Of a DNA stretch of 64,000 nt, positions 1 through 64,000 are shown one piece after another. The position numbers and the translations under genes are program-made. Source of the DNA: Mobula birostris (taxonomy: Eukaryota). The DNA is taken from assembly GCF_030028105.1 (NCBI RefSeq), contig NC_092374.1, forward strand, positions 175,360,057 through 175,424,056, in the 5' to 3' direction. Each line of letters opens with the position of its first letter. Position 1 is the stretch's first letter. The notes beneath the pieces are model-generated. The model was not told the DNA's origin, did no database searches, and worked only from the letters and a program-made list of their open reading frames with translations.

Positions 1-1660
1 TATGTTCAAGTGTTTCAGTTTGCTGTAAGTCATCCCCACAATTGCCAAGGTCCTTTAAACTGGTGAATACTGAAGCAAAGTATTCATTAAGTACCTCCGC
101 TACCTTCTCTGACTCCATATACACTTTTCCACTGTCACAGGATTGATCCTATACTCATACAGCACATCCTCTTGCTCTTCACATACTTGTTGTATGCCTT
201 GGGGTTTTCCTTAATCCTGCTCACCAAGGCCTTCTCATGGTCCCTTCTAGTTCTCCGAATTTCATTCTTGAGCTCCTTCCTGGCACCCTCGTAATTTTCT
301 AGAGCTCCAACAGTACCTAGGATTTTAAACCTTTTGTAAGTTTTTCTTTTCTTCTTAACTAGATTTTCTACATCTTTTGTGCACCATGGTTCTTTTACCC
401 TACCATCCTTTCCCTGACTCAATGGAATGCAGAACGCAATGCAAATGTTCCCTGAACATTTGCCACATTTCTGCTGTGCATTTCCCTAAGAACATCTGCT
501 CCCAATTTATGCTCCCAAGTTCCTGCCTGGTGGCATTATATTTCCCCCTACCTCAATTAAATGAGGTACCAAATTTTCTGCTCCTATCCCTCTCTAGCAC
601 TATGGCAAAGGAGATAGAGTTGTGATCACTACCTTCAAAATGCTCTTCTGAGAGATCTGGCACCTGATCAGGCTCATTTCCCAATACCAGATCAGGTATA
701 GCCAGTCAATATTAGGAAAGTTAAAATCACCCATCACAACAACCCTATTATTATTGCATCGTTCCAGAATCTCCCTCCCTATCTGCTCCTCAATGTCTCT
801 GTTTCTATTGGGGGGGGATCTATAAGAAACACCCAGTAGTTATTGCCTCCTTCCTGTTTTTGATTTCCAACCACAATGACTCAGTAGACAATCCCTCCAT
901 GACTTCTTCCTTTTCTGCAGCCATGATATTATCCCTGATTAACGATGCCACTCTCCCACCTTTTTTGCCTCCCTCCCTGACCTTCTTGAAACATCTAAAG
1001 CCTGGCACACTCAGCAGCTATTCCTGTTCCTGAGACATCCAAGGCTCTATAATGGTCACACCGTCATAGTTCCACATATTAATCCACGCTCTAAGTTCAT
1101 CCGCCTTGCTCATGATGCTCATTGCATTAAAATAGACAGATCTCAAACCATCTGGCTGAAGGTCAATTTCTCTGCCTCCTGGATGATCCTTAGTTCAGCC
1201 AACTCCAGTTCCAGCTCCTTAATGCGTCTTTCAGAAGCTGGAGTTGGCGGCACTTCCCACAGGTGCGGTCACCAGGGAGACCATCAGGTTCCATGAGTTA
1301 CCACACCCTACAGGAGGAGCATTCCATTGCCATATCTGCCATCCTGCCTGCTCTGTACAATGGGCAACCAAGTCCAAATCAGCAATAACAAAAAGGAAAA
1401 ACTAACTCTTCTAACCTGTGTCTTTGGCCTCAGCTTCTTCTCGTCGAAGCCTCTTGACTCGAAGCCTGACGTTCCTACTCTCACTGCTGGCCTTCTCCCA
1501 GCAATGGCCACCCTGATAATGGCCTCCCCGATTGTCCCTTCTGTACTTGTATTTAATTTTCAGTGCACTGCTCCTTCCTCTGGAACGGCCGAACACCCAC
1601 AAAGCTCTCCTTCTACACAAGCTTCGCCGACCTGTGAGTGACCTGTCAAAGTGCTCTGCT
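1..1660 (-). mobile_element. CR1 LINE 5' part (5'UTR, start of ORF1, APE endonuclease), degenerate, most of ORF1 deleted
   Basis: Minus-strand ORFs 820-1008 (MPGFRCFKKVREGGKKGGRVASLIRD..ESLWLEI) and 135-422 are CR1 endonuclease-region peptides and parallel the copy at 11211-12011. Confidence 0.75.
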
Positions 1661-2356
1661 CCCGCCGCTGACTGGGCCTCTGGAACTCTTTCCAGTTTAC
1701 TGGCGTCTTTTGTGGCTAAACCTGAACACAATACTCCAAATACAGTGTCACCAATGTCTGGTACAGCTTCAACACAACACCAGCCCCTATACTCAAAGCC
1801 GTGGCTGATGAAGGCCAGTGTGCCAAAGCTGCCTTCACCACCCTGTCTGCCTGTGAGTCACTTGCAGGAACCATGTATCTGCACTCCTGGGTTCCTTTGT
1901 TCTACAACACTGCCCAGGTACCTACTTTCACCGTGAAAGCCCTACCCTCACCTGACTTTCCAAAATGCAATATCTCACACTAATCCGAATTAAAAAATAT
2001 TTGCTATTCACCCAGCTAATCGTGATTCCTGTATAATTGCTGATAAACTTATAGACTGTTAATGACACCGCCTATTTTAGTGTCATTGAAAAACTTACTA
2101 ACCATGCCTGTACATTCTCATCTAAATCATTGATACAGATGACAATTAATGGTGGTCCCACCACTGACTCCCGGGGAACACTACTGGTCATGAGCCTCCA
2201 GGCTGAGAAACAACTTTCCACCATCACTCTCTGTTCTACAGTGCCATTTCAGTTGTCTATCCAATTAGCCCGCTCTCCCTGGATCCCAGGGAGATGTGTG
2301 TGTGCGTGTCTGTCTGTCTGTCTGGTGGGGCACAGAGTGAGGATACTGCACAGAAT

Positions 2357-3235
2357 CTTGTCATCTTCAGAAGTTTTTGGTTGACTCTGCCATAGTTGGA
2401 TGCATCAGCAAGGGAGATGAGGCTGAGTACAGGGCTATGGTAGGAAACTTTGTCACATGGTGTGAGCAGAATTATGGGCAGCTTAATGTGAAAAAGATTA
2501 AGGAGCTGCTGGTAGACCTGAGGAGAGCTAAGGTACCGGTGACCCCTGTTTCCATCCAGGGGGTCAGTGTGGACATGGTGGAGGATTACAAATACCTGGG
2601 GATACGAATTGACAATAAACTGGACTGGTCAAAGAACACTGAGGCTGTCTACAAGAAGGGTCAGAGCCGTCTCTATTTCCTGAGGAGACGGAGGACCTTT
2701 AACATCTGCCGGACGATGCTGAGGATGTTCTACGAGTCTGTGGTGGCCAGTGCTATCATGTTTGCTGTTGTGTGCTGGGGCAGCAGGCTGAGGGTAGCAG
2801 ACACCAACAGAATCAACAAACTCATTCGTAAGGCCAGTGATGTTGTGGGGATGGAACTGGACTCTCTCACGGTGGTGTCTGAAAAGAGGATGCTGTCTAA
2901 GTTGCATGCCATCTTGGTCAATGTCTCCCAACCACTACATAATGTACTGGGTGGGCACAGGAGTACATTCAGCCAGAGACTCATTCCACCGAGATGCAGC
3001 ACTGAGCGTCATAGGAAGTCATTCCTGCCTGTGGCCATCAAACTTTACAACTCCTCCCTTGGAGGGTCAGACATCCTGAGCCAATAGGCTGGTCCTGGAC
3101 TTATTTCATAATTTACTGGCATAATTTACATATTACTATTTAACTATTTATGGTTCTATTACTATTTATTATTTATGGAGCAACTGTAACGAAAACCAAT
3201 TTTCCCCGGGATTAATAAAGTATGACTATGACTAT
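2357..3235 (+). mobile_element. Rex1/Babar-type non-LTR retrotransposon, 5'-truncated (RT C-terminus, 3'UTR, (TATGAC)n tail)
   Basis: ORF 2377-3087 ([53 protein letters not shown]). Near-identical copies at 38000-38501 (-) and 54114-54826 (+). Confidence 0.85.
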
Positions 3236-3276
3236 TGGCTTGCTTCCTCACATTAGTCACTGCCGTTTGAGAGGTT

Positions 3277-3476
3277 CTTAAAAACGCAAACACGAGGAAT
3301 TCTGCAGATGCTGGAAATTCAAGCAACACACATCAAAGTTGCTGGTGAACGCAGCAGGCCAGGCAGCATCTCTAGGAAGAGATACAGTCGATGTTTCAGG
3401 CCAAGACCCTTCATCAGGACTCAGGCTTCGTCAGCAGCCTGGCCTGCTGCATTCACCAGCAACGTTGATGTGTGTG
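3277..3476 (-). mobile_element. Fold-back miniature Penelope-like insertion with 12-bp TSD
   Basis: PLE terminal sequence followed by its own partial inverted copy; flanked by GTTTGAGAGGTT at 3265-3276 and 3477-3488. Confidence 0.75.
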
Positions 3477-3893
3477 GTTTGAGAGGTTGCAGTTTTTCTG
3501 ATTGTAGTCGAGATTTTCCAGCCACCCCTTCCCCTTTCTGAATCATATATTCATATAGTTGTACAGCACGGAGACAGGCTCTTCAGCCCATTTGGCCTAT
3601 TCCATCCAACAAGCCCATCTAAACTACCGCCATTTCCCCACGTTTGGCCCATATCCTTCTCAACCTGTTGACCCATTGGAAGTGCCTCAACACTTCCTCT
3701 GGTAGCTCATTCCATGTTCGTATTATCCTTTTTGAGAAGAGATTACCCCTCAAGTCTCTTTTAAATTTCTCCCTGTACACAATAAATAAAAACTTCTTTC
3801 GTAATACTAAAGGAATTTCAATTCCAGTGTGTTTCGTACTCCTTGGGTCCCTCCCGGTCCCTCCCACCACCAATTGTTTCACTGCTATTTCTG

Positions 3894-3935
3894 CGTGGCA
3901 ACCAATGACGAAGCACAGATTAATTTTACCATTGG
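3894..3935 (+). promoter_or_regulatory. Distal X1-X2-Y-like module (candidate RFX/CREB/NF-Y enhancer)
   Basis: CGTGGCAACCAA-TGACG-..-ATTGG. TGACG (3906) to ATTGG (3931) is 25 nt, the same as in the proximal promoter (18661 to 18686). Confidence 0.5.
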
Positions 3936-3979
3936 ACAGAGCTGCGTTGTGTGCACCACTCACTGGCGATATGTTAACG

Positions 3980-4011
3980 TGCAGCTGGCCCTGTCTCCTC
4001 TAGAGGGCGCC
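3980..4011 (+). promoter_or_regulatory. Candidate CTCF site
   Basis: Core CCTCTAGAGGGCGC at 3997-4010; TGCAG 17 nt upstream at 3980, the recalled spacing of the CTCF upstream module. Confidence 0.5.
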
Positions 4012-4064
4012 TGGAACCTTGGTACTGTACCATGAAGATCGAAACCGGCCCCAAGATTTCCTTC

Positions 4065-5080
4065 CAGGAACACACAAAAAACTGGATTATCTCAGTAAAT
4101 CAGGTAGAATCTATGGAAGGGCTGAGACCCTTGATCAAGACTGGAAAAGGTAGGGGTAAGAAGCAAGAATAAGAAAGTGGAGGAATGAGAATCAGAGTCA
4201 GGTTTGTTATCACCGGCATGTGTCGTGAAATTAGATAATTTAGCTGCAGCACTTCAATGCTATACATAATATAGAAGAAAAAAAGTAAAAATAAATAAAT
4301 AAGTACATTAAACACAGTATATGTTGAATAGATTAAAAACCGTGCAAAAACAGAAATAATAAACAGTATATTAAAAAAGTGAGATAGTGTTCATGGAATC
4401 AGATGGCAGAGGGGAAGAAGCTGTTCCTGAATCACTGAGTGTGTGTCTTCAGGTATTTGCACCACCTACCTGATGGTAACAGTGAGAAAATGGCAATGAT
4501 GGTAACAATAAAAAGGTGGAGAGAGGAGATGGCATACAAGCTGGTAGGTGATAGGTGAGACCGAGTGAGAGGGAAGGTGGGAGAAGCTGGAAGAGGATAT
4601 TTGGAAGAGGCAAAGTGCTGAAGAAGCAGTTTGATAAGAGATGACAATGGAGGAAAGGAAAGGAAAAGAGATGGAGAAACAGAAGGAGGTGGTGGCCAGG
4701 TGAGAGAAGAATGGTAACCAGAATGGGGAATGGAAAAAGAGAGAAGGGGAGAGATGACCAGATGTTAGAAAAATCAATGTTCATATGCATTCAGATTGGT
4801 GGCTATGCAAACAGAGTATGAGGTTCTGTTCCTCAAACCTAAGTTTGCCCTCAGCATGGCAGTAAAGGAGGCTGTGGACAGACATGTCAAAATGGGAATG
4901 TGAAATTGAATTGAAATGGCAGATCCTGCCTATTGCAGTGGACAGGGTAAAGGTGTTCAATCTGCAGTCCAGCCTGCATCAGGTCCAACCAATGTAGAGG
5001 AGGCCACACCTGGAGCACAATAGATGACCCCTGAATGGACAGTTTGGGGCCCTCAGTGATGATAAGGAAGGAGGTAGAGG
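4065..5080 (-). mobile_element. Degenerate Penelope-like fragment (GIY-YIG C-terminus plus terminal repeat) with a nested LINE 3' end at ~4190-4480
   Basis: Purine-rich tract and the PLE ..QPDxMNIDFSN-type end on the minus strand near 4770-4900. Confidence 0.6.
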
Positions 5081-5879
5081 ATCAGTCTTGAACAATAAGC
5101 TACCTTGAAAATGTAGGTTGGATTAAAATGGGTAGCAGATGCTGCCACACCTCCTCCCATGCAGTCAGATTGAGTAACACAGTACGTATACACACACACA
5201 CACGCACACAGTCATGGAGAGAAGACACAGTCCCCTCATTTGCAGGGATTACAGTGACAAAAGAAAACAAATGTCTCACATACACACAGTATGCAGAAAG
5301 TTTGCTGGCTCCGTTCACAATCCCCCATTGCAGTTCTTGTTCTTGTTATGATCAGGACCCTGTCCCAGCAAGCAAAGCTGTCACACCCAGACCAGTTGCT
5401 TTCAGAAACTATTATTGGCTGAGTCTGCAGGAGTAACTCCTCTGTGTCACAGATCACGCACACTGACTATGAGAGCAGACATTCACCATCTCCACTGGAA
5501 ATGGGACACAGTGTGTGCAACAGTACCCTGCTGCTGACTGAACCCAAACTCCAGTGGAGGGGATTCTGCAGACAGCAGCGGGCTGACAGCCAGAGCACAG
5601 TGTTATCACAGATTTCCCTTCCAGGCACCCCTTCACCAGGGAATTCACCTCATCACATTAGAGCAGGTATAATCATTCACTGGTTATACATTTATTTAAT
5701 GAACCCCTGGTCCCTGAGTTCAGCTGGCGCAGGCAGGGAGGGAAATGTCAGTTTGGATCAAACCCAATCCTAGACAGTCAGAAGTCCCACAGACCCTTAA
5801 GCCCACTGAGTCTGTACCAACCACTGACCACTCGTTTATACTCACCCCGTATAATTCTCTCCACATTCCCAGCAATTCC

Positions 5880-6065
5880 TTCTGGATTCTAACACTCACC
5901 CACACCATAAAGGCAATTCACAGTGGCCATTACCCTACTGACCCACACGTCATTGGGATGTGGGAGGAAACCAGAGCACATGGGGCAACCCCAGAGGCCA
6001 ACAGGGAGAGAATGTAATGCCCACACGGACAGCACCGGAGTTCAGGATCTGGTTGCACAGCTGTG
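5880..6065 (-). mobile_element. tRNA-derived SINE (V-SINE/HE1-like)
   Basis: GGGATGTGGGAGGAAACCAGAGCAC..ACAGGGAGAGAATG..CACACGGACAGCACCGGAG; related copy near 32995-33090. Family assignment from memory. Confidence 0.55.
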
Positions 6066-6234
6066 CTGACTGGAGATATCCCAGAGTTTTACAATCTAAT
6101 TATTATTGATGCAGATCCCGTCAACGTAGCTAAGGTGGACAGGTGCTGTATAGGATGGTGGTTTTCTTTCCCTGGGGCATAAGATATAAGAGCATGGAGG
6201 TTATGGTATACCATATCTTTATTAAACATTGGAG

Positions 6235-7260
6235 TGTTACAAGGCGGGCGCTGGGAGCGGACCCAAATGCAAGACATAGACACTGAAGTACTAGGAACAG
6301 GACTAGATCTGTCAAGAGAGCAAGGGAGGAAATGACACTGGACATTGACACAGGCCCTGAGCGAGACTAGGATTCAGGGCCTGGGCTAGGGCTTGGGCTA
6401 GAAGCATGGGACCCAGACGTGGAACTAGGAACAAGGAGCCTGAACTGGGAACTCAGAACTCCAGAACCAGAGTCTGGACAAGGACCCGGAACCTGGGTCC
6501 TGACTCGGAACTGGAACTGGGTCTAAGCAAGAACTCAGGACTAGGATCTTGGCAAGGACAGGACGTGGCTACAGCACAGAATGAGGTACTCCTGGGCTAG
6601 GTTTTGGCTCGGCTCTTGGACTCGGCTTGGTTAGACTCTTGGCTACGGAGCCGAGACTCCTCCTTGGAGTGCAGGGCCGGGACCCTTTCTAGGACGCAGG
6701 GCCGGGATGACTGCCGAGGTTTCAGATGGGGACGGTCCAGCACAGGACAAGGAATCTCCAGCACCAGGCTGGGCGAGGAACCAGAACTGGATGTGGACAT
6801 GAAGTTCAGACTTGGACAGGGCTGGAACACGGGCAGCTGGACTTGGCCTTGGAACACAGAGCCTTGGACTTGAGCACAGGAACACAGAATCAGGACCCCT
6901 CTTTTGGAACAGGACGTAGAGCTGGGACTTGTACACAGAACACAGACACTAAACAGGGACACAAAGAGACAGTTCCAAACTCAACGATAAATAGTTCCTT
7001 CTCTTGGTGTGGCAAGGGTCCAGTCTCGCTCTGGCAGTTGAACTTGATGGGGATACTGACAAGGTTTCAGGCAGAAGGGAAGGGAACAGTCCAACAGGGA
7101 ATCCTTGGTTTGAGAGGTATTTATGTGCCAGCCCAAAACGAGAATCAGGTGCCTCAATTAAGGCACCTAGTGGAACAAGAGAAAACAGGAAAACCCAGAA
7201 TTGTGAATCAACGGACCAGACCGTGAACCAGAATGCGGATTCACGGACCGGATCATGACA
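6235..7260 (-). mobile_element. Solo LTR (family A) inside a CR1 fragment
   Basis: TGTTAC...ATGACA termini; flanks TGGAG/TGGCG (4 of 5 match). Homologous to 8711-9726, 12590-13866 and 14948-15525. Strand inferred from a TATA-like motif. Confidence 0.75.
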
Positions 7261-8069
7261 TGGCGAGCTCACAGCGGGAGTACTGTGAACTGTTCGGGTT
7301 GTTATGTAATAGGAAGTGTGTGATTGCACTGGAGAGGGTGCAGAGATCATTCACAGGATGTCTCCATTATGTAGATAGGCTGGATTAACTGGGGTTGCTT
7401 TGCTTGGAACAGAGAGGGCTGGGAGGGAGTTGAAACCAGAAAGAGATATGTGGAAATTATGAGGAATAAATATGGTAGTTAGTAGGAAATTTTTCCCAGT
7501 GCAGAAGGTTCTGTGACCATCAAGTACTTGGCACATAGCCACTTAGGTCCTGCCAATTCAAGTGCTTGCCTATATATTTCATAAATTTTGTGAAATTCTC
7601 TGCTTCCACCTCAGCCCACTACCAAACAACCAGGAAGTGTGTTACAGATTTCAATGTGATTCCAGTCACTTTTTGGTTTAAAAAAAAAAGGGCTACCCTG
7701 ATTCCCTCTAAAGTTCTTGTTCCTTGACCTATATACCTGCTGATAACCCTCGATATATACCTGCTGATCTTGGATATGCTGGTGAGGCTGTTTGCTTCCT
7801 ACACTGGGACTAGACCTCTGATGAACTCAAGCCTCAAGACCTTGAACGTGTGACAGTCTCACTGACACCAGTGGGCCAGGGATGACAGACACCCTGGCCA
7901 AGGTTGCTGCCTTTCACAGGGATTCCATTCTGTGGATTGTGTGAACTAGGGATTAATGTGTCCATTTCAGGGACAGGGTTTCCTAAAGCAGGAGTGTGTA
8001 CAATCACTGTTCTGCATCTCCCAGTCCAATGTCAAAGTTCTCTGATCATTCAGTTTGTTGTTTTAGACT

Positions 8070-8172
8070 AGTTTCTACTTCCCAGTTAAACCACGAGGCA
8101 AGTTTCACTTCTCCCTGAGTTCTTCCTTCTCTCTGCCTCGAGTGCTGAGCTGAGCAATGTGGTTTCACTTCC
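8070..8172. promoter_or_regulatory. Cluster of IRF / ETS-IRF (ISRE/EICE-like) motifs
   Basis: AGTTTCTACTTCC 8070-8082, AGTTTCACTTCT 8101-8112, GGTTTCACTTCC 8161-8172 (reverse complement contains GGAAGTGAAA), in sequence I do not recognise as a repeat. Confidence 0.4.
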
Positions 8173-8710
8173 AGGGACTCTGAGAAGGAGCAATGGGAGG
8201 ATTTGTGCTCTGCTTCATCCACAGTGTATTCATGAGCTCCTTCTGATGTTGTGTGATTTGCCCTGTTCTGTGATGAACTGACACTGAGGCTATGGGCCTG
8301 CTCTGGACTTCGGGTTAAACATAGAAACATAGAAAACCTACAGCACAATACAGGCCCTTCGGCCCACAAAGTTGTGCCGAGCAAGTCCCTAACTTAGAAA
8401 TTACCAGGCTTACGTATAGCCCTCTATTTTTCTAAGCTCCATGTACCTATCCAAAAGACTCTTAAAAGACCCTATCATATCCACCTCCACCACCGTTGCT
8501 AGAAGTCCATTCCACGCACTCACCACTCTGAGTAAAAAAAAACTTACCCCTGACATCTCCTCTGTACCTACTCGCCAGCACCTTAAACCTGTGTCCTCTT
8601 GTGGCAACCATTTCAGCCCTGGGAAAAAGCCTCTGACTATCCCATGATCAATGCCTCTCATCATCTTATACTCCTCTATTAGGTCACCACTCATCCTCCG
8701 TTGCTCCAAG

Positions 8711-9726
8711 TGTCACAATGGGGGCATTGGTGGCGGACCCAAATGCAGGACACAGACACTGACGTACTAGGAACAGGACTAGGGAAGTGGAGAAGAAAGG
8801 ATGCTGGACATGACACAGACCTAGGACAAGACTAGGATACAGGGCCTGGGCTAGGACTTGACTAGGATAGTGGAACCAGGACATGGAACTAGGAACTAGG
8901 AGCCTGGGTGTGGATTCCGAGCCAGAGACTGGGCAAGGACCCAGAACCTGGGTCTTGACTTGGGCTCAGATCCCAAAACCAGACAAGGACATGACGTGGC
9001 TACTGGACAGGACATGACTGGGGTCTTGAGGCTTGAGGCTGGGGTCCCTGGCGACCAGGCAAAGGCGTGACGAGGCTGGGGTCCCTGGCGACCAGGCAAA
9101 GGCGTGACGAGGCTGGGGTCCCTGGCGACCAGGCAAAGGCGTGACGAGGCTGGGGTCCCTGGCGACCAGGCAAAGGCGTGACGAGGCTGGGGTACTGCGA
9201 GGCAACTCCTGGGCAGGATGCGGGACTCCTGGGCAGGACGCAGGACTCAAACCCGACGGAGGCAAGGGACCAGAAGGGACAGAACTCACTGCAGGGTAAC
9301 AGCAAACGGCCTGCCTTACCCAACAGAGGCAAGGGACAGGAAGGGAGCTAGGTCCAGGGTGGCTCCAAGACTCGAGGCAGTCGGTAACCTCAGCAGGCTA
9401 CAGAACAGCCAAATCCATATCTCAATGACTGCATTAGCCTTCCACCGGTGGGTTGCTCCAAGGCGAGACTGACAAGGTGCAAGCGAGGGTCACAGACGAG
9501 GCGAGGCAACAGAAGGAAAGAAAGGGATTCAGACAGGGTGTTTGGACAAGAACAATCCAGCAACCAAGTCCTGGTCTCTGGAGTTATTTATGAGTCTGCC
9601 CAAACTAGAATCATGTGCCTCAATTAGAGTGCTCAACAGAAATGGGGTAAACAGGAAAACCTGGAACGAGGGTCAATGGACCGGACCGTGAACCGGAATG
9701 CGGAATTCATGGACCGGACCATGACA
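8711..9726 (-). mobile_element. Solo LTR (family A), perfect 5-bp TSD
   Basis: TGTCA...TGACA termini; CCAAG at 8706-8710 and 9727-9731; the host CR1 reads continuously when the element is removed. Confidence 0.85.
9035..9193. repeat. 37-bp minisatellite, 4 perfect copies plus 11 bp
   Basis: GAGGCTGGGGTCCCTGGCGACCAGGCAAAGGCGTGAC starting at 9035, 9072, 9109 and 9146, partial at 9183. Confidence 0.95.
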
Positions 9727-12589
9727 CCAAGGAGAAAAGGCCAAGTTCACTCAACATATTCTCATAAAGCATGCTCCCCAATGCACCCTTTCTACGGCTT
9801 CCACATCCTTCCTGTAGTGAGACAACCAAAACTGAGCACAGTACTCCAAGTGGAGTCTGACCAGGGTCCTATATAGCTGCAACATTACATCTCGACTCCT
9901 AATTTCAATTCCGCGATTGATGAAGCCCAATACACCATACTCCTTCTTAACCATAGAGTCAACCTGTGCAGCTGCTTTGAGCGTCCTATGGACTCAGACC
10001 CCAAGATCCCTCTGATCCTCCACACTGCCAGGAGTCTTACTATTAATACTATATTCTGCCATCTTATTTCACCTACCAAAATGAACCACTTCACACTTAT
10101 CTGGGATGAACTTCATCTGCCACTTCTCAGCCCAGTTTTGCATCCTATCAATGTCCCACTGTAACCTTTGACAGCTCTCCACACTATCCACAACACCCCC
10201 AACCTTTGTGTCATCAGCAAACTTACTAACGCATCCCTCCACTTCCTCATCCAGGTCACTTATACCAATCACGAAGACTAAGGGTCCCAGAACAGATCAC
10301 TGAGGCACTCCACTGGTGACCAAACTCCATGCAGAATATGACCCATCTATAACCACTCTTTGCCTTCTGTGGGCAAGCCAGTTCTGGATCCACAAAGCAA
10401 TGCCATTGGATCCCATGCCTCCTTACATTATCAATAAGCCTTGCATGGGGTACCTTATCAAATGCCTTGCTGGAATCCATATACACTACATCTACTGCTC
10501 TTCCCTCATCAATGTGTTTAGTCAAATCCTCAGAAAGTTCAATCAGGCTCGTAAGGTACGACCTGCCCTTGACAAAGCCATGCTGACTATTCCTAATCAT
10601 ATTATGCCTCTCCAAATTTTCATAATTCCTGCCTCTCAGGATCTTCTCCATCAACTTACCAACCACTGAGGTAAGACTCACTGGTCTATGACTGGACTAG
10701 CTCTACTCACTTTCTTGAATAAAGAAACAACATTCACAACCCTCCAATCCTCCGAACCTCTCCCGTCCCCATTAATGATGCAAAGATCATCGCCAGAGGC
10801 TAAACTATCTCCTCCCTCGTCTCCCACAGTAGCCTGGGGTACACTTCATCCAGTCCCGGCAACTTATCCAACTTGATGCTTTCGAAAAGCTCCAGCACAT
10901 CCTCTTTCTTAATATCTACATGCTCAAGCTTTTCAGTCTGCTGAAAATCATCACTACAATCGCCAAGATCCTTTTCCATAGTGAATACTGAAGCAAAGTA
11001 CTCATTAAGTACTTCTGCTATTTCCTCCAGTTCCATACACTCTTTCCCATTCTTTCACATCTTATCCTTTTGCTTTTCATATACTTGTAGAATGCCTTGG
11101 AGTTTTCCTTAATCCTGCCCACCAAGGCCTTCTCATGGCCCCTTCTGGCTCTCCTAATTCCCTTCTTAAGCTCCTTCCTGTTCGGCTTATAATCTTCTAG
11201 ATCTCTAACATTACTGAGCTCTCTGAACCTTTTGTAAGCTTTTCTTCTTGACTAGATTTATTACAGCTTTTGTACACCACGGTTCCTGTACCCTACCGTA
11301 ACTTCCCTGTCTCATTGGAATGTACGTATGCAGAACTCCACACAAATATTCCCTGAACATTTGCCACATTTCTTCCGTACTTTTCCCTGAGAACATCTGT
11401 TTCCAATTTAAGCTTCCAATTTCCTGTCTGATAGCCTCATAGTTCCCCTTACTCCAATTAAACACTTTTCTAACTTGTCTGTTCCTATCTCTCTCCAATG
11501 CTATTGAAAAGAAGATAGAATTATAATCACTGTCTCCAAAATGCTTTCCCACTGTGAGATCTGACCCCTGACCAGGTTCATTTGCCAATACCAAATCAAG
11601 TACAGCCTCTCCTCTTGTAGGCTTATCTACATATTGTGTCAAGAAGCCTTCCTGAACACACCTAACAAACTCCACCTCATCTAAACCCCTTGCTCTAGGG
11701 AGATGCCAATCGATATTTGGGAAATTAAAATCTCCCACCACAACAACTCTGTTATTATTACACCTTTCCAGGATCTGTTTCCCTATCTGCTCCTCAATAT
11801 CCCTGTTACTATTGGGTGGCCTATAAAAAACATCCAGTAAAGTTATTGGCCCCTTCCTGTTCCTAATCTCCACCCACAGAGACTCTGTAGACAATCCCTC
11901 CATGGCGTCCACCTTTTCTACGGCAGTGACACTATCTCTGATCAACAGTGCCATGGCCCCACCTCTTTTGCCTCCCTCCCTGTCCTTCCTGAAACATCTA
12001 AAACCCGGCACTTAAAGTAACCATTCCTGTCCCTGAGCCATCCAAGTCTCTGTAATGGCCACCGCATCATATCTCCAAGTACTGAACCACGCTCTAAGCT
12101 CATCTGCTTCCTATCTCTGTGTAAAAGACTAGGCCCTCATATCACAGTTAAACTTCAACACTAAAACCTTAAAAGCATGTCCTTTGGCATTTATATTTCT
12201 ACCCTGGGGAAAAGGTTCTGAATATCCACCCTATCTATGCCCCTCCTAATTTTAAAATTGTCTATCAAGTCTCCCTTAAGCATCCAACATTCCAGGAAGG
12301 ACAGCTCAAGTCGTCTAACCTTTCCTTTTAGCTCATAACTCTAATTCAAGCAGCATCCTCGTAAACCTCTTCTGCACCCTCTCTACAGTTTCCACATCCT
12401 TCCTTTAGAGGGACGACCAGAACCACATGCAATACTCCAAGTGCAGCTTGTCTAAAGTTTTATATAGCTGTATTATAACTTTCTTACTGTTATACTGGAC
12501 ACCCTACCAATGAAGGAAAACATTCTGTACACCCTCTTTACCACTTATCCACTTGTGTAGCCACTTTCAGTGAATTATGGCTAGACCTC

Positions 12590-13866
12590 TGTCACAGTGG
12601 GGAGGGCATTGGGATCAAGGGTGGACCCAAATGCAAGACACATCTAGTGAGGTTAATTAGATTTAGATAATTGTTCGATACCAGGAGAGCAAAGCAGGAG
12701 CAGGAATAGCGAACTGGACAAGGACTCATGACTACGACTAGGCTGGGACTAAGGGTCTGGGCTAGGACTCGGAATCAGATCCCAAAACTGGAGGCGACGT
12801 GAAGAGGCTAGGGTATGGATTACGAGCCAGAGACTGGGCAAGGACCCAGCACCTGGGTCTTGCCCTGGGCCCAGACCCCAGAACCAGGCATGGACATGAC
12901 ATGGGCTAGGGAGAGGAGGAACATGGAAAAACAGAGCCTCGGTCTCGGGAGAGCAGGTACATGGAACCATGGACACATACACAGAACACAGAGTCGGGAC
13001 CCCTCCTTGGGTACAGGACACAGGGCCAGGACTCACACACAGAACAGAGCCGGGACCCCTCCTTGGGTACAGGACATAGGGCCGGGACTCATGACCCCCC
13101 GCGGGGCAACAGCAAGACGGCCTGACTTACCCCACGGAGGCGAGGACAAGACAAGACCAACACAAAAGAACACCAGACAGTACCTATCTAGCTCCGGCGA
13201 TAGAACTAGACCAAAGTACAGGCGAGGGCTGCAGACGAGGGCTAGAGGTGAGAGGAGGAGAGAAGGGATTCAGACAGGGGGGTAGGACAGGAATCACAGA
13301 CCACCAGAGCCAGGACTTGACTCGGAACTTGGAAGCTGCCAGGGCCAGGACTTGAGTCAGAACTTGGATGCTGCCAGGGCGAGGACTTGACTGGGTACTT
13401 GGATGTCCCCCGGAGCCAGCACTTGACTTGGAGCCTCTGGGTAGTGGCAAGCTCTTGAATCAGCCTGGGAGCAGTAGACAGCAGTTCTTGATTCCCTCCG
13501 GCGGGTGAACTGACAGACCCACCTCGGTGAGGAAACTTTGCAGGCTTGCTTTGGCGAGGTAACTTGACAGGGTTGCTCTGGTGAGGAAAGGCAAATTACT
13601 GGCACTCACTTCAGGTGGAGACTAGGCTTGCTCCGGCCAGGTGACATTGGCACGCCGTACCTTTGGTGACTTTGCAGACGCTTCCACCCCAAACAGCTGA
13701 AAGCCGGAGACTATAAACTACCGGCTCAGCCAAGGGTAAATTGCCTCTAATCACCAAGGCCAAGGGACACGGGAAAACAGGGAACCAAAGGGAAACAGGG
13801 AGTCAACGGTCCGGATCATAACATAAACAAAGTAATTTTAAAGAGACCCCGATCCAGACCATGACA
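12590..13866 (-). mobile_element. Solo LTR (family A variant) with two end-like motifs
   Basis: TGTCAC start; GATCATAACA ending at 13823 and ACCATGACA ending at 13866; flanks ACCTC/ACCCC within a CR1 fragment. Confidence 0.7.
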
Positions 13867-14947
13867 ACCCCAAGATCCCTCTATATTCTGATACTATTAA
13901 GAGGTGTCCAATTAACTGTATACTATCTCCTGTATACTATTGACTTCCCAATGTGTAACATCTCACACTTGCCCGGAATGATCTCCATCTGCCACTTCTC
14001 TGGCCATATCTGTAAATGGTCTGTATCTCACAGTATTCTTTGATGAGCTTTACATTGTCCACAACTCCACTTATCTTGGTGTTATCCACCTGTCTACTGT
14101 ACATTTTCATCCAGATCATTGATATAATCCATAAACAACAGAGGCCTCAACTTCTGACATGAGGCTCACTGCCTATAATTACCGGGATTTTCTTTTTTCC
14201 TGTCCTGAACAAAGGTAGAGGGATTAGTTTAGTTTGGAGTTAAGTTACTATTTTGATTAGTTTAGCACAGCATCATGGTTTGAAGAACATGTTCCTTTAT
14301 TGGACTGAACATGTACTTTATTGTACATGTTCCTTTATGTTTGATTGGGGACTCTGTAGTCAAGGGGCTTCCAGGGAAGGATGCTGCCTGGAGATATAAG
14401 GGACTGCAGATGCAGAGATGCAGGAATCTGGAGCTCCAAAAAATCTGCTGGGCTAAATCAGTGGGTTCAGCAGCATCTGTGGGATGAAAGGAATTGCCAA
14501 TGTTTTGGGTCAATACCCTATATCAGGTATATTGCATCCCTATTTCCAGGGGCAACAACTTCTGAGTGAGTGTAGGACATTTTGAAAGTGGTGGTCCATG
14601 TTGGTACTAATGGTCCACATTGGTACATAGACAGGAAGAGAGATGACATTCTGCAAAGTGAATTTAGGAAATCAGCTGAAATTGAAAAAAAAAGGACCTG
14701 TACAGTTGTAATCTCAAGATTATTCCTTGTGCCACGTGTAAGTTACAGTAGGAATAGGAAAGTTCTAATGCCTGGATAAGGATCTGCTGTAGAAGGGAGG
14801 ATTTCAGATACATAGCATTGGTGTCTGTCAGGGCAGATGGGACCTCTACAAGAAGGATAGGTTGCAGATAAAATGGAGGGGAATGAGTTTTGAAACAGGA
14901 AAATTTGTTCACACTGCTCGGGAATGTTTATACTGTACTAGTATGGC

Positions 14948-15525
14948 TGTCATGGTCCTGTCCGTTGACTCATCACTTCAGTTCATTTCCTTTTCCCCAT
15001 GTTCCACTGGGCTCCTTGATTAGGGCACCTGATCCTCATTCGAACCGGCAGCATAAAGACTCTGGCTCTTGTCTACTTGCCGCTGGTTCGTCATCTCAGT
15101 GATGCGGCTATGCTCGTACCAAGCCGCCGAGAATGAGTTGAATCGGGAGCCATCCATTCTCAGTTCCTGGGTCGAGTCGAGAGTCTGCCATCCAGCTGAG
15201 TTTTGCCGGCTGTTTGCCGCTTAAAGTACTGCCTGGAGTCGAGATACGAATGGACTGTCATTGTTGGTTTTTCCGTCTCGTGTCTGGCTGACTATTGCTG
15301 GCCGTTTGCCGCTCCTCCGAGCCAAGGTATGAATCATCTGTCTTTGTATGGTGTTGTCGTCTCCGTGGTCCAAGTCGTGTCTAAATCCAAGCTCGTAGTC
15401 CAAGGCCAACTCCAAGTCCAGACTCCTCCAGTTTGTAGTCCAACGTTCACGTCCGCATAATCATCCAACCCGATCTCTGTGTCTGTGTCCTGCACATGGG
15501 TCTGCTCCAGTTGCTCACAGCAACA
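14948..15525 (+). mobile_element. Solo LTR (family A), opposite orientation, perfect 5-bp TSD
   Basis: TGTCATGG...GCAACA; ATGGC at 14943-14947 and 15526-15530. Confidence 0.8.
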
Positions 15526-16705
15526 ATGGCAGGAGATAAGGACCAGAACAATAGGTCAGCAAGAAGAGGGATTGAGGGAAAGGGAGGAATTCGATTAGGT
15601 AAGTCTAATAGGAAGGACGGGCAGAGGAGCTAAGTTAATGAACACTGTGGAGTTTACAGTCTGAAGTCTTATTTTTTATCTTAATGCAAGGATTATTACA
15701 GGAAAGGCAAATTAATTTAGAATCTGGATTAGTGTGTGGAACTATGATGTTGTGGCCATTACAGAAACGTGGTTGAAGGAAGGGCAGGGCTGGCAGCTGG
15801 CAGTTCCAGGGTTTAGATACTTTAGAGAGTGATGTAAAAGAGATGGGGGATTTGCAATATTAATCAGAGAGAATGTCACAGCAGCACCTAGAAAGAACAA
15901 CCTGGATGGTTTATCTCAGAAACAGGAAAGCTGAAACCAGTATAAAACTAAAAACCCTCCAATAGCCAGCGGGAGATAGCAGAACAGACATTTAAAAGAC
16001 ACTTGGTCAGGTACATGGATAGTAAGGTTTAGAAAGCAATGTGGGCAAATGGGACTGGCGTAGATGGGAACCTTTACTGGCATGGATCATTTAGCCCAAT
16101 AAGCTTGTTTCTGAATCGTATGATTCTATGAACTGTGTCCATCTGTTCTGCAGGGAGCAGTGCTGGGCACTGGGTGGAGGGGGCGGTGTGGTGGTGACTC
16201 TGTTGTTTGTGATATATATATAAATGATACAGGTGAAAATGTAGATAGCGTTTAATCCAGGCAAATGTAAGATGTTGCATTTTGAGAGATCAAATGCAAA
16301 GGACAATAATAGTAAATGGAAGGGTCTTTGGAACATTGATATCAGTCCTGAGGTACAGTCCACAGCTCACTGAAAGTGGAACAAGTGATAGGGTGATAAA
16401 GAAGGTGAGCATCGTAATTTGCCTTTATTAGTTGGGGCATTGAGTGTGGAAGTCAGGCAGTCATGTTGCAGCTGTATAGAACTTTGGCCACATTTAGAGA
16501 ATTATGTGCAGCTCTGGTTGCCACATTACTAGAAGGATGTGGGGCCTGAAGGTGTTTATTAAGATGTTGCCTGGATTTGATCAAGTTAGCTATAAAGGGA
16601 AAGTGGACAAACTTGAATTGTTTTCTCTGGAGTCTCAGAGGCTCAGGGGAGACCAGATAGAAGTTTATAGAATTATGAGAGGTGTAGAGAGGTTAGACAG
16701 GAAGC

Positions 16706-16706
<1 letters not shown>

Positions 16707-16745
<39 letters not shown>
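16707..16745. repeat. (CA)n microsatellite
   Basis: Perfect AC run at the PLE terminus. Confidence 0.95.
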
Positions 16746-16750
<5 letters not shown>

Positions 16751-16796
16751 CTGAGGGAATTCAGCAGGTCAGATAGCATCTATGGAAATGATAAAC

Positions 16797-16832
16797 AATC
16801 AACGTTTCAGGCTGAGACCCTTCTTCAGGACT
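16797..16832 (-). ncRNA. Minimal hammerhead ribozyme motif (GUU triplet)
   Basis: Minus strand AGTC-CTGAAGA-AGGGTCTCAGCCT-GAAAC-GTT-GATT. Confidence 0.45.
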
Positions 16833-18211
16833 GAGAAGGAAGGCAGAAGATGTCAGAATAAAAAGGTGGAAGGATGGGGAGGAGGCTAGCTAGAAGGTGA
16901 AAGGTGAAGCCAGGTGGGTGGAAAAGGTGAAGGGCTGGTGAAGAAGGACTCTGATAGGAGAGGAGAGAGGACTGTAGGAGAAAGGGAAGGAGGAGGGGAC
17001 ACAGGGGGAAGTGATAGGAAGGAGAGAAGAGGTAAAAGGCCACAGTGGGGAATAGAGGAAGAGGAGAGGTGGAGGGAATTTTTTTAACTGGAAGGAGAAA
17101 TCGATATTCATGCCATCAGGTTGGAGGCTACCCAGATGGAATAAAAGTTGTTGCTCCTCCACCCTGAGGGTGGCCTCCTCTTGGCAAAGAAGGAGGCCAT
17201 GGACTGACGTGTTGGAACGGGAAATAGAATTGGAATTAAAATGTTTGGCCACCGGGAAATTCCACTTTTGGCAAATGGTGCTTGATGAAGCAGTCCCCCA
17301 ATTTATGACATGTCTCACCAATGTAGAGGAGGCCAGATTGGGAGCACCAGACACAATGGTTGCCCCCCCCCACCCCCCCGCAGATTCACAGGTGAAGTGT
17401 TGCCTCACCTGGAAGGACTGCTCGGGGCTTTGAATGGAGATGAGGGATGAGGTGATTGGGTAGGTGTAGCACTTTGGCCACATGCAGGGATAAGTGCCGG
17501 GAGGGAGGGATGAATGGAAAAGGGAATCGCATAGGGAGCGATCCAAGGGGGTGGAGAAATAAAGATATATTCAGTGATACGATCCCTTTGGAGATGGCAG
17601 AGGTTGTGGATGATGGTGTGTCAGATGCGGTGGCTCATGGGATGTTAGGTAAGGACAAGGGGAACTCTATTACTGTTAAGGTGCTGGGAAGCTGGGGTGA
17701 GCAGAGATTTTCAGGAAATGTCGAGATGCAGGTGAGCGCAGTATCAATAGTGGAGGGATGGAAATCCCATTCTTTAAGAAGGAGGGCATTTCAGATGTCC
17801 TGGAAAGGAAAGCCACATCCTGAGAACAGATGCAATGGAGGTGAAGGAAATGAGAAAAAGGAAGAGCAGTTTTACAGAGATAGGTTGGGGAGAGGGTAGA
17901 TAGAGAGTTTTTCCCAGAGTGAATTGTAGCAGTGTTTAAGAGGGATTTAGTCAGCAAATGGAGGGATACAGACCATGTGTGGGCAGATGGGTTCAGTTTA
18001 AATTGACATCACGATCAGTACAGACATGGAAGGCTGAAAGGCCTTTTCCTGTGCTGTGCTGTTCTGGTTCTCAGTGGAGAGATCAAGAGTCCAAAACCTA
18101 TAGTCAAAGTTTTCAATAGCAAAGATAGGGGAGGGTCAGGTACAGCAGAGGGAAGGGTAAAGGTTTGCCAGACCTGATGAAAAGCCTCAAACCTGATAAA
18201 TTAACCCAGTT

Positions 18212-18402
18212 AACAGGTAAAAGTTGCTGGTGAACGCAGCAGGCCAGGCTGCATCTCTAGGAAGAGGTACAGTCGACATTTCGGGTCTCGAAACGTCGAC
18301 TGTACCTCTTCCTAGAGATGCTGCCTGGCCTGCTGCGTTCACCAGCAACTTTTATGTGTGTTGCTTGAAATTCCAGCATCTGCAGATTTCCTCGTGTTTG
18401 CG
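18212..18402 (+). mobile_element. Fold-back miniature PLE insertion (~65-bp inverted arms) with 14-bp direct repeat
   Basis: Arms ~18219-18283 and ~18289-18352 are near-perfect reverse complements; AAATTAACCCAGTT at 18198-18211 and 18403-18416. Confidence 0.8.
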
Positions 18403-18648
18403 AAATTAACCCAGTTTCTCACTTATTGGTGTGGTCTGACTCACTGAACAGAGTGGATCCGTCCTCTCCTTCAACTCCGCGGTGAGAGGGTGAAGTAAAA
18501 TTATCTGCGTAGACTGTTCAATTCAACGTAGGTCAAAAGTCTCTCCTAAATGTTTCTTTTGAAGAAAGCGCCTCTTGTTGGAGCATCTCTTCCTCAACTA
18601 AAGCAAACTCAGTTTGGTGTAATTCGGAGCAAGTTGGTATGTATTCCA

Positions 18649-18692
18649 CCTGGAAACAGATGACGAGTGAGAATCTCGGCGTCTGATTGGTT
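18649..18692 (+). promoter_or_regulatory. MHC class II proximal promoter X1-X2-Y module
   Basis: X1 CCTGGAAACAGATG 18649-18662 (HLA-DRA, recalled: CCTAGCAACAGATG); X2 TGACGAG 18661-18667; Y CTGATTGGTT 18683-18692; 20 bp between X1 and Y; 150 bp upstream of the ATG. Confidence 0.9.
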
Positions 18693-18841
18693 CAGCTGCC
18701 CTCAGGCGCATATCAATAACAGACTGCACTAGAGTGAACGACTGAAGTTTGGTTTAATCGGTGGGAGAAACTGGTGGCAGATTGAGCGGAACTAGTGCTG
18801 GACGAAGAACGGTCGCGCTTGTGAGACCTGGGAGATTAAGA

Positions 18842-18908
18842 ATGGGAGCTGGGGTTTACTTCTCTGTGTTAGCGACGGCTTTAATATGTGGAGCACAGGC
18901 TACAAAAT
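18842..18908 (+). CDS. mhc2a: MHC class II alpha chain, exon 1 (signal peptide)
   Basis: MGAGVYFSVLATALICGAQATK plus T; donor GTGAGT at 18909; phase 1, completing TAC (Tyr) with exon 2. Confidence 0.9.
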
Positions 18909-19199
18909 GTGAGTTATCTGATAATAACATTTTAAATAATTTACTATTTGAACTCCCTGAAACCATTTGGCGTTATAATAGAGTATGTATTTATGTCTAT
19001 ATATGTTCTTAACCTTACAATGTTACGATAACTTTAACTTGTTTTAACAGAAAATATAGTCTGTGACAACCTATCTTCGGAATGTATCAATAATCCTAAA
19101 CCCACTGCCCGTCTATATTGACAAACTGGGAACCAAGTTTATATTTTATGTCTCAAAATCAGGGAATTTGAGACGTTGGACCTTGATCCTTCCTGGAGA

Positions 19200-21130
19200 G
19201 AGGTCTGCCATCTGATCAGAGTGACAGCAGGTTGAAACTGTGAGTTAGTTGGGGAGAAACATCACGGGTTTGTAAAGAGTGGGTCCGCTCACAAACCTGG
19301 AGGAATATCTGAAGTGGGGACTGAGGTAGCGGACAGGACAGGTCTGCCTGTTTTTATATCAACTTCAGGAAGGGAATTGCTGTTGACCGGAGCTCATGGA
19401 GATGAAGGGGAGTGTTGGCAGGAGGCGAGAAATCGGGATAATGGCCAATAATGGCCAGCCACTCGGCTGGACAGGTGTGAAGGTCCAACTGTCCCGGGCT
19501 CTGATTACAGCCTGTCGATGGGGTTCTGGGGTCCATGATGGCCCAGAGCGGGAGTTCTCTGCGTGGCGGCGTTAGAACAATAAAGGGAGTGGGGAACCGA
19601 GTGATGGGTTCAGCCCACGCACTGATATCCCGGCCGGAGCCAGACGGACGGAATAGTAACGTGTGTGAATTGAGGCAGTGATCAAGGTCTGTGTACAGGG
19701 CCACTCAGGTGACCACGCGGACTCGGAGGTCCTGAACACGGCTGGTGGAGTTAGTGCCCCAAAACTGGAGTTTCAGTCCAGTAGGAGATCGGACACTGCG
19801 GTGGAAGGGGTGGGGGACATACTGGCCAGTGAGGGAGGGAGTGTGGTCTGCATTCTCACAACAGCAGCTGGATTACACAGTTCAGACAGTTCCTCACTGG
19901 GGTTTAAAGGCGAGGGGTGTTTGATATGTTTCCTTTAGGATATACGGTGTAGAGGGAATTATCGGGGCAGTAATTTTTTTTTCACGTCCCTGTACAGGTG
20001 CAGGGGTACCGAAGTACAGAAACACAAAATCCATTTATTGTAAATCACATTCTACAACACTACAACATACACAACATACACAGAGACAATAACAGTGACT
20101 AACACAATGTAAATTAAAACGTTCCAATCCCTGTCGAGGACATTTACCGTTAACACCTCCATTGCACCCGTGAACACCGCGTGTTCCTTCTCCACGGTTC
20201 CCCGGGCACCGATACCCAACTCTCCCGGAACATCGCCTGGTTGTCATCCCAGACGGAACCCTCCGCTGCCCGCTTCCTGGTCCTACGGATAGCTACATTT
20301 TTTCCCAGTCCCAGGATATCCCGCTCCCTCCTTGCCTACCTCCGTACTGGATGACCACACTATGAGGCGGGTAGAGGTAAAATGCAACCAGAAGGCGAGG
20401 ACCAGTCCCTTCCCCTTGTCCCCACCCCAGATGTGCGAATAGGACTGCAGCCTCGTGTACTCCATGTACATCCGGTACACAATCTCTTCCAGCCCGTAGA
20501 AGTGACAAGTGGCTGAGAGATCCGTGTGCACTCACTAACTTCTACAGGGCACCGCTCAATGCAGAAACCCCCCATCTTCACCCCAAGTTCACCCGTACCA
20601 GGGAAGGACATCTTCGTAAAGAGAGTCCCATTGGATACCCTAGCGCTCACAGATGGGGAAACACCGACGGCCATTCGTGTCAGGACGGTGACAAGGGCTA
20701 GGAATTAGAGGGTATGGGGTAGAAACCGATACATTCATTTTCTACCCGCATCTCTGAATGACACTGGAAGTGGCAATGAGGTATGGAACAAATTCTGTGG
20801 GATTCATAACTCCGAATGAGCAGTTATGAGCCCATCCCGAGTCCCTCCACACACCTGAGTCACACCGACCTCCGATAAGACAGGACAGGGGGGTGGGGGC
20901 GTCCCTCCGCCAGCGGAGACATCTCCCGACCGGAGGGACAGGTTTCCAGATTTTAGCAGTCCTCATAGACGCCAGGCAATGCCTGCGCAGACCGGCCGAT
21001 GCCCCTTGGCAAGGCGAGGCTCTGCTGAAGTCTGGCCGCTCAGCGTCAGAGGGAGGGAGGTCAGTGTGGTGAAGCCGCGGCCTGGATTGGAGTTGGAGCC
21101 CGGCTCGGGGTCAAACAGAGAAATGGGAAG
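19200..21130 (-). mobile_element. Tx1/L1-like non-LTR retrotransposon remnants (two partly overlapping fragments)
   Basis: Frameshifted minus-strand peptides CHFYGLEE..VHGVHEAAVLFAHL..GLVLAFWLHF resemble the Tx1 ORF2 C-terminal CCHC region; related fragments at 57330-58330. Boundaries approximate. Confidence 0.55.
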
Positions 21131-21727
21131 GAGGACGAGGGGTGCGTGAATGAACGTGATGGGAGAAGGGGATTCGGAGGAGAGAAGAGAGCTTCACCTG
21201 TTGAGGTGTGAGGGAATTATCCCACTAGTTGGGAAGTCCAGAATCACAGAATTAGAGCAGGTCCTTCGGGATGAAGTTGGGAATCAGTTCCCGCACCAGA
21301 GTGTGGCAATATTGGAACTCTCTTCCTCGAGTGGTTATTTATGTGAGATTTTAATCTGACAGAGTCATGGAGTACTACAGTACAGAAATAGGCCCTTCGG
21401 CCCAACTAGTCCTCGCTGAACTGTTAATCTGCCCAGTCTCATTAACCTGCACCTAGTCAATTCTGATTGATGGTGTCTTGTTCGTCCATAAATTAAACAA
21501 ATAGTGCAAAAAGAGACAGAACAATGGAGGTAGTGAGGTGGTGTTCATGGTTCATTGTTCATTCAGAAATCTGACGGCGGAGGGGAAGACGTTGTTTTTA
21601 AAACATTGAGTGTGTGTCTTTAGGCTCCTGTACCTCCTCCTCGATGGTAGAAATGAGAAGGGGGCATGTCCTGGAGCAACTCTTGTTCCTCGGAAATAGA
21701 TAAAGTAACCCAAATGTGTTCTCTCGT

Positions 21728-21763
<36 letters not shown>

Positions 21764-23224
21764 TGAGAGAGCAAAGGGGAAAGAGCGAGATTGAGAGAGA
21801 ACCTTTCCTCTTTGAATCATTTATCTCTCAAGACTTAGAATGTGAAAGGTGACAAATACGTTTCCAGAGAGAGACAAGAGAGAGGGTGAGACCGAGAGGA
21901 GCGGCAGGAAGCAGGCCCAGTGTTGACGTTAATCCTAACTCTATCCACCTCACCTACCCATAGGCTTGGTGTGTTCACTCATTGGGTTAAAATAGCTCGA
22001 ACACCAATCTGTTGCGAAATTTGAGTTAGAAAATGTTCTGACTTATCTGGAAACAGAGGGCCGAATGGCCTGTTTCTGTGTTTTCCCTCTCTCTGTGCCG
22101 GGGTGGAAGTGGATGGTATGGAGTTGGATGAATTGGCCAGTGTAAATGTATTGCCTCGGTCTGGGACACTGGGGTGTGAACAGGTCCTGGTAGCAGTGGG
22201 ATATTACATTGGAATTGCTCTATCTTTTCTCTGGTTAACCTGACATCTGGTGTCTTCACCAGCCCTGGGTGTGGTCAAGGGATTGTGAATAATGAACCAA
22301 CACTGACAGCAAAGCCAGTAGTTACACAACTTTTCTGTCTGTGGGTGAAGCTGAGAGCTGAGTTGAAGTTGAGTCTCCTCTCCTGAGGTCAGAGGGTGGT
22401 CACTTCATCAGCTGCTGTCAAAAGCTCTGTCAGGTGGGTCTGTTGAAGGGTGACCTCACTGGGACCTGTGCTATGTCCAACATGCGGGTCCTGTAGGATG
22501 TGGAGCTTTGGGTCATCGCTCACCTTACCTCACTCCCATCTATTAGTTATGGAGAAGGCAGGGAGGAGCCCACAGACATGGCAAGGCCAGAGCTGGCTCA
22601 GCAGATCCCTACTATAGGCCAGATTCTTCTTCCCAAATACGCACCACCATCTGTGTGAAGAACCTACCCCAAATGTTCCTTTTAAATTGTCATCTCTAAT
22701 CTTAAACCTCTACTCTCTTGCTTTTAGCACTCTTTCCCTGTGAAAAAGACTATAAGCTTTCATGCTGTCTGAGCCCTCATGATCTTATATACCTTTATCA
22801 GGTAACCTCTCAATCACCTACATTCTATGGAATAAAGTACTAGTCAGTGCAACCTTTCCTTGTAACTCAGGCCCCTAAATCCAGGCAATGTGCTGGCAAA
22901 TCTGTTCTGCATTCTTTCTAGTTTAGTAACATCTTTCCTATAGCAGAGTGACCAAAATGACCAACAAGGAACTCGCACTTAAATTGCTTCAGTCATAGGG
23001 TCATTCATCACAGAAACAGGCCCTTCGGCCCATCATGTCCATGCAGGCTAACACATACTTATGTATATTCATTCTATTGATCAGCACTTAGTGCAGAGCC
23101 TTCTCTGCCTTAATGAATCCAGTGATCAGCCCAATGCTTTTCAAATGTTGTGAGAGTCTCCATCTTCATCACCCTCTCAAGTTCCTGATTTCAGTCACCC
23201 TCTTGGATGAAAGTTTTTCCTCAG

Positions 23225-23760
23225 ATCTCTATCTAAACCTGCTGGTTTGTGTAGATTCAGCATGTCATCTGAAACTTTGACCAACTTCTACAGATGCACA
23301 GTGGAGAGTATCCTGACTGGTTGCATCATGGCCTGGTATGGAAACACCAATACCCAAGAACAGAAATGCCTACAAAATTTGTTGGATATAGCCCCATCCA
23401 TCACAGGAAAAGTTCATCCCACCATTGATGACATCTACAAGGAGCACTGTCACATAAAGCAGCATCCATCATCAAGGACACCCACCATCCAGGCCATGTT
23501 CTCTTCTCACTGCTGCAATCAGGAAGGAGGCATGGGAGCCTTAGGTCCCACATCACCAGGTTCAGGGACAGCTATTACCCTTCAACCATCAGGCTCCTGA
23601 ATGAGCTCAGCTCTGAACTGATGACTGAACACAACCTATGGTCTCACTTTCAAACACTCTGCAACTCATGTGCCCAGCATTGTTGATTGCTATTTATCTA
23701 TTTATTTATTATTATTATAATTGCACTGTTTATTTTCTTTTGCACAATGGTTGTTCTTCA
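23225..23760 (+). mobile_element. Rex1/L2-like LINE 3' fragment
   Basis: ORF 23247-23600 (LTNFYRCTVESILTGCIMAWYGN). Related minus-strand fragments at ~26350-26780 and ~53560-54110. Confidence 0.7.
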
Positions 23761-25311
23761 GTCTTTGTTTGTGTGTAACTTTGCATTGATTCTATTATAT
23801 TTCTTTGTTCCGCTGTGAAGGTCTGCAAGAAAACTAATCTCAAAGTGGTATATGGTGACGTGTATATACATTGATGGTAACTTTACATTAAACTCTGAAC
23901 TTGAAATGACAGAACTTAATGGGGCGATATTGTGGATGTTGGAGTCCCCAGTCTGCCAGCATGGTGCAGCACTGGGACTGGGACATGCAGATCCCTCCCC
24001 CAATGTCTCTCACTCACAAACTGGGAATCCTCATACTCTGATTTGATCTCACTCACCAGTCTTGAATCTTTCTCTACCACCACTTGGTCCCCGATTACTT
24101 TCACTGCTGTGAAGGTTAATGGCACTGGATCACATTTGTTATAATTGTGCAGCACAGAAAGATGCTTCAGACCCCACCAGATCCATGTTGACAAGACAGT
24201 TAACATGAGCAGTAAGTCTGCATCTGACAACTAAATTGGTGGTGTAGTGGATAGTGAAGAAATGTAACTTTGACAAATGTGAAGTGATTCATTTTGGTCA
24301 ATTGAACCATGGCAAGACTTATACGATGATGGCAGAGCCCTGGGGACTGTTGCAGACAGAAAGACCTGGGGGTACAGGTACATGGTTCTCTGAAATTGGC
24401 AGCACAGGTAGACAGGGTGGTGAAGAAGACGTTTTACATGCTGGCCTTCATCAGTTGAAGCATTGAGTACAGGAATCTGACATCATTATAGAAGACATCG
24501 ATTAGATCACACTTTGAGTACTGCGTACAGTTTTGATTCCCCCAGCAAAGGGAAGGAAGTCATTATGCTGGAAAGAGTGCAGTAAAGATTCACAAAAATG
24601 TTAAGGAGAGGCTGGGACTTGTACCCCTGGAGCATAGGATGTTGAGGGATGCTCTTAAAGAAAAATATAAAATCATGAGGGAAATAGACGATGTTAACGG
24701 TTACAGTCTTCTCCCCAGGTTCAGGGTGTCTAAAACTCGACAGCATAGACTTAACATGAGAGGGGAAGATTTAAAAGAGACCTGAGGAGCAACTTCTCCA
24801 CGTAGAGAGACACGGTTACAATTACAATGTTTATTTTTTTAACAAAATAAACTTTATTCATAATAAAAGTACAATGTTTAAATGACATTCAGAAGGCACA
24901 TGGCTAGAAAAAGCCAGAATAACATGAGCCAATACAAGCAAATGGGACTAGCTCAGAGACGTCTTTGTCCTGGTGAAAAAGTTGGGTCGAAAGACAGGTT
25001 TCCTATCTGTTTTGAACCACATTGACCCCTGACCCTGAAACCTTCATCCAGCAACGTCAAGGGTCAACGTGTTAATTTCTCTGAAAGGTGAATATTGCAA
25101 CAACTTAACTGGTTTGCATTGTGAATACACCAGCTGTACGTCTCCATCTCCCTGCCGGGGATACTCAGTCCGTCCTGAATTTGCTAGCCCGGTAACCCCG
25201 GCAGTCAGAGAGTTGTCGAGAAAAGCATCTGATGTCTGCGACCAGGATTTACCCTGTCCCGACCACTGATGCTGTCAGTCATCAGGTGTCACTTCACGAG
25301 AACGCAGACTC

Positions 25312-25348
25312 GGCCGCTAGAGGGCGCACGGTGACCGACCGCCAATCA
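25312..25348 (+). promoter_or_regulatory. Intron-1 candidate CTCF site plus CCAAT box in a CpG-rich patch
   Basis: CCGCTAGAGGGCGC 25314-25327; CCAATCA 25342-25348. Confidence 0.45.
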
Positions 25349-28300
25349 CAAACAATAGAGTATCTGCAGATGCTGGAAATTACCGAGCAACAAATACAAA
25401 ATGCTGGAGGAACTCAGCAGGCCAGTCAGCATCAAGGAAAAGAGTACAGTCGATGTTTTGGTCCGAAACCCTTTGGCCCACTGCCAGTCACGTGGATACT
25501 CCCAGCCCACAGGGAACAACATCCAGCTTTGCAATCAGTGATTGCTTGCGGTGTACTAAGATTCAGTGTTCGAGTGCCATCATGAAAGATCCTGCAATGC
25601 ATAAATACATAAAGGTAATAAAAATAAAAACAATGTGAAATAAAGTGTTACAGGTACAGAGAAAGTGCAGTGCAGCAGTGTAACTGGTCTCTGAAAACTC
25701 GCAGCAACGCACACAAATTACTGGAGGAACTCAGCAGGCCAGGCAGCATCTATGGAAAAGAGTACCGTCGACGTTTCGGGCGAGGCCCTTCAGCAGGACT
25801 GAAAACTCACATTCATTCCTCTATTACATTTACTTGTATATAATGAGAACGGCATGGCCTATGTCACCCAGGCTGTTCTGAATTCATAACAGAGGAATGT
25901 CATTTTTATACTTAGTTGACTAGCATATACGGACATTGACCATTTGGTAAACTCTATGTTCAAATTCCTTACTTGCATGATCAATCACTATTCACAGTAC
26001 AGGTGTTAAAATCAATAGAAATTATAAGCTAACAATGAATGAAACTTTGAAAATAACAAAGTTATTGTCCCTTAGTTTGTGTGTCCCTTCTGCTACATCC
26101 TTACTTTGTCTCCCTATGTAAATGGCTCCAGTCCCCAACTGTACAAAGAGAAGCTAGGCTCTTCAGACATTTTTTGCCTGGGTTGACTGCACACTAACCA
26201 TCCTTGCCTGGAGATGTCTTAGCCCTTACCTTTCTGCAACTTCCACAGAGGCAGACAATGAGGAGCAAGATAATAAAGAGGTAGATTGTGAGGTCAAACA
26301 GCAATCTCACTGTACCAAGGAGCAATTCAATAGTCTTACAACAGTGCTGTAGAAGCTATCCTTGAGCCTGGCCTTTGATCAAGCTGTTTGCATGACTGAG
26401 ACAGCAAGAAATATAGAGAGTTTATGTGTGATAGGCTTGACAGTGGTCAAAACTTTGCAATATCCTGTGGTCTTGGGCAGAGCAACTGCCATACCAAGAT
26501 GTGTTGTATCTGGAAAGGATGCTCTCTATGGCGTATTTGTAAAAACAGGAAAGAGTCATCATGGATATGCCAAATTTCCTTAGCCTTCTGAGAAATCGAG
26601 GCATTGGTGGACCTTCTTTGCCATAGTGTCAATGTGGTTGGACCAGGACAAGCTATTGGTGAAAATTACACCTGGGAACTTGAAGTTGTCAGCCGTCTCC
26701 ACCTCAGCACCATTGATACAGACAGGAACATGGGCCCCATCCACCGTGAAGTCAATGACTAGCTCTTTTGTTTTGTTGACATTGAGGGAAAAGATGTTGC
26801 TTTGCCCGAGGATGCCACCTGGTCCATTTGGTGAATTGAGAAGTTCTTAGGCTGAGGGGCACAGTCAGGTGAAGCCAGCGTGAGTCACATTTCAGTGAGA
26901 CAGATTACACAGCAGTCCCTGAGTTCCTTTTAATACACGAGCGTAGCTTTAATTTCATCCCGTTTGTTTACAATGGCCTGGACTTGTGCCAGGTTTATAC
27001 TGGGGTGGGGGGATTTGAACCTGTGTTGTTTCAGGCTCACTGCAGCCCAGCCCTCCTCCCACATTTCCTGGGAGAGTGACTATGGTCGGCACAGCAGTTG
27101 GAGTGTGGAATCACTGATCCAGAAGATAGACGAAGGTATCAGGTGAAGTCCAGGAATCAGTTCACAGTGTTGGGTGTTCTGGACATTTGGTCTTTAGTAT
27201 CAGGTCATGGTATGGGCATTCCACATTATCAGGCCTTTCGTTCAGTTGTGCCCGGGATGGGATTGTGAGATAGGCCACTCCCACCGGTCAATGTTCATGT
27301 CTGGGTCAAGCCTTCAAAAGTCTGGTAGGTCACTCATCTATCCAAACATTGGAGACTGCATTTCCAGCGCTAGCAGTAAGTTCTCACTAGCTGAGCACTC
27401 CAGTAATTCGGGACCATTTTCAGCCTCACCGATTGGGTCCACTTGGGTTCGGGAGATTTAAGAGAACAGTTTAAGTAATTCTTACAGTCTTAGAATTGAG
27501 ATTTAAAAGAGAATGACTATAATGAGGGAATCTGCTGGGGACAACCCTCAAAGAGTCACCACATTCTGGAACCATTTAACTCCTCAGTTATCAGTGAGCA
27601 TTCTGAGTGATGAGTCCATTACTCTCACACAGTAAAATGAAAAAAACAGAAACATTACAAATAAGCATAAAAATAATTGTGATTCCTTTATAATTGCTTA
27701 TATTCTGAAATAACCCTGTGAAAGTGCACAATCTAAAATAACTAATTATATAAACCAGATTACTGCAACCTGTGTCTACAGTTTAGTACAATGGCAAAGT
27801 TTTCACTTGTCAGATTTTAAGGAACTAATTTATTAGTGATTGCATTAGACTCATCAGAATCTGAGCGAATTACTGACTGGGGCACAGAAGGTGTCAGGAC
27901 AAAGCCACTGAGGTTTACCCAAGGCCCAGTTAATGCTCATTGAAGACCTTGCCAGTACCTCACTATGACCACTTGGAAAGCAGTCAACACAGAAAATGTT
28001 TGACAGTGTGATTTTATCACAGTTTAATATTGAGCTTTATTCTGAATAATGTAATGATTTTAATGTTGTTTATTTTTTGGAATATAGTTTCATATTTGAG
28101 TTTATCTCAGATTTACTGTGATGTATTGCATATATTTACTGTGATTTATTGGTGGATTATTGATATATCAGATCAGGGGTTATTATTTGATAAGTTGGTT
28201 TATTGTTTAATTTTTGGGGGTCTAATCAGTATCTCAGTTTTTTTGTATTAAATCGTATTCATTTTGGTTTAATATTTGGAGTTACTTCAGTTAAGAGGTT

Positions 28301-29193
28301 TGTTATGTCAGGAGTTAAAACACAGAACAGTACAGCACACTATATTGTGTCAACCTTTTACCCTACTCCATGATCAATCTCACCCTTTCATCCTGCGCAG
28401 CTTATAGCTCTCCAGTTTTCTTACATCCATGTGCTTATCCAAGAATCTCTTAAATGTCCCAAATGGATCAGCCTTAACCACCACCCCTAGCTGTTATTGC
28501 TCTTATTTATTGCTGACCAATTTTATCTTGAGTTAGAGATTTAGTTCTGCTTAATAGCAAATTTATTGTCAGGCATACCCAGGGTATAAATGCCATGAAA
28601 ATTAGTATTTTCCTCCAGCACAGTACATTATAGATATGCCAAACATAGACTAAAAGTAACATAAATTATACATAACTTGTGCAACAAGCATAACTACACC
28701 AGTGCAAGTTGAGAGAGAGGAAAATAAATATAGTCTGAGACAGTGTTACAGTTTTTCAGGTCTGTTCAAAATGGTGATCAGTTCATGGTGATCTGATGTT
28801 GGGATCAGAGTTTAAATCAGGATTTATCACTTTTGCAGCACTTGGTTAAATTTCAAGATTATGGTTCAGTATATTGGTTCATTTAGCAACAGTAATAAAT
28901 CATTTACCATTTAACATCTGGTTATTTGGTGTATTTGAGTCTGCCATCTGGGCTCTGTGCTGTTCATTCATGGGTGACATGTGCCTGAACACACAATAAA
29001 TTTTGTGTCACTGCCTTTACTCTGCTTTGACATTGATCCCAGCTGCATCCCGGGCTCCCCTCTCTCCATCTGCTCCCTGCTGGCCCCTGGGTTCACTCCC
29101 TCCCATTGTCTGGCATTTCCTCAGGCTCCCCCGCTATTCCCCACCACTTAGCTCTCTCCTTGCTCTCAGCTGATCACGTTTCTTCTCTCACAG

Positions 29194-29442
29194 ACCTACA
29201 TGAGAACCTCATGGCCTTTGTTGTCCAGGACCGCAGTCCTGACAAACAGTTCGATGTTTTGTTTGATGGCGATGAGATTTTGTACATGGACTTCAATCTG
29301 AAGAAGGAGGTGCCACGGATCCCCGAGTTTGCGAGCCATTATATGCGGGAAGGAGAGGCAGGGATCTCGGCTAATATCGCAATCTTGAAACGGAGTTTAA
29401 ATGTTTACAAGAACCTGTCACAAGGGATCCCAGAACCTAAAG
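29194..29442 (+). CDS. mhc2a: MHC class II alpha chain, exon 2 (alpha1 peptide-binding domain, 249 nt)
   Basis: Acceptor TCTTCTCTCACAG ending 29193; (Y)LHENLMAFVVQDRSPDKQFDVLFDGDEILYMDFNLKKEVPRIPEF..GISANIAILKRSLNVYKNLSQGIPEPK; donor GTGAGA at 29443; phase 1/1. Confidence 0.95.
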
Positions 29443-29894
29443 GTGAGAGAGTAGGGTATGGGGGTGGTGTCACTGAGCCCGGGGTAATGCGGGTCAGTCC
29501 GGGAACCAGCCTGGGACTGAGTGCCACTTCAACCCCTCCTTAGCCTCGGCTCCTGGCTGGTCCTTCACACAATCCAGCTGCTCTCCTTTAACCCTCGCAT
29601 TCCCCAATCCTGGGAAACACTGCAACACCCCACTAGTCTGGGCCCTTCCACAGTTCACTCACTCAGGGCCAATACCTCTTGGGTTCTGGAGAAACAAATA
29701 ACCTGCTGGAGGAACTCAGTGGGTTAAAGTTCAAAGTACATAGGCTATGTACATCCTTGAGATTTGTCTCTTTCAAGCAGCCACAAAATAAAGAAACACA
29801 ATAGAGCCCATTTAAAAAAATCTACACTACAAAGAATATCAACACCCAGTGTGCGAGAAAAGAACAAATTGTGCAAAGAGTAAAAAATAAACAA

Positions 29895-30360
29895 ATAACA
29901 CAAAACAGCACACACAAAACGCTGGAGGAACTCAGCTGGTCAGGCAGCATCTATGGCAAAGAGTTAATAGTCACTGTTTTGGGCCAAGACCCTTCATCAG
30001 GACTGAGAAAGAAGGGAGAAGCTGCCGGAATAAAGAGCTGGGGGGAGGGGAAGGAGGCTAGCTGGAAGGTGATAGGTGAACCCAGGTGGGAGGGAAAGGT
30101 CGAGGGCCGGAGAGTAAGGAATTTGATAGGAGAGGAGAGTGGACCAGAGGAGAAAGGGAAGGAGGAGGGTCCCGGGGGAAGTAACAGGCAGGTGAAAAGA
30201 GGGAAAAGCTCAGAGTGGGGAACAGAGGAAGAAGGGAAGGGGGAAATTTGTTTACTGGAGGAGAAATTGATATTCATGTCATCAGGTCGGAGGCTACTCA
30301 AGATGGAATATAAGGAGCTGCCCTCCACCCTGAGGGTGGCCTCATCTTGGCACAATAGCA
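29895..30360. mobile_element. Penelope-like fragment in intron 2 (inverted terminal repeat plus GIY-YIG end)
   Basis: ORF 29951-30448 (-) contains DEATLRVEGSSLYSILSSLRPDDMNINFS; mutated hammerhead motif at 29969-30004. Confidence 0.7.
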
Positions 30361-30837
30361 CACAGACCATGAAACGCAGAGTCCCTGAAAGTAAGTCCTC
30401 AGATATGGAGCCAGGCAGCATCTGTGGGGGGAAATGGACAATTAACATTTCAGATCGAGATCCTTTAATCTTGAGGTCGATGAGGTTGGTGGAGGAGTGT
30501 GAATAGGTGATGAGCTGTGAGGAGATGGGGGGAGTGTGAGGGGGTGACAGGGTCTGGGGAAGTGTGTGTTGGGGGGGTGATGGTGTAGATTTTACTAATG
30601 CAAGTCACTGCTGGCAAACACCTGAGACCAGATGCTGTGGCCAAGATAAACCAACCATTTCATTATCTCACCCAATGTTTGGTTGGAAATCTGAAAACAC
30701 ATTTTTGTTGTCCCCGCTGGGTTCCCATTGGGTGTGGGCTGGTCTGGGTCTCTCCGTCCTACACTCCCACCCCCACACATTAGATTTTCTGTGCCCTTTC
30801 ACCTTGGTTAACCTGTATTCACGCTGTCTGCCCACAG

Positions 30838-31119
30838 TTCCCCCTCAGACTGCCATGTACCCCGAGGAACCCGTGGAGTGGGGTCAACCCAACACTTTGA
30901 TCTGTCTGGCTGATGGATTCTATCCTCCGAGCATCAGGATGACGTGGAAACGGAACAAGAATCCTGTGACCGGTGGAGTCAACACCACAGAGTACTACCT
31001 GAAGAGCGACTCCTCCTTCCAGAGATTCTCCTACCTGAGCTTTGTGCCAAGTCCTGGAGATATGTACTCCTGCCATGTGGAGCATGAGGCTATGAAGGAG
31101 CCAAGGGTTGTCTTCTGGG
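30838..31119 (+). CDS. mhc2a: MHC class II alpha chain, exon 3 (alpha2 Ig-C1 domain, 282 nt)
   Basis: Acceptor CCCACAG ending 30837; (V)PPQTAMYPEEPVEWGQPNTLICLADGFYPPSIRMTWKRN..YSCHVEH..VVFW; two Ig cysteines, C-strand Trp, NTT sequon; donor GTTAGT at 31120. Confidence 0.97.
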
Positions 31120-32269
31120 GTTAGTATGGACCAGGTTACCAACGGGAGGTGGGAGCTGATTCCAAGGTAGTTCTAAGGTCACCTGCTCTATTAGAAAGGC
31201 CTTAGCTTTCTGTTCCAGCCATAAGCAGGTGATCCTGTGTAAATACCATGTACTCTGGGTATTTGGGGCATGGGGTGAGTACAGGTGCGTACTGTGTTGA
31301 CTGGAAAAGAAAATAAATTCCATGATGCTGGAAATCTGAAAGATCAGGGAATGCTGGAATCACTCAGCAGGTCAGGTGGCATCTGTGGGAGAGAAACCCT
31401 TCATCAGAACTTGGGAAGTGAGAAAAGAAGAATGTTAAGTTGCAGAGATGGGGCAGGATGGTGTGACCAGGGGAAGCTCCTGGTCCAGGTGATACAGTAA
31501 CTCATCGCACCCTATAATGAAAGAATGTTGGTGAATCATAGGTAATCTATCTGATGAAGTGTGAACAGATGGGCAGGAAGGAGGGCAGAAGAAAGAAACA
31601 AAATACTGAAACTATGAGATAGAGAACTGAAATACTGTAGATCTGAAATCTGAGACTCAAGCAGGGCCTGTGAAGAGGAACTGAGTTATCTTTGCCAGTT
31701 AGTGGTCTTGCATCAGAATGAAGAGGAATGCTGGTTGTCTGGAATAGCTGAATTAATTGCTGAGTGATGATAGCAGCAATGTGACTTAGATTTTTACGCT
31801 GAGGCTTCAGTGGATCAGTGTGGGAAATCAGAGTGGGAGTGGAATGGAAAATTAAAGTAATTGGAGGATTTGGGCCACCCTATGGACTGAAAGAGATTTT
31901 CTGTACAATAGTCAGCCAGACTGTGTTTGGCTTCTCCAATGTAAAATCATAAGGTTTAGGAATAGGTCATAGGAGGCAGTCGTCAATCCCAGGGGATCAT
32001 AAAAAACAGAACATAGAGACATAGAAAACCTACAGCACAATACAGGCCCTTCGGCCCACAAAGCTGTGCCAAACATGTCCTTGCCTTAGAAATTACCGAG
32101 GCTTACCCATAGCCCTCTATTTTTCTAAGCTCCATGTACCTATCCAGGAGTCTCTTAAAAGACCCTATCGTTTCCGTCTCCACCACCGCCGCCAGCAGCC
32201 CATTCCACACACTCACCACTCTCTGCGTAAAAAACTTACCCTGACATCTCCACTGTATCTAATCATGGG

Positions 32270-32840
32270 TTTGCATGTGTCGTGGATGGTGTCCTCTCCA
32301 GGGCGCAAGCCTGGGTGGGAAGATTTGAAGAACCGGCTGTTGCCCATGCAGTGAGTTCCATCTCTCCACATCACTGATGTAGTCCAAGGGAAGGGCAAGC
32401 ATTGATAGAGCTTGTCACCAGTGTCGTCACAGAGGTTGCCAGAGTGAAGTTGTAAACAACATCAAACTGCCTTAGGGACCCCAGCTCCAGATTTCTTCCT
32501 CCAGGTTTACTCCTGAAGCCTTTCCCATGAGTGGGTATGGCCGCAAGGCAGTGGAGGGTTAAAATCTGAGTTTTCCTTCTCTTAGGTGGGCTGCCGTCCA
32601 AGGCTGATGAGCCCTACCTGCCTGAAACAACTGGTTTTGAGGTGTCAGTGGTCTGCCTTTGCCTCTTCTCTTGTCAGTAGAAACAGTTCTGTTGGGTCTA
32701 GTAGCTATGCCACACGTGAAGGCCAAGGGTTGGATTCGGTTGTCAGAGGCTGTTAGAGTCGCACGCCATTTGGAGCACTTTATAGGTAGTGGGAGCTTAT
32801 CCCCACTACCACCCCGGCTATGACTACCTTAGGAACCTCA
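32270..32840 (-). mobile_element. Interspersed repeat, tentatively an RTE-like LINE 5' region
   Basis: Resembles recalled RTE-type leaders (GGGGATAAGCTCCCACTACC..GGCCTTCACGTGTGGC); no diagnostic ORF found. Confidence 0.3.
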
Positions 32841-35800
32841 GGAGCAGGTAAAGACCTACTGAACCTAATTTTCACAACACGGGAAGAGGCCATCAGTCTA
32901 TCAGGTCACTGCCAGCTCCCAGCAGAGGAAATCCAGTAACCCTGATCTCATTCCCTCTCACAGCCAAAGAGTCATAGACACTACAGCAGTCTTAGGGATG
33001 TGGGAAGAAAATGGACCTTCACGGGGAAATCCACAGTCACAGGGAGAATACAGAAACACCGCACCTACAGCACCGGAGTTTGGGATCTGCAAACTGTCCA
33101 GAGGCACCAATTTAGGACAGGCATCAAATCAGAGCGAGGGTCAGAGAACGAAGTCTCCACCTGGCCTGTGGGGCAAATGGTTACTCACTATCAGAGAAAG
33201 ACCTAGATAGCAGAGTGGGATGGTGGGCTTACAGGACAACTTATCAGCCGTCTTTGGGAGAACATAGAACATAGAAATCCACAGCGCATTACAGACCCTT
33301 CGGCCCACACTGTCGTGCTGTTCATGTAACTTACTCTAGAAACTGTCTAGAATTTCCCTACTACATAGCCTTCTAGTTTTCTAAGCTCCGTGTACCTACC
33401 TAAGAGACTCTTAAAAGACCCTGTTGTATCCGCTTCCACTACCATCGCTGGCAGTGCATTCCACGCACCCACCACCCTCTGTATGAAAAATTTACCTCTA
33501 ATATCCCCCTTGTACCGACTTCCAAGCACCTTAAGCCTGTGCCCTCTTGTGGCAACCATTTCAGCCCTGGGAAAAAGCCTCTGACTATCCACACGATCAA
33601 TGACTCTCATCATCTTATACACCTCTATCAGGTCACCTCTCATCCTCCGTCACTCCAAGGAGAAAGGGCCGAGTTCACTCAACCTATTCTCATAAGGCAT
33701 GCTCCCCAATCCAGGCAACATCCTTGTAAATCTCCTAAATCCTTCCTGTAATGAGGTGACGAGATCTGAACACAGTACTCCAAGTGGGGTTTGCCCAAAG
33801 TCTTATATAACTGTGACATTACCTCACGGCTCTTGAACTCAATCCTCTGGTTGATGAGCCTTCTTAACAACATTCCCTCTGAGGACTGAGGGTGGGAAGG
33901 ACAGTGAGGCTGAGTGGAGGGAAGGAGGGGGAGGTGTGACAGTTACTCTAAATTTCCAGCATCTGCAGAATCCATTGTATATAAAATGAAAACCTTATGT
34001 TATTCACCTGGACTGGGAATATAGTGTCAGTGGCCTTGGGTGATGGTACAGTTGGTTTCACACCACAGTACTGGTACTTGAGTGCCTTCAGCCGCTTGGA
34101 GTGTGAAGTCAGATGTACTTTCTGAGGGCAGCAAGGGCTGAGGACAGGTAATTTGAAGAGGGGGGACTTCAATCAGGTCCACTGCCGAAGGATAAAAGGC
34201 AGAAGTAGTTTACAAGAGTGTAATAGAGCTTTGATCGGCAGCCAATCAGCATTTGGGGCTCATTAGTAAGAGCAAATTAAAGGAAGGCAGGGGCAAACAC
34301 AGTGGCTGTGGTCTGAGTGAGCATAGTCAGAGTGGTGATCTCAAGGCTTTAGCTCTTCGAGGCTTCACTCAGAGAAAGGAAAGGAAAGAAAAGCTCAATT
34401 TTTTTTTCATTCTCTTCTTTATATCTGCTCAGCTGTGACAATAGGGATGCCAGGCAGGATAGTGAGACGCTCCTCTTGCGGGATGTGGGAAGGAATGGAG
34501 ATCGCCAGTATCCCTGATGACTACAACTGTGAGAAGTGCATCCAGCTGCAGCTTCTAACAATCCGGAGTTGGGATTGGAAGAACTCCAGATCATTCGGGA
34601 GAATGAAGGGTGATAGATAGGACACAGAGAGAGGTAGTTACACCCAAGGTGCAGGATGCAGGAAACTGAGCGACAGTTAGCAAGGGGAAAGGGGTAAAGG
34701 TTCCAATGCAGAGTACCCCTGTGGTCATCCCCCTCAATAACAGCAATATCACTTTTCATACTGTCAGGGCAGATGACCTAACAGAGGAAAGACACAGTGA
34801 TCGGGTCTCTGGCACTGAGTCTGTCTCTGTGACTCTGAAGAGAAGGAGTGAGAAGAGGCACAATGATGTGATAGGGGATTCATTATTCAGGGGAATGGAC
34901 GGGCCGTTCTGTGGGTGAGAACGAGATTCCTGTATGATATGTTGCCTCTGGGGTTTCAGGGTCCGGGATATTTTGGACTGAGTCCTCAGCATTCTTAAGT
35001 GGGAGGGTGAACAGCCAGAAATCCTGGTCCATGTAGGTACCAATGACCTGGATAGAACAAGTGATGAGGTTCCGCATAGGGATTTCAGGGAGATAGGTGA
35101 TAAATTAAAGGGCAGGACCTCCAAAGTTGTGATCTCAGGATTGCTACCCATGCCATGTGCTAATGAATCTAGAACTAGAAAGATTATACAGTTTAATATG
35201 TGGCTAAGGAGTTGGTGTAGGAGGAAGGGCATAAGATTTTTGGATCATTGGGCTCTCTTCCAGGGAAGGTGGGATCTGTACGGAATGGACGGTTTGCACC
35301 TGAACTGGAGGGGACTAATATCCTAGCGGGAAGGTTTGTTAATGTTGCATGGTGGGGTTTAATCTAGAGTTGCAGGGGATGGGGACCAGAGTGCCAGAAC
35401 AGTTAGCGGAGAGTTTGTGAAGGCAGATGTTGGTAAGACCTCAGGCAAAGTCAGGGATAAAAAGGTTGAGCACAGTTTGACAAGTGCCCTGGGCTCCCTA
35501 TATTTCAATGCAAGAAGTTCCGTAGGAAAGGTGGATAATAGTGCTGAAGATGAGATAGCTGGTTTACAAACAGAGGCGATGTGTAGTGAGGAGGGGCTGT
35601 TGATAGGGCAAAATTGCAGTCAACAGGATGAGTTACAATGTAAAAGGCGGACAAAAGCGAAAAGGGTGAATTCAGGACTGAAGGTGTTGTATCTGATTGC
35701 GTGCAGTATATGGAATATGGTAGATAAACTTGTAGCACAGTTGCAGATTGGCAGGAATGATGTTGTAGGCATCACTGAATCGTGGCTGAAAGATTACTGT

Positions 35801-36290
35801 ATACTGTAGCTGGGAGCTTAATGTCCAAGGATACACATTGTATCAAAAGGTTAGGCAGGAAGGCAGAGCGGGTGGTGTTGCTATGTTGCTAAAAAATGAA
35901 ATCAAATGATTAGAAAGAGATGACAGAGGGTGGGAAGTTGTTGAATCATTGTGGATAGAGCTAAGGAACTGCAAAGGGAGTTGTATACAGACCCCCAAAC
36001 AGTAGTAAGGATGTGGCCTACAAATTACAATGGGAGACAGAAAATGCATGTCAAAAGGGCAATGTTAGAATAGTCATGGGGGATTTCAATATGCAGATAG
36101 ATTGGGAAAATCAGGTTGGTGCTGCATTCCAGGAGTGGGAGTTTCTAGAGTGCCTAGGGATGGAATTTTAGAGCATCATGTGGTTGGGCTCCCTACAGGA
36201 TCAGTTATTCTGGATTGGGTATTGTGCAATGAACCAAAATTGATTACAGAGCCTAAGGTAAAAGAACCCTTGAGGAAAGAGATCATAATA

Positions 36291-36939
36291 TGAAGGGTGA
36301 TTGATAAGTTCGTGGCCTAAGGTAGAAGGAGTCAATTTTAGAGAACCTAGCACATTTATTTTTCAACATCGTCCCCTCTTACATTTGCACACTTAGTCCA
36401 GCGGTCGTGGAGCATATGGATCTTGGACCTCCAGAAAGGGTTCACAGCAGGGGAGACTGATAAGTTCGTGGCCTAAGGTAGAAGGAGATGTGTTAACCAC
36501 AGGAATTCTGCAGATGCTGGAAATTCAAGCAACACACATCAAAGTTGCTGGTGAACGCAGCAGGCCAGGCAGCATCTCTAGGAAGAGGTGCAGTCGACGT
36601 TTCAGGCCGAGACCCTTCGTCAGGACTAACTGAAGGAAGAGTGAGTAAGAGATTTGAAAGTGGGAGGGGGAGGGGGAGATCCAAAATGATAGGAGAAGAC
36701 AGGAGCTCTTGTTACATGCACATGCAAGTCAACTCTTTGAGTGATTATGCAGAAAGTTTGAAGCTAATAACTCATCAGGGGTGATTGATAGGTTCGTGGC
36801 CTAAGGTAGAAGGAGGTGAGTTATTAACTTCAAACTTTCTCCATAATCACTCAAAGGGTTGACCTGCATGAGCATGTAATCAGAGCTGTATAACTCATTT
36901 CCTTCTACCTTAGGCCACGAACTTATCAATCACCCCTTG
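36291..36939. mobile_element. Tc1/mariner-type non-autonomous element (MITE), 40-bp TIRs, TA TSD
   Basis: TIRs 36291-36330 and 36900-36939 match at 37/40; TA at 36289-36290 and 36940-36941; the host CR1 rejoins as GATCATAA-TA-TGATCAAATTC. Confidence 0.8.
36592..36627 (-). ncRNA. Minimal type I hammerhead ribozyme motif, intact core
   Basis: Minus strand AGTC-CTGACGA-AGGGTCTCGGCCT-GAAAC-GTC-GACT: stem I AGTC/GACT, CUGANGA and GAAA core, palindromic ACGT in place of stem III, GUC triplet. Confidence 0.65.
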
Positions 36940-37999
36940 TATGATCAAATTCACCCTGAAATTTGAGAAGGAGAAGCTAAAATCAGATGTATCAGTATTA
37001 CAATGGGGTAAAGGGAATTACAGAGACATGAGAGAGGGGTTGGCCAGAGTTGATTGGAAAAGAACACTGGCAAGGATGATGTCAGAGCAGCAATGGCTGT
37101 AATTCCTGGAAGTAGTTCAGAAGGCACAGGATATATAAATCCCAAAGAGGAAGAAGTAGGTGTACAAGATGATGAGAGGCATTAATCTTGTGGATAGTCA
37201 GAGGCTTTTCTCCAGGGCTGAAATGGCTAACATGAGAGGGCACAGTTTTAAGGTGCTTGGAAGTAGGTACAGAGGAGATGTAGGGGTAGGTTTTTTACGC
37301 AGAGAGTGGTGAGTGCGTGGAATGGGCTACTGGCGGTGGTGGAGACGGAAACGATAGAGCCTTTTAAGAGACTCCTGAATAGGTACATGAAGCTTAGAAA
37401 AATAGAAGGCTATGGGTAAGCCTAGGTAATTTCTAAGGTAAGGACATGTTCAGCACAGCTTTGTGGGCCATAGGGCCTGTATTGTGCTTTAGGTTTTCTA
37501 TGTTCCATGTTCTAAGTACTCTGAAGAAAATAAGACCATAAGACCATTAGATATAGGAGCAGAAGTAGGCCATTCAGCCCATCGAGTCTGCTCCACCATT
37601 CAATCATGGGCTGATCCGATTCTTCCAGTCATCCCCACTCCCATGCTTTCACCCCATACCCTTTGATGCCCTGGCTAATCAAGAACCTGTCTGTCTCTGC
37701 CTTAAATACACCCAATGACTTGGCCTCCACAGCTGCTCATGGCAACAAATTCCACAGACTTACCACCGTCTAACTAAAGTAATTTCTCCACATCTCAGTT
37801 CTAAAAGGACATCCCTCAATCCTGAAGTCATGCCCTCTTGTCCTAGGATCCCATACCCTGGGAAATAACTTTGCCATATCTATTCTTTTCAGGCCTTTTA
37901 ACATTCAGAATGTTTCTATGAGATCCCCCCCTCATTCTCCTGACCACCAGGGAATACAGCCCATGAGCTGCCAGATGTTCCTCATACGGTAACCCTTTC

Positions 38000-38501
38000 A
38001 TAGTCATAGTCATACTTTATTGATCCCGAGGGAAATTGGTTTTTGTTACAGTTGCACAATAAATAAATAAATAGTAATAAAACCATAAATAATTAAATGG
38101 TAATATGTAAATTATGCCAGTAAATTATGAAATAAGTCCAGGACCAGCCTATTGGCTCAGGGTGTCTAACCCTCCAAGGGAGGAGTTGTAAAGTTTGATG
38201 GCCACAGACAGGAATGACTTCCTATGACGCTCCGTGTTGCATCTCGGTGGAATGAGTCTGTGGCTGAATGTACTCCTGTGCCCAACCAGTACATTATGTG
38301 GTGGATGGGAGACATTGACCAAGATGGCATGCAACTTGGACAGCATCCTCTTTTCAGACACCACCATCAGAGAGTCCAGTTCCATCCCCACAACATCACT
38401 GGCCTTCCGAATGAGTTTGTTGATTCTGTTGGTGTCTGCTACCCTCAGCCTGTTGCCCTAGCACACAACAGCAAACATGATCGCACTGGCCACCACAGAC
38501 T
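38000..38501 (-). mobile_element. Rex1/Babar 3' fragment nested in a CR1 fragment
   Basis: ORF 38149-38391 matches the C-terminus of 2377-3087; (GTCATA)n tail at 38000. Confidence 0.85.
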
Positions 38502-41500
38502 CATTCCTAGAATCATTTTTGTGAATCTTCTCTGAACCCTCTCTAGAATCAGTATATCCTTGCTAAAATAAGGAGCCAAAAACTGCACACAATACTCCAA
38601 GTGTGGTCTCACAAGTGCCTTATAAGAGCCTCAACATCACATCCCTACTCTTATATTCTATACCTCTAGAAATGAATGCCAACATTGCATTCACCTTCTT
38701 CACAACCGACTCAACCTGGAGGTTAACCTTTGGTGTATCTTGCACAAAGATTCCAAGTCTCTTTGCATTTCTGCATTTTGAATTCTCTCCCCATCTAAAT
38801 AATAGTCTGCCTATTTATTTCTTCCACCAAAGTGCATGACCAAACACTTTCCAACATTGTACTTCATTTGCCACTTCTTTGCCGATTCCCCTAAACTATC
38901 TAAGTCTCTCTGCAGCCTTTCTGTTTCCTCAACATTACCCGCTCCTCCACCTGTCTTTGTATCATTGGCAAATTTAGCCACAAATCCATTAATACTGTAG
39001 TTCAAATCATTGACATACATCGTAAAAAGCAGCAGTCGCAACACCGGCCATGATACAACCATGGCTAACAAGAAAAGTCAAAGCCAACATAAAAGCCAAA
39101 GAGAGAGCATATAATAGAGCAAAGATTCTTGGGAAGTTAGAAGATTGGGAAGCTTCTAAAAACCAACAGAAGGCAACTAAAAATACATTAAGAAGGTAAA
39201 GATGGAATAAGAAAGTAAGCTAGCTAATAATGTTAAAGAGGATACCAAAAGTTTCTTCAGATTTATATAGTGTAAAAGGGAGGCGAGAGTGGATATTGGA
39301 CTGCTGGAAAATAATGCTGGAGAGGTAGTACTGGGGGACAATGAAATAGTGGGTGCACTGAATATGTATTTTGCATCAGTTTCACTGTAGAAGACACTAG
39401 CAGTATGCTGGGAGTTCCAGGTATAAGGGGGCATGAAGTGTGTGAAGTTGCCATAACTAGAGAGAACGTTCTTGGGAAGCTTAAAAGTCTGAAGGTGGTT
39501 AGATCACCTGAACTGGATGGAAGTCACCCCAGAGTTCTGAAAGAGGTGGCTGAAGAGATTGTTGAGGCATTACTAATGATCTTTCAAGATTCACTAGATT
39601 CTGGAATGATTCCGGAAGAATGGAAAATTGCAAATGTCACTCTACTCTTCAAGAAGGGAGAGAGGCAGAAGAAAGGAAATTATAGGCTAATTAGTCTGAC
39701 CTCAGTGGTTGGAAAGATGTTGGAGTCGATTGTTAAGGATGAGATCTCAGGGTACTTGGAGATACATGATAAAATATGCTGTAGTCAGCAGGGTTTCTTC
39801 AAGGGAAAATCTTGCCTGACAAATCTGTTGGGATTCTTTGAAGAAATAACAAGCAGGATAGACAAAGGAAAATCAATTGATGTTGTGTACTTGGATTTTC
39901 AGATGGCCTTTGACAAGGTGCCGCACATGAGGCTGCTATAAGCTATGAAGGTATTACATGGTATTACAGGAAAAATTCTAGCATGGATAAAGCAGTGGCT
40001 GATTGGCAGGAGGCAAAGAGTGAGAATAAAGGGAGCCTTTTCTGGCTGGCTGCCGGTGACTAGTGGTGTTCCACAGAGGTCTGTGTTGGGACCGATTCTT
40101 TTCATGTGATAGTCAATGATTTGGATGATAGAATTGATGGCTTTGTTGCAAAATTTGCAGATGATATGAAGGTAGTTAGAGGGCAAGTAGTTTTCAGGGA
40201 GTAGAGAGGCTACAGAGGACTTAGACAGATTAGAAGATTGGACAAAGAAATGGCAGACGGAATTCAGTGTTAGGAAGTGTGTGGTCATGCACTTTCGTAG
40301 AAGAAATCAAAGGGCTGACTATTTTCTAAATGGAGAGAAGATACATAAAACTGAGGTGCAAAAGGACTTCGGAGTCCTTGTGCTGGGTTCCCTAAAGGTT
40401 AATTTGCAGGTTGAGTCTGTGGTGAGGAAAGCAAATGCAATGTGAGCATTCATTTCAAGAGGACTAGAATATAAAAGCAGGAATGTAATGTTGAGACTTT
40501 ATAAAGCACTGGTGAGGCCTCACTAGGAGTATTATGAGCAGTTTTGGGCTCTTTATCTTTGAAAGGATGTGCTGAAACTGGAGAGGGTTCAAAGGGTTTC
40601 ATGAAATTGCTTCCAGGATTGAATGGCTTGTCATATGAAGAGTATTTGATGGCTCTGGGCCTGTTTTCACCAGAATTCAGAAGAATGAAGCATGACCTCA
40701 TTGAAACCTATCAAATGGTGAAATGCCTTGATAGAGAGGATGTGAAGAGGATGTTTCCTCTGGTAGGAGAGTCTAAGACCAGCGGACACAGCTTCAGAAT
40801 AGAGGGGCATCCATTTAGAACGGAATTTGAGAAGGAATTTCTTCAGCAAGAGAGTGGTGATCTGTGGAATTCTTTGCCACAGGCAGCTGTGGAGGCCTAG
40901 TCATTATGCATATTTAAGGCAGAGGTTGATAGATTCTTGATTGATCCGGGTTGAAGGGATCACGGGAGAAGGCAGGAGATTTGGGCTGAGAGGAAAATTG
41001 GATCAGCTATGATGAAATGTTGGAGCTGACTAGATGGGCCAAATGGACTAATTCTGCACCTATATCTATGGTCTTATATAAGGAGTTCTGTATCAGGATG
41101 GGATTGGAAGCTGGAAACAGTTTGAATAATTTTTGAGCTAACTATACAGATGATTGAAGAGGAAGGGTGTGGGACATGCAGAGTACTACTTTCCACTTGC
41201 TGAGACAATAGGAATGCTAAGTGTTTACTATTTTGTATCTGTGAGTCTTTCGCTTAACCAGTTCTGTCTCTTTTGATATCTTAGGGAGCGGAACTGTGTG
41301 ATCTCTGTCCCTTTAACATCTTTTCTACAATATTTACACACTACCGCAAGTATGGGTCTACCAATATCTCGTATCATTCCAGCTGCGGGCCTTGAGTAGA
41401 CCATAGACCACAGGCTCACTGATGTGTGTGGACAGGGGTTTGCCAGTGTTGGGGAGGGGTGTTAGTGTTGGGCCATGCTCTCCTTCAGCAAGGTAAGTTT

Positions 41501-41574
41501 GGTGAATGAACACTCACTGTGTGTCCACTGTATGTTTCACTGTGAGCTCTCACCCTTCAGTTGTCTCTCCCTAG

Positions 41575-41720
41575 AACCTGAGGTACCTGAGGAAGCTTCC
41601 GGCCCAGGAACCGTGATCTGTGCACTGGGACTCTCCCTGGGAATCATCAGTGCCGTGGTTGGAATCATCCTACTGATCAAAGAGAGGCAGCGTCTGCAGG
41701 CTCAGCAGCAGGGCATCTAG
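41575..41720 (+). CDS. mhc2a: MHC class II alpha chain, exon 4 (connecting peptide, TM, cytoplasmic tail, stop)
   Basis: Acceptor TTGTCTCTCCCTAG ending 41574; (E)PEVPEEASGPGTVICALGLSLGIISAVVGIILLIKERQRLQAQQQGI*; class II alpha TM pattern C-x2-G-x3-G-x2-S-x3-G; donor GTGAGT at 41723, two nt after the stop. Confidence 0.95.
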
Positions 41721-41801
41721 GGGTGAGTGTTGGGCCCAGTGAGGACTCCCGGTTTGTGTATGGGGTTCTGCCCTTGGAAGAAATCCTCAGTCAGAGAACT
41801 C

Positions 41802-42231
41802 CATAGGAGCCATGTATCTATTATCTGTCTGTCTGTACTGTATTTGTGTTGTGCAGTTATATAATGGGTTATGGCAATTTGTCACATGGGTTGGGGCGTG
41901 GTAGAAGAATATGAGTATAATCACATATTCACACTTTGTGTTGTTAGTTTGAGTTAGAGAGAAACTTAGTCGGGGACATGGATATTTTTTGTTGACCGCT
42001 AACTTCACTTACCTGGCTTGTTTCGCTTATTTCACTATCACTATGTTAGTTTTGTTAGTTTTTTTAATCGCTATACAAGATCGTACCTCTTTGCTGTTTT
42101 CGTAATAAAGGGTCACACATACATTTTTCAGCTTGGAACTCAGTTACTGTATTTGGAAGAGTATCATACAATGTCGAATCCCTCACTCAATGTCTCTGTG
42201 GTTTTGGCTTGTTTTTCAAGTAACCACTGCA
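41802..42231 (+). repeat. 5' LTR of the BEL/Pao element (AATAAA at 42104-42109)
   Basis: Direct repeat of 47668-48068; begins CATAGGAGCC versus TGTAGGAACC; both end in CACTGCA. Confidence 0.85.
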
Positions 42232-42818
42232 CTTTGTCAACAAAAAAAAAAGTTATACCAAATGAACACCACTCTACAGTGAAGGATTGCCGCAGACCCG
42301 TTGGTGAAACTGGAGCAGCTTGTGGTAGGATTATCTGCGACCTTTTGTTGATTCATACTGTGTTCAAACATTCATAAAGGCTTTTGAAAACAGTGTTGAA
42401 GGAAAGACTGACAGCCAAAGTGACTGCCTCTGTTTCCTTGACCAGTACATTAGGGGTTGCCCTAGAGAACTTGTCAGAAGTTACTAGCATGACACCCCTA
42501 AGAAAGGATAGGTCAAAGCTAAGGTTTTACTACAGGGGACATTTGGTAATGAACAAAATTGCATCTGCCTACATGCAAAAGGTTCTTTCTTTGGTACTTA
42601 TTAAAGCTGAAAACATGAAGGCTATTCAAGACTGCAGTCTTTTTCTTGAGAGACTGTTGCAATGCTATGGAAGAAGTGAAGTACATGAGTTGGATGGACA
42701 TGTCTGCCAATATGTCGATAGTTATAAAGAAATTGCCCTATATGTTGGGGATAAATGGGGAACAGTGGTCTGGAAAATGCAGGAAGGGCACAACTGTAAG
42801 TCTCCTTTCACTGACATT

Positions 42819-43021
42819 CATCAAAGTTGCTGGTGAACGCAGCAGGCCAGGCAGCATCTATAGGAAGAGGTACAGTCAATGTTTCGGGCCAAGACCCTTC
42901 GTCCTGATGAAACTTCGACTGTACCTGTTCCTATAGATGCTGCCTGGCCTGCTGAGTTCACCAGCAACTTTGATGTGTGTTGCTTGAATTTCCAGCATCT
43001 GCAGAATTCCTCGTGTTTGCA
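42819..43021 (+). mobile_element. Fold-back miniature PLE insertion with 13-bp TSD inside BEL gag
   Basis: TTTCACTGACATT at 42806-42818 and 43022-43034; inverted arm followed by the forward PLE end. Confidence 0.85.
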
Positions 43022-43367
43022 TTTCACTGACATTGTTGCTTTTATTGAAAGGCAGGTAAAGATCATAACAGACCTGTTATCTGAGAATTTACAGATGCTC
43101 CATCACCTACAGTAAACAAAGGCGTGAACTAGAAAAAGTCACAATTTCGTTCTAAGGCTAAAGGAAGCAGTCTTGCCATGACTGTGGCCACTATGAGAAG
43201 TAAAACTAAAATTGAACCTGGAACTAATGGAAGGGAAATGATTTCATCAGTCTAAGGGGGCTGTCTGTTCTGTGAGGTTGAACTTACATTGGATTTGTGC
43301 CCTCATGGAGAAAAGGGTTCAGAGTGAGAAGATTGCCTTCCTAAAGAAAAATGATGTCTGTTTTGCA

Positions 43368-43394
<27 letters not shown>
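43368..43394. repeat. (CA)n microsatellite at a PLE terminus
   Basis: GCA(AC)n followed by GAGTGCTGGAGGAACTCAGCAGG. Confidence 0.9.
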
Positions 43395-43398
<4 letters not shown>

Positions 43399-46300
43399 GC
43401 TGGAGGAACTCAGCAGGCCAGGTAGCATCTATGGAAAAGAGTACAGTCAATGTTTCGGGCCAAGACCCTTCAACAGGAGTCTGCTTTGTCTGTTTGTGTA
43501 CAGGACACATCAGCAAGGATTGCAGGAAGCATAGTTCATACAGGGTATGCAGTGGCAAGCATCCCAGCATACTTCGTATTCACTCTGATGAAAAGGGTTT
43601 AGAATCCAAACAAGCTGTGAAAGAATCAGACGCAGCAGTGAGTAGTGCCCTGGTATCTAATGGCCTTGCAGGGGCTGGCAATCATGATTATAAACTTCCC
43701 ATAGTTCCAGTACAAGTGAAGTCTAAAAAGGGTAATGAGACAGTGGCTACTTATGCTTTCCTAGATCAAGATAGTACAACAGTTTTCTCCACAGTGGACC
43801 TCATGACCAAGCTCAACCTCACAGGAAAAAGGACATGCATTCTTTTACAAAATGGGTCAAGAGAATGTAATGAGTAGCTACATTGTTTCAGGATTAGAAG
43901 TGGCTGGCTTAGATGGTGAAAGCTATTGTAAACTACCTGGAAAGTATACGTGTCCACAGAGGGAAAACTCCACGTAGGAGGGATCTCCAGGGATATTCTC
44001 ACCTGAAACATGTCCATTTGCCAGAGATAGATTCAGAGATTGAGCTGCTGATAGGGACAAATGTGCATGAAGCATTGGAGCTGTTGCAAGTGATTCACAG
44101 TGTTAATAATGGACCTTATGCAATTAGAACAATGTTGGGCTGGACTGTGAGTGGAGACGATGGTGATAGGAAAGACTCTGCACAGCCTGAGCTGACAGTT
44201 AACACGATCTCAGCTTTGAACTTGGATAAGGTTTGCCAGTGGCATTTCAAGGCAGACTTCCCTGAATGCAGTCAAGATGAACAACTTGGTTCGTCAAGAG
44301 AAGATCACGTTCATGGAGCAAGTTGCAAATTCTGCAAAACTGGTGGATGGCCATTACCAGAAAAACGGTTAACATGCCAAATAACAATTAGATTGCAGAA
44401 CAGTGTGCTCTAAATCTCAGAGGTTTAGGAAGGATTTGTCATTTCTCACTGACTACACAGATTTCATGAGGATGTAATCTCCAAAGGTTATGCCAAAAGA
44501 GTGTCAGCAGAGGATCTGGAACACAGTGATGGGAAAGTCTGGTATATTTCACATCATGGTGTTTACCACCCCAGAAAAGGAAAACTTCATGTTGTGTTTG
44601 ACAGTGGAATGACTTTTCAGGGAATGCCACTTAATGCTCAGATTTTACAGGGACAAGATCTTACTAGCTCACTGATTGGGGTCATAGCCATATTCGGAAA
44701 CTAACCAGTGGTGATCATGACTGATATTGGATCAAAGTTTCACCAGCAGAATATGCAGATCTACTGAGGTTTCTCTGGTGGCCTGATGGTGACCTCAGCC
44801 AAGATATGGTGTACTATAGACAGGAGATTGAATTTACATTGAGCTGTGCCAACTTTGCCCTGAAGAAATGCACAGAAGACAATGCAGAACAGTTCAGTTG
44901 TGAGACAGTGGGTAAGGTTTTGCATTGCTTCTGTGTTGATGACTGCCTTGTGTCAGTGTTCTCTGAGGAAGAAGTGATGTTTCTCTATCATGACCTGGTA
45001 TCCATTTGTGCTAAAGGTAGCTTTCAACACACAAAGTAGATAGCAACAAACATACTTTGCTAGTTTAAGATCATGATCCAAGATCGATCACTCACTAGAA
45101 GGGGGATCCTCTCCACAGTTAGTTTCATCTATGATCCTTTAGGAATCTTGAGCTTGGAGGTGCTATCTGCTAAGAAGATCCTGTAAGGTCTATGTAAGAA
45201 AGAACTTGTCTGGGATGACATTATACCAACATCAGTTGCTCATGAGTGGACAAGCTGGCTGGAAGAACTCTGACGATTGGAAGATTTCAAAGTTGTTAAA
45301 TATGTGAAGCTCCTGGATTTTGGTGAAGTTATTGCTGCAGTTACACCACTCTACATACACAAGTGAAGAAGGCAATGGAGGAGAGACCTGCCTATTGTTG
45401 CACAACATGTGCTCTCTGGTGCAAAGTGCCTTGTTCATGGGAAGTCTAGGATAGCTCCACTGAAGTCAGTTTTCATCCCCCATAAGGAGCTCACTGCTGC
45501 TACAATGGCAAGCTGTATGGACACATTGTGGAGGAAGGCACATACAGCTTCATGATTCAGTTTATGGACTGATAGTACCTGTGTACAGACGTATATCAAG
45601 AACGAAACTTCCAGGTTCTGAATCTTCATTAAAAAACAGAAATTTTTAAGGTTTCACAGGCATCTAAATGGAAGTATGTAAACACTTAAAGCAACCCAGC
45701 TGATGTGGCCTCTAGTGGGTTGAAGGTGAAAGCATCGCTGAAGAATGAAGCATGGGTGTCAGGGCCTCAATATCTTCTTCTGCCTGAAATCTCAGTTGTT
45801 CTGGAGAACTCCTGCCACATGATCCGGAAGTCAAGAGTAATGTTACAATCAACGCTGTGCAGATTGAAGAGGAGGTGGACCTGGTAATATGTATAATCTA
45901 TTACTTCTCATCTAGGACCCATTTGAGGAAGACATTGGACTTGATTTTGAATTTAAGAACTTGCTCTTGTTTCTTAGTTGGAAGAGGAAGCAATTGAACA
46001 TTGAACATTGCTCTTGCTCGGTTTGGCTTGGATGAGTGTAACAATGATATTTTTGGCGAGAGAGATTGAGGCGGCCAGTGGTCAGATCGCCGAGATTGTC
46101 TCTTGATGGAGGAGCTCAGAAAAGATGAAATAGAGATCAGTTGGTTTTGTCAAAGAGAGGGATTTGCTGATGAATTCTCAAGTTTTCAAAGGGGAGAAAG
46201 CGTGAAAATGAACAGCCATATTTTCAAGCTTAATCCCGTACTTGAAGGTAGTATCTTGGTGGACAGCTTAGTAGGATAGCTATGCCTGAAGAGTCTGTAT

Positions 46301-47667
46301 ATCTTGTTTAACTGGCAAAGGATCTTCATATCTCAGACATCATTCTGAGGCATGCATAGCAAGAGGTGGGACATGGTGGCCGTAACCACGTGTTGTCCCG
46401 GTTGCACCAAACTTACATGGTTCCTAGCATTAGAACAGCTATAAGAAGAATCCTGTCTGTGTGTTGTCTGTTGATAGATGAACACAGCTCCAGGATGCCA
46501 GCAGATGGCAGATCTACCTCTGGATGGACTCTCTCTTGACGGTCCTCCATTTACATGTGTAGGTGTGGGCTACATTGGAACTTTTGCAGTGAAGAGCAGA
46601 AGTACAGTGAAGAGGTATGGGGTAATATTTACCTGTCTAGCTATACGAGCTGTTCACATTGACGTGGCATCTTTTTTGGACACAGACTCCTTTGTTCATG
46701 CACTTCGATGCTTTACAGCAAGACAAGGACAGGTTTGTGAACTGTGCTCTGATAATGCAACAAACTTTGTTGGTGCTGAGCATAAATTGAGAGAAGCCAT
46801 TGAGAAGTGGATCCATTCACAGATCGGTGTTGTCCTTCTCCAGAAAGTAATCAAGCAGATTTTTAACCTTCTGGTTGACTCACATCATGGAGGAACATGG
46901 GAGAGGTTGATCAGGTTTATGTCAAAGGTCCTCAATTCCACCATGCAAGTACAGAATCTTTTCAAAGAGGGTTTCCACACAGTCCTTTATGAAGTAGAGG
47001 CTATTATCAATGGTCATCCAATTACTAAGGCATCCTCTGATCCCTATGATTTGGAAGCATTAACACTCAACTATATGTTCCTTCTGAAGACCTCACCATC
47101 ATTACCACTAGGGGAGTTCCAAAAGGAAGTCATCAATGCTTGTTGTAGGTGGAAGCAGGTCCAAAACATGTCAAACTGGTTTTTGAAATGGTGGGTCAAG
47201 AGTACTTAACATAGTTCCAGTACATCAAAGATGTTCAGGTATAAAGCACAATTTCCTCCCAGGAGATGTTGTGTTTATAGTTGATGACACAGTAACTTGC
47301 GACTTATGGATCTTAGGAAGAGTCATTCAAGTCTTCCCAGACAGAAGCTGATATGTTCACCAGCTGTCTGGACAGGTCTATAACCAATATCTGTCTGCTA
47401 CAGGAGGCAGAAGTTTGATGAAATACAGTTCTAGAAGCTTCACTTCATATTGATTGGCTTCATGACTTTCACTTGAGTTACTGACTCAAGTCACTCTTAC
47501 AGGGCTAAGTGCTGGTAACCTCTGGCCTAGATGATTGTTACATGGTTAGGCTTGAAGAAGAAAGCAGATACTTGCATAACAGTTAAGATGCCGTCCTTGA
47601 AGATTTCAGCTCCTATTTTTGTAGCATGTAGTTGTAATTATCATAGTGTAATAATTAGGAGCAGGGT

Positions 47668-48068
47668 TGTAGGAACCATGTATCTATTTTCTGTCTGTCT
47701 GTATTGTATTTTGTGTTGCATGGTTTTATTATGGGTTATGGTGATTTGTCATGTGGGTTGGGGCATGGTAGAAGCAAATGAGTATAACCATGTATTCACA
47801 CTTTGTGTATTTAGTTTAAGTTAGAGAGAGAATTAGTAGGGTCATGGATTTATTTTGTTGATTGTTAACTTTGCTTATTTTACTATTGCTACACTAATTT
47901 TGGTAGTTTTTTATCTCTATATTAGATAGTTCATCTTTGCTGGTTTTTTAATAAAGGTTTGAATGTACTTTTTTCGATTTGGAACTCAGTTATTTGGAAG
48001 CATGTCATACAATGTTGATTCCCTCACTTAGTATCTCAGTTTTGGTATGTTTTCAAGTAATCACTGCA
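47668..48068 (+). repeat. 3' LTR of the BEL/Pao element (AATAAA at 47950-47955)
   Basis: TG...CA termini; homologous to the 5' LTR with many substitutions and indels. Confidence 0.85.
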
Positions 48069-48372
48069 CCTCCCACTGTCTGCCACCTGCTGCAAGGCAC
48101 AGGTGTGGACAAGGTGAAGCTTTGCCGCTTCCCACATTCATTGATGGATGGAGACTTTGTGCTCCAGAGGACTGCTGGGTGAGGACCAGCAAGAATGAGC
48201 TGTTCAAGGGGATGGGACATTGGCGATGCAAAGAGGTAGAAATGGCGTGTAATAAAAGGCAATGTTACAAAAGTCATGGGGGATTTCAATATGCAGATAG
48301 ACTGGGAAAATCAGGTTAGTGCTGGATCCGAAGAGAAGGAATTTATAGAATGGCTATGAAATGGCTTTTTAG

Positions 48373-49178
48373 CAACATACACAAAAAATGCCGGTGAACG
48401 CAGCAGGCCAGGCAGCATCTCTAGGAAGAGGTACAGTCGACGTTTCAGGCCGAGACCCTTCGTCAGGACTAACTGAAAGAAGAGATAGTAAGAGATTTGA
48501 AAGTGGGAGGGGGAGGGGGAGATCTGAAATGATAGGAGAAGACAGGAGGGGGAGGGATGGAGCTAAGAGCTGGAAAGTTGATTGGCAAAAGGGATACAAG
48601 GCTGGAGAAGGGAGAGGATTATGGCTGATGTTTCTATCCACGGCCTCCTCTACTGTCAGGATGAAGGCACACTCAGGTTGGAGGAACAACACCTTATATT
48701 CCGTCTGGGTAGCCTCCAACCTGATGGCATGAACATTGACTTCTCTAACTTCCGCTAATGCCCCACCTCCCCCTCGTACCCCATCCGTTATTTATCTATT
48801 TATTTATTTATTTTCATTCTCTCTCCCCCCCCCCACCTTTTTCTCTCTCTCTTTTTTTCTCCCTCTGACTCCTTGTCTGTTCTCCATCCTCTGGGCTCCC
48901 CTCCCCGCTTCTATCTTTCTCCCCGGGCTTCCCATCCCATGATCCTCTCCCTTCTCCAGCCTCATATTCCTTTTGCCAATCAACTTTCCAGTTCTTAGCT
49001 CCATCCCTCCCTCTCCTGTCTTCTTCCATCATTTCGGATCTCTCCCTCCCCCTCCCCCTTTCAAATCTCTGACTATCTCAACTGTACCTCTTCCTAGAGA
49101 TGCTGCCTGGCCTGCTGTGTTCACCAGCATTATTTGTGTGTGTTGCTTGAATTTCCAGCTTCCGCAGATTTCCTCGAG
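48373..49178. mobile_element. PLE insertion: inverted terminal repeat, GIY-YIG end and forward terminal repeat, 12-bp TSD
   Basis: ATGGCTTTTTAG at 48361-48372 and 49179-49190 inside a CR1 EN fragment; DEGTLRLEEQHLIFRLGSLQPDGMNIDFSNFR near 48660-48756. Confidence 0.85.
48435..48470 (-). ncRNA. Minimal hammerhead ribozyme motif, intact core
   Basis: Identical to 36592-36627. Confidence 0.65.
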
Positions 49179-49697
49179 ATGGCTTTTTAGAGCAGCTTGT
49201 GGTTGAGCCTACAAGGGAAAAGGCAATTCTGGATTTGGTGTTGTATAATGAACTGGATTTCCTTAAGGAATTTAAAGTAAAGGAGGCAGTGATCCTAATG
49301 TGATAGAATTCACCCTGAAGTTTGAGAGGGAGAAGCTATCATCAGAAGTATCAGTATTACACTGGAGGAAAGGGAACCACAATGGCATAACAGAGGAGCT
49401 GGACAAAGTCAATTGAAAAGAGACACCAGTAGGGTTCAAATTCAGAAATCAGAAGTGCCAGGGAATTTCTCAGAGGTTAACTTGCAGGTTGATTCACTAG
49501 TAACGAAAGTAAATGAACTGGTAGCATTCATTTCAAAAGGACTAGAATATGAAGTCACGTATATAACGTTGAGGCTTTGGTCAGACCACAGTTACAGTAT
49601 TGTGAGAAGTTTTGGATCTAAAAAAGAGATGTGTGAGCATTGCAGAGGGCCAAGAGGAAGTTTGCAAGAATGATCTCAGAAATGAAAAGGTTAATAT

Positions 49698-50841
49698 ATA
49701 GAAACATAGAAACATAGAAAATAGGTGCAGGAGTAGGCCATTCGGCCCTTCGAGCCTGCACCGCCATTTATTATGATCATGGCTGATTATCCAACTCAGA
49801 ACACCGCTCCAGCCTTCCCTCCATACCCCCTGACCCCCGTAGCCACAAGGGCCATATCTAATTCCCTCTTAAATATAGCCAATGAACTGGCCTCAACTGT
49901 TTCCTGTGGCAGAGAATTCCACAGATTTACCACTCTCTGTGTGAAGAAGTTTTTCCTAATCTCGGTCCTAAAAGGCTTCCCCTCTATCCTCAAACTGTGA
50001 CCCCTCGTTCTGGACTTCCCCAACATCGGGAACAATCTTCCTGCATCTAGCCTGTCCAATCCCTTTAGGATTTTATACGTTTCAATCAGATCCCCCCTCA
50101 ATCTTCTAAATTCCAACGAGTACAAGCCCAGTTCATCCAGTCTTTCTTCATATGAAAGTCCTGCCATCCCAGGAATCAATCTGGTGAACCTTCTTTGTAC
50201 TCCCTCTATGGCAAGGATGTCTTTCCTCAGATTAGGGGACCAAAACTGCACACAATACTCCAGGTGTGGTCTCACCAAGGCCTTGTACAACTGCAGTAGT
50301 ACCTCCCTGCTCCTGTACTCGAATCCTCTCGCTATAAATGCCAGCATACCATTCACCTTTTTCACCGCCTGCTGTACCTGCATGCCCACTTTCAATGACT
50401 GGTGTATAATGACACCCAGGTCTCGTTGCACCTTCCCTTTTCCTAATCGGCCACCATTCAGATAATAATCTGTTTTCCTATTTTTGCCACCAAAGTGGAT
50501 AACTTCACATTTATCCACATTAAATTGCATCTGCCATGAATTTGCCCACTCACCCAACCTATCCAAGTCACCCTGCATCCTCTTAGCATCCTCCTCACAG
50601 CTAACACTGCCACCCAGCTTCGTGTCATCCGCAAACTTGGAGATGCTGCATTTAATTCCCTCATCCAAGTCATTAATATATATTGTAAACAACTGGGGTC
50701 CCAGCACTGAGCCTTGCGGTACCCCACTAGTCACCGCCTGCCATTCTGAAAAGGTCCCGTTTATTCCCACTCTTTGCTTCCTGTCTGCTAACCAACTCTC
50801 CACCCACACCAATACCTTACCCCCAATACCGTGTGCTTCTC
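49698..50841 (-). mobile_element. Young 5'-truncated CR1 (uninterrupted RT C-terminal ORF plus tail)
   Basis: [46 protein letters not shown] with no stops to 49796; (TTTCTATG)n tail. Confidence 0.9.
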
Positions 50842-50871
50842 TTACTGGAGAGCAGGAGCCGAGTAGGTGGA

Positions 50872-51372
50872 GAAAGCAACACACAACAATGTTGCTGGTG
50901 AACGCAGCAGGCCAGGCAGCATCTCTAGGAAGAGGTACAGTCGACGTTTTGGGCTGAGACCCTTCGTCAGGACTAACTGAAGGAAGAGTTAGTAAGAGAT
51001 TTGAAAGTGGGAGGGGGAGATCCAAAATGATAGGAGAAGACAGGAGGAGGAGGGATGGAGCCAAGAGCTGGACAGGTGATTGGCAAAAGGGATATGAGAG
51101 GATCATGGGACAGGAGACCCAGGGAGAAAGACAAAGGCGGGGGGGGGGGGAGAACCCAGAGGATGGGCAAGGGGTATAGTCAGAGGGACAGAGGGAGAAA
51201 AAGGAGAGTGAGAGAAAGAATGTGTATATAAAAATAAATAACGGATGGGGTACGAGGGGGAAGTGGGGCATTAGCGGAAGTTAGAGAAGTCAATGTTCAT
51301 GCCATCAGGTTGGAGGCTACCCAGACGGAACATAAGATGTTGTTCCTCCAACCTGAGTGTGGCTTCATCTTT
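50872..51372 (-). mobile_element. PLE 3' end (GIY-YIG end plus terminal repeat); hammerhead GAAA mutated to AAAA at 50939-50974
   Basis: ORF 51271-51492 ends DEATLRLEEQHLMFRLGSLQPDGMNIDFSNFR. Confidence 0.85.
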
Positions 51373-51799
51373 AATTAAACTCTGGCACTTCTTTGCCCAT
51401 ATCTGTAACTGATCTATAACTTGCTGTATTCTTTGATAGCTCTTTACACTGTCCACAACTCCACCAACCTTGGTACCACCTAATCTACCCATCTACATTT
51501 CCATCACAAATAACAGAGGTCCCAGCACCAGTTCTTTACACTTGTAAGAGTTACAGGGCCTGAAATGTCATTCCCCAGTACACGAATGTAAAGGAGAATA
51601 AATGGTTGTTACTCTGAATGCAATGCAGTATTTAAAACACAGAATAAGCATAAAAATCATAATAAATAAAAATATAAAGGCAAGCCTATAAAGCACAATT
51701 CACAAGTGTGGCTGTATATGCATAAGATTAGTTTATATGCATAGACTAATTATATGTACATAAAGTGACAATAGGTACAGGACTAAGTCCCCTTCTCCC

Positions 51800-53290
51800 A
51801 CCGCCACTCCACAATCCCATGTCTCGCAGGTCCCACTGCCAGTTCCTGGGTCTATGGAGACTCCATCTTCCTCTCACCCCACCATCCCTGAACACCCCAA
51901 ACCTCCCTTCTCCTCAGACACTACCAACCTCCAATCCCAGCTTTCATCCGTGCCAGGTTTTCACTATTCCCTCTGACCTTCCCCTCTCTGAAGCAGAACA
52001 TTCTGTGCTTAGTAAGGGCCTCACCTTTGTCTCTCCGCGCCCACACCTCAGTGAGTTCTGCACCCGCCATGACGCTGAGCTCTTCTTCCACTGCCTCCAT
52101 CTTCAAGCCTATTTCTTTGGCAAGGAATCTCCACTCTGCACCGATGACCCCTTATTCCGTCTTCAACCATTCTCCTCTTCCTAGACACCCAGCCCTGGTC
52201 TTCTGCCTGCTCTGGACTTTTTCGTTGCCAACTGCCAACTGCTATTAACCGTCTAGACTTCGACACAAGTCACTCCTTCCAACTTCACTCCTTCCGAACG
52301 TTCTGTTCTCCACTCCCTCCGCACTAACCCTAACCTCACCAACAAACCCGCAGATAAGGGAGGCGCTGTAGTAGTCTGGTGTACTGACCTCTATCTCGCT
52401 GAGGCTCAGCATCAATTCTGAGACACCTCCTCTTACTTACCCCTTGAACAGGACCCCACTAAGGAACACCAAGCCATTGTCTCCCACACCATCACCAACC
52501 TTATTGACTCTGGGGATCTCCCATCCACCGCCACCAACTTCATAGTTCCTGCAGCCCGCACCTCCTGTTTATACCTCCTACCCAAGATCCACAAACCCAC
52601 TTGACAAGGTGGACCCATTGTTTCAGCTTGTAACAATAAACTCAAATGGGCATTCCTCAATTCTGTTTTATCCCACCTACATTTGTGACACCTCACACAT
52701 TCTTGATCTTTTCAGTGATTTCAGGTTCCCTGGCCCCCTTCATCTTATTTTTACTATGGATGTCCAGTCCCTATACACCTGCATCCTCCACCAGGAAGGC
52801 CTTAAAGCTCTCTTTTTTTCTGGACACCAGGCCTAACCAGTTCCCCTCCACCACCACTCTCTTCCATCTAGTGGAACTTGTCCTCACTCTCAATAATTTC
52901 TCCTTTGGCTCTTCCCACTTCCTTCAAACAAAAGAGGTAGCCATGGGCACTTGCATGGGTCTCAGCAATGCCTGGTTGTTTGTCGGCTGTGTGGAACAGT
53001 CTATGTTCCAAGTCTACACTGGTGGCCGTCCCCCACTTTTCCTATGCTACATTAACGCTTCCTGCACCCATGCCGAGCTCATCGACTTCATCCGCTTTGC
53101 CTCCAACTTCCAACCAGCCCTCAAATTTACCTGGTCTGTTTCTGACACCTCCATCCCCTTTTGCGATCTCTCTTTCTCTATCTCTGGAGACAGTTTATCC
53201 AATTTGGGTAGCCTCCAACCTGATTGGATGAACATCGATTTCTCAAACTTCTGGTAATGCCCCTCACCCCCCTCTCCTTCACCATTCCCC
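51800..53290 (+). mobile_element. Penelope-like RT region, decayed, internally deleted and joined to the GIY-YIG C-terminus
   Basis: 51765-52184 (VFTIPSDLPLSEAEHSVLSKGLTF); 52646-53257 (IFTMDVQSLYT..LVLTLNNFSF..VAMGTCMG..LKFTWS..then LGSLQPDWMNIDFSNF). Confidence 0.85.
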
Positions 53291-54113
53291 ATAGTTTTAG
53301 CAAGAGGAACTCTCCTAGGTAGCAGCAGGGTATATGAAGACAGAGTAGGACAGTCACTGTGTCTATGTAGGTCTGAGGTGTGGAGTGTAAGCATTGCATG
53401 GGGGGAATGAAGGGTGCTGAAGGGCTGTGAAGTGGAGTGATGTAGATGTAGATGTAGTAGTGGTGGTGGCAGGGTGGGTTAATAGGTGGAGGTATTGATC
53501 TGCCTGTGGAGAAGGGACTGTTTTTCAGTCTAGTGTTCCCTGCATGACTGCTAGCCTCTTCTCTGATGGGAGAGGGACAAACAGTCCATAACTACGGTGG
53601 GTGGGATCCTTCATGATATTGCTGGCCTTTTCCCAGCACCATTCTCTATATATGTCCTTGATGATGGGTAGGCTGGTGCCAGTGATGTATTGGGCAGTTT
53701 CAGTTACCCATCATAGAGCCTTCCTGTCTGCTGCAGTACAGTTTCCATATCACACGGTGATGGAACATGTTAGCATGTTCTCAACTTTGCATCTGTAGAA
53801 GGTCTTGAGTGTTGATGTGCGTAGTTATGCTCTCTTCTGCATCTTTAGAAAATACAGGCATTTGTGAACTTTCCTGACTGTACAGGAAGTGTTCTTGGAC
53901 GATGAGAGATGATTCAAGATGTGCACTCCCAGGAGATTGAAACCGCTTGCAATTTCCACCACTGTGCCACTGATATGAAGAGGGATGTGAGTGGTGCAGA
54001 TTTTCCTGAAGTCCATAACCATCTCCTTTGTCTTGTTGGCATTGAGGAAAAAGTTATTTGCCTGAAACCAGGTTTAGAGCTTCTACCTCCTCTCTACAAG
54101 GCCATCTCAACGT

Positions 54114-54826
54114 TAAGGTACCGGTGACCCCTATTTCCATCCAGGAGGTCAGTGTGGACATGGTGGAGGATTACAAATACCTGGGGATACGAATTGACAA
54201 TAAACTGGACTGGTCAAGGAACACTGAGGCTGTCTACAAGAAGGGTCAGGGCCGTCTCTATTTCCTGAGGAGACTGAGGTCCTTTAACATCTGCTGGACG
54301 ATGCTGAGGATGTTCTATGAGTCTGTGGTGGCCAGTGCTATCATGTTTGCTGTTGTGTGCTGGGGCAGCAGGCTGAGGGTAGCAGACACCAACAGAATCA
54401 ACAAACTCATTTGTAAGGCCAGTGATATTGTGGGGATGGAACTGGACTCTCTGACGGTGGTGTCTGAAAAGAGGATGCTGTCCAAGTTGCATGCCATCTT
54501 GGTCAATGTCTCCCATCCACTACATAATGTACTGGGTGGGCACAGGAGTACATTCAGCCAGAGACTCATTCCACTGAGATGCAACACAGAGCATCATAGG
54601 AAGTCATTCCTGCCTGTGGCTATCAAACTTTAAAACTCCTCCCTTGGAGGGTCAGACACCCTGAGCCAATAGGCTGGTCCTGGACTTATTTCATAATTTA
54701 CTGGCATAATTTACATATTACTATTTAACTATTTATGGTTCTATTACTATTTATTATTTATGGTGCAACTGTAACGAAAACCAATTTCCCCCGGGATCAA
54801 TAAAGTATGACTATGACTATGACTAT
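54114..54826 (+). mobile_element. Rex1/Babar 3' fragment
   Basis: ORF 54058-54633 nearly identical to 2377-3087; (TATGAC)n tail. Confidence 0.85.
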
Positions 54827-55189
54827 AATATTGTTGGTGATGAGCCTCATCACTGTCATGTCATTGGTGAACCTGACAATGGGATTGCTCGGGGTGGCTG
54901 TGTAGTCTTGCATAAGCTCAGCACACAGCCCTCTAAGAGGCAATAATTCACAAAAGCCCACTACCATCACCCTCGGTCTCCTATTGCCAAGTCAAGTTTG
55001 GATCCAATTTGCCCCTTTGCTCTGCATTCCATGGGCCCTAGCCTTCTGGACCAGTGTCCTATGGGGGACCTTGTCAAGTACCATACACTGCATCCACCAC
55101 GGTCACTGCACTGTCCTTATCAATAAATTTTGTTATCTCCTCAATGAATACAATCAGAATGATTTGCCTTTGACCAGGATCAGGAACCA

Positions 55190-55749
55190 GGATCCCCCAG
55201 TGACTGCCCATGTTAACTTCATTTCCCATTCCAATTCCAACATGTCAATCCATGGCCTCCTCTACTGTTGTGATGAGGCAACACTCAGGTTGGAGGAACA
55301 AATCCTTATATTCTGTCTGGGTTGTCTCCAACCTGATGGCATGAACATCAATTTCTCGAACTTCCGGTAATGACCCTCCCCTCTCCTTCACCATTCCCCA
55401 TTCCCTTTTCCCTCTCTCACCTTATCTCCTTGCCTGCCCATAGCCTCCTTCTGTTTCTCCTCCCCCTTTTTTTCTTCCATGGCCTTCTGTCCTCTCCTAT
55501 CAGATTTCCCCATCTCCAGCCTTTTATCTCTTTCACCAATCAACTTCCCAGCTCTTTACTTCACCCCTCTCCTAGTTTAACCTATTACCCTGTGTTTCAC
55601 CCTCCCCTCCCCCCAACTTTTAACTCTGACTCTTCATCTGTTTTTTCTCCAGTCCTACTGAAGGATCTTGGCCCGAAAAGGTCAACTGTACTCTTTCCCT
55701 TGGATGCTGCCTAACCTGCTGAGTTCCTCCAGCATTTTGTGTGTGTTGC
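55190..55749 (+). mobile_element. PLE 3' end, sense to the MHC transcript, hammerhead core degenerate
   Basis: DEATLRLEEQILIFCLGCLQPDGMNINFSNFR; AGTC-CTACTGA-AGGATCTTGGCCC-GAAAAG-GTC-AACT near 55652-55688. Confidence 0.8.
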
Positions 55750-56106
55750 CAGGATCATTCAACCTCTTGTTATGATTAATACTCCCTAATCCAGCCAACC
55801 AGTTTGTGAAACTCTTCTATACCCTCTTTAAAGTCTTCACGTCCTTCTGTAATGTAGTGACCAGAATTGCACACAATACTCATGCTAAATTGTCTCCTCT
55901 GTTCCATGTTTGTGTCAAGCCTCCTCTATGTTTTCCGACATCATGATAATGAATAAATCTGCTGACAGCAGCTTGCAATGAGTTGCCAGGTTCTAGTATG
56001 ATCTTGAGGCCCAACAACATCCTCTTGATATCAGTATGAATTAGGCTCCCGATGTAAATTATCCTCTGTGAGATATGTCCTTATTAACCTCTCTTTCTTC
56101 CTCCAG

Positions 56107-56255
56107 ATTAACAGTCCAGGGCCCGCCCAGCGTCTGCCTCCACCTAGCGGTTCATCTCAGCCCACTTGTGAGACTAGCATTTACTCCACGAATCCAACGG
56201 GTACAACCCAACTGAAGCCATTCCTGCAGCAATAAATACTTGACTTCAGTAACCT
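56107..56255 (+). other. mhc2a: Probable non-coding exon 5 (3' UTR) of the MHC class II alpha gene
   Basis: Pyrimidine tract CCTCTCTTTCTTCCTCCAG ending 56106, non-repetitive sequence, AATAAA at 56231, GT-rich tract downstream. The end coordinate is an estimate. Confidence 0.65.
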
Positions 56256-56280
56256 GTGTCTGTTCGTCTGTTTGTTGTAC
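56231..56280 (+). terminator. Polyadenylation signal and GU-rich downstream element
   Basis: AATAAA 56231-56236; TGTGTCTGTTCGTCTGTTTGTTGT about 20-45 nt downstream. Confidence 0.65.
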
Positions 56281-56869
56281 CGCGTTGTTTAATCCCGGGT
56301 CAGTGATAGGCGATCGTTCCCCAAGCAGGGTCCCAGTTGATGGCTCCAGAGTTGGACAGAGAATAAGGGGACCCGGGGGGTGGGGAATGGTTTGTGTGAC
56401 CCTAACACATCCTCAGAATAGAGGGGTGTCCTTTTAGAACGGAGATGAGGAGGAATATCTTTAGCCAGAGAGCGGCGAGTCTGTGGAACCTGATGAAGAT
56501 TCTCAGCCATAGAAGGATCCCATAAAAGGGATCTTTTTGCATAGATGCTGCCTGGCTTATTGAGTTCCTCCAAAATGTGTGTGTTGCTTGGATTTCTAGC
56601 ATCTGCAGTTTTTCCCTTGTTTGGAATCTGTGGAATTCTTTGCTACAGGCAGCTGTAGAGACCACGTCTTTATGTATATTTAAGACAGTGCTTGAAAGAT
56701 TCTTGATTGGTCATGGCATGAAGCTATATGGGGAGAAGGCAGAAGATTGGGACTGAGGAAATTCGGATCAGCTGTGATGAAATAATGGAACAGACTCAAT
56801 GGGCCAATTGCCTAATTCTGCTCCAGAATAGCCTAATTCTGTTTATGGACTTATGATCTAATATCTCCT

Positions 56870-57160
56870 GCCTAGAAACGGAAGTGTGTTCAGCCGCTTC
56901 CCGCCCACCAGTGGACACAATGTCCGCAGTTGGAAGCCGAAGCTTTAACTCACATATCGCGACCTTCAATTCACGCCAGTTCGAGGGCTGTGACTGAGCG
57001 GGTCCTGACTCACACCGAGATCGCAATTAGAGAGTTTATACCGGGATAATTGTTCTCCTGTTGTCTGAAACAATTACACCGGGGGAAGTAAACCCCTCTC
57101 GGCGAAACAACGTTGGGACTGCAACGTGGGGGCGGGGGTGTAGACATCTTGGCGTCGCAG
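56870..57160. promoter_or_regulatory. CpG-rich promoter/enhancer-like patch
   Basis: About 20 CpG in ~290 bp (hand count); CCTAGAAAC 56871, CGGAAGT 56879, TTCCCGCC 56898, TGACTCA 57006, GGGGGCGGGGG 57128. Confidence 0.35.
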
Positions 57161-57329
57161 CTGAACAGTGGGTGCAGGGTATATGGCCAGGCAGTTTCTT
57201 ACACTAGATCACTGCCCGGAGTTAAATCTGACCAGCCCAGATCCCCAACGTGCCTGTCCTGCATAAACCGACCTCGTTCCATTTTTCTGTCAGTCACGAT
57301 CCTCGTCCTCTTATCAACGTTTCCTTACT

Positions 57330-58330
57330 GAAAAAGTGTATTTCCAGTGTGCCAACACTACAACAGAAACACTATAAACTATAATAATAACTAACACCAA
57401 ATTAAAATATTCCCATCATCCAGGGTACCATTTATACCTTTTCGGTGCCCAACTGTCCCGGAACACCTCCATGGTTGCCGTCGATATGACGTGTTCTTTC
57501 TCCAGCTATAGATGGGTGCAAGTGTATTCCCTGGAAAATTGCCCGTCAGTTTGGGCGGTCCCCTTCGGTACATACCTCCAGGACCCACAGATTGCTAATT
57601 TGGCCATCCCCAGGAGCAAGTTTACCAGGACATCCTCCTCTTGTTCCGCCCCTTCTAGACTGGATGACAAATATAAAGAAGGTGGGGCTAAAATGCAATG
57701 AGAAGGCTAAGTGCACCTGAAGATAGGCAAATAGGGGTCGCAGCCTCGCCACTCCGTGTACAAGCTTATAAAATTATTACAGAGCTCCACTCTGTGTAGC
57801 AGCCTCCACTCCAGGACTCCAATGTACAAGGGAAGGACACCAGAATATCCACTGGGAACTCACTCACTCCCAGGTGAAAATACTGAAAGTATTTATGGTA
57901 TGTATGGACTGTGAAGGGGGGGAAGTGGGCAAAGAAATGAAGGGTACGAAGTGGTAACCCCTATAGGTATTTCCTAACTGCACCTTGGAATGGCATTGTG
58001 GGTGTTGATGAGATATGGCTCAAGTTGTGTGGTACCAGCTCTGAAGTAAGATTTCGGGGCCTGGGTCCGATAAGTAATTCTGACTCAGCGGAATTGCTCC
58101 ACACGTCTGATCCGAACCAATACCCGATGAGGTTGGTTGTTCCGTCAGCCAGGTCCCAGCGAGGCAACCATGTTTTCAGTAGACCCCAATATGCTACAAA
58201 AACCCTATGGACAACTGCACTATCCATAGGGTTGCCATGAGTCGACCAACGGAATCTCGACGGCACTCAACAACAAGTAGACAGTAGGCAACCCCTGCAG
58301 ATCATGAAGGCAGCCACCCCTCCAGAGTAC
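57330..58330 (-). mobile_element. Tx1/L1-like ORF2 C-terminal remnants
   Basis: Minus-strand LVNLLLGMAKLAI, EVFRDSWAP and ELLIGPRPRNL..PHNLS; related to 19200-21130. Confidence 0.55.
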
Positions 58331-58728
58331 TTCATCAGCATGTGCCACCTAGGAGGGTGCTCGGTGTATAGAGGAATTTCTACAAGGTTCTGAAGCAGAG
58401 ATATCATAAGATCATAAGACATAGGAACAGAATTAGACCATTCAGCCCATCGAGTTTGTTCTGGCATTCCTTCATGACTGATTTATTATCCCTCTCAACT
58501 CCATTCTCCTGCCTTCATCTTTGATGTCCTGACTAATGAAGAACCTTTCCACCTCTGTTGTAAATATATCCAATGACTTGACCTCCATAACCTTCTGTGG
58601 CAATGAATTTCACTGATTCACCATCCTCTGGCTAAAGAAATTCCTCCTCATCTCCATCCTAAAGGGATATTCTTGTATTGTGAGGCTGTGTCCGCTGGTC
58701 TTAGAGTGCCCCAGTACAGGAAACAACT

Positions 58729-58827
58729 CACATCAAAGTTGCTGGTGAACGCAGCAGGCCAGGCAGCATCTGTAGGAAGAGGTGCAGTCGACGTTTCAGG
58801 CCGAGACCCTTCGTCAGGACTAACTGA
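58729..58827 (-). mobile_element. 99-bp PLE terminal fragment with 11-bp TSD
   Basis: AGGAAACAACT at 58718-58728 and 58828-58838 inside a CR1 3' fragment. Confidence 0.85.
58786..58821 (-). ncRNA. Minimal hammerhead ribozyme motif, intact core
   Basis: Identical to 36592-36627. Confidence 0.65.
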
Positions 58828-61379
58828 AGGAAACAACTTCTCAACATCCAATCTGTGTAAGCCTTTCAATATTTGATAGGTTTCAATGAGACTCCCTCCC
58901 CTCACCCCCATTCTTCTAAACTCCAGTAAGTACAGGCTCAGACCTATCAAATGCTCCTCATACATTAACCCTTTCATTCCTGGAATCATTCTTATAAACA
59001 TCCTCTGAATGGTGCACATCTTTTCTTAGATAAGGGGCCTAAAACAGCTCATAATACTCCAAGTGCTGCCCAACCATTGCCTTATAAAGAATCAGCAATA
59101 TGTCATTGCATTTATATTCTAGCCCTCTTGAAATGAATGCTAACATTGCATTTGCCATCCTTACCACCAACTCAACATGCAAGTTAACCTTTAGAGAATC
59201 CTGTACAAGGACTCCCAAGTCCCTTTGCACCTCTGATTTTTAAAATTTTCTCCCCATTTAGAAAATAGTCTACATTTTTATTCCTTCTATCAAAGTACAG
59301 CACCATACACTTCCCTACATTATATTCCATCTGCCACTTCCGTGCCCATTCACCTAATCTGTTTAAATCCTTCTGCAGACTCCCTGCTTTTTCAAAACTA
59401 CCTGCCCTTCTATTATTATGGCTGCTTCTTTCCCCTCATACTCACTCTTCTACCTTCTCTCTGTAAGTATCAACTTCTTTACCAATAAGTACCTATCAAT
59501 CTCTGCCATGAATACCTCAAGTCTCCGTGGGAGGAAATTCCACAGATTCACAATCATCTGGATGATAAATTTCTTCATCATCTCAGTTCTAAGGGGACAG
59601 TCCTTTATTCTGAAACAGTATCCTCAAATACTAAGCTGTCCTAATAAATCTCTATGGCCAGCCTCTCCAGGTCTTTCAGTATCTGGCAGATCTGAATGAG
59701 TTTCCACTATCCCTGCGCACCACCCCACCCCACCACCATTCTTCTGAACATCATTGAGTGCAGGCCGAGAGACATCAAATGCTCCTCATAGTCCTCACGT
59801 GCTAAGTTTTTCATCCTTGGGATCATTCTTGCAAACTTCCCCTGGACCCTCTCCACGGCCAGCACATCTTTCTTTAGATATGGGGCCCAAAATATCACAG
59901 TATTCCAAATGAGGCCCGATGAATACTTTATAAACCTCAGTCGTACATCCTTGCTTTTATATTCTTGTCCACTCAAAATGTATGCTAACATTGTATTCGC
60001 CTTCCTTACTATTGAATCTACCTGCAAGTTAATCTTGATGGAATCTTGAACTAGGACTCCCAAGTCCTTCTGCACCTCTGTTTTCTGAATGCTCTCCCAA
60101 TTAAAAAAAAATACACCTTTAGTTTTCCTACCAAAGTGTACAAATCCACACTTCCCTACTCTGCATTTCATCTGCCAAAATTGTACCGACTCTCCCAACC
60201 TGTCCAAGTTTTCTGCCTCTGTAATGTTACCTGCCTCTCTACCTATCTTTGTATCATCTGCAAACTTGGTCACAATGGCATCACTTCCTTTATAAACATT
60301 ATTAATGAATAAAAGTGATGGTCCCAAAACTGACCCTTGTGGAACAACATCCTGAAAGGGACCCTTTTATTTCCTCTCTCTGCTCTTTGCTAATCAGCCA
60401 ATCTTCTATCCATGCACTAGCACCTTGCCTCTAACACCATGGGCTCTCCTTCAGCAGCCTTTAGTGGAGCACTTTGTCAAAGACCTTCTAAAAATCCAAG
60501 TATGTAACATCCAACAACTCCCACAAGAAGCTGGGTGAATTTAGCAAGCAGTCAGCACCTATGGGGAGAAATAAACTTTCATACTGGAAAGGAAGGAGGC
60601 AGAAACCAGAATAAAATGTTGGGGGAAGGGGAACAGCATAAGCTAGCAGGAAATAGGTGAGGGGGAGAAGGCACAAGGGTGGGTAAGGGGGTTAAAAGGG
60701 AATGATGGGAGGTGATAGGTGGAAGAGGCAAAGGGCTGAAGAAGAAGGAATCTGAAAGTGAAGGCAGCTGATGGGCAGATCTTGAGGGCAGGAGAGGGGA
60801 AGAGAAGACGGTTCACATGAAAGGGGAGAAACAAAAGGGGGGAATTGAAAACCTTGGTGAGTGGTTACCAGAAGTTGGAGAAATCAGTGTTAATCCTATT
60901 GGACCATCAGACACATCTTCACCTCCCATACCCTCTCCGTGATTCCCTCTCCACTCAGCCCTCCCACCAATCTCCCTTCAGGAATTTATCCCTGCAACTA
61001 TGCTATGTATTACACCTGCCCCTATTCCTCCTCCTTCACCACCATTCGAGGCCCTAAACAGACCTTCTGGGTGAGGGAACACTCACCTGTGAGTCTATCG
61101 GGATCATTTCCTGCATCTGGTGCTCTAGTGCAGCCTCCTCTACATTAGTGAGGTCCAACATAGATTGGGGGACTGCTTTGTCAAAAACCTTTGCTCCATC
61201 TGCAGCAACAGGCAGGATCTCCTGGTAGCTACCATTTTCAATTCTGCTTCCCACTTGAAAAATGGCATTATACCCATCCATGGCATATACTGCCATGCTG
61301 AGGCCAGATGCAGGTTGGAGGAGTAACTCCACATATTCTGTCTTGGTCCCTCTGGTATCTCTGGCAACTTAATGTACAA

Positions 61380-63940
61380 ATTTCAGCTTCTCATAGACTG
61401 TGTAAGGGAACCGGAACTGGAGTGGGATGAACTGCAGATCATTCAGGAGGCTGTGGAGTTAACTGAGAGATGATACAATTCTGAGATTAAATTTCTTGCC
61501 GGCAATCACAGTAAATACAAGAAACACAATAGAATCAATGAAAGACCACACCTAACAGGCCAACAACCAATAAACTGCGCAAATACAAAAAGAAAGGGAC
61601 AGAGATAAAAAATACCAATAATATATAAATAAACAAGTATCAATAACATGAGACAAAGCCTTTTAAAGTGAATCAAGTTCAGTGGTGGGGTGAGTGAAAT
61701 TACCCTCTCTAGTTCAAAAGCCTGTTGGTTGAGGGGTAGTAACTGTTCCTAAACCTGGTGGTGTGAGTCCTGGGGCTCCTGTACCCTCTTCCTGTTGGCA
61801 GCAGTGAGAAGAAGATATGGCCTGAATGGTGGGCGTCTCTGTTGATGGATGCTTAGTTGCATCTAAGGTGCAGGACATGGGTAACTGGGTGACTGTTGGG
61901 AGAAGGAAGGGGGATAACTGCCAGTAGAGCGTATCCTATGACTGTTTCCCTCAGTAACAATTACACTGCTCTGGATATTGTTGGGGGTGGGGTGTACATC
62001 CTAGCAGAGGTAAGGCTCCGCGGTCAGGTCTCTGACACTAAGCCTGGTTCTGTGATTCAGAAGGGATGGAGAGGGGGAAGAAGAGGTGAGCAGTAATGAA
62101 AAGGAAGCAGAGTTGCAGGAGGGATGGGAACCAGAGTGCCAGGGCAGATAGTGGAGTGGTTGCGGGAAAAGATGTTGTTGAGCCTACATACAAAGACAGG
62201 AATTGAAAGGTTGAGCATGGGGGAGGGGAGGAATATTGTTCTGAGTGGCATCTATTTCAATGGAGGAGAATTGTAGGGGTGGCAGATGAGCTTAAATCAT
62301 CTGAATTTTCATGTCAACACATGAAATTTTGACATCTTAGCTATTAGTGAGAGTTTGTTGCAAAAACAATAAACTGTGCAAATACAAAAAGAGAGAAAGG
62401 AAAGCCTGACAGCTCAATGTTCTGGGATTTAGTTGAGTTAGATGTGATAGGGGGTGAGGTATTAAATGAGGAGGGGTAGCATTACTAGCCAGGGAAAATG
62501 TCACAGCAAAACTCAATCAGGCCGGATAGGAAGGCTCCTCTACTGAGGCTGTATGGGTGGAACTGAGGACCATGTTAATAGAATTATCTGACAGACCACC
62601 CAACAATCAGTCAATTTAGAGGAAGAAACTTGTAGTGAGATAGCGGACAGTTGCAAGTAAACTAAAGTTGTGAAATAGGTGATTTTAACTTTCCATATAT
62701 TGACTGGGACTCCCATACTGTAAAAGGGCTGGATGGGATAGAGTTTATCAAATGTGTTTGAGAAACTTTGCTTAACCAGTTCACCCAGTTAAGGAGAGTG
62801 CAATACTGGATCTACTATTAGGGAATGAGACAGGACAGGTAACAGAAGTTTGTGTAGGGGAACACTTTACATCCAGTGATATTAATGCCATTAGTTTCAA
62901 AATAATTGTGGAGAAAGATAGGTCTGGTCCTGGGGCTGAGATTCTAAATAGGAAAAAGCCCTGTTCTGATGGCATCAGGAAGTACCTGGCAAGTGTGAAA
63001 TGGGATAGGTTGCTTTCAGGGAAAAGAATGCTTGGTAAGTGAGAGGCATTCAAAAGTGATCCTGGATGATAATATGGTAAACTGGGTGAAAAAAAATTGA
63101 GGATGACACCAAGATTGTGGGTGTAGTGGAAAGTGAGGAAGGCTGTCAAAGCATGCAGTGGGGTCTGGACCAGATGGAAAAATGACAGATGGAATTTAAT
63201 GCAGACAAATGTGAAGTATTGCACTTTGGGAGGACAGATCGGAATAGACTAACACAATGAATACTAGGACACTGAGGAGTATGGTAGGTCAGAGGGATCT
63301 GGGAACACAGATTTATAATTCCTTGAAAGTGGCATCATAGGTAGATAACTTTATGAAGAGCACTTCTCGCATATTGCCCTTCATAAATCAAAGTATGAGT
63401 ACAGAAAATGGGATGTTATGTTGAAGTTGTATAAGATATTGATGAGATCAAATTTGGAGAATTGTGTACCTACATGAAATATATCAATAATATTCAAAGA
63501 GTACAGAGAAAATTTAGATGGATGTATTTGGAACTTATGGACCTCTGCTACAAGAAAAGGTGGAATAAGTTAGGACTTTATTCCATGGAATGTAGATGAA
63601 TGAGATGAGATTTGATAGATGAATACCAAATTATATAAAAATGAAGGGTATTGGTAAGGTAAATACAAGCAGCATTTCCCCCACAGAGGTTTAGTGTGAC
63701 CGTAACCAGAAGTTACAGGTTATGGGGATCCTGAAGGGGAACTTCTTCACTCAGAGGGTGGTATGAATGTGGAATAAGCCGCCAGTGAAAGTAGTGAATG
63801 CAGGTTTGGTCGAAACATTTAAGAGAAGTTTCAAAAAGTACATGGATGGGAGGAGTATGGAGGGCTATGGTCCAGGTGCAGGCTTATGGGATTAGGGAAA
63901 ATAGTATGGCATGGTTAGTGTGATATGGGCTAGATGGACT
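61380..63940 (+). mobile_element. Old, heavily deleted CR1 (ORF1 to 3' end)
   Basis: Short CR1-like stretches (ELEWDELQII, AILDLLLGNE, ADKCEVLHFGR) broken by stops and frameshifts. Confidence 0.65.
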
Positions 63941-64000
63941 AAAACTCTATGGAAGTCTCAATCCTGTAGCACTGATATTGATTTTTCTAACGTACAGTAA

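What the first reader, a model, noticed from the sequence alone, without database searches (positions are those of the whole stretch)
3894..3935. Second X1-X2-Y module 14.8 kb upstream with exactly the promoter's spacing
Seen: CGTGGCAACCAA-TGACGAAGCACAGATTAATTTTACC-ATTGG aligns without gaps to the promoter CCTGGAAACAGA-TGACGAGTGAGAATCTCGGCGTCTG-ATTGG. It matches 8 of 12 in X1, TGACG is identical, and the distance to ATTGG is 25 nt in both, while the spacer is unrelated. Conservation confined to the boxes suggests function rather than duplication. Established: mammalian class II loci use distal S'-Y'/X-like modules bound by RFX, CREB, NF-Y and CIITA. Inference: a distal class II enhancer in a cartilaginous fish, or the orphan promoter of a lost or neighbouring class II gene.
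Basis: partly seen in the sequence, partly recalled or inferred. Interest (0 to 1): 0.75.

Follow-up and report, generated by a model that had tools for sequence, protein, structure and literature searches.

The report
Unconserved look-alike of class II promoter boxes
A 42-base stretch 14.8 kb upstream of a manta ray MHC class II alpha gene repeats the promoter's three core binding motifs at the same spacing. That is rarer than chance predicts, but nothing else about it resembles the class II control modules conserved in sharks and rays, so it is an untested candidate and not a demonstrated enhancer.

Summary
Window 3894-3935 matches the promoter module at 18649-18690 in 8 of 12 X1 bases, shares TGACGA, and has ATTGG 25 nt after the X2 start. 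The spacer is unrelated.

The window is Mobula birostris. The 18649 module is the promoter of an annotated class II alpha gene and is conserved in sawfish, skate, sevengill shark and whale shark.

Evidence for function:
- The core grammar (RFX half-site, N3, TGA[CT]G, N18-20, ATTGG) is expected 0.0004 to 0.008 times per shuffled window.
- In 349 kb of elasmobranch class II alpha loci it otherwise hits only four promoters and one conserved distal element.

Evidence against:
- Profile HMMs of the promoters and of the distal element never find site 1.
- Matrices trained on other species rank it 22nd to 90th in the window.
- It mismatches most positions that nine conserved modules share outside the cores.
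- It has no S box, no exon after it and no detectable homology to any module.
- None of its sampled 31-mers occurs in other organisms' runs.

Close relatives, reads and chromatin data could not be examined.

Verdict: a real motif arrangement of unresolved function. I put about 0.45 on a non-functional look-alike and 0.3 on a lineage-specific distal enhancer. The orphan-promoter reading is not supported.

The parts
3894..3905 (+). X1-like box CGTGGCAACCAA. The RFX half-site core GGCAAC is at 3897-3902.
   Evidence: 8 of 12 identical to promoter X1. The core fits [AG]G[ACT]AAC as in all nine conserved modules. Positions 2, 10 and 11 differ from bases invariant or nearly invariant in those modules.
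3906..3912 (+). X2-like box TGACGAA (half-CRE TGACG)
   Evidence: TGACGA is identical to the manta promoter. Other elasmobranch promoters have TGATGRG or TGCCGCG at this place.
3931..3935 (+). Y-like core ATTGG (inverted CCAAT), 25 nt after the X2 start and 37 nt after the X1 start
   Evidence: The same X1-to-Y distance (36-37 nt) occurs in five elasmobranch promoters. The flanks ACC/AC differ from the conserved [CGT]T[GCT]ATTGG-N-Y pattern.
3902..3906 (+). Forward CCAAT box (AACCAATGA) overlapping the X1/X2 junction. A further forward CCAAT lies at 3870-3874.
   Evidence: Read. This makes three CCAAT/ATTGG pentamers in 66 nt. None of the nine conserved modules has a CCAAT at the X1/X2 junction.
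3799..4065 (.). Island of about 270 bp, unique within the window, that carries site 1. CpG observed/expected is 0.64.
   Evidence: No other copy in the window or in other elasmobranch loci. No protein homologs for its ORFs. No tRNA or Rfam match. CpG o/e is in the top 7% of 200-nt windows, against 0.75-0.92 at the true promoter.
3586..3798 (-). Decayed LINE 3' tail (FKRDLRGNLF...WNELPEEV) bordering the island
   Evidence: tblastn against LINE ORFs of the window, E 2e-6 to 9e-6. The exhaustive protein search matches only residues 56-105 of the ORF.
4066..4190 (+). Diverged copy of the dispersed SINE/mini-Penelope-like repeat that borders the island downstream
   Evidence: blastn gives 73-77% identity to copies at 16739, 16810, 25710, 29910 and 43388. 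The repeat families are listed.
18616..18724 (+). True proximal promoter of the class II alpha gene: S-like GGTGTAATTCGG 18616-18627, X1 18649-18660, X2 18661-18667, Y ATTGG 18686-18690, conserved downstream box 18708-18724
   Evidence: An nhmmer profile of four other species finds 18613-18726 at E 2.5e-21. blastn matches Pristis, Rhinoraja, Heptranchias and Rhincodon.
18842..18908 (+). Leader exon (MGAGVYFSVLATALICGAQATK, phase 1) of the class II alpha gene
   Evidence: 100% identical to NCBI Mobula birostris protein P0001. The ATG lies 156 nt after the Y box.
29194..41720 (+). Remaining exons of the class II alpha gene: alpha1 29194-29442, alpha2 30838-31119, TM/cytoplasmic about 41572-41720
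   Evidence: The called gene range is 22,879 bp.

Best explanation
Site 1 is a stand-alone cluster of three short motifs: an RFX-type half-site, a half-CRE and an inverted CCAAT. They sit in the order and spacing used by class II promoters. The cluster lies in a 270-bp unique island between a decayed LINE tail and a SINE-like repeat.

It is not a copy, relic or ortholog of the class II alpha promoter, nor of the distal element conserved in other elasmobranchs. Most likely it arose fortuitously and is not a dedicated, selectively maintained class II enhancer.

Shown: the motif match, the repeat context, the lack of homology and the lack of a downstream exon. Inferred: the absence of function.
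For: - Profile HMMs of five proximal promoters and of four distal elements find the true promoter (E 7e-38 and 0.024). They never find site 1, even when only 3700-4200 is searched.
- Matrices trained on modules of other species give site 1 6.7-8.4 bits, rank 22 to 90 of 128,000 window positions. The promoter scores 27-38 bits, and the Pristis and whale shark distal modules score about 31 bits.
- Outside the three cores, site 1 agrees with only 2 of 9 positions that are invariant or nearly invariant in the nine conserved modules (table).
- Global alignment of the 250-nt surroundings to any module is no better than shuffles (z -0.7 to 1.9). True orthologs give z 10-13.
- No S-like block is present.
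- The identical TGACG is a manta-specific variant of an X2 box that reads TGATGRG or TGCCGCG in the other four promoters.
- The X1/X2 junction is itself a canonical CCAAT box, so part of the X1 match can be read as a different motif.
- Unweighted box identity of 19 of 27 recurs twice elsewhere in the window.
- None of the 4 sampled 31-mers across the module occurs in runs of other organisms.
- Three small runs of this species, guessed to be RNA, hold none of the island's words.
Against: - The exact core grammar is rare: 0 of 1500 shuffles and 0.0004-0.008 expected per shuffled window.
- In 349 kb of real elasmobranch class II alpha loci, every other hit is a conserved proximal or distal module. 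There is no background hit.
- Site 1 is upstream of the gene and on the gene's strand.
- Its X1-to-Y distance is the 36-37 nt conserved in the five elasmobranch promoters examined.
- Its GGCAAC core is the one found in a skate distal module, and the human DRA X box has AGCAAC at that place.
- CpG retention is mildly elevated.
- Distal S-Y enhancers are established in mammals (PMC1802633), so the prior for one here is not small.
Confidence: 0.45

Rival explanations
1. Lineage-specific distal class II enhancer. RFX binds GGCAAC, a CREB/ATF-type factor binds TGACG and NF-Y binds ATTGG, on the same helical register as at the promoter. CIITA is recruited, and the complex loops to the alpha promoter 14.8 kb away, and perhaps to the beta promoter noted beyond the window's end. 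It would have arisen independently of the promoter and of the older distal element.
For: - Core grammar and spacing are perfect and rare.
- It lies on the same strand as the gene and upstream of it.
- It sits in non-repeat DNA.
- CpG o/e is 0.64 against a window median of 0.24.
- Distal X-Y modules lie 2-8 kb upstream of class II alpha in sawfish, skate and whale shark.
- Mammalian distal S-Y modules bound by RFX and CIITA are documented (PMC1802633).
Against: - No S box is present.
- It mismatches flank positions conserved in the nine elasmobranch modules.
- Its profile and matrix scores are low.
- A forward CCAAT overlapping X1/X2 could compete with RFX and X2 factors.
- No conservation has been shown.
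- In the human work, low-scoring candidates were mostly not taken further.
Confidence: 0.3
2. Generic NF-Y/CRE element unrelated to class II, for example a cryptic or transposon-derived promoter. It would have three CCAAT boxes (3870, 3902, 3931) and a half-CRE, and its resemblance to X1-X2-Y would be incidental.
For: - Three CCAAT/ATTGG pentamers lie within 66 nt, with spacings of 32 and 29 nt, and AACCAATGA is a good NF-Y site.
- The island lies among transposon fragments.
- Part of the island shares 31-mers with three other organisms, including very small runs, which hints at a multi-copy or conserved piece.
Against: - Clusters of three CCAAT in 70 nt are expected about twice per window by my own Poisson estimate from the counts.
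- No transcript contigs were found in three small runs guessed to be RNA.
- No other copy exists in the window or in the other loci.
- The module's own sampled words are not shared with other organisms.
Confidence: 0.12
3. Relic of a true module: either the orphan promoter of a lost class II gene, or the decayed manta ortholog of the ancient distal element (X-Y plus NF-kB plus TTTCACTT plus TATA) found in sawfish, skate and whale shark.
For: - Position and strand (upstream, + strand) are as in sawfish and skate.
- The conserved distal element is otherwise missing from the whole manta window.
- TGACG is shared with the two skate distal copies, and the GGCAAC core with one of them.
Against: - No residual similarity outside the cores.
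- No NF-kB site in the window's upstream part.
- No leader exon, no class II alpha-like exon and no Pfam domain downstream.
- Neutral decay should have hit the cores as much as the flanks.
Confidence: 0.08
4. Part of a dispersed repeat family that happens to carry these motifs, lying near the class II gene by accident.
For: - The window is repeat-rich.
- The island is flanked by transposon fragments.
- Some island words occur in low-coverage runs of other organisms.
Against: - No second copy in 64 kb of window or 285 kb of other loci.
- No protein homologs in 1.84 billion representatives for the island part of the ORF.
- No hit for the + strand ORF.
- The module's sampled words occur only in the source organism.
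Confidence: 0.05

Closest known systems
Mammalian distal S-Y (S'-Y') enhancers of the MHC class II locus and the Ii gene (DRA upstream enhancer, modules #2, #4, #6, #8, Ii S'-Y'; Krawczyk et al. 2004 as cited in PMC1802633)
   Same: An X1-X2-Y core order and spacing like the promoter's, lying kilobases from a class II promoter. [quoted passage not shown]
   Different: The mammalian modules were picked by a full S-Y profile and validated by RFX and CIITA ChIP. Site 1 has no recognisable S box, scores poorly with full-length profiles, and has no binding or conservation data.
Proximal S-X-X2-Y promoter module of MHC class II genes (here: manta 18616-18724 and its orthologs in Pristis, Rhinoraja, Heptranchias and Rhincodon)
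   Same: RFX half-site, three bases, TGA[CT]G, then ATTGG 23-25 nt on. The X1-to-Y distance is 37 nt.
   Different: Site 1 lacks the S-like GGTGAAATTCAG, the TTTCA prefix, CC at X1 positions 1-2, WG at positions 10-11, the T two bases before ATTGG, and the downstream CATGTCAATTACAGA box. No exon follows it.
Conserved elasmobranch distal element found here (Pristis L004:1413-1807, Rhinoraja L003:1586-1973 and 7411-7851, Rhincodon L005:5308-4927)
   Same: Lies upstream of class II alpha and carries an X1-X2-Y module with a true RGYAAC core. In the two batoids it is on the + strand.
   Different: That element also has a second ATTGG, GGGACTTTCC, TTTCACTT(CC) and a TATA-like box. It is recognisably homologous across sawfish, skate and whale shark. 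Site 1 has none of these and no homology to it.

Membership tests
MHC class II S-X-X2-Y enhanceosome module | X1 box: RFX site with RGYAAC-type core in a CCYRGNAACWG context | tested here: inconclusive
   The core GGCAAC is present at the right offset. Positions 2, 10 and 11 differ from bases invariant or nearly invariant in nine elasmobranch modules and from the human DRA X box (probe sequence in PMC4806502).
MHC class II S-X-X2-Y enhanceosome module | X2 box (CRE-like) directly abutting X1 | tested here: met
   TGACGAA at 3906-3912, sharing six bases with the manta promoter. X2 varies among elasmobranch promoters.
MHC class II S-X-X2-Y enhanceosome module | Y box (inverted CCAAT) at fixed distance and orientation from X | tested here: met
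   ATTGG lies 25 nt from the X2 start and 37 nt from the X1 start. Five promoters have 36-37 nt. The flanking bases do not match the conserved pattern.
MHC class II S-X-X2-Y enhanceosome module | S box upstream of X1 | tested here: not met
   No block resembling the conserved GGTGAAATTCAG or the distal elements' upstream block. nhmmer gives no hit, even on the island alone.
MHC class II S-X-X2-Y enhanceosome module | Recognised by a full-length profile of known modules | tested here: not met
   nhmmer finds no hit up to E 100 in the window or E 1000 in the island. Matrix scores are 6.7-9.6 bits, within the window's background.
MHC class II S-X-X2-Y enhanceosome module | Conserved in orthologous loci | tested here: inconclusive
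   No counterpart in the 10-kb upstream flanks of sawfish, skate, sevengill or whale shark. The module's sampled 31-mers are absent from other organisms' runs.
MHC class II S-X-X2-Y enhanceosome module | Cooperative binding of RFX, CREB and NF-Y, with CIITA-dependent activity | not testable with these tools
   Needs ChIP or CUT&RUN, EMSA and reporter assays.
Orphan promoter of a class II gene | Signal-peptide exon and class II exons downstream on the same strand | tested here: not met
   The only ATG after the site (4043) runs into a SINE-like repeat. tblastn with five alpha chains finds exons only from 18842 on. Ten + strand ORFs between 5.1 and 17.9 kb have no Pfam domain. A beta-chain query was not available.
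Dispersed repeat family | Multiple similar copies | tested here: inconclusive
   No copy in the window or in 285 kb of other loci. No protein-level relatives.

The most novel reading that the evidence does not exclude
Site 1 is an independently evolved distal X1-X2-Y enhancer of the manta class II alpha (and perhaps beta) gene. It would be bound by RFX, a CREB/ATF factor, NF-Y and CIITA. Together with the older distal X-Y/NF-kB element seen in sawfish, skate and whale shark, it would show that long-range S-Y control of class II genes was already in use in cartilaginous fish and can be rebuilt from scratch by motif birth.
Probability: 0.3. Interest if true: 0.55.

Novelty: new member of a known kind. 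Interest (0 to 1): 0.3.

Why it matters
If bound and active, this would be one of the first candidate distal class II enhancers outside tetrapods. It would date enhanceosome-type long-range control of antigen-presentation genes to the base of jawed vertebrates.

If it is a look-alike, it is a useful warning. Perfect core motifs at perfect spacing next to the right gene can still lack every other mark of the conserved modules.

The comparative by-products are on firmer ground and could guide experiments. These are a class II alpha promoter conserved across sharks and rays with a fixed X-to-Y distance, and a conserved distal X-Y/NF-kB/TATA element in three other species.

Tried and rejected
No read depth, RNA starts or cross-species contig layout could be obtained.
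- Both run searches are used. The island shares a few words with organisms B, C and D, but not within 3874-3955. Only 4 words were sampled there, so this is weak evidence.
- The look-up of encoding contigs gave no DNA for Mobula, Hemitrygon, Hemiscyllium or Heterodontus. One look-up timed out and was repeated.
- Apparent collinear blocks between the manta and sawfish upstream regions turned out to be transposon ORFs, so no synteny anchor was obtained.
- The exhaustive protein search with the minus-strand ORF found only LINE tails and one spurious tandem-repeat protein, P0028.
- The plus-strand ORF had no hits.
- tRNA, Rfam and bacterial promoter scans found nothing relevant.
- Findings look-ups by sequence and by motif words were blank.
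- A segmental duplication of transposon plus module was rejected. The same mini-Penelope family lies 240-420 nt upstream of both modules, but the DNA in between is unrelated.
- L006, the second skate alpha-like gene, has a mis-called start inside a transposon and no module.
- One paper said to hold the DRA X box could not be used because its stored text lacked the sequence.

Full report
**What is there.** Site 1 reads CGTGGCAACCAA TGACGAA gcacagattaattttacc ATTGG at window 3894-3935, + strand. The reference module reads CCTGGAAACAGA TGACGAG tgagaatctcggcgtctg ATTGG at 18649-18690. X1 matches at 8 of 12 positions, TGACGA is identical, TGACG to ATTGG is 25 nt in both, and the sequence in between is unrelated. 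The two sites are 14,755 bp apart.

**The reference module is a real class II promoter.**
- The ATG at 18842 opens a 22-codon signal-peptide exon in phase 1.
- Together with exons at 29194-29442, 30838-31119 and about 41572-41720, it encodes exactly the NCBI protein [quoted passage not shown] (P0001).
- I fetched the orthologous loci of Heptranchias perlo (L002), Rhinoraja longicauda (L003), Pristis pectinata (L004) and Rhincodon typus (L005).
- All have the leader exon, a long first intron and an alignable proximal promoter.
- The promoter consists of an S-like GGTGAAATTCAG, TTTCA plus X1 CCTGGAAACAG, a variable X2, GTGATTGG, and a further conserved block CATGTCAATTACAGA.
- X2 reads TGATGRG in three species, TGCCGCG in the skate and TGACGAG only in manta.
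- The distance from X1 start to ATTGG is 36-37 nt in all five. From memory it is also 37 nt in human HLA-DRA. The DRA X1-X2 sequence CCTAGCAACAGATGCGTCA is confirmed by a probe listed in PMC4806502.

**Surroundings of site 1.**
- It lies in an island of about 270 bp (3799-4065) that has no other copy in the window.
- Upstream is a decayed LINE tail on the minus strand (3586-3798).
- Downstream, from about 4066, is a diverged copy of the abundant SINE/mini-Penelope-like repeat.
- The only ATG after the site (4043) does not encode a signal peptide and runs into that repeat.
- No class II alpha-like exon lies between 3.9 and 18.6 kb.
- Ten + strand ORFs in that interval have no Pfam domain.
- NCBI-derived gene calls list nothing within 10 kb upstream of the alpha gene.
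- The orphan-promoter reading is therefore not supported.
- CpG observed/expected over the island is 0.64. The window median is 0.24, the island is in the top 7%, and the true promoter has 0.75-0.92. This is a weak hint of reduced methylation or younger age.

**Is it more than chance?** The answer depends on the statistic.
- Unweighted identity is unremarkable. A match of 23 of 42 is expected about 4.6 times per window and occurs 7 times. Box identity of 19 of 27 is also reached at 40726(+) and 2202(-), where the matches are scattered.
- The exact cores are rare. No site with at least 8 of 12 in X1 plus TGACG plus ATTGG at 25 nt appeared in 1500 dinucleotide shuffles.
- I also derived a core grammar from the other species' modules: [AG]G[ACT]AAC, N3, TGA[CT]G, N18-20, ATTGG. 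It is expected 0.0004 times per shuffled window, and 0.007-0.008 in looser forms.
- In 349 kb of real sequence (the window plus six loci, both strands), that grammar hits only four proximal promoters, the sawfish distal element and site 1.
- Allowing for the freedom a reader has in calling something "a second module", I put the chance rate at roughly 0.5-5% per class II window.

**Does it look like the family beyond the cores?** No.
- Profile HMMs built from the five promoters, or from the four non-manta ones, find 18604-18741 at E 7e-38 and 2.5e-21. They do not report site 1 up to E 100. They also give no hit when only 3700-4200 is searched.
- Matrices trained on modules of other species give site 1 6.7-8.4 bits, rank 22-90 of about 128,000 window positions. 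The promoter scores 27-38 bits.
- With all nine modules in the training set, site 1 scores 9.6 bits, inside the background range of every locus.
- Nine non-core positions are invariant or nearly invariant in the nine conserved modules. These are the CA just before X1, C and Y at X1 positions 2-3, WG at positions 10-11, T two bases before ATTGG, and Y two bases after it. Site 1 agrees at only 2 of the 9. The human DRA X box has the same CCT and AG at X1 positions 1-3 and 10-11.
- Caveat: these small matrices cap every position at about 2 bits. They therefore under-weight core mismatches, and the background positions that outrank site 1 in the hit lists lack an ATTGG. The matrix ranking is evidence against family resemblance, not proof of non-function.
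- Global alignment of 250 nt around site 1 to any of the nine modules is no better than shuffles (z -0.7 to 1.9). True orthologs give z 10-13.

**A finding from the comparison.** Matrix scans revealed second modules upstream of class II alpha in other species.
- They lie at L004:1471 (+) in sawfish, L003:7468 and 1645 (+) in skate, and L005:5254 (-) in whale shark.
- They are homologous to each other. Pristis and Rhinoraja share about 76% identity over 120-nt stretches, and nhmmer E-values run from 1e-56 to 1e-79.
- Besides X1-X2-Y, they carry GGGACTTTCC (an NF-kB site); all but skate copy B carry TTTCACTT (its reverse, GGAAGTGAAA in sawfish and skate copy A, is Ets-IRF-like); the sawfish copy also has a second ATTGG, and the sawfish and whale shark copies a TATA-like box.
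- The profile of these elements picks the proximal promoters as its next-best hits, at E 0.024 for manta. It finds nothing else in the manta window, and no near-exact GGGACTTTCC occurs upstream of the gene.
- So distal X-Y modules do exist in elasmobranch class II alpha loci, which raises the prior for one in manta. But site 1 is not that element, and nothing links the two beyond the cores.

**Repeat membership and conservation.**
- No copy of the island exists in the window or in 285 kb of other loci.
- The island part of the minus-strand ORF has no homolog among 1.84 billion representative proteins. Only the LINE tail matches, and P0028 is a spurious tandem-repeat hit.
- The plus-strand ORF finds nothing. 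tRNA and Rfam scans are empty.
- Public runs of three other organisms hold 2-3 of the 28 sampled 31-mers of 3780-4070. They hold none of the 4 sampled words of 3874-3955. This is weak evidence that the module itself is not strongly conserved or repeated, and it leaves an unexplained shared piece elsewhere in the island.
I worked beside those places and sent none of their letters to any search tool.

**Weighing.** The chance hypothesis has a small likelihood under a core-only test and a comfortable one under full-profile tests. Established knowledge (PMC1802633) bears on this.
- Distal S-Y enhancers exist and conform to a full profile.
- Low-scoring candidates mostly were not taken further.
- The X box is the most critical element.

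Site 1 has a good X core, correct order and correct spacing. It has no S box and deviates at the flanking positions conserved across the nine elasmobranch modules. I therefore assign these probabilities:

| Reading | Probability |
|---|---|
| Non-functional look-alike | about 0.45 |
| Lineage-specific distal enhancer | 0.30 |
| Generic NF-Y/CRE element | 0.12 |
| Relic of a true module | 0.08 |
| Repeat-borne motif | 0.05 |

**Novelty and score.** If real, site 1 would be a new member of a known kind, the distal S-Y enhancers of class II loci, in a new lineage. I found no paper in the held library on shark or ray class II promoters. Interest is modest at 0.3, because function is untested and the sequence evidence is split.

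Noticed in passing
L004:1413-1807 (+); L003:1586-1973 and 7411-7851 (+); L005:5308-4927 (-): A conserved distal element lies 2-8 kb upstream of class II alpha in sawfish, skate (two copies with decayed Y boxes) and whale shark (inverted). All copies carry an X1-X2-Y module and NF-kB GGGACTTTCC; most also carry TTTCACTT(CC). The sawfish copy has a second ATTGG, and the sawfish and whale shark copies a TATA-like box. No conserved exon follows it. It is absent from the manta window and from the sevengill 10-kb flank.
   Followed up: partly
window 18616-18724; L002:9760-9900; L003:9770-9910; L004:9715-9860; L005:9770-9905: The class II alpha proximal promoter is alignable across rays and sharks. 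It has S-like GGTGAAATTCAG, TTTCA plus CCTGGAAACAG, a variable X2, GTGATTGG and a downstream CATGTCAATTACAGA box. The X1-to-Y distance is fixed at 36-37 nt. The sawfish promoter carries a duplicated Y-to-downstream-box segment.
   Followed up: partly
window 3277-3476 and 18211-18409: Copies of the same fold-back mini-Penelope-type repeat lie 420 nt and 240 nt upstream of site 1 and of the true promoter. The DNA between repeat and module is unrelated, so this is not a segmental duplication. The family has nine copies in the window.
   Followed up: partly
window 3780-3873 or 3956-4070: A few sampled 31-mers of the island are held by runs of three other organisms, two of them very small runs. The words across the module itself are not. 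Which piece is shared, and whether it is conserved or multi-copy, is unknown.
   Followed up: partly
window 18909-29193; L002-L005 first introns: The first intron of class II alpha is 8-17 kb in all five species (10.3 kb in manta). In manta it is full of repeats.
   Followed up: no
window 8998-9219: A tandem array of a 37-nt unit (GAGGCTGGGGTCCCTGGCGACCAGGCAAAGGCGTGAC), about six copies, three of them identical.
   Followed up: no
L006:10001: The annotated start of the second skate alpha-like gene (P0005, 266 aa, C1-set only) lies inside transposon-like sequence with no promoter module. It is probably a mis-called first exon.
   Followed up: no
They were left out of all later searches.
   Followed up: no

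What the first reader, a model, noticed from the sequence alone, without database searches (positions are those of the whole stretch)
36592..36627. Dispersed family of 36-nt minimal hammerhead ribozymes lacking a stem III loop
Seen (minus strand): AGTC-CTGACGA-AGGGTCTCGGCCT-GAAAC-GTC-GACT, identical at 36592, 48435 and 58786, with variants at 3386, 16797, 25766, 29969, 43445 and 50939. Stem I closes exactly around the core, and stem III is reduced to the palindrome ACGT. Established: PLE terminal repeats carry minimal hammerheads that can cleave as dimers through palindromic stem III. Inference: an active self-cleaving family in this genome at roughly one copy per 5-6 kb here. Several inactivating changes are CpG-type (CGAAA>CAAAA, ACGT>ACAT).
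Basis: partly seen in the sequence, partly recalled or inferred. Interest (0 to 1): 0.7.

Follow-up and report, generated by a model that had tools for sequence, protein, structure and literature searches.

The report
Penelope retrotransposon minimal hammerhead copies
The 36-base motif is real and is the loop-less "minimal hammerhead ribozyme" that Penelope-like retrotransposons carry near their 3' ends, here in a very abundant manta-ray family, so it is an ordinary new member of a known kind, and nothing here shows that these copies cut themselves.

Summary
Observation confirmed. The 36-nt motif is identical at 36592, 48435 and 58786 (minus strand), and all six reported variants exist. About 23 family fragments lie in the 64 kb; 14 keep the motif region and 4 keep an intact catalytic core.

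It is the minimal type I hammerhead of a Penelope-like element (PLE):
- CUGANGA and GAAA boxes, a GUC cleavage triplet, and a 4-5 bp helix I.
- A 4 bp helix II with a tetraloop, plus the extra nucleotide between A9 and 10.1.
- A palindromic ACGU in place of helix III.

Four copies carry the motif 250-300 nt downstream of a decayed PLE GIY-YIG endonuclease C-terminus. The copies also show:
- 5' truncation.
- Two alternative 3' ends about 35 nt apart (the PLE "tail").
- Head-to-head fold-backs with the tail on one arm only.
- 11-14 bp target-site duplications.

Activity is not shown. Rfam gives no hit, the window copies show no covariation above shuffles, and nearest-neighbour folding favours an inactive rod hairpin over the dimeric hammerhead. 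Only contigs of unknown RNA/DNA type were available, so no RNA ends could be mapped.

The scan has noted this family many times elsewhere in this genome. Verdict: new member of a known kind, low interest.

The parts
36592..36627 (-). Core-intact minimal type I hammerhead motif (subfamily A). Helix I AGUC/GACU, CUGACGA box, extra A, helix II GGGU/GCCU with CUCG loop, GAAA box, palindromic ACGU. Predicted cut after C17, between 36596 and 36595.
   Evidence: folding
48435..48470 (-). Identical core-intact motif.
58786..58821 (-). Identical core-intact motif, inside a ~104-nt solo insertion (about 58724-58827). The insertion is flanked by a 6-10 bp direct repeat (GTTGTTTCCT at 58828-58837 and 58718-58727).
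16797..16832 (-). Subfamily B motif with the core still intact (N7=A, U17 instead of C17, one G.U pair in helix I). It lies ~250-260 nt downstream of a PLE endonuclease remnant.
3386..3421 (-). Variant with ACAU (helix III palindrome broken by a CpG transition). It is the tail-bearing arm of a fold-back insertion at 3277-3476, with TSD (G)TTTGAGAGGTT.
50939..50974 (-). Variant with G12>A (loss of the general base; CpG transition). It lies 299 nt downstream of a PLE endonuclease remnant at 51274-51372.
25766..25800 (-). Decayed variant: A6>C and a 1-nt deletion in helix II.
29969..30004 (-). Decayed variant: G12>A, with helix III and the cleavage triplet scrambled. It lies downstream of the PLE remnant at 30047-30361.
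43445..43480 (-). Decayed variant: A6>U, G16.2>A, C17>U.
55651..55687 (+). Decayed plus-strand copy, 283 nt downstream of the PLE endonuclease remnant at 55083-55367.
36497..36705 (-). The 5'-truncated PLE 3' end that carries the reported motif: ~78 nt of pLTR, the hammerhead, ~65 nt, a stem-loop, then the ~35-nt tail.
17094..17923 (-). Decayed PLE ORF remnant: a CX4CX2C-type linker and the GIY-YIG endonuclease C-terminus, with the GIY-YIG motif region out of frame. It is immediately upstream of the copy bearing the 16797 motif.
   Evidence: (BLASTP 3e-43 to Hypanus sabinus P0001)
51274..51372 (-). PLE endonuclease C-terminal remnant upstream of the 50939 copy.
18212..18402 (.). Head-to-head fold-back of two 5'-truncated copies. 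Both arms begin inside helix II, so there is no complete hammerhead. Only one arm has the tail. 14-bp TSD AAATTAACCCAGTT.
42819..43021 (.). Head-to-head fold-back with the tail on the plus arm only. 13-bp TSD TTTCACTGACATT.

Best explanation
**What it is.** The motif is the minimal, helix-III-less type I hammerhead found in the pseudo-LTR and 3' region of a Penelope-like retrotransposon. The element is probably of the Neptune type, judging from the CX4CX2C linker before the GIY-YIG domain. It has amplified to very high copy number in this manta-ray genome.

**What the window copies are.** They are mostly dead-on-arrival, 5'-truncated products of target-primed reverse transcription. Reverse transcription began at one of two internal sites, about 68 and about 102 nt downstream of the predicted cleavage site. 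This explains why every copy carries the hammerhead plus a short 3' segment, with or without a ~35-nt tail.

**Inferred role.** In transcripts of master elements, the hammerhead probably processes the RNA by cutting after GUC. Because ACGU is palindromic, two copies can pair to build helix III, and helix I also forms between the two copies, giving a double hammerhead. Alternatively, the element's own protein assists folding, as shown for the Anolis Poseidon element.

**After insertion.** Copies decay neutrally, chiefly by CpG transitions.

**Shown versus inferred.** Shown here: motif anatomy, family membership, the link to a PLE ORF, and the insertion signatures. Inferred: the cleavage itself and its role.
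For: **Motif anatomy**
- The copies match the published consensus of metazoan PLE minimal hammerheads, including features that the search pattern did not require.
- These features are the extra nucleotide between A9 and 10.1, G10.1-C11.1 (subfamily B) or G.U (subfamily A), and palindromic 15.2-16.2 (PMC4209133).

**Link to a PLE ORF**
- ORF 16890-17546(-) aligns at 3e-43 with the C-terminus of Hypanus sabinus protein P0001.
- P0001 has a sub-threshold GIY-YIG Pfam hit.
- Its Atlas neighbours carry RVT_1, HTH_animal and GIY-YIG.
- tblastn finds eight such remnants in the window. Four of them lie 250-300 nt upstream of a hammerhead on the same strand.

**PLE insertion hallmarks (described in PMC8557442 and PMC11167929)**
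- Strong 5' truncation.
- Two 3' ends about 35 nt apart.
- Three head-to-head fold-backs with the tail on one arm only.
- TSDs of 11-14 bp.

**Abundance and variation in other runs**
- 7169, 9529, 1783 and 31 contigs from four runs of four organisms lie on the 241-nt stretch.
- Within the hammerhead, the only variants at 10% or more are four CpG transitions and the pair-preserving U/C change at 11.1.
- Contig alignments break preferentially at both hammerhead borders.

**Conservation between subfamilies**
- Between subfamilies A and B the hammerhead is the best conserved block: 84% identity, against 59% upstream and 73% downstream.
Against: - No Rfam hammerhead model matches, even at E<=10. 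This is expected for a motif without helix III, but it gives no independent support.
- The window copies show no covariation above shuffled controls: 80% of cells paired against 80.5% shuffled, with one compensatory cell.
- Nearest-neighbour models put the double-hammerhead fold at -9.5 kcal/mol. Two rod hairpins score -20 together and an extended duplex scores -28.3.
- In its 148-nt context the hammerhead is not in the MFE structure, and the z-score is only -1.1.
- No RT domain of a PLE lies next to any copy in the window, and no full-length element was seen.
- No raw RNA reads were available. Expression and cleavage are therefore untested.
Confidence: 0.88

Rival explanations
1. The motif is inherited from PLE hammerheads but no longer works, or never worked in this lineage, as a ribozyme. 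What is conserved is the 12-bp interrupted rod hairpin that the monomer prefers, for example as a structural or protein-recognition element of the element RNA. Alternatively, the hammerhead simply hitch-hikes on the PLE.
For: - The monomer MFE is a rod hairpin in which G5-A6-N7-G8 pairs with C15.2-G16.2-U16.1-C17. It is far more stable than the catalytic fold.
- Published metazoan PLE hammerheads cleave poorly (PMC4209133).
- Catalytic mutants do not affect insertion in vitro, and cleavage needed added protein (PMC11167929).
- Naiad PLEs thrive without hammerheads, and the authors raise the possibility that hammerheads parasitise PLEs (PMC8557442).
Against: - All 11 invariant core nucleotides are kept in the youngest copies and in both subfamilies. 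A plain hairpin would not require this.
- The one frequent polymorphism in a helix preserves pairing in the hammerhead helix II.
- PLE hammerheads from fungi and from Anolis do cleave.
Confidence: 0.15
2. The short copies that begin at the hammerhead form a separate non-autonomous, retrozyme-like or SINE-like element that propagates through self-cleaved, possibly circular, small RNAs.
For: - The 5' ends of short copies cluster 0-8 nt upstream of the hammerhead.
- Contig depth falls about 5-fold there.
- One contig joint in each of two runs links the 3' region (36522) to 36595, the first nucleotide after the predicted cut.
- Animal retrozymes are reported to derive from PLE pLTRs (bioRxiv 10.64898/2026.07.22.740005).
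Against: - There is no tandem array of the unit in the window and no tRNA-like head.
- Short and long copies share the same sequence and the same 3' ends, so simple 5' truncation explains them.
- Short copies start upstream of the cut site, not at it.
- The joint rests on a single contig per run. With 26 joint endpoints listed on about 200 positions, one landing on that site has a chance of roughly 1 in 8.
Confidence: 0.07
3. A chance hammerhead look-alike in an ordinary LINE-tail SINE.
For: - Several copies end in (TG)n.
- A CR1/L2-type RT ORF (49796-51271, minus) abuts copy 50939.
Against: - That RT is a separate, 5'-truncated LINE whose frame happens to stay open through the copy.
- Four hammerhead-bearing copies follow a GIY-YIG remnant at a fixed distance.
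- Tail, fold-back and TSD signatures are PLE-specific.
- Four matches to the descriptor occur against 0.01 expected.
Confidence: 0.02

Closest known systems
Minimal hammerhead ribozymes (min-HHR) of metazoan Penelope-like elements (Cervera & de la Pena 2014, PMC4209133; Lunse, Weinberg & Breaker 2016, cited in PMC6765202)
   Same: - Type I topology with CUGANGA and GAAA boxes.
- No helix III loop, and palindromic 15.2-16.2.
- An unpaired nucleotide between A9 and 10.1.
- A short helix I (4-5 bp) without loop-loop contacts.
- Located in the pLTR.
- Thousands of mostly solitary genomic copies that fall into consensus families.
   Different: - Helix II is short (4 bp including wobble pairs, CUCG tetraloop). 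The Schistosoma and Drosophila examples have 6-8 bp.
- In the young subfamily A, 11.1 is U, giving G.U (or an A-U pair in another register) instead of the conserved G10.1-C11.1.
- The papers I read do not name a cartilaginous-fish example. One preprint counts retrozymes in a single unnamed chondrichthyan.
Poseidon element of Anolis carolinensis, PAc (Frangieh et al. 2024, PMC11167929)
   Same: - The hammerhead lies at the pLTR/ORF boundary.
- Reverse transcription starts at two adjacent internal sites in a stem-loop some 85-90 nt beyond the cut, producing an optional 30-40 nt tail.
- Here the two 3' ends lie about 68 and 102 nt beyond the predicted cut, next to a predicted stem-loop.
   Different: - In PAc the ORF starts at helix II. 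In the manta copies the frames opening at or after the hammerhead are short or closed (my reading of the sequences).
- The stem-loop is GU-rich here rather than AC-rich.
- Protein-assisted cleavage is demonstrated for PAc and untested here.
Animal non-LTR retrozymes (Cervera & de la Pena 2020, PMC7229834; Li et al. 2026 preprint)
   Same: Type I hammerheads with a weak helix III that act as dimers. They are derived from PLE pLTRs.
   Different: Retrozymes are tandem arrays that give circular RNAs. In this window the copies are dispersed solos or head-to-head pairs, with no tandem.

Membership tests
Hammerhead ribozyme, type I, PLE minimal variant | Catalytic boxes C3-U4-G5-A6-N7-G8-A9 and G12-A13-A14, with A15.1-U16.1 and a non-G at position 17 | tested here: met
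   All are present in 36592, 48435, 58786 and 16797 (U17 in the last). They are broken in the other 10 motif-bearing copies.
Hammerhead ribozyme, type I, PLE minimal variant | Helices I and II flank the core in type I order | tested here: met
   Helix I is 4 bp (5 bp in subfamily B). Helix II is 4 bp plus a tetraloop. 80% of cells are paired across 14 copies, falling to 21-50% when the partner is slid by 1-2 columns.
Hammerhead ribozyme, type I, PLE minimal variant | Covariation supporting the helices | tested here: inconclusive
   The observed score does not exceed shuffles, and there is one compensatory cell. The frequent U/C change at 11.1 preserves pairing. The copies are too few and too closely related for a real test.
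Hammerhead ribozyme, type I, PLE minimal variant | Extra nucleotide between A9 and 10.1, and palindromic 15.2-16.2 replacing helix III (consensus in PMC4209133) | tested here: met
   An A follows CUGANGA in all copies. ACGU is present in intact copies.
Hammerhead ribozyme, type I, PLE minimal variant | Match to a curated covariance model | tested here: not met
   No Rfam 15 hammerhead family matches, at gathering score or at E<=10. I expect those models to require a helix III hairpin, from my knowledge of them, so a miss is likely for this variant.
Hammerhead ribozyme, type I, PLE minimal variant | Site-specific self-cleavage | not testable with these tools
   Only Logan contigs of uncertain RNA/DNA type were available, and they cannot show RNA ends. 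Energy models do not favour the active fold.
Penelope-like element (EN+) | [quoted passage not shown] | tested here: inconclusive
   Endonuclease C-terminal remnants are present. The stingray homologue has a sub-threshold GIY-YIG hit (18.8 bits against a cut-off of 22.6), and its Atlas neighbours carry RVT_1, HTH_animal and GIY-YIG. No PLE RT domain was seen in the window itself.
Penelope-like element (EN+) | Hammerhead located in the pLTR downstream of the ORF | tested here: met
   In four copies the hammerhead lies 250-300 nt past the end of the endonuclease remnant, on the same strand.
Penelope-like element (EN+) | 5' truncation, an adjacent inverted 5'-truncated copy, a 30-40 bp tail at one end only, and TSDs (PMC8557442) | tested here: met
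   There are three fold-backs with the tail on one arm and TSDs of 11-14 bp. Short and long 3' ends lie about 35 nt apart.
Non-LTR retrozyme | Head-to-tail tandem repeats, each with a hammerhead | tested here: not met
   TRF finds no array of the unit in the window. The nearest same-strand copies are separated by unrelated sequence.
tRNA-derived SINE with LINE tail | A tRNA-like pol III head | tested here: not met
   ARAGORN finds nothing in the window. The 5' extension of long copies is a PLE ORF remnant.

The most novel reading that the evidence does not exclude
The very abundant ~105-140-nt copies that begin 0-8 nt upstream of helix I may not be random truncations. They could reflect a defined RNA 5' end just before the hammerhead, for example an internal promoter or the 3' splice-site-like signal (branch-point-like CTSAC, pyrimidine tract, AG) that both subfamilies keep there. 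That would define a mini-element of hammerhead plus R-like segment that is processed at GUC and can be copied head-to-tail, as the 36595-to-36522 contig joint might hint.
Probability: 0.1. Interest if true: 0.5.

Novelty: new member of a known kind. Interest (0 to 1): 0.2.

Why it matters
The finding adds a cartilaginous-fish, very high-copy example to the known association between Penelope-like elements and minimal hammerheads. This single locus shows the hammerhead, the two reverse-transcription start sites (the tail) and the fold-back insertions side by side. For annotators of this genome it explains a repeat that recurs every few kilobases, including inside an MHC class II region. It also warns against reading each copy as an active ribozyme. 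It does not open a new question: whether metazoan PLE hammerheads cleave in vivo, and what for, remains unsettled in the papers read here (PMC4209133, PMC8557442), and this locus cannot settle it.

Tried and rejected
- **Rfam scans:** the whole window at gathering score and the 241-nt locus at E<=10 gave no hammerhead hit. The locus scan returned only two weak, irrelevant matches.
- **First pattern search:** it used the wrong spacer length and found nothing. A fuzzy-regex script timed out. Both were replaced by BLAST, nhmmer and a gapped pattern.
- **Pfam on ORFs near the copies:** this identified a CR1/L2-like RT, an AP endonuclease fragment and an Ig C1-set exon, none belonging to the element. 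The PLE remnant was missed by Pfam and was recognised only through the stingray homologue.
- **DNA of the Hypanus locus:** I tried to fetch it for a cross-species hammerhead comparison, but no DNA was served.
- **RNA runs:** I looked for runs to map 5' ends at the cut site. Only contigs of unknown type were available, so starts, ends, strand and expression could not be read.
- **Covariation test:** it was uninformative.
- **Variant density:** high-frequency variants are about as dense inside the hammerhead as in the flanks in the contig data. My count is 1 of 36 positions against 12 of 146 in the two closest runs, which is not significant.
- **Consensus:** I built no consensus of the element and compared real copies only.

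Full report
**1. Observation**

On the minus strand at 36627 to 36592 the sequence reads helix I strand AGTC, CTGACGA, A, GGGT-CTCG-GCCT, GAAA, CGTC, then helix I strand GACT. The same 36 nt occurs exactly at 48435 and 58786, and with three mismatches at 3386 and 50939. None is expected in shuffles.

Further decayed copies lie at 55651(+), 42874, 25448, 14494 and 30440. A gapped descriptor (CTGANGA, 8-24 nt, GAAACGT) finds four core-intact copies against 0.01 expected.

**2. What carries it**

BLAST and an nhmmer profile show the motif sits in a dispersed repeat with about 23 copies or fragments in 64 kb.

Element layout:
- A variable 5' part, C/T-rich and up to 500-800 bp.
- The hammerhead.
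- About 65 nt of spacer.
- A stem-loop.
- One of two 3' ends: short, or extended by a ~35-nt tail.

Two subfamilies are visible. Subfamily A has CTGACGA and GCCT; subfamily B has CTGATGA and GCCC.

The long copies continue upstream into a decayed ORF:
- ORF 16890-17546(-) aligns at 3e-43 with the C-terminal 135 residues of an uncharacterised Hypanus sabinus protein, P0001.
- P0001 shows a CX4CX2C linker and an LLYIGET motif.
- It has a sub-threshold Pfam GIY-YIG hit.
- Its Atlas neighbours carry RVT_1, HTH_animal and GIY-YIG.
- An RT combined with a GIY-YIG endonuclease is the defining architecture of endonuclease-bearing Penelope-like elements (PMC8557442).

tblastn with the stingray proteins finds eight such remnants in the window. 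Four of them lie 250-300 nt upstream of a hammerhead on the same strand: 17094 to 16832, 51274 to 50974, 55367 to 55651, and the 30047 region to 30004.

The RT ORF at 49796-51271(-) that overlaps copy 50939 is a separate CR1/L2-type LINE fragment (FADD motif). Its frame stays open through the copy by accident.

**3. Insertion signatures**

Three head-to-head fold-backs lie at 3277-3476, 18212-18402 and 42819-43021. Each has the tail on one arm only, and each is flanked by a target-site duplication of 11-14 bp. The solo copy at about 58724-58827 has a 6-10 bp duplication.

Published descriptions list these features for PLEs (PMC8557442):
- Strong 5' truncation.
- An adjacent inverted truncated copy.
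- A 30-40 bp tail at one end.

The tail is explained by two adjacent internal start sites of reverse transcription in a stem-loop downstream of the hammerhead (PMC11167929). Here the two ends lie about 68 and 102 nt past the predicted cut, beside a predicted stem-loop.

There is no tRNA-like head and no tandem array of the unit in the window.

**4. The hammerhead itself**

Beyond the boxes any search would demand, the copies show three features that Cervera and de la Pena list as emergent properties of metazoan PLE minimal hammerheads:
- An unpaired nucleotide between A9 and 10.1.
- G10.1-C11.1 (subfamily B). Subfamily A has G.U after a CpG transition, or A-U in an alternative register.
- Palindromic 15.2-16.2.

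Core status of the 14 motif-bearing copies:
- Four keep the whole core.
- The others have G12>A, A6>C or A6>U, or a broken ACGU.

**5. Evidence from other runs**

No run on record as RNA holds the stretch. All runs offered are Logan contigs of uncertain type, so expression, strand and RNA ends cannot be read.

The contigs still show several things:
- The family is enormous: 7169 and 9529 contigs in the two closest runs, 1783 in a third organism and 31 in a fourth.
- Within the hammerhead, the only variants reaching 10% are four CpG transitions (G12A, G16.2A, C17U, G1.1A) and the pair-preserving U/C at 11.1.
- Alignments break preferentially at both borders of the 36-nt block.
- Summed depth falls about five-fold just upstream of helix I.

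Between subfamilies A and B in the window, the hammerhead is the best conserved segment: 84% identity against 59% upstream and 73% downstream. This fits constraint on master copies, but the sample is small. The density of high-frequency variants does not differ significantly from that in the flanks.

**6. Does it cleave?**

Nothing here shows it.
- Rfam has no match.
- Covariation in the window is no better than shuffles.
- The 36-nt monomer prefers a rod hairpin (-10.0 kcal/mol) in which G5-G8 pair with C15.2-C17.
- The double-hammerhead dimer evaluates at -9.5 kcal/mol, against -28.3 for an extended duplex.
- In a 148-nt context the catalytic fold is absent from the MFE structure.

These models ignore tertiary contacts. 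They do agree with the literature: cleavage is very low even for dimers (PMC4209133), and the Anolis Poseidon element cleaves only when its own protein is added (PMC11167929).

The intact copies in the window are solitary and more than 10 kb apart. Dimerisation would need long transcripts or pairing in trans.

**7. Verdict**

This is a real feature of a known kind: the minimal hammerhead of a Penelope-like element, here in a very abundant batoid family. The claim of an active self-cleaving family is untested and is likely true, at most, for master elements.

Earlier notes of this scan on other parts of the same genome reached the same reading for solo and fold-back copies. I re-derived it independently from this window.

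Noticed in passing
window 36624-36641, and copies at 3386, 25766, 43445, 58786: The 5' ends of short copies cluster 0-8 nt upstream of helix I, and contig depth drops about 5-fold there. Both subfamilies keep a branch-point-like CTSAC, a pyrimidine tract and AG immediately before helix I. This looks like a 3' splice site, recalling the intron end reported at helix I of D. virilis Penelope.
   Followed up: partly
window 36595 joined to 36522 (contigs of runs X1 and X2): One contig in each of two runs joins the element's 3' region to the first nucleotide after the predicted cleavage site, a 74-nt head-to-tail unit. It may be a single genomic locus or chance.
   Followed up: no
window 48937-49147 (+): This copy of subfamily A lacks about 45 nt, removing the whole hammerhead plus 11 nt upstream. 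The deletion has a TC microhomology at its edges. The copy lies head-to-head with the copy carrying the intact motif at 48435.
   Followed up: partly
window 36704-36887; 36445-36495 and 36773-36823: A 184-bp imperfect palindrome (77% identity) lies directly upstream of the 36592 copy. 51-nt direct repeats flank the region, so another repeat family is probably nested here.
   Followed up: no
window 9035-9193: A perfect tandem of a 37-bp G+C-rich unit, 4.3 copies at 100% identity.
   Followed up: no
window 52968-53251 (+) and 60945-61362 (+): Further PLE ORF remnants. The first has an internal deletion that joins residues ~71 and ~356 of the stingray homologue. No hammerhead was detected downstream of either.
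   Followed up: no
window 30564-31124 (+), 11211-12011 (-), 2377-3087 (+): An Ig C1-set exon (MHC class II context), an AP-endonuclease LINE fragment, and a LINE C-terminal ALKBH8_N-like fragment.
   Followed up: no
window 16735-16790 and 43330-43385: Two subfamily B copies end in long (TG)n runs. This may be insertion into microsatellites, a bias reported for some PLEs, or expansion of the element's own GU-rich end.
   Followed up: no
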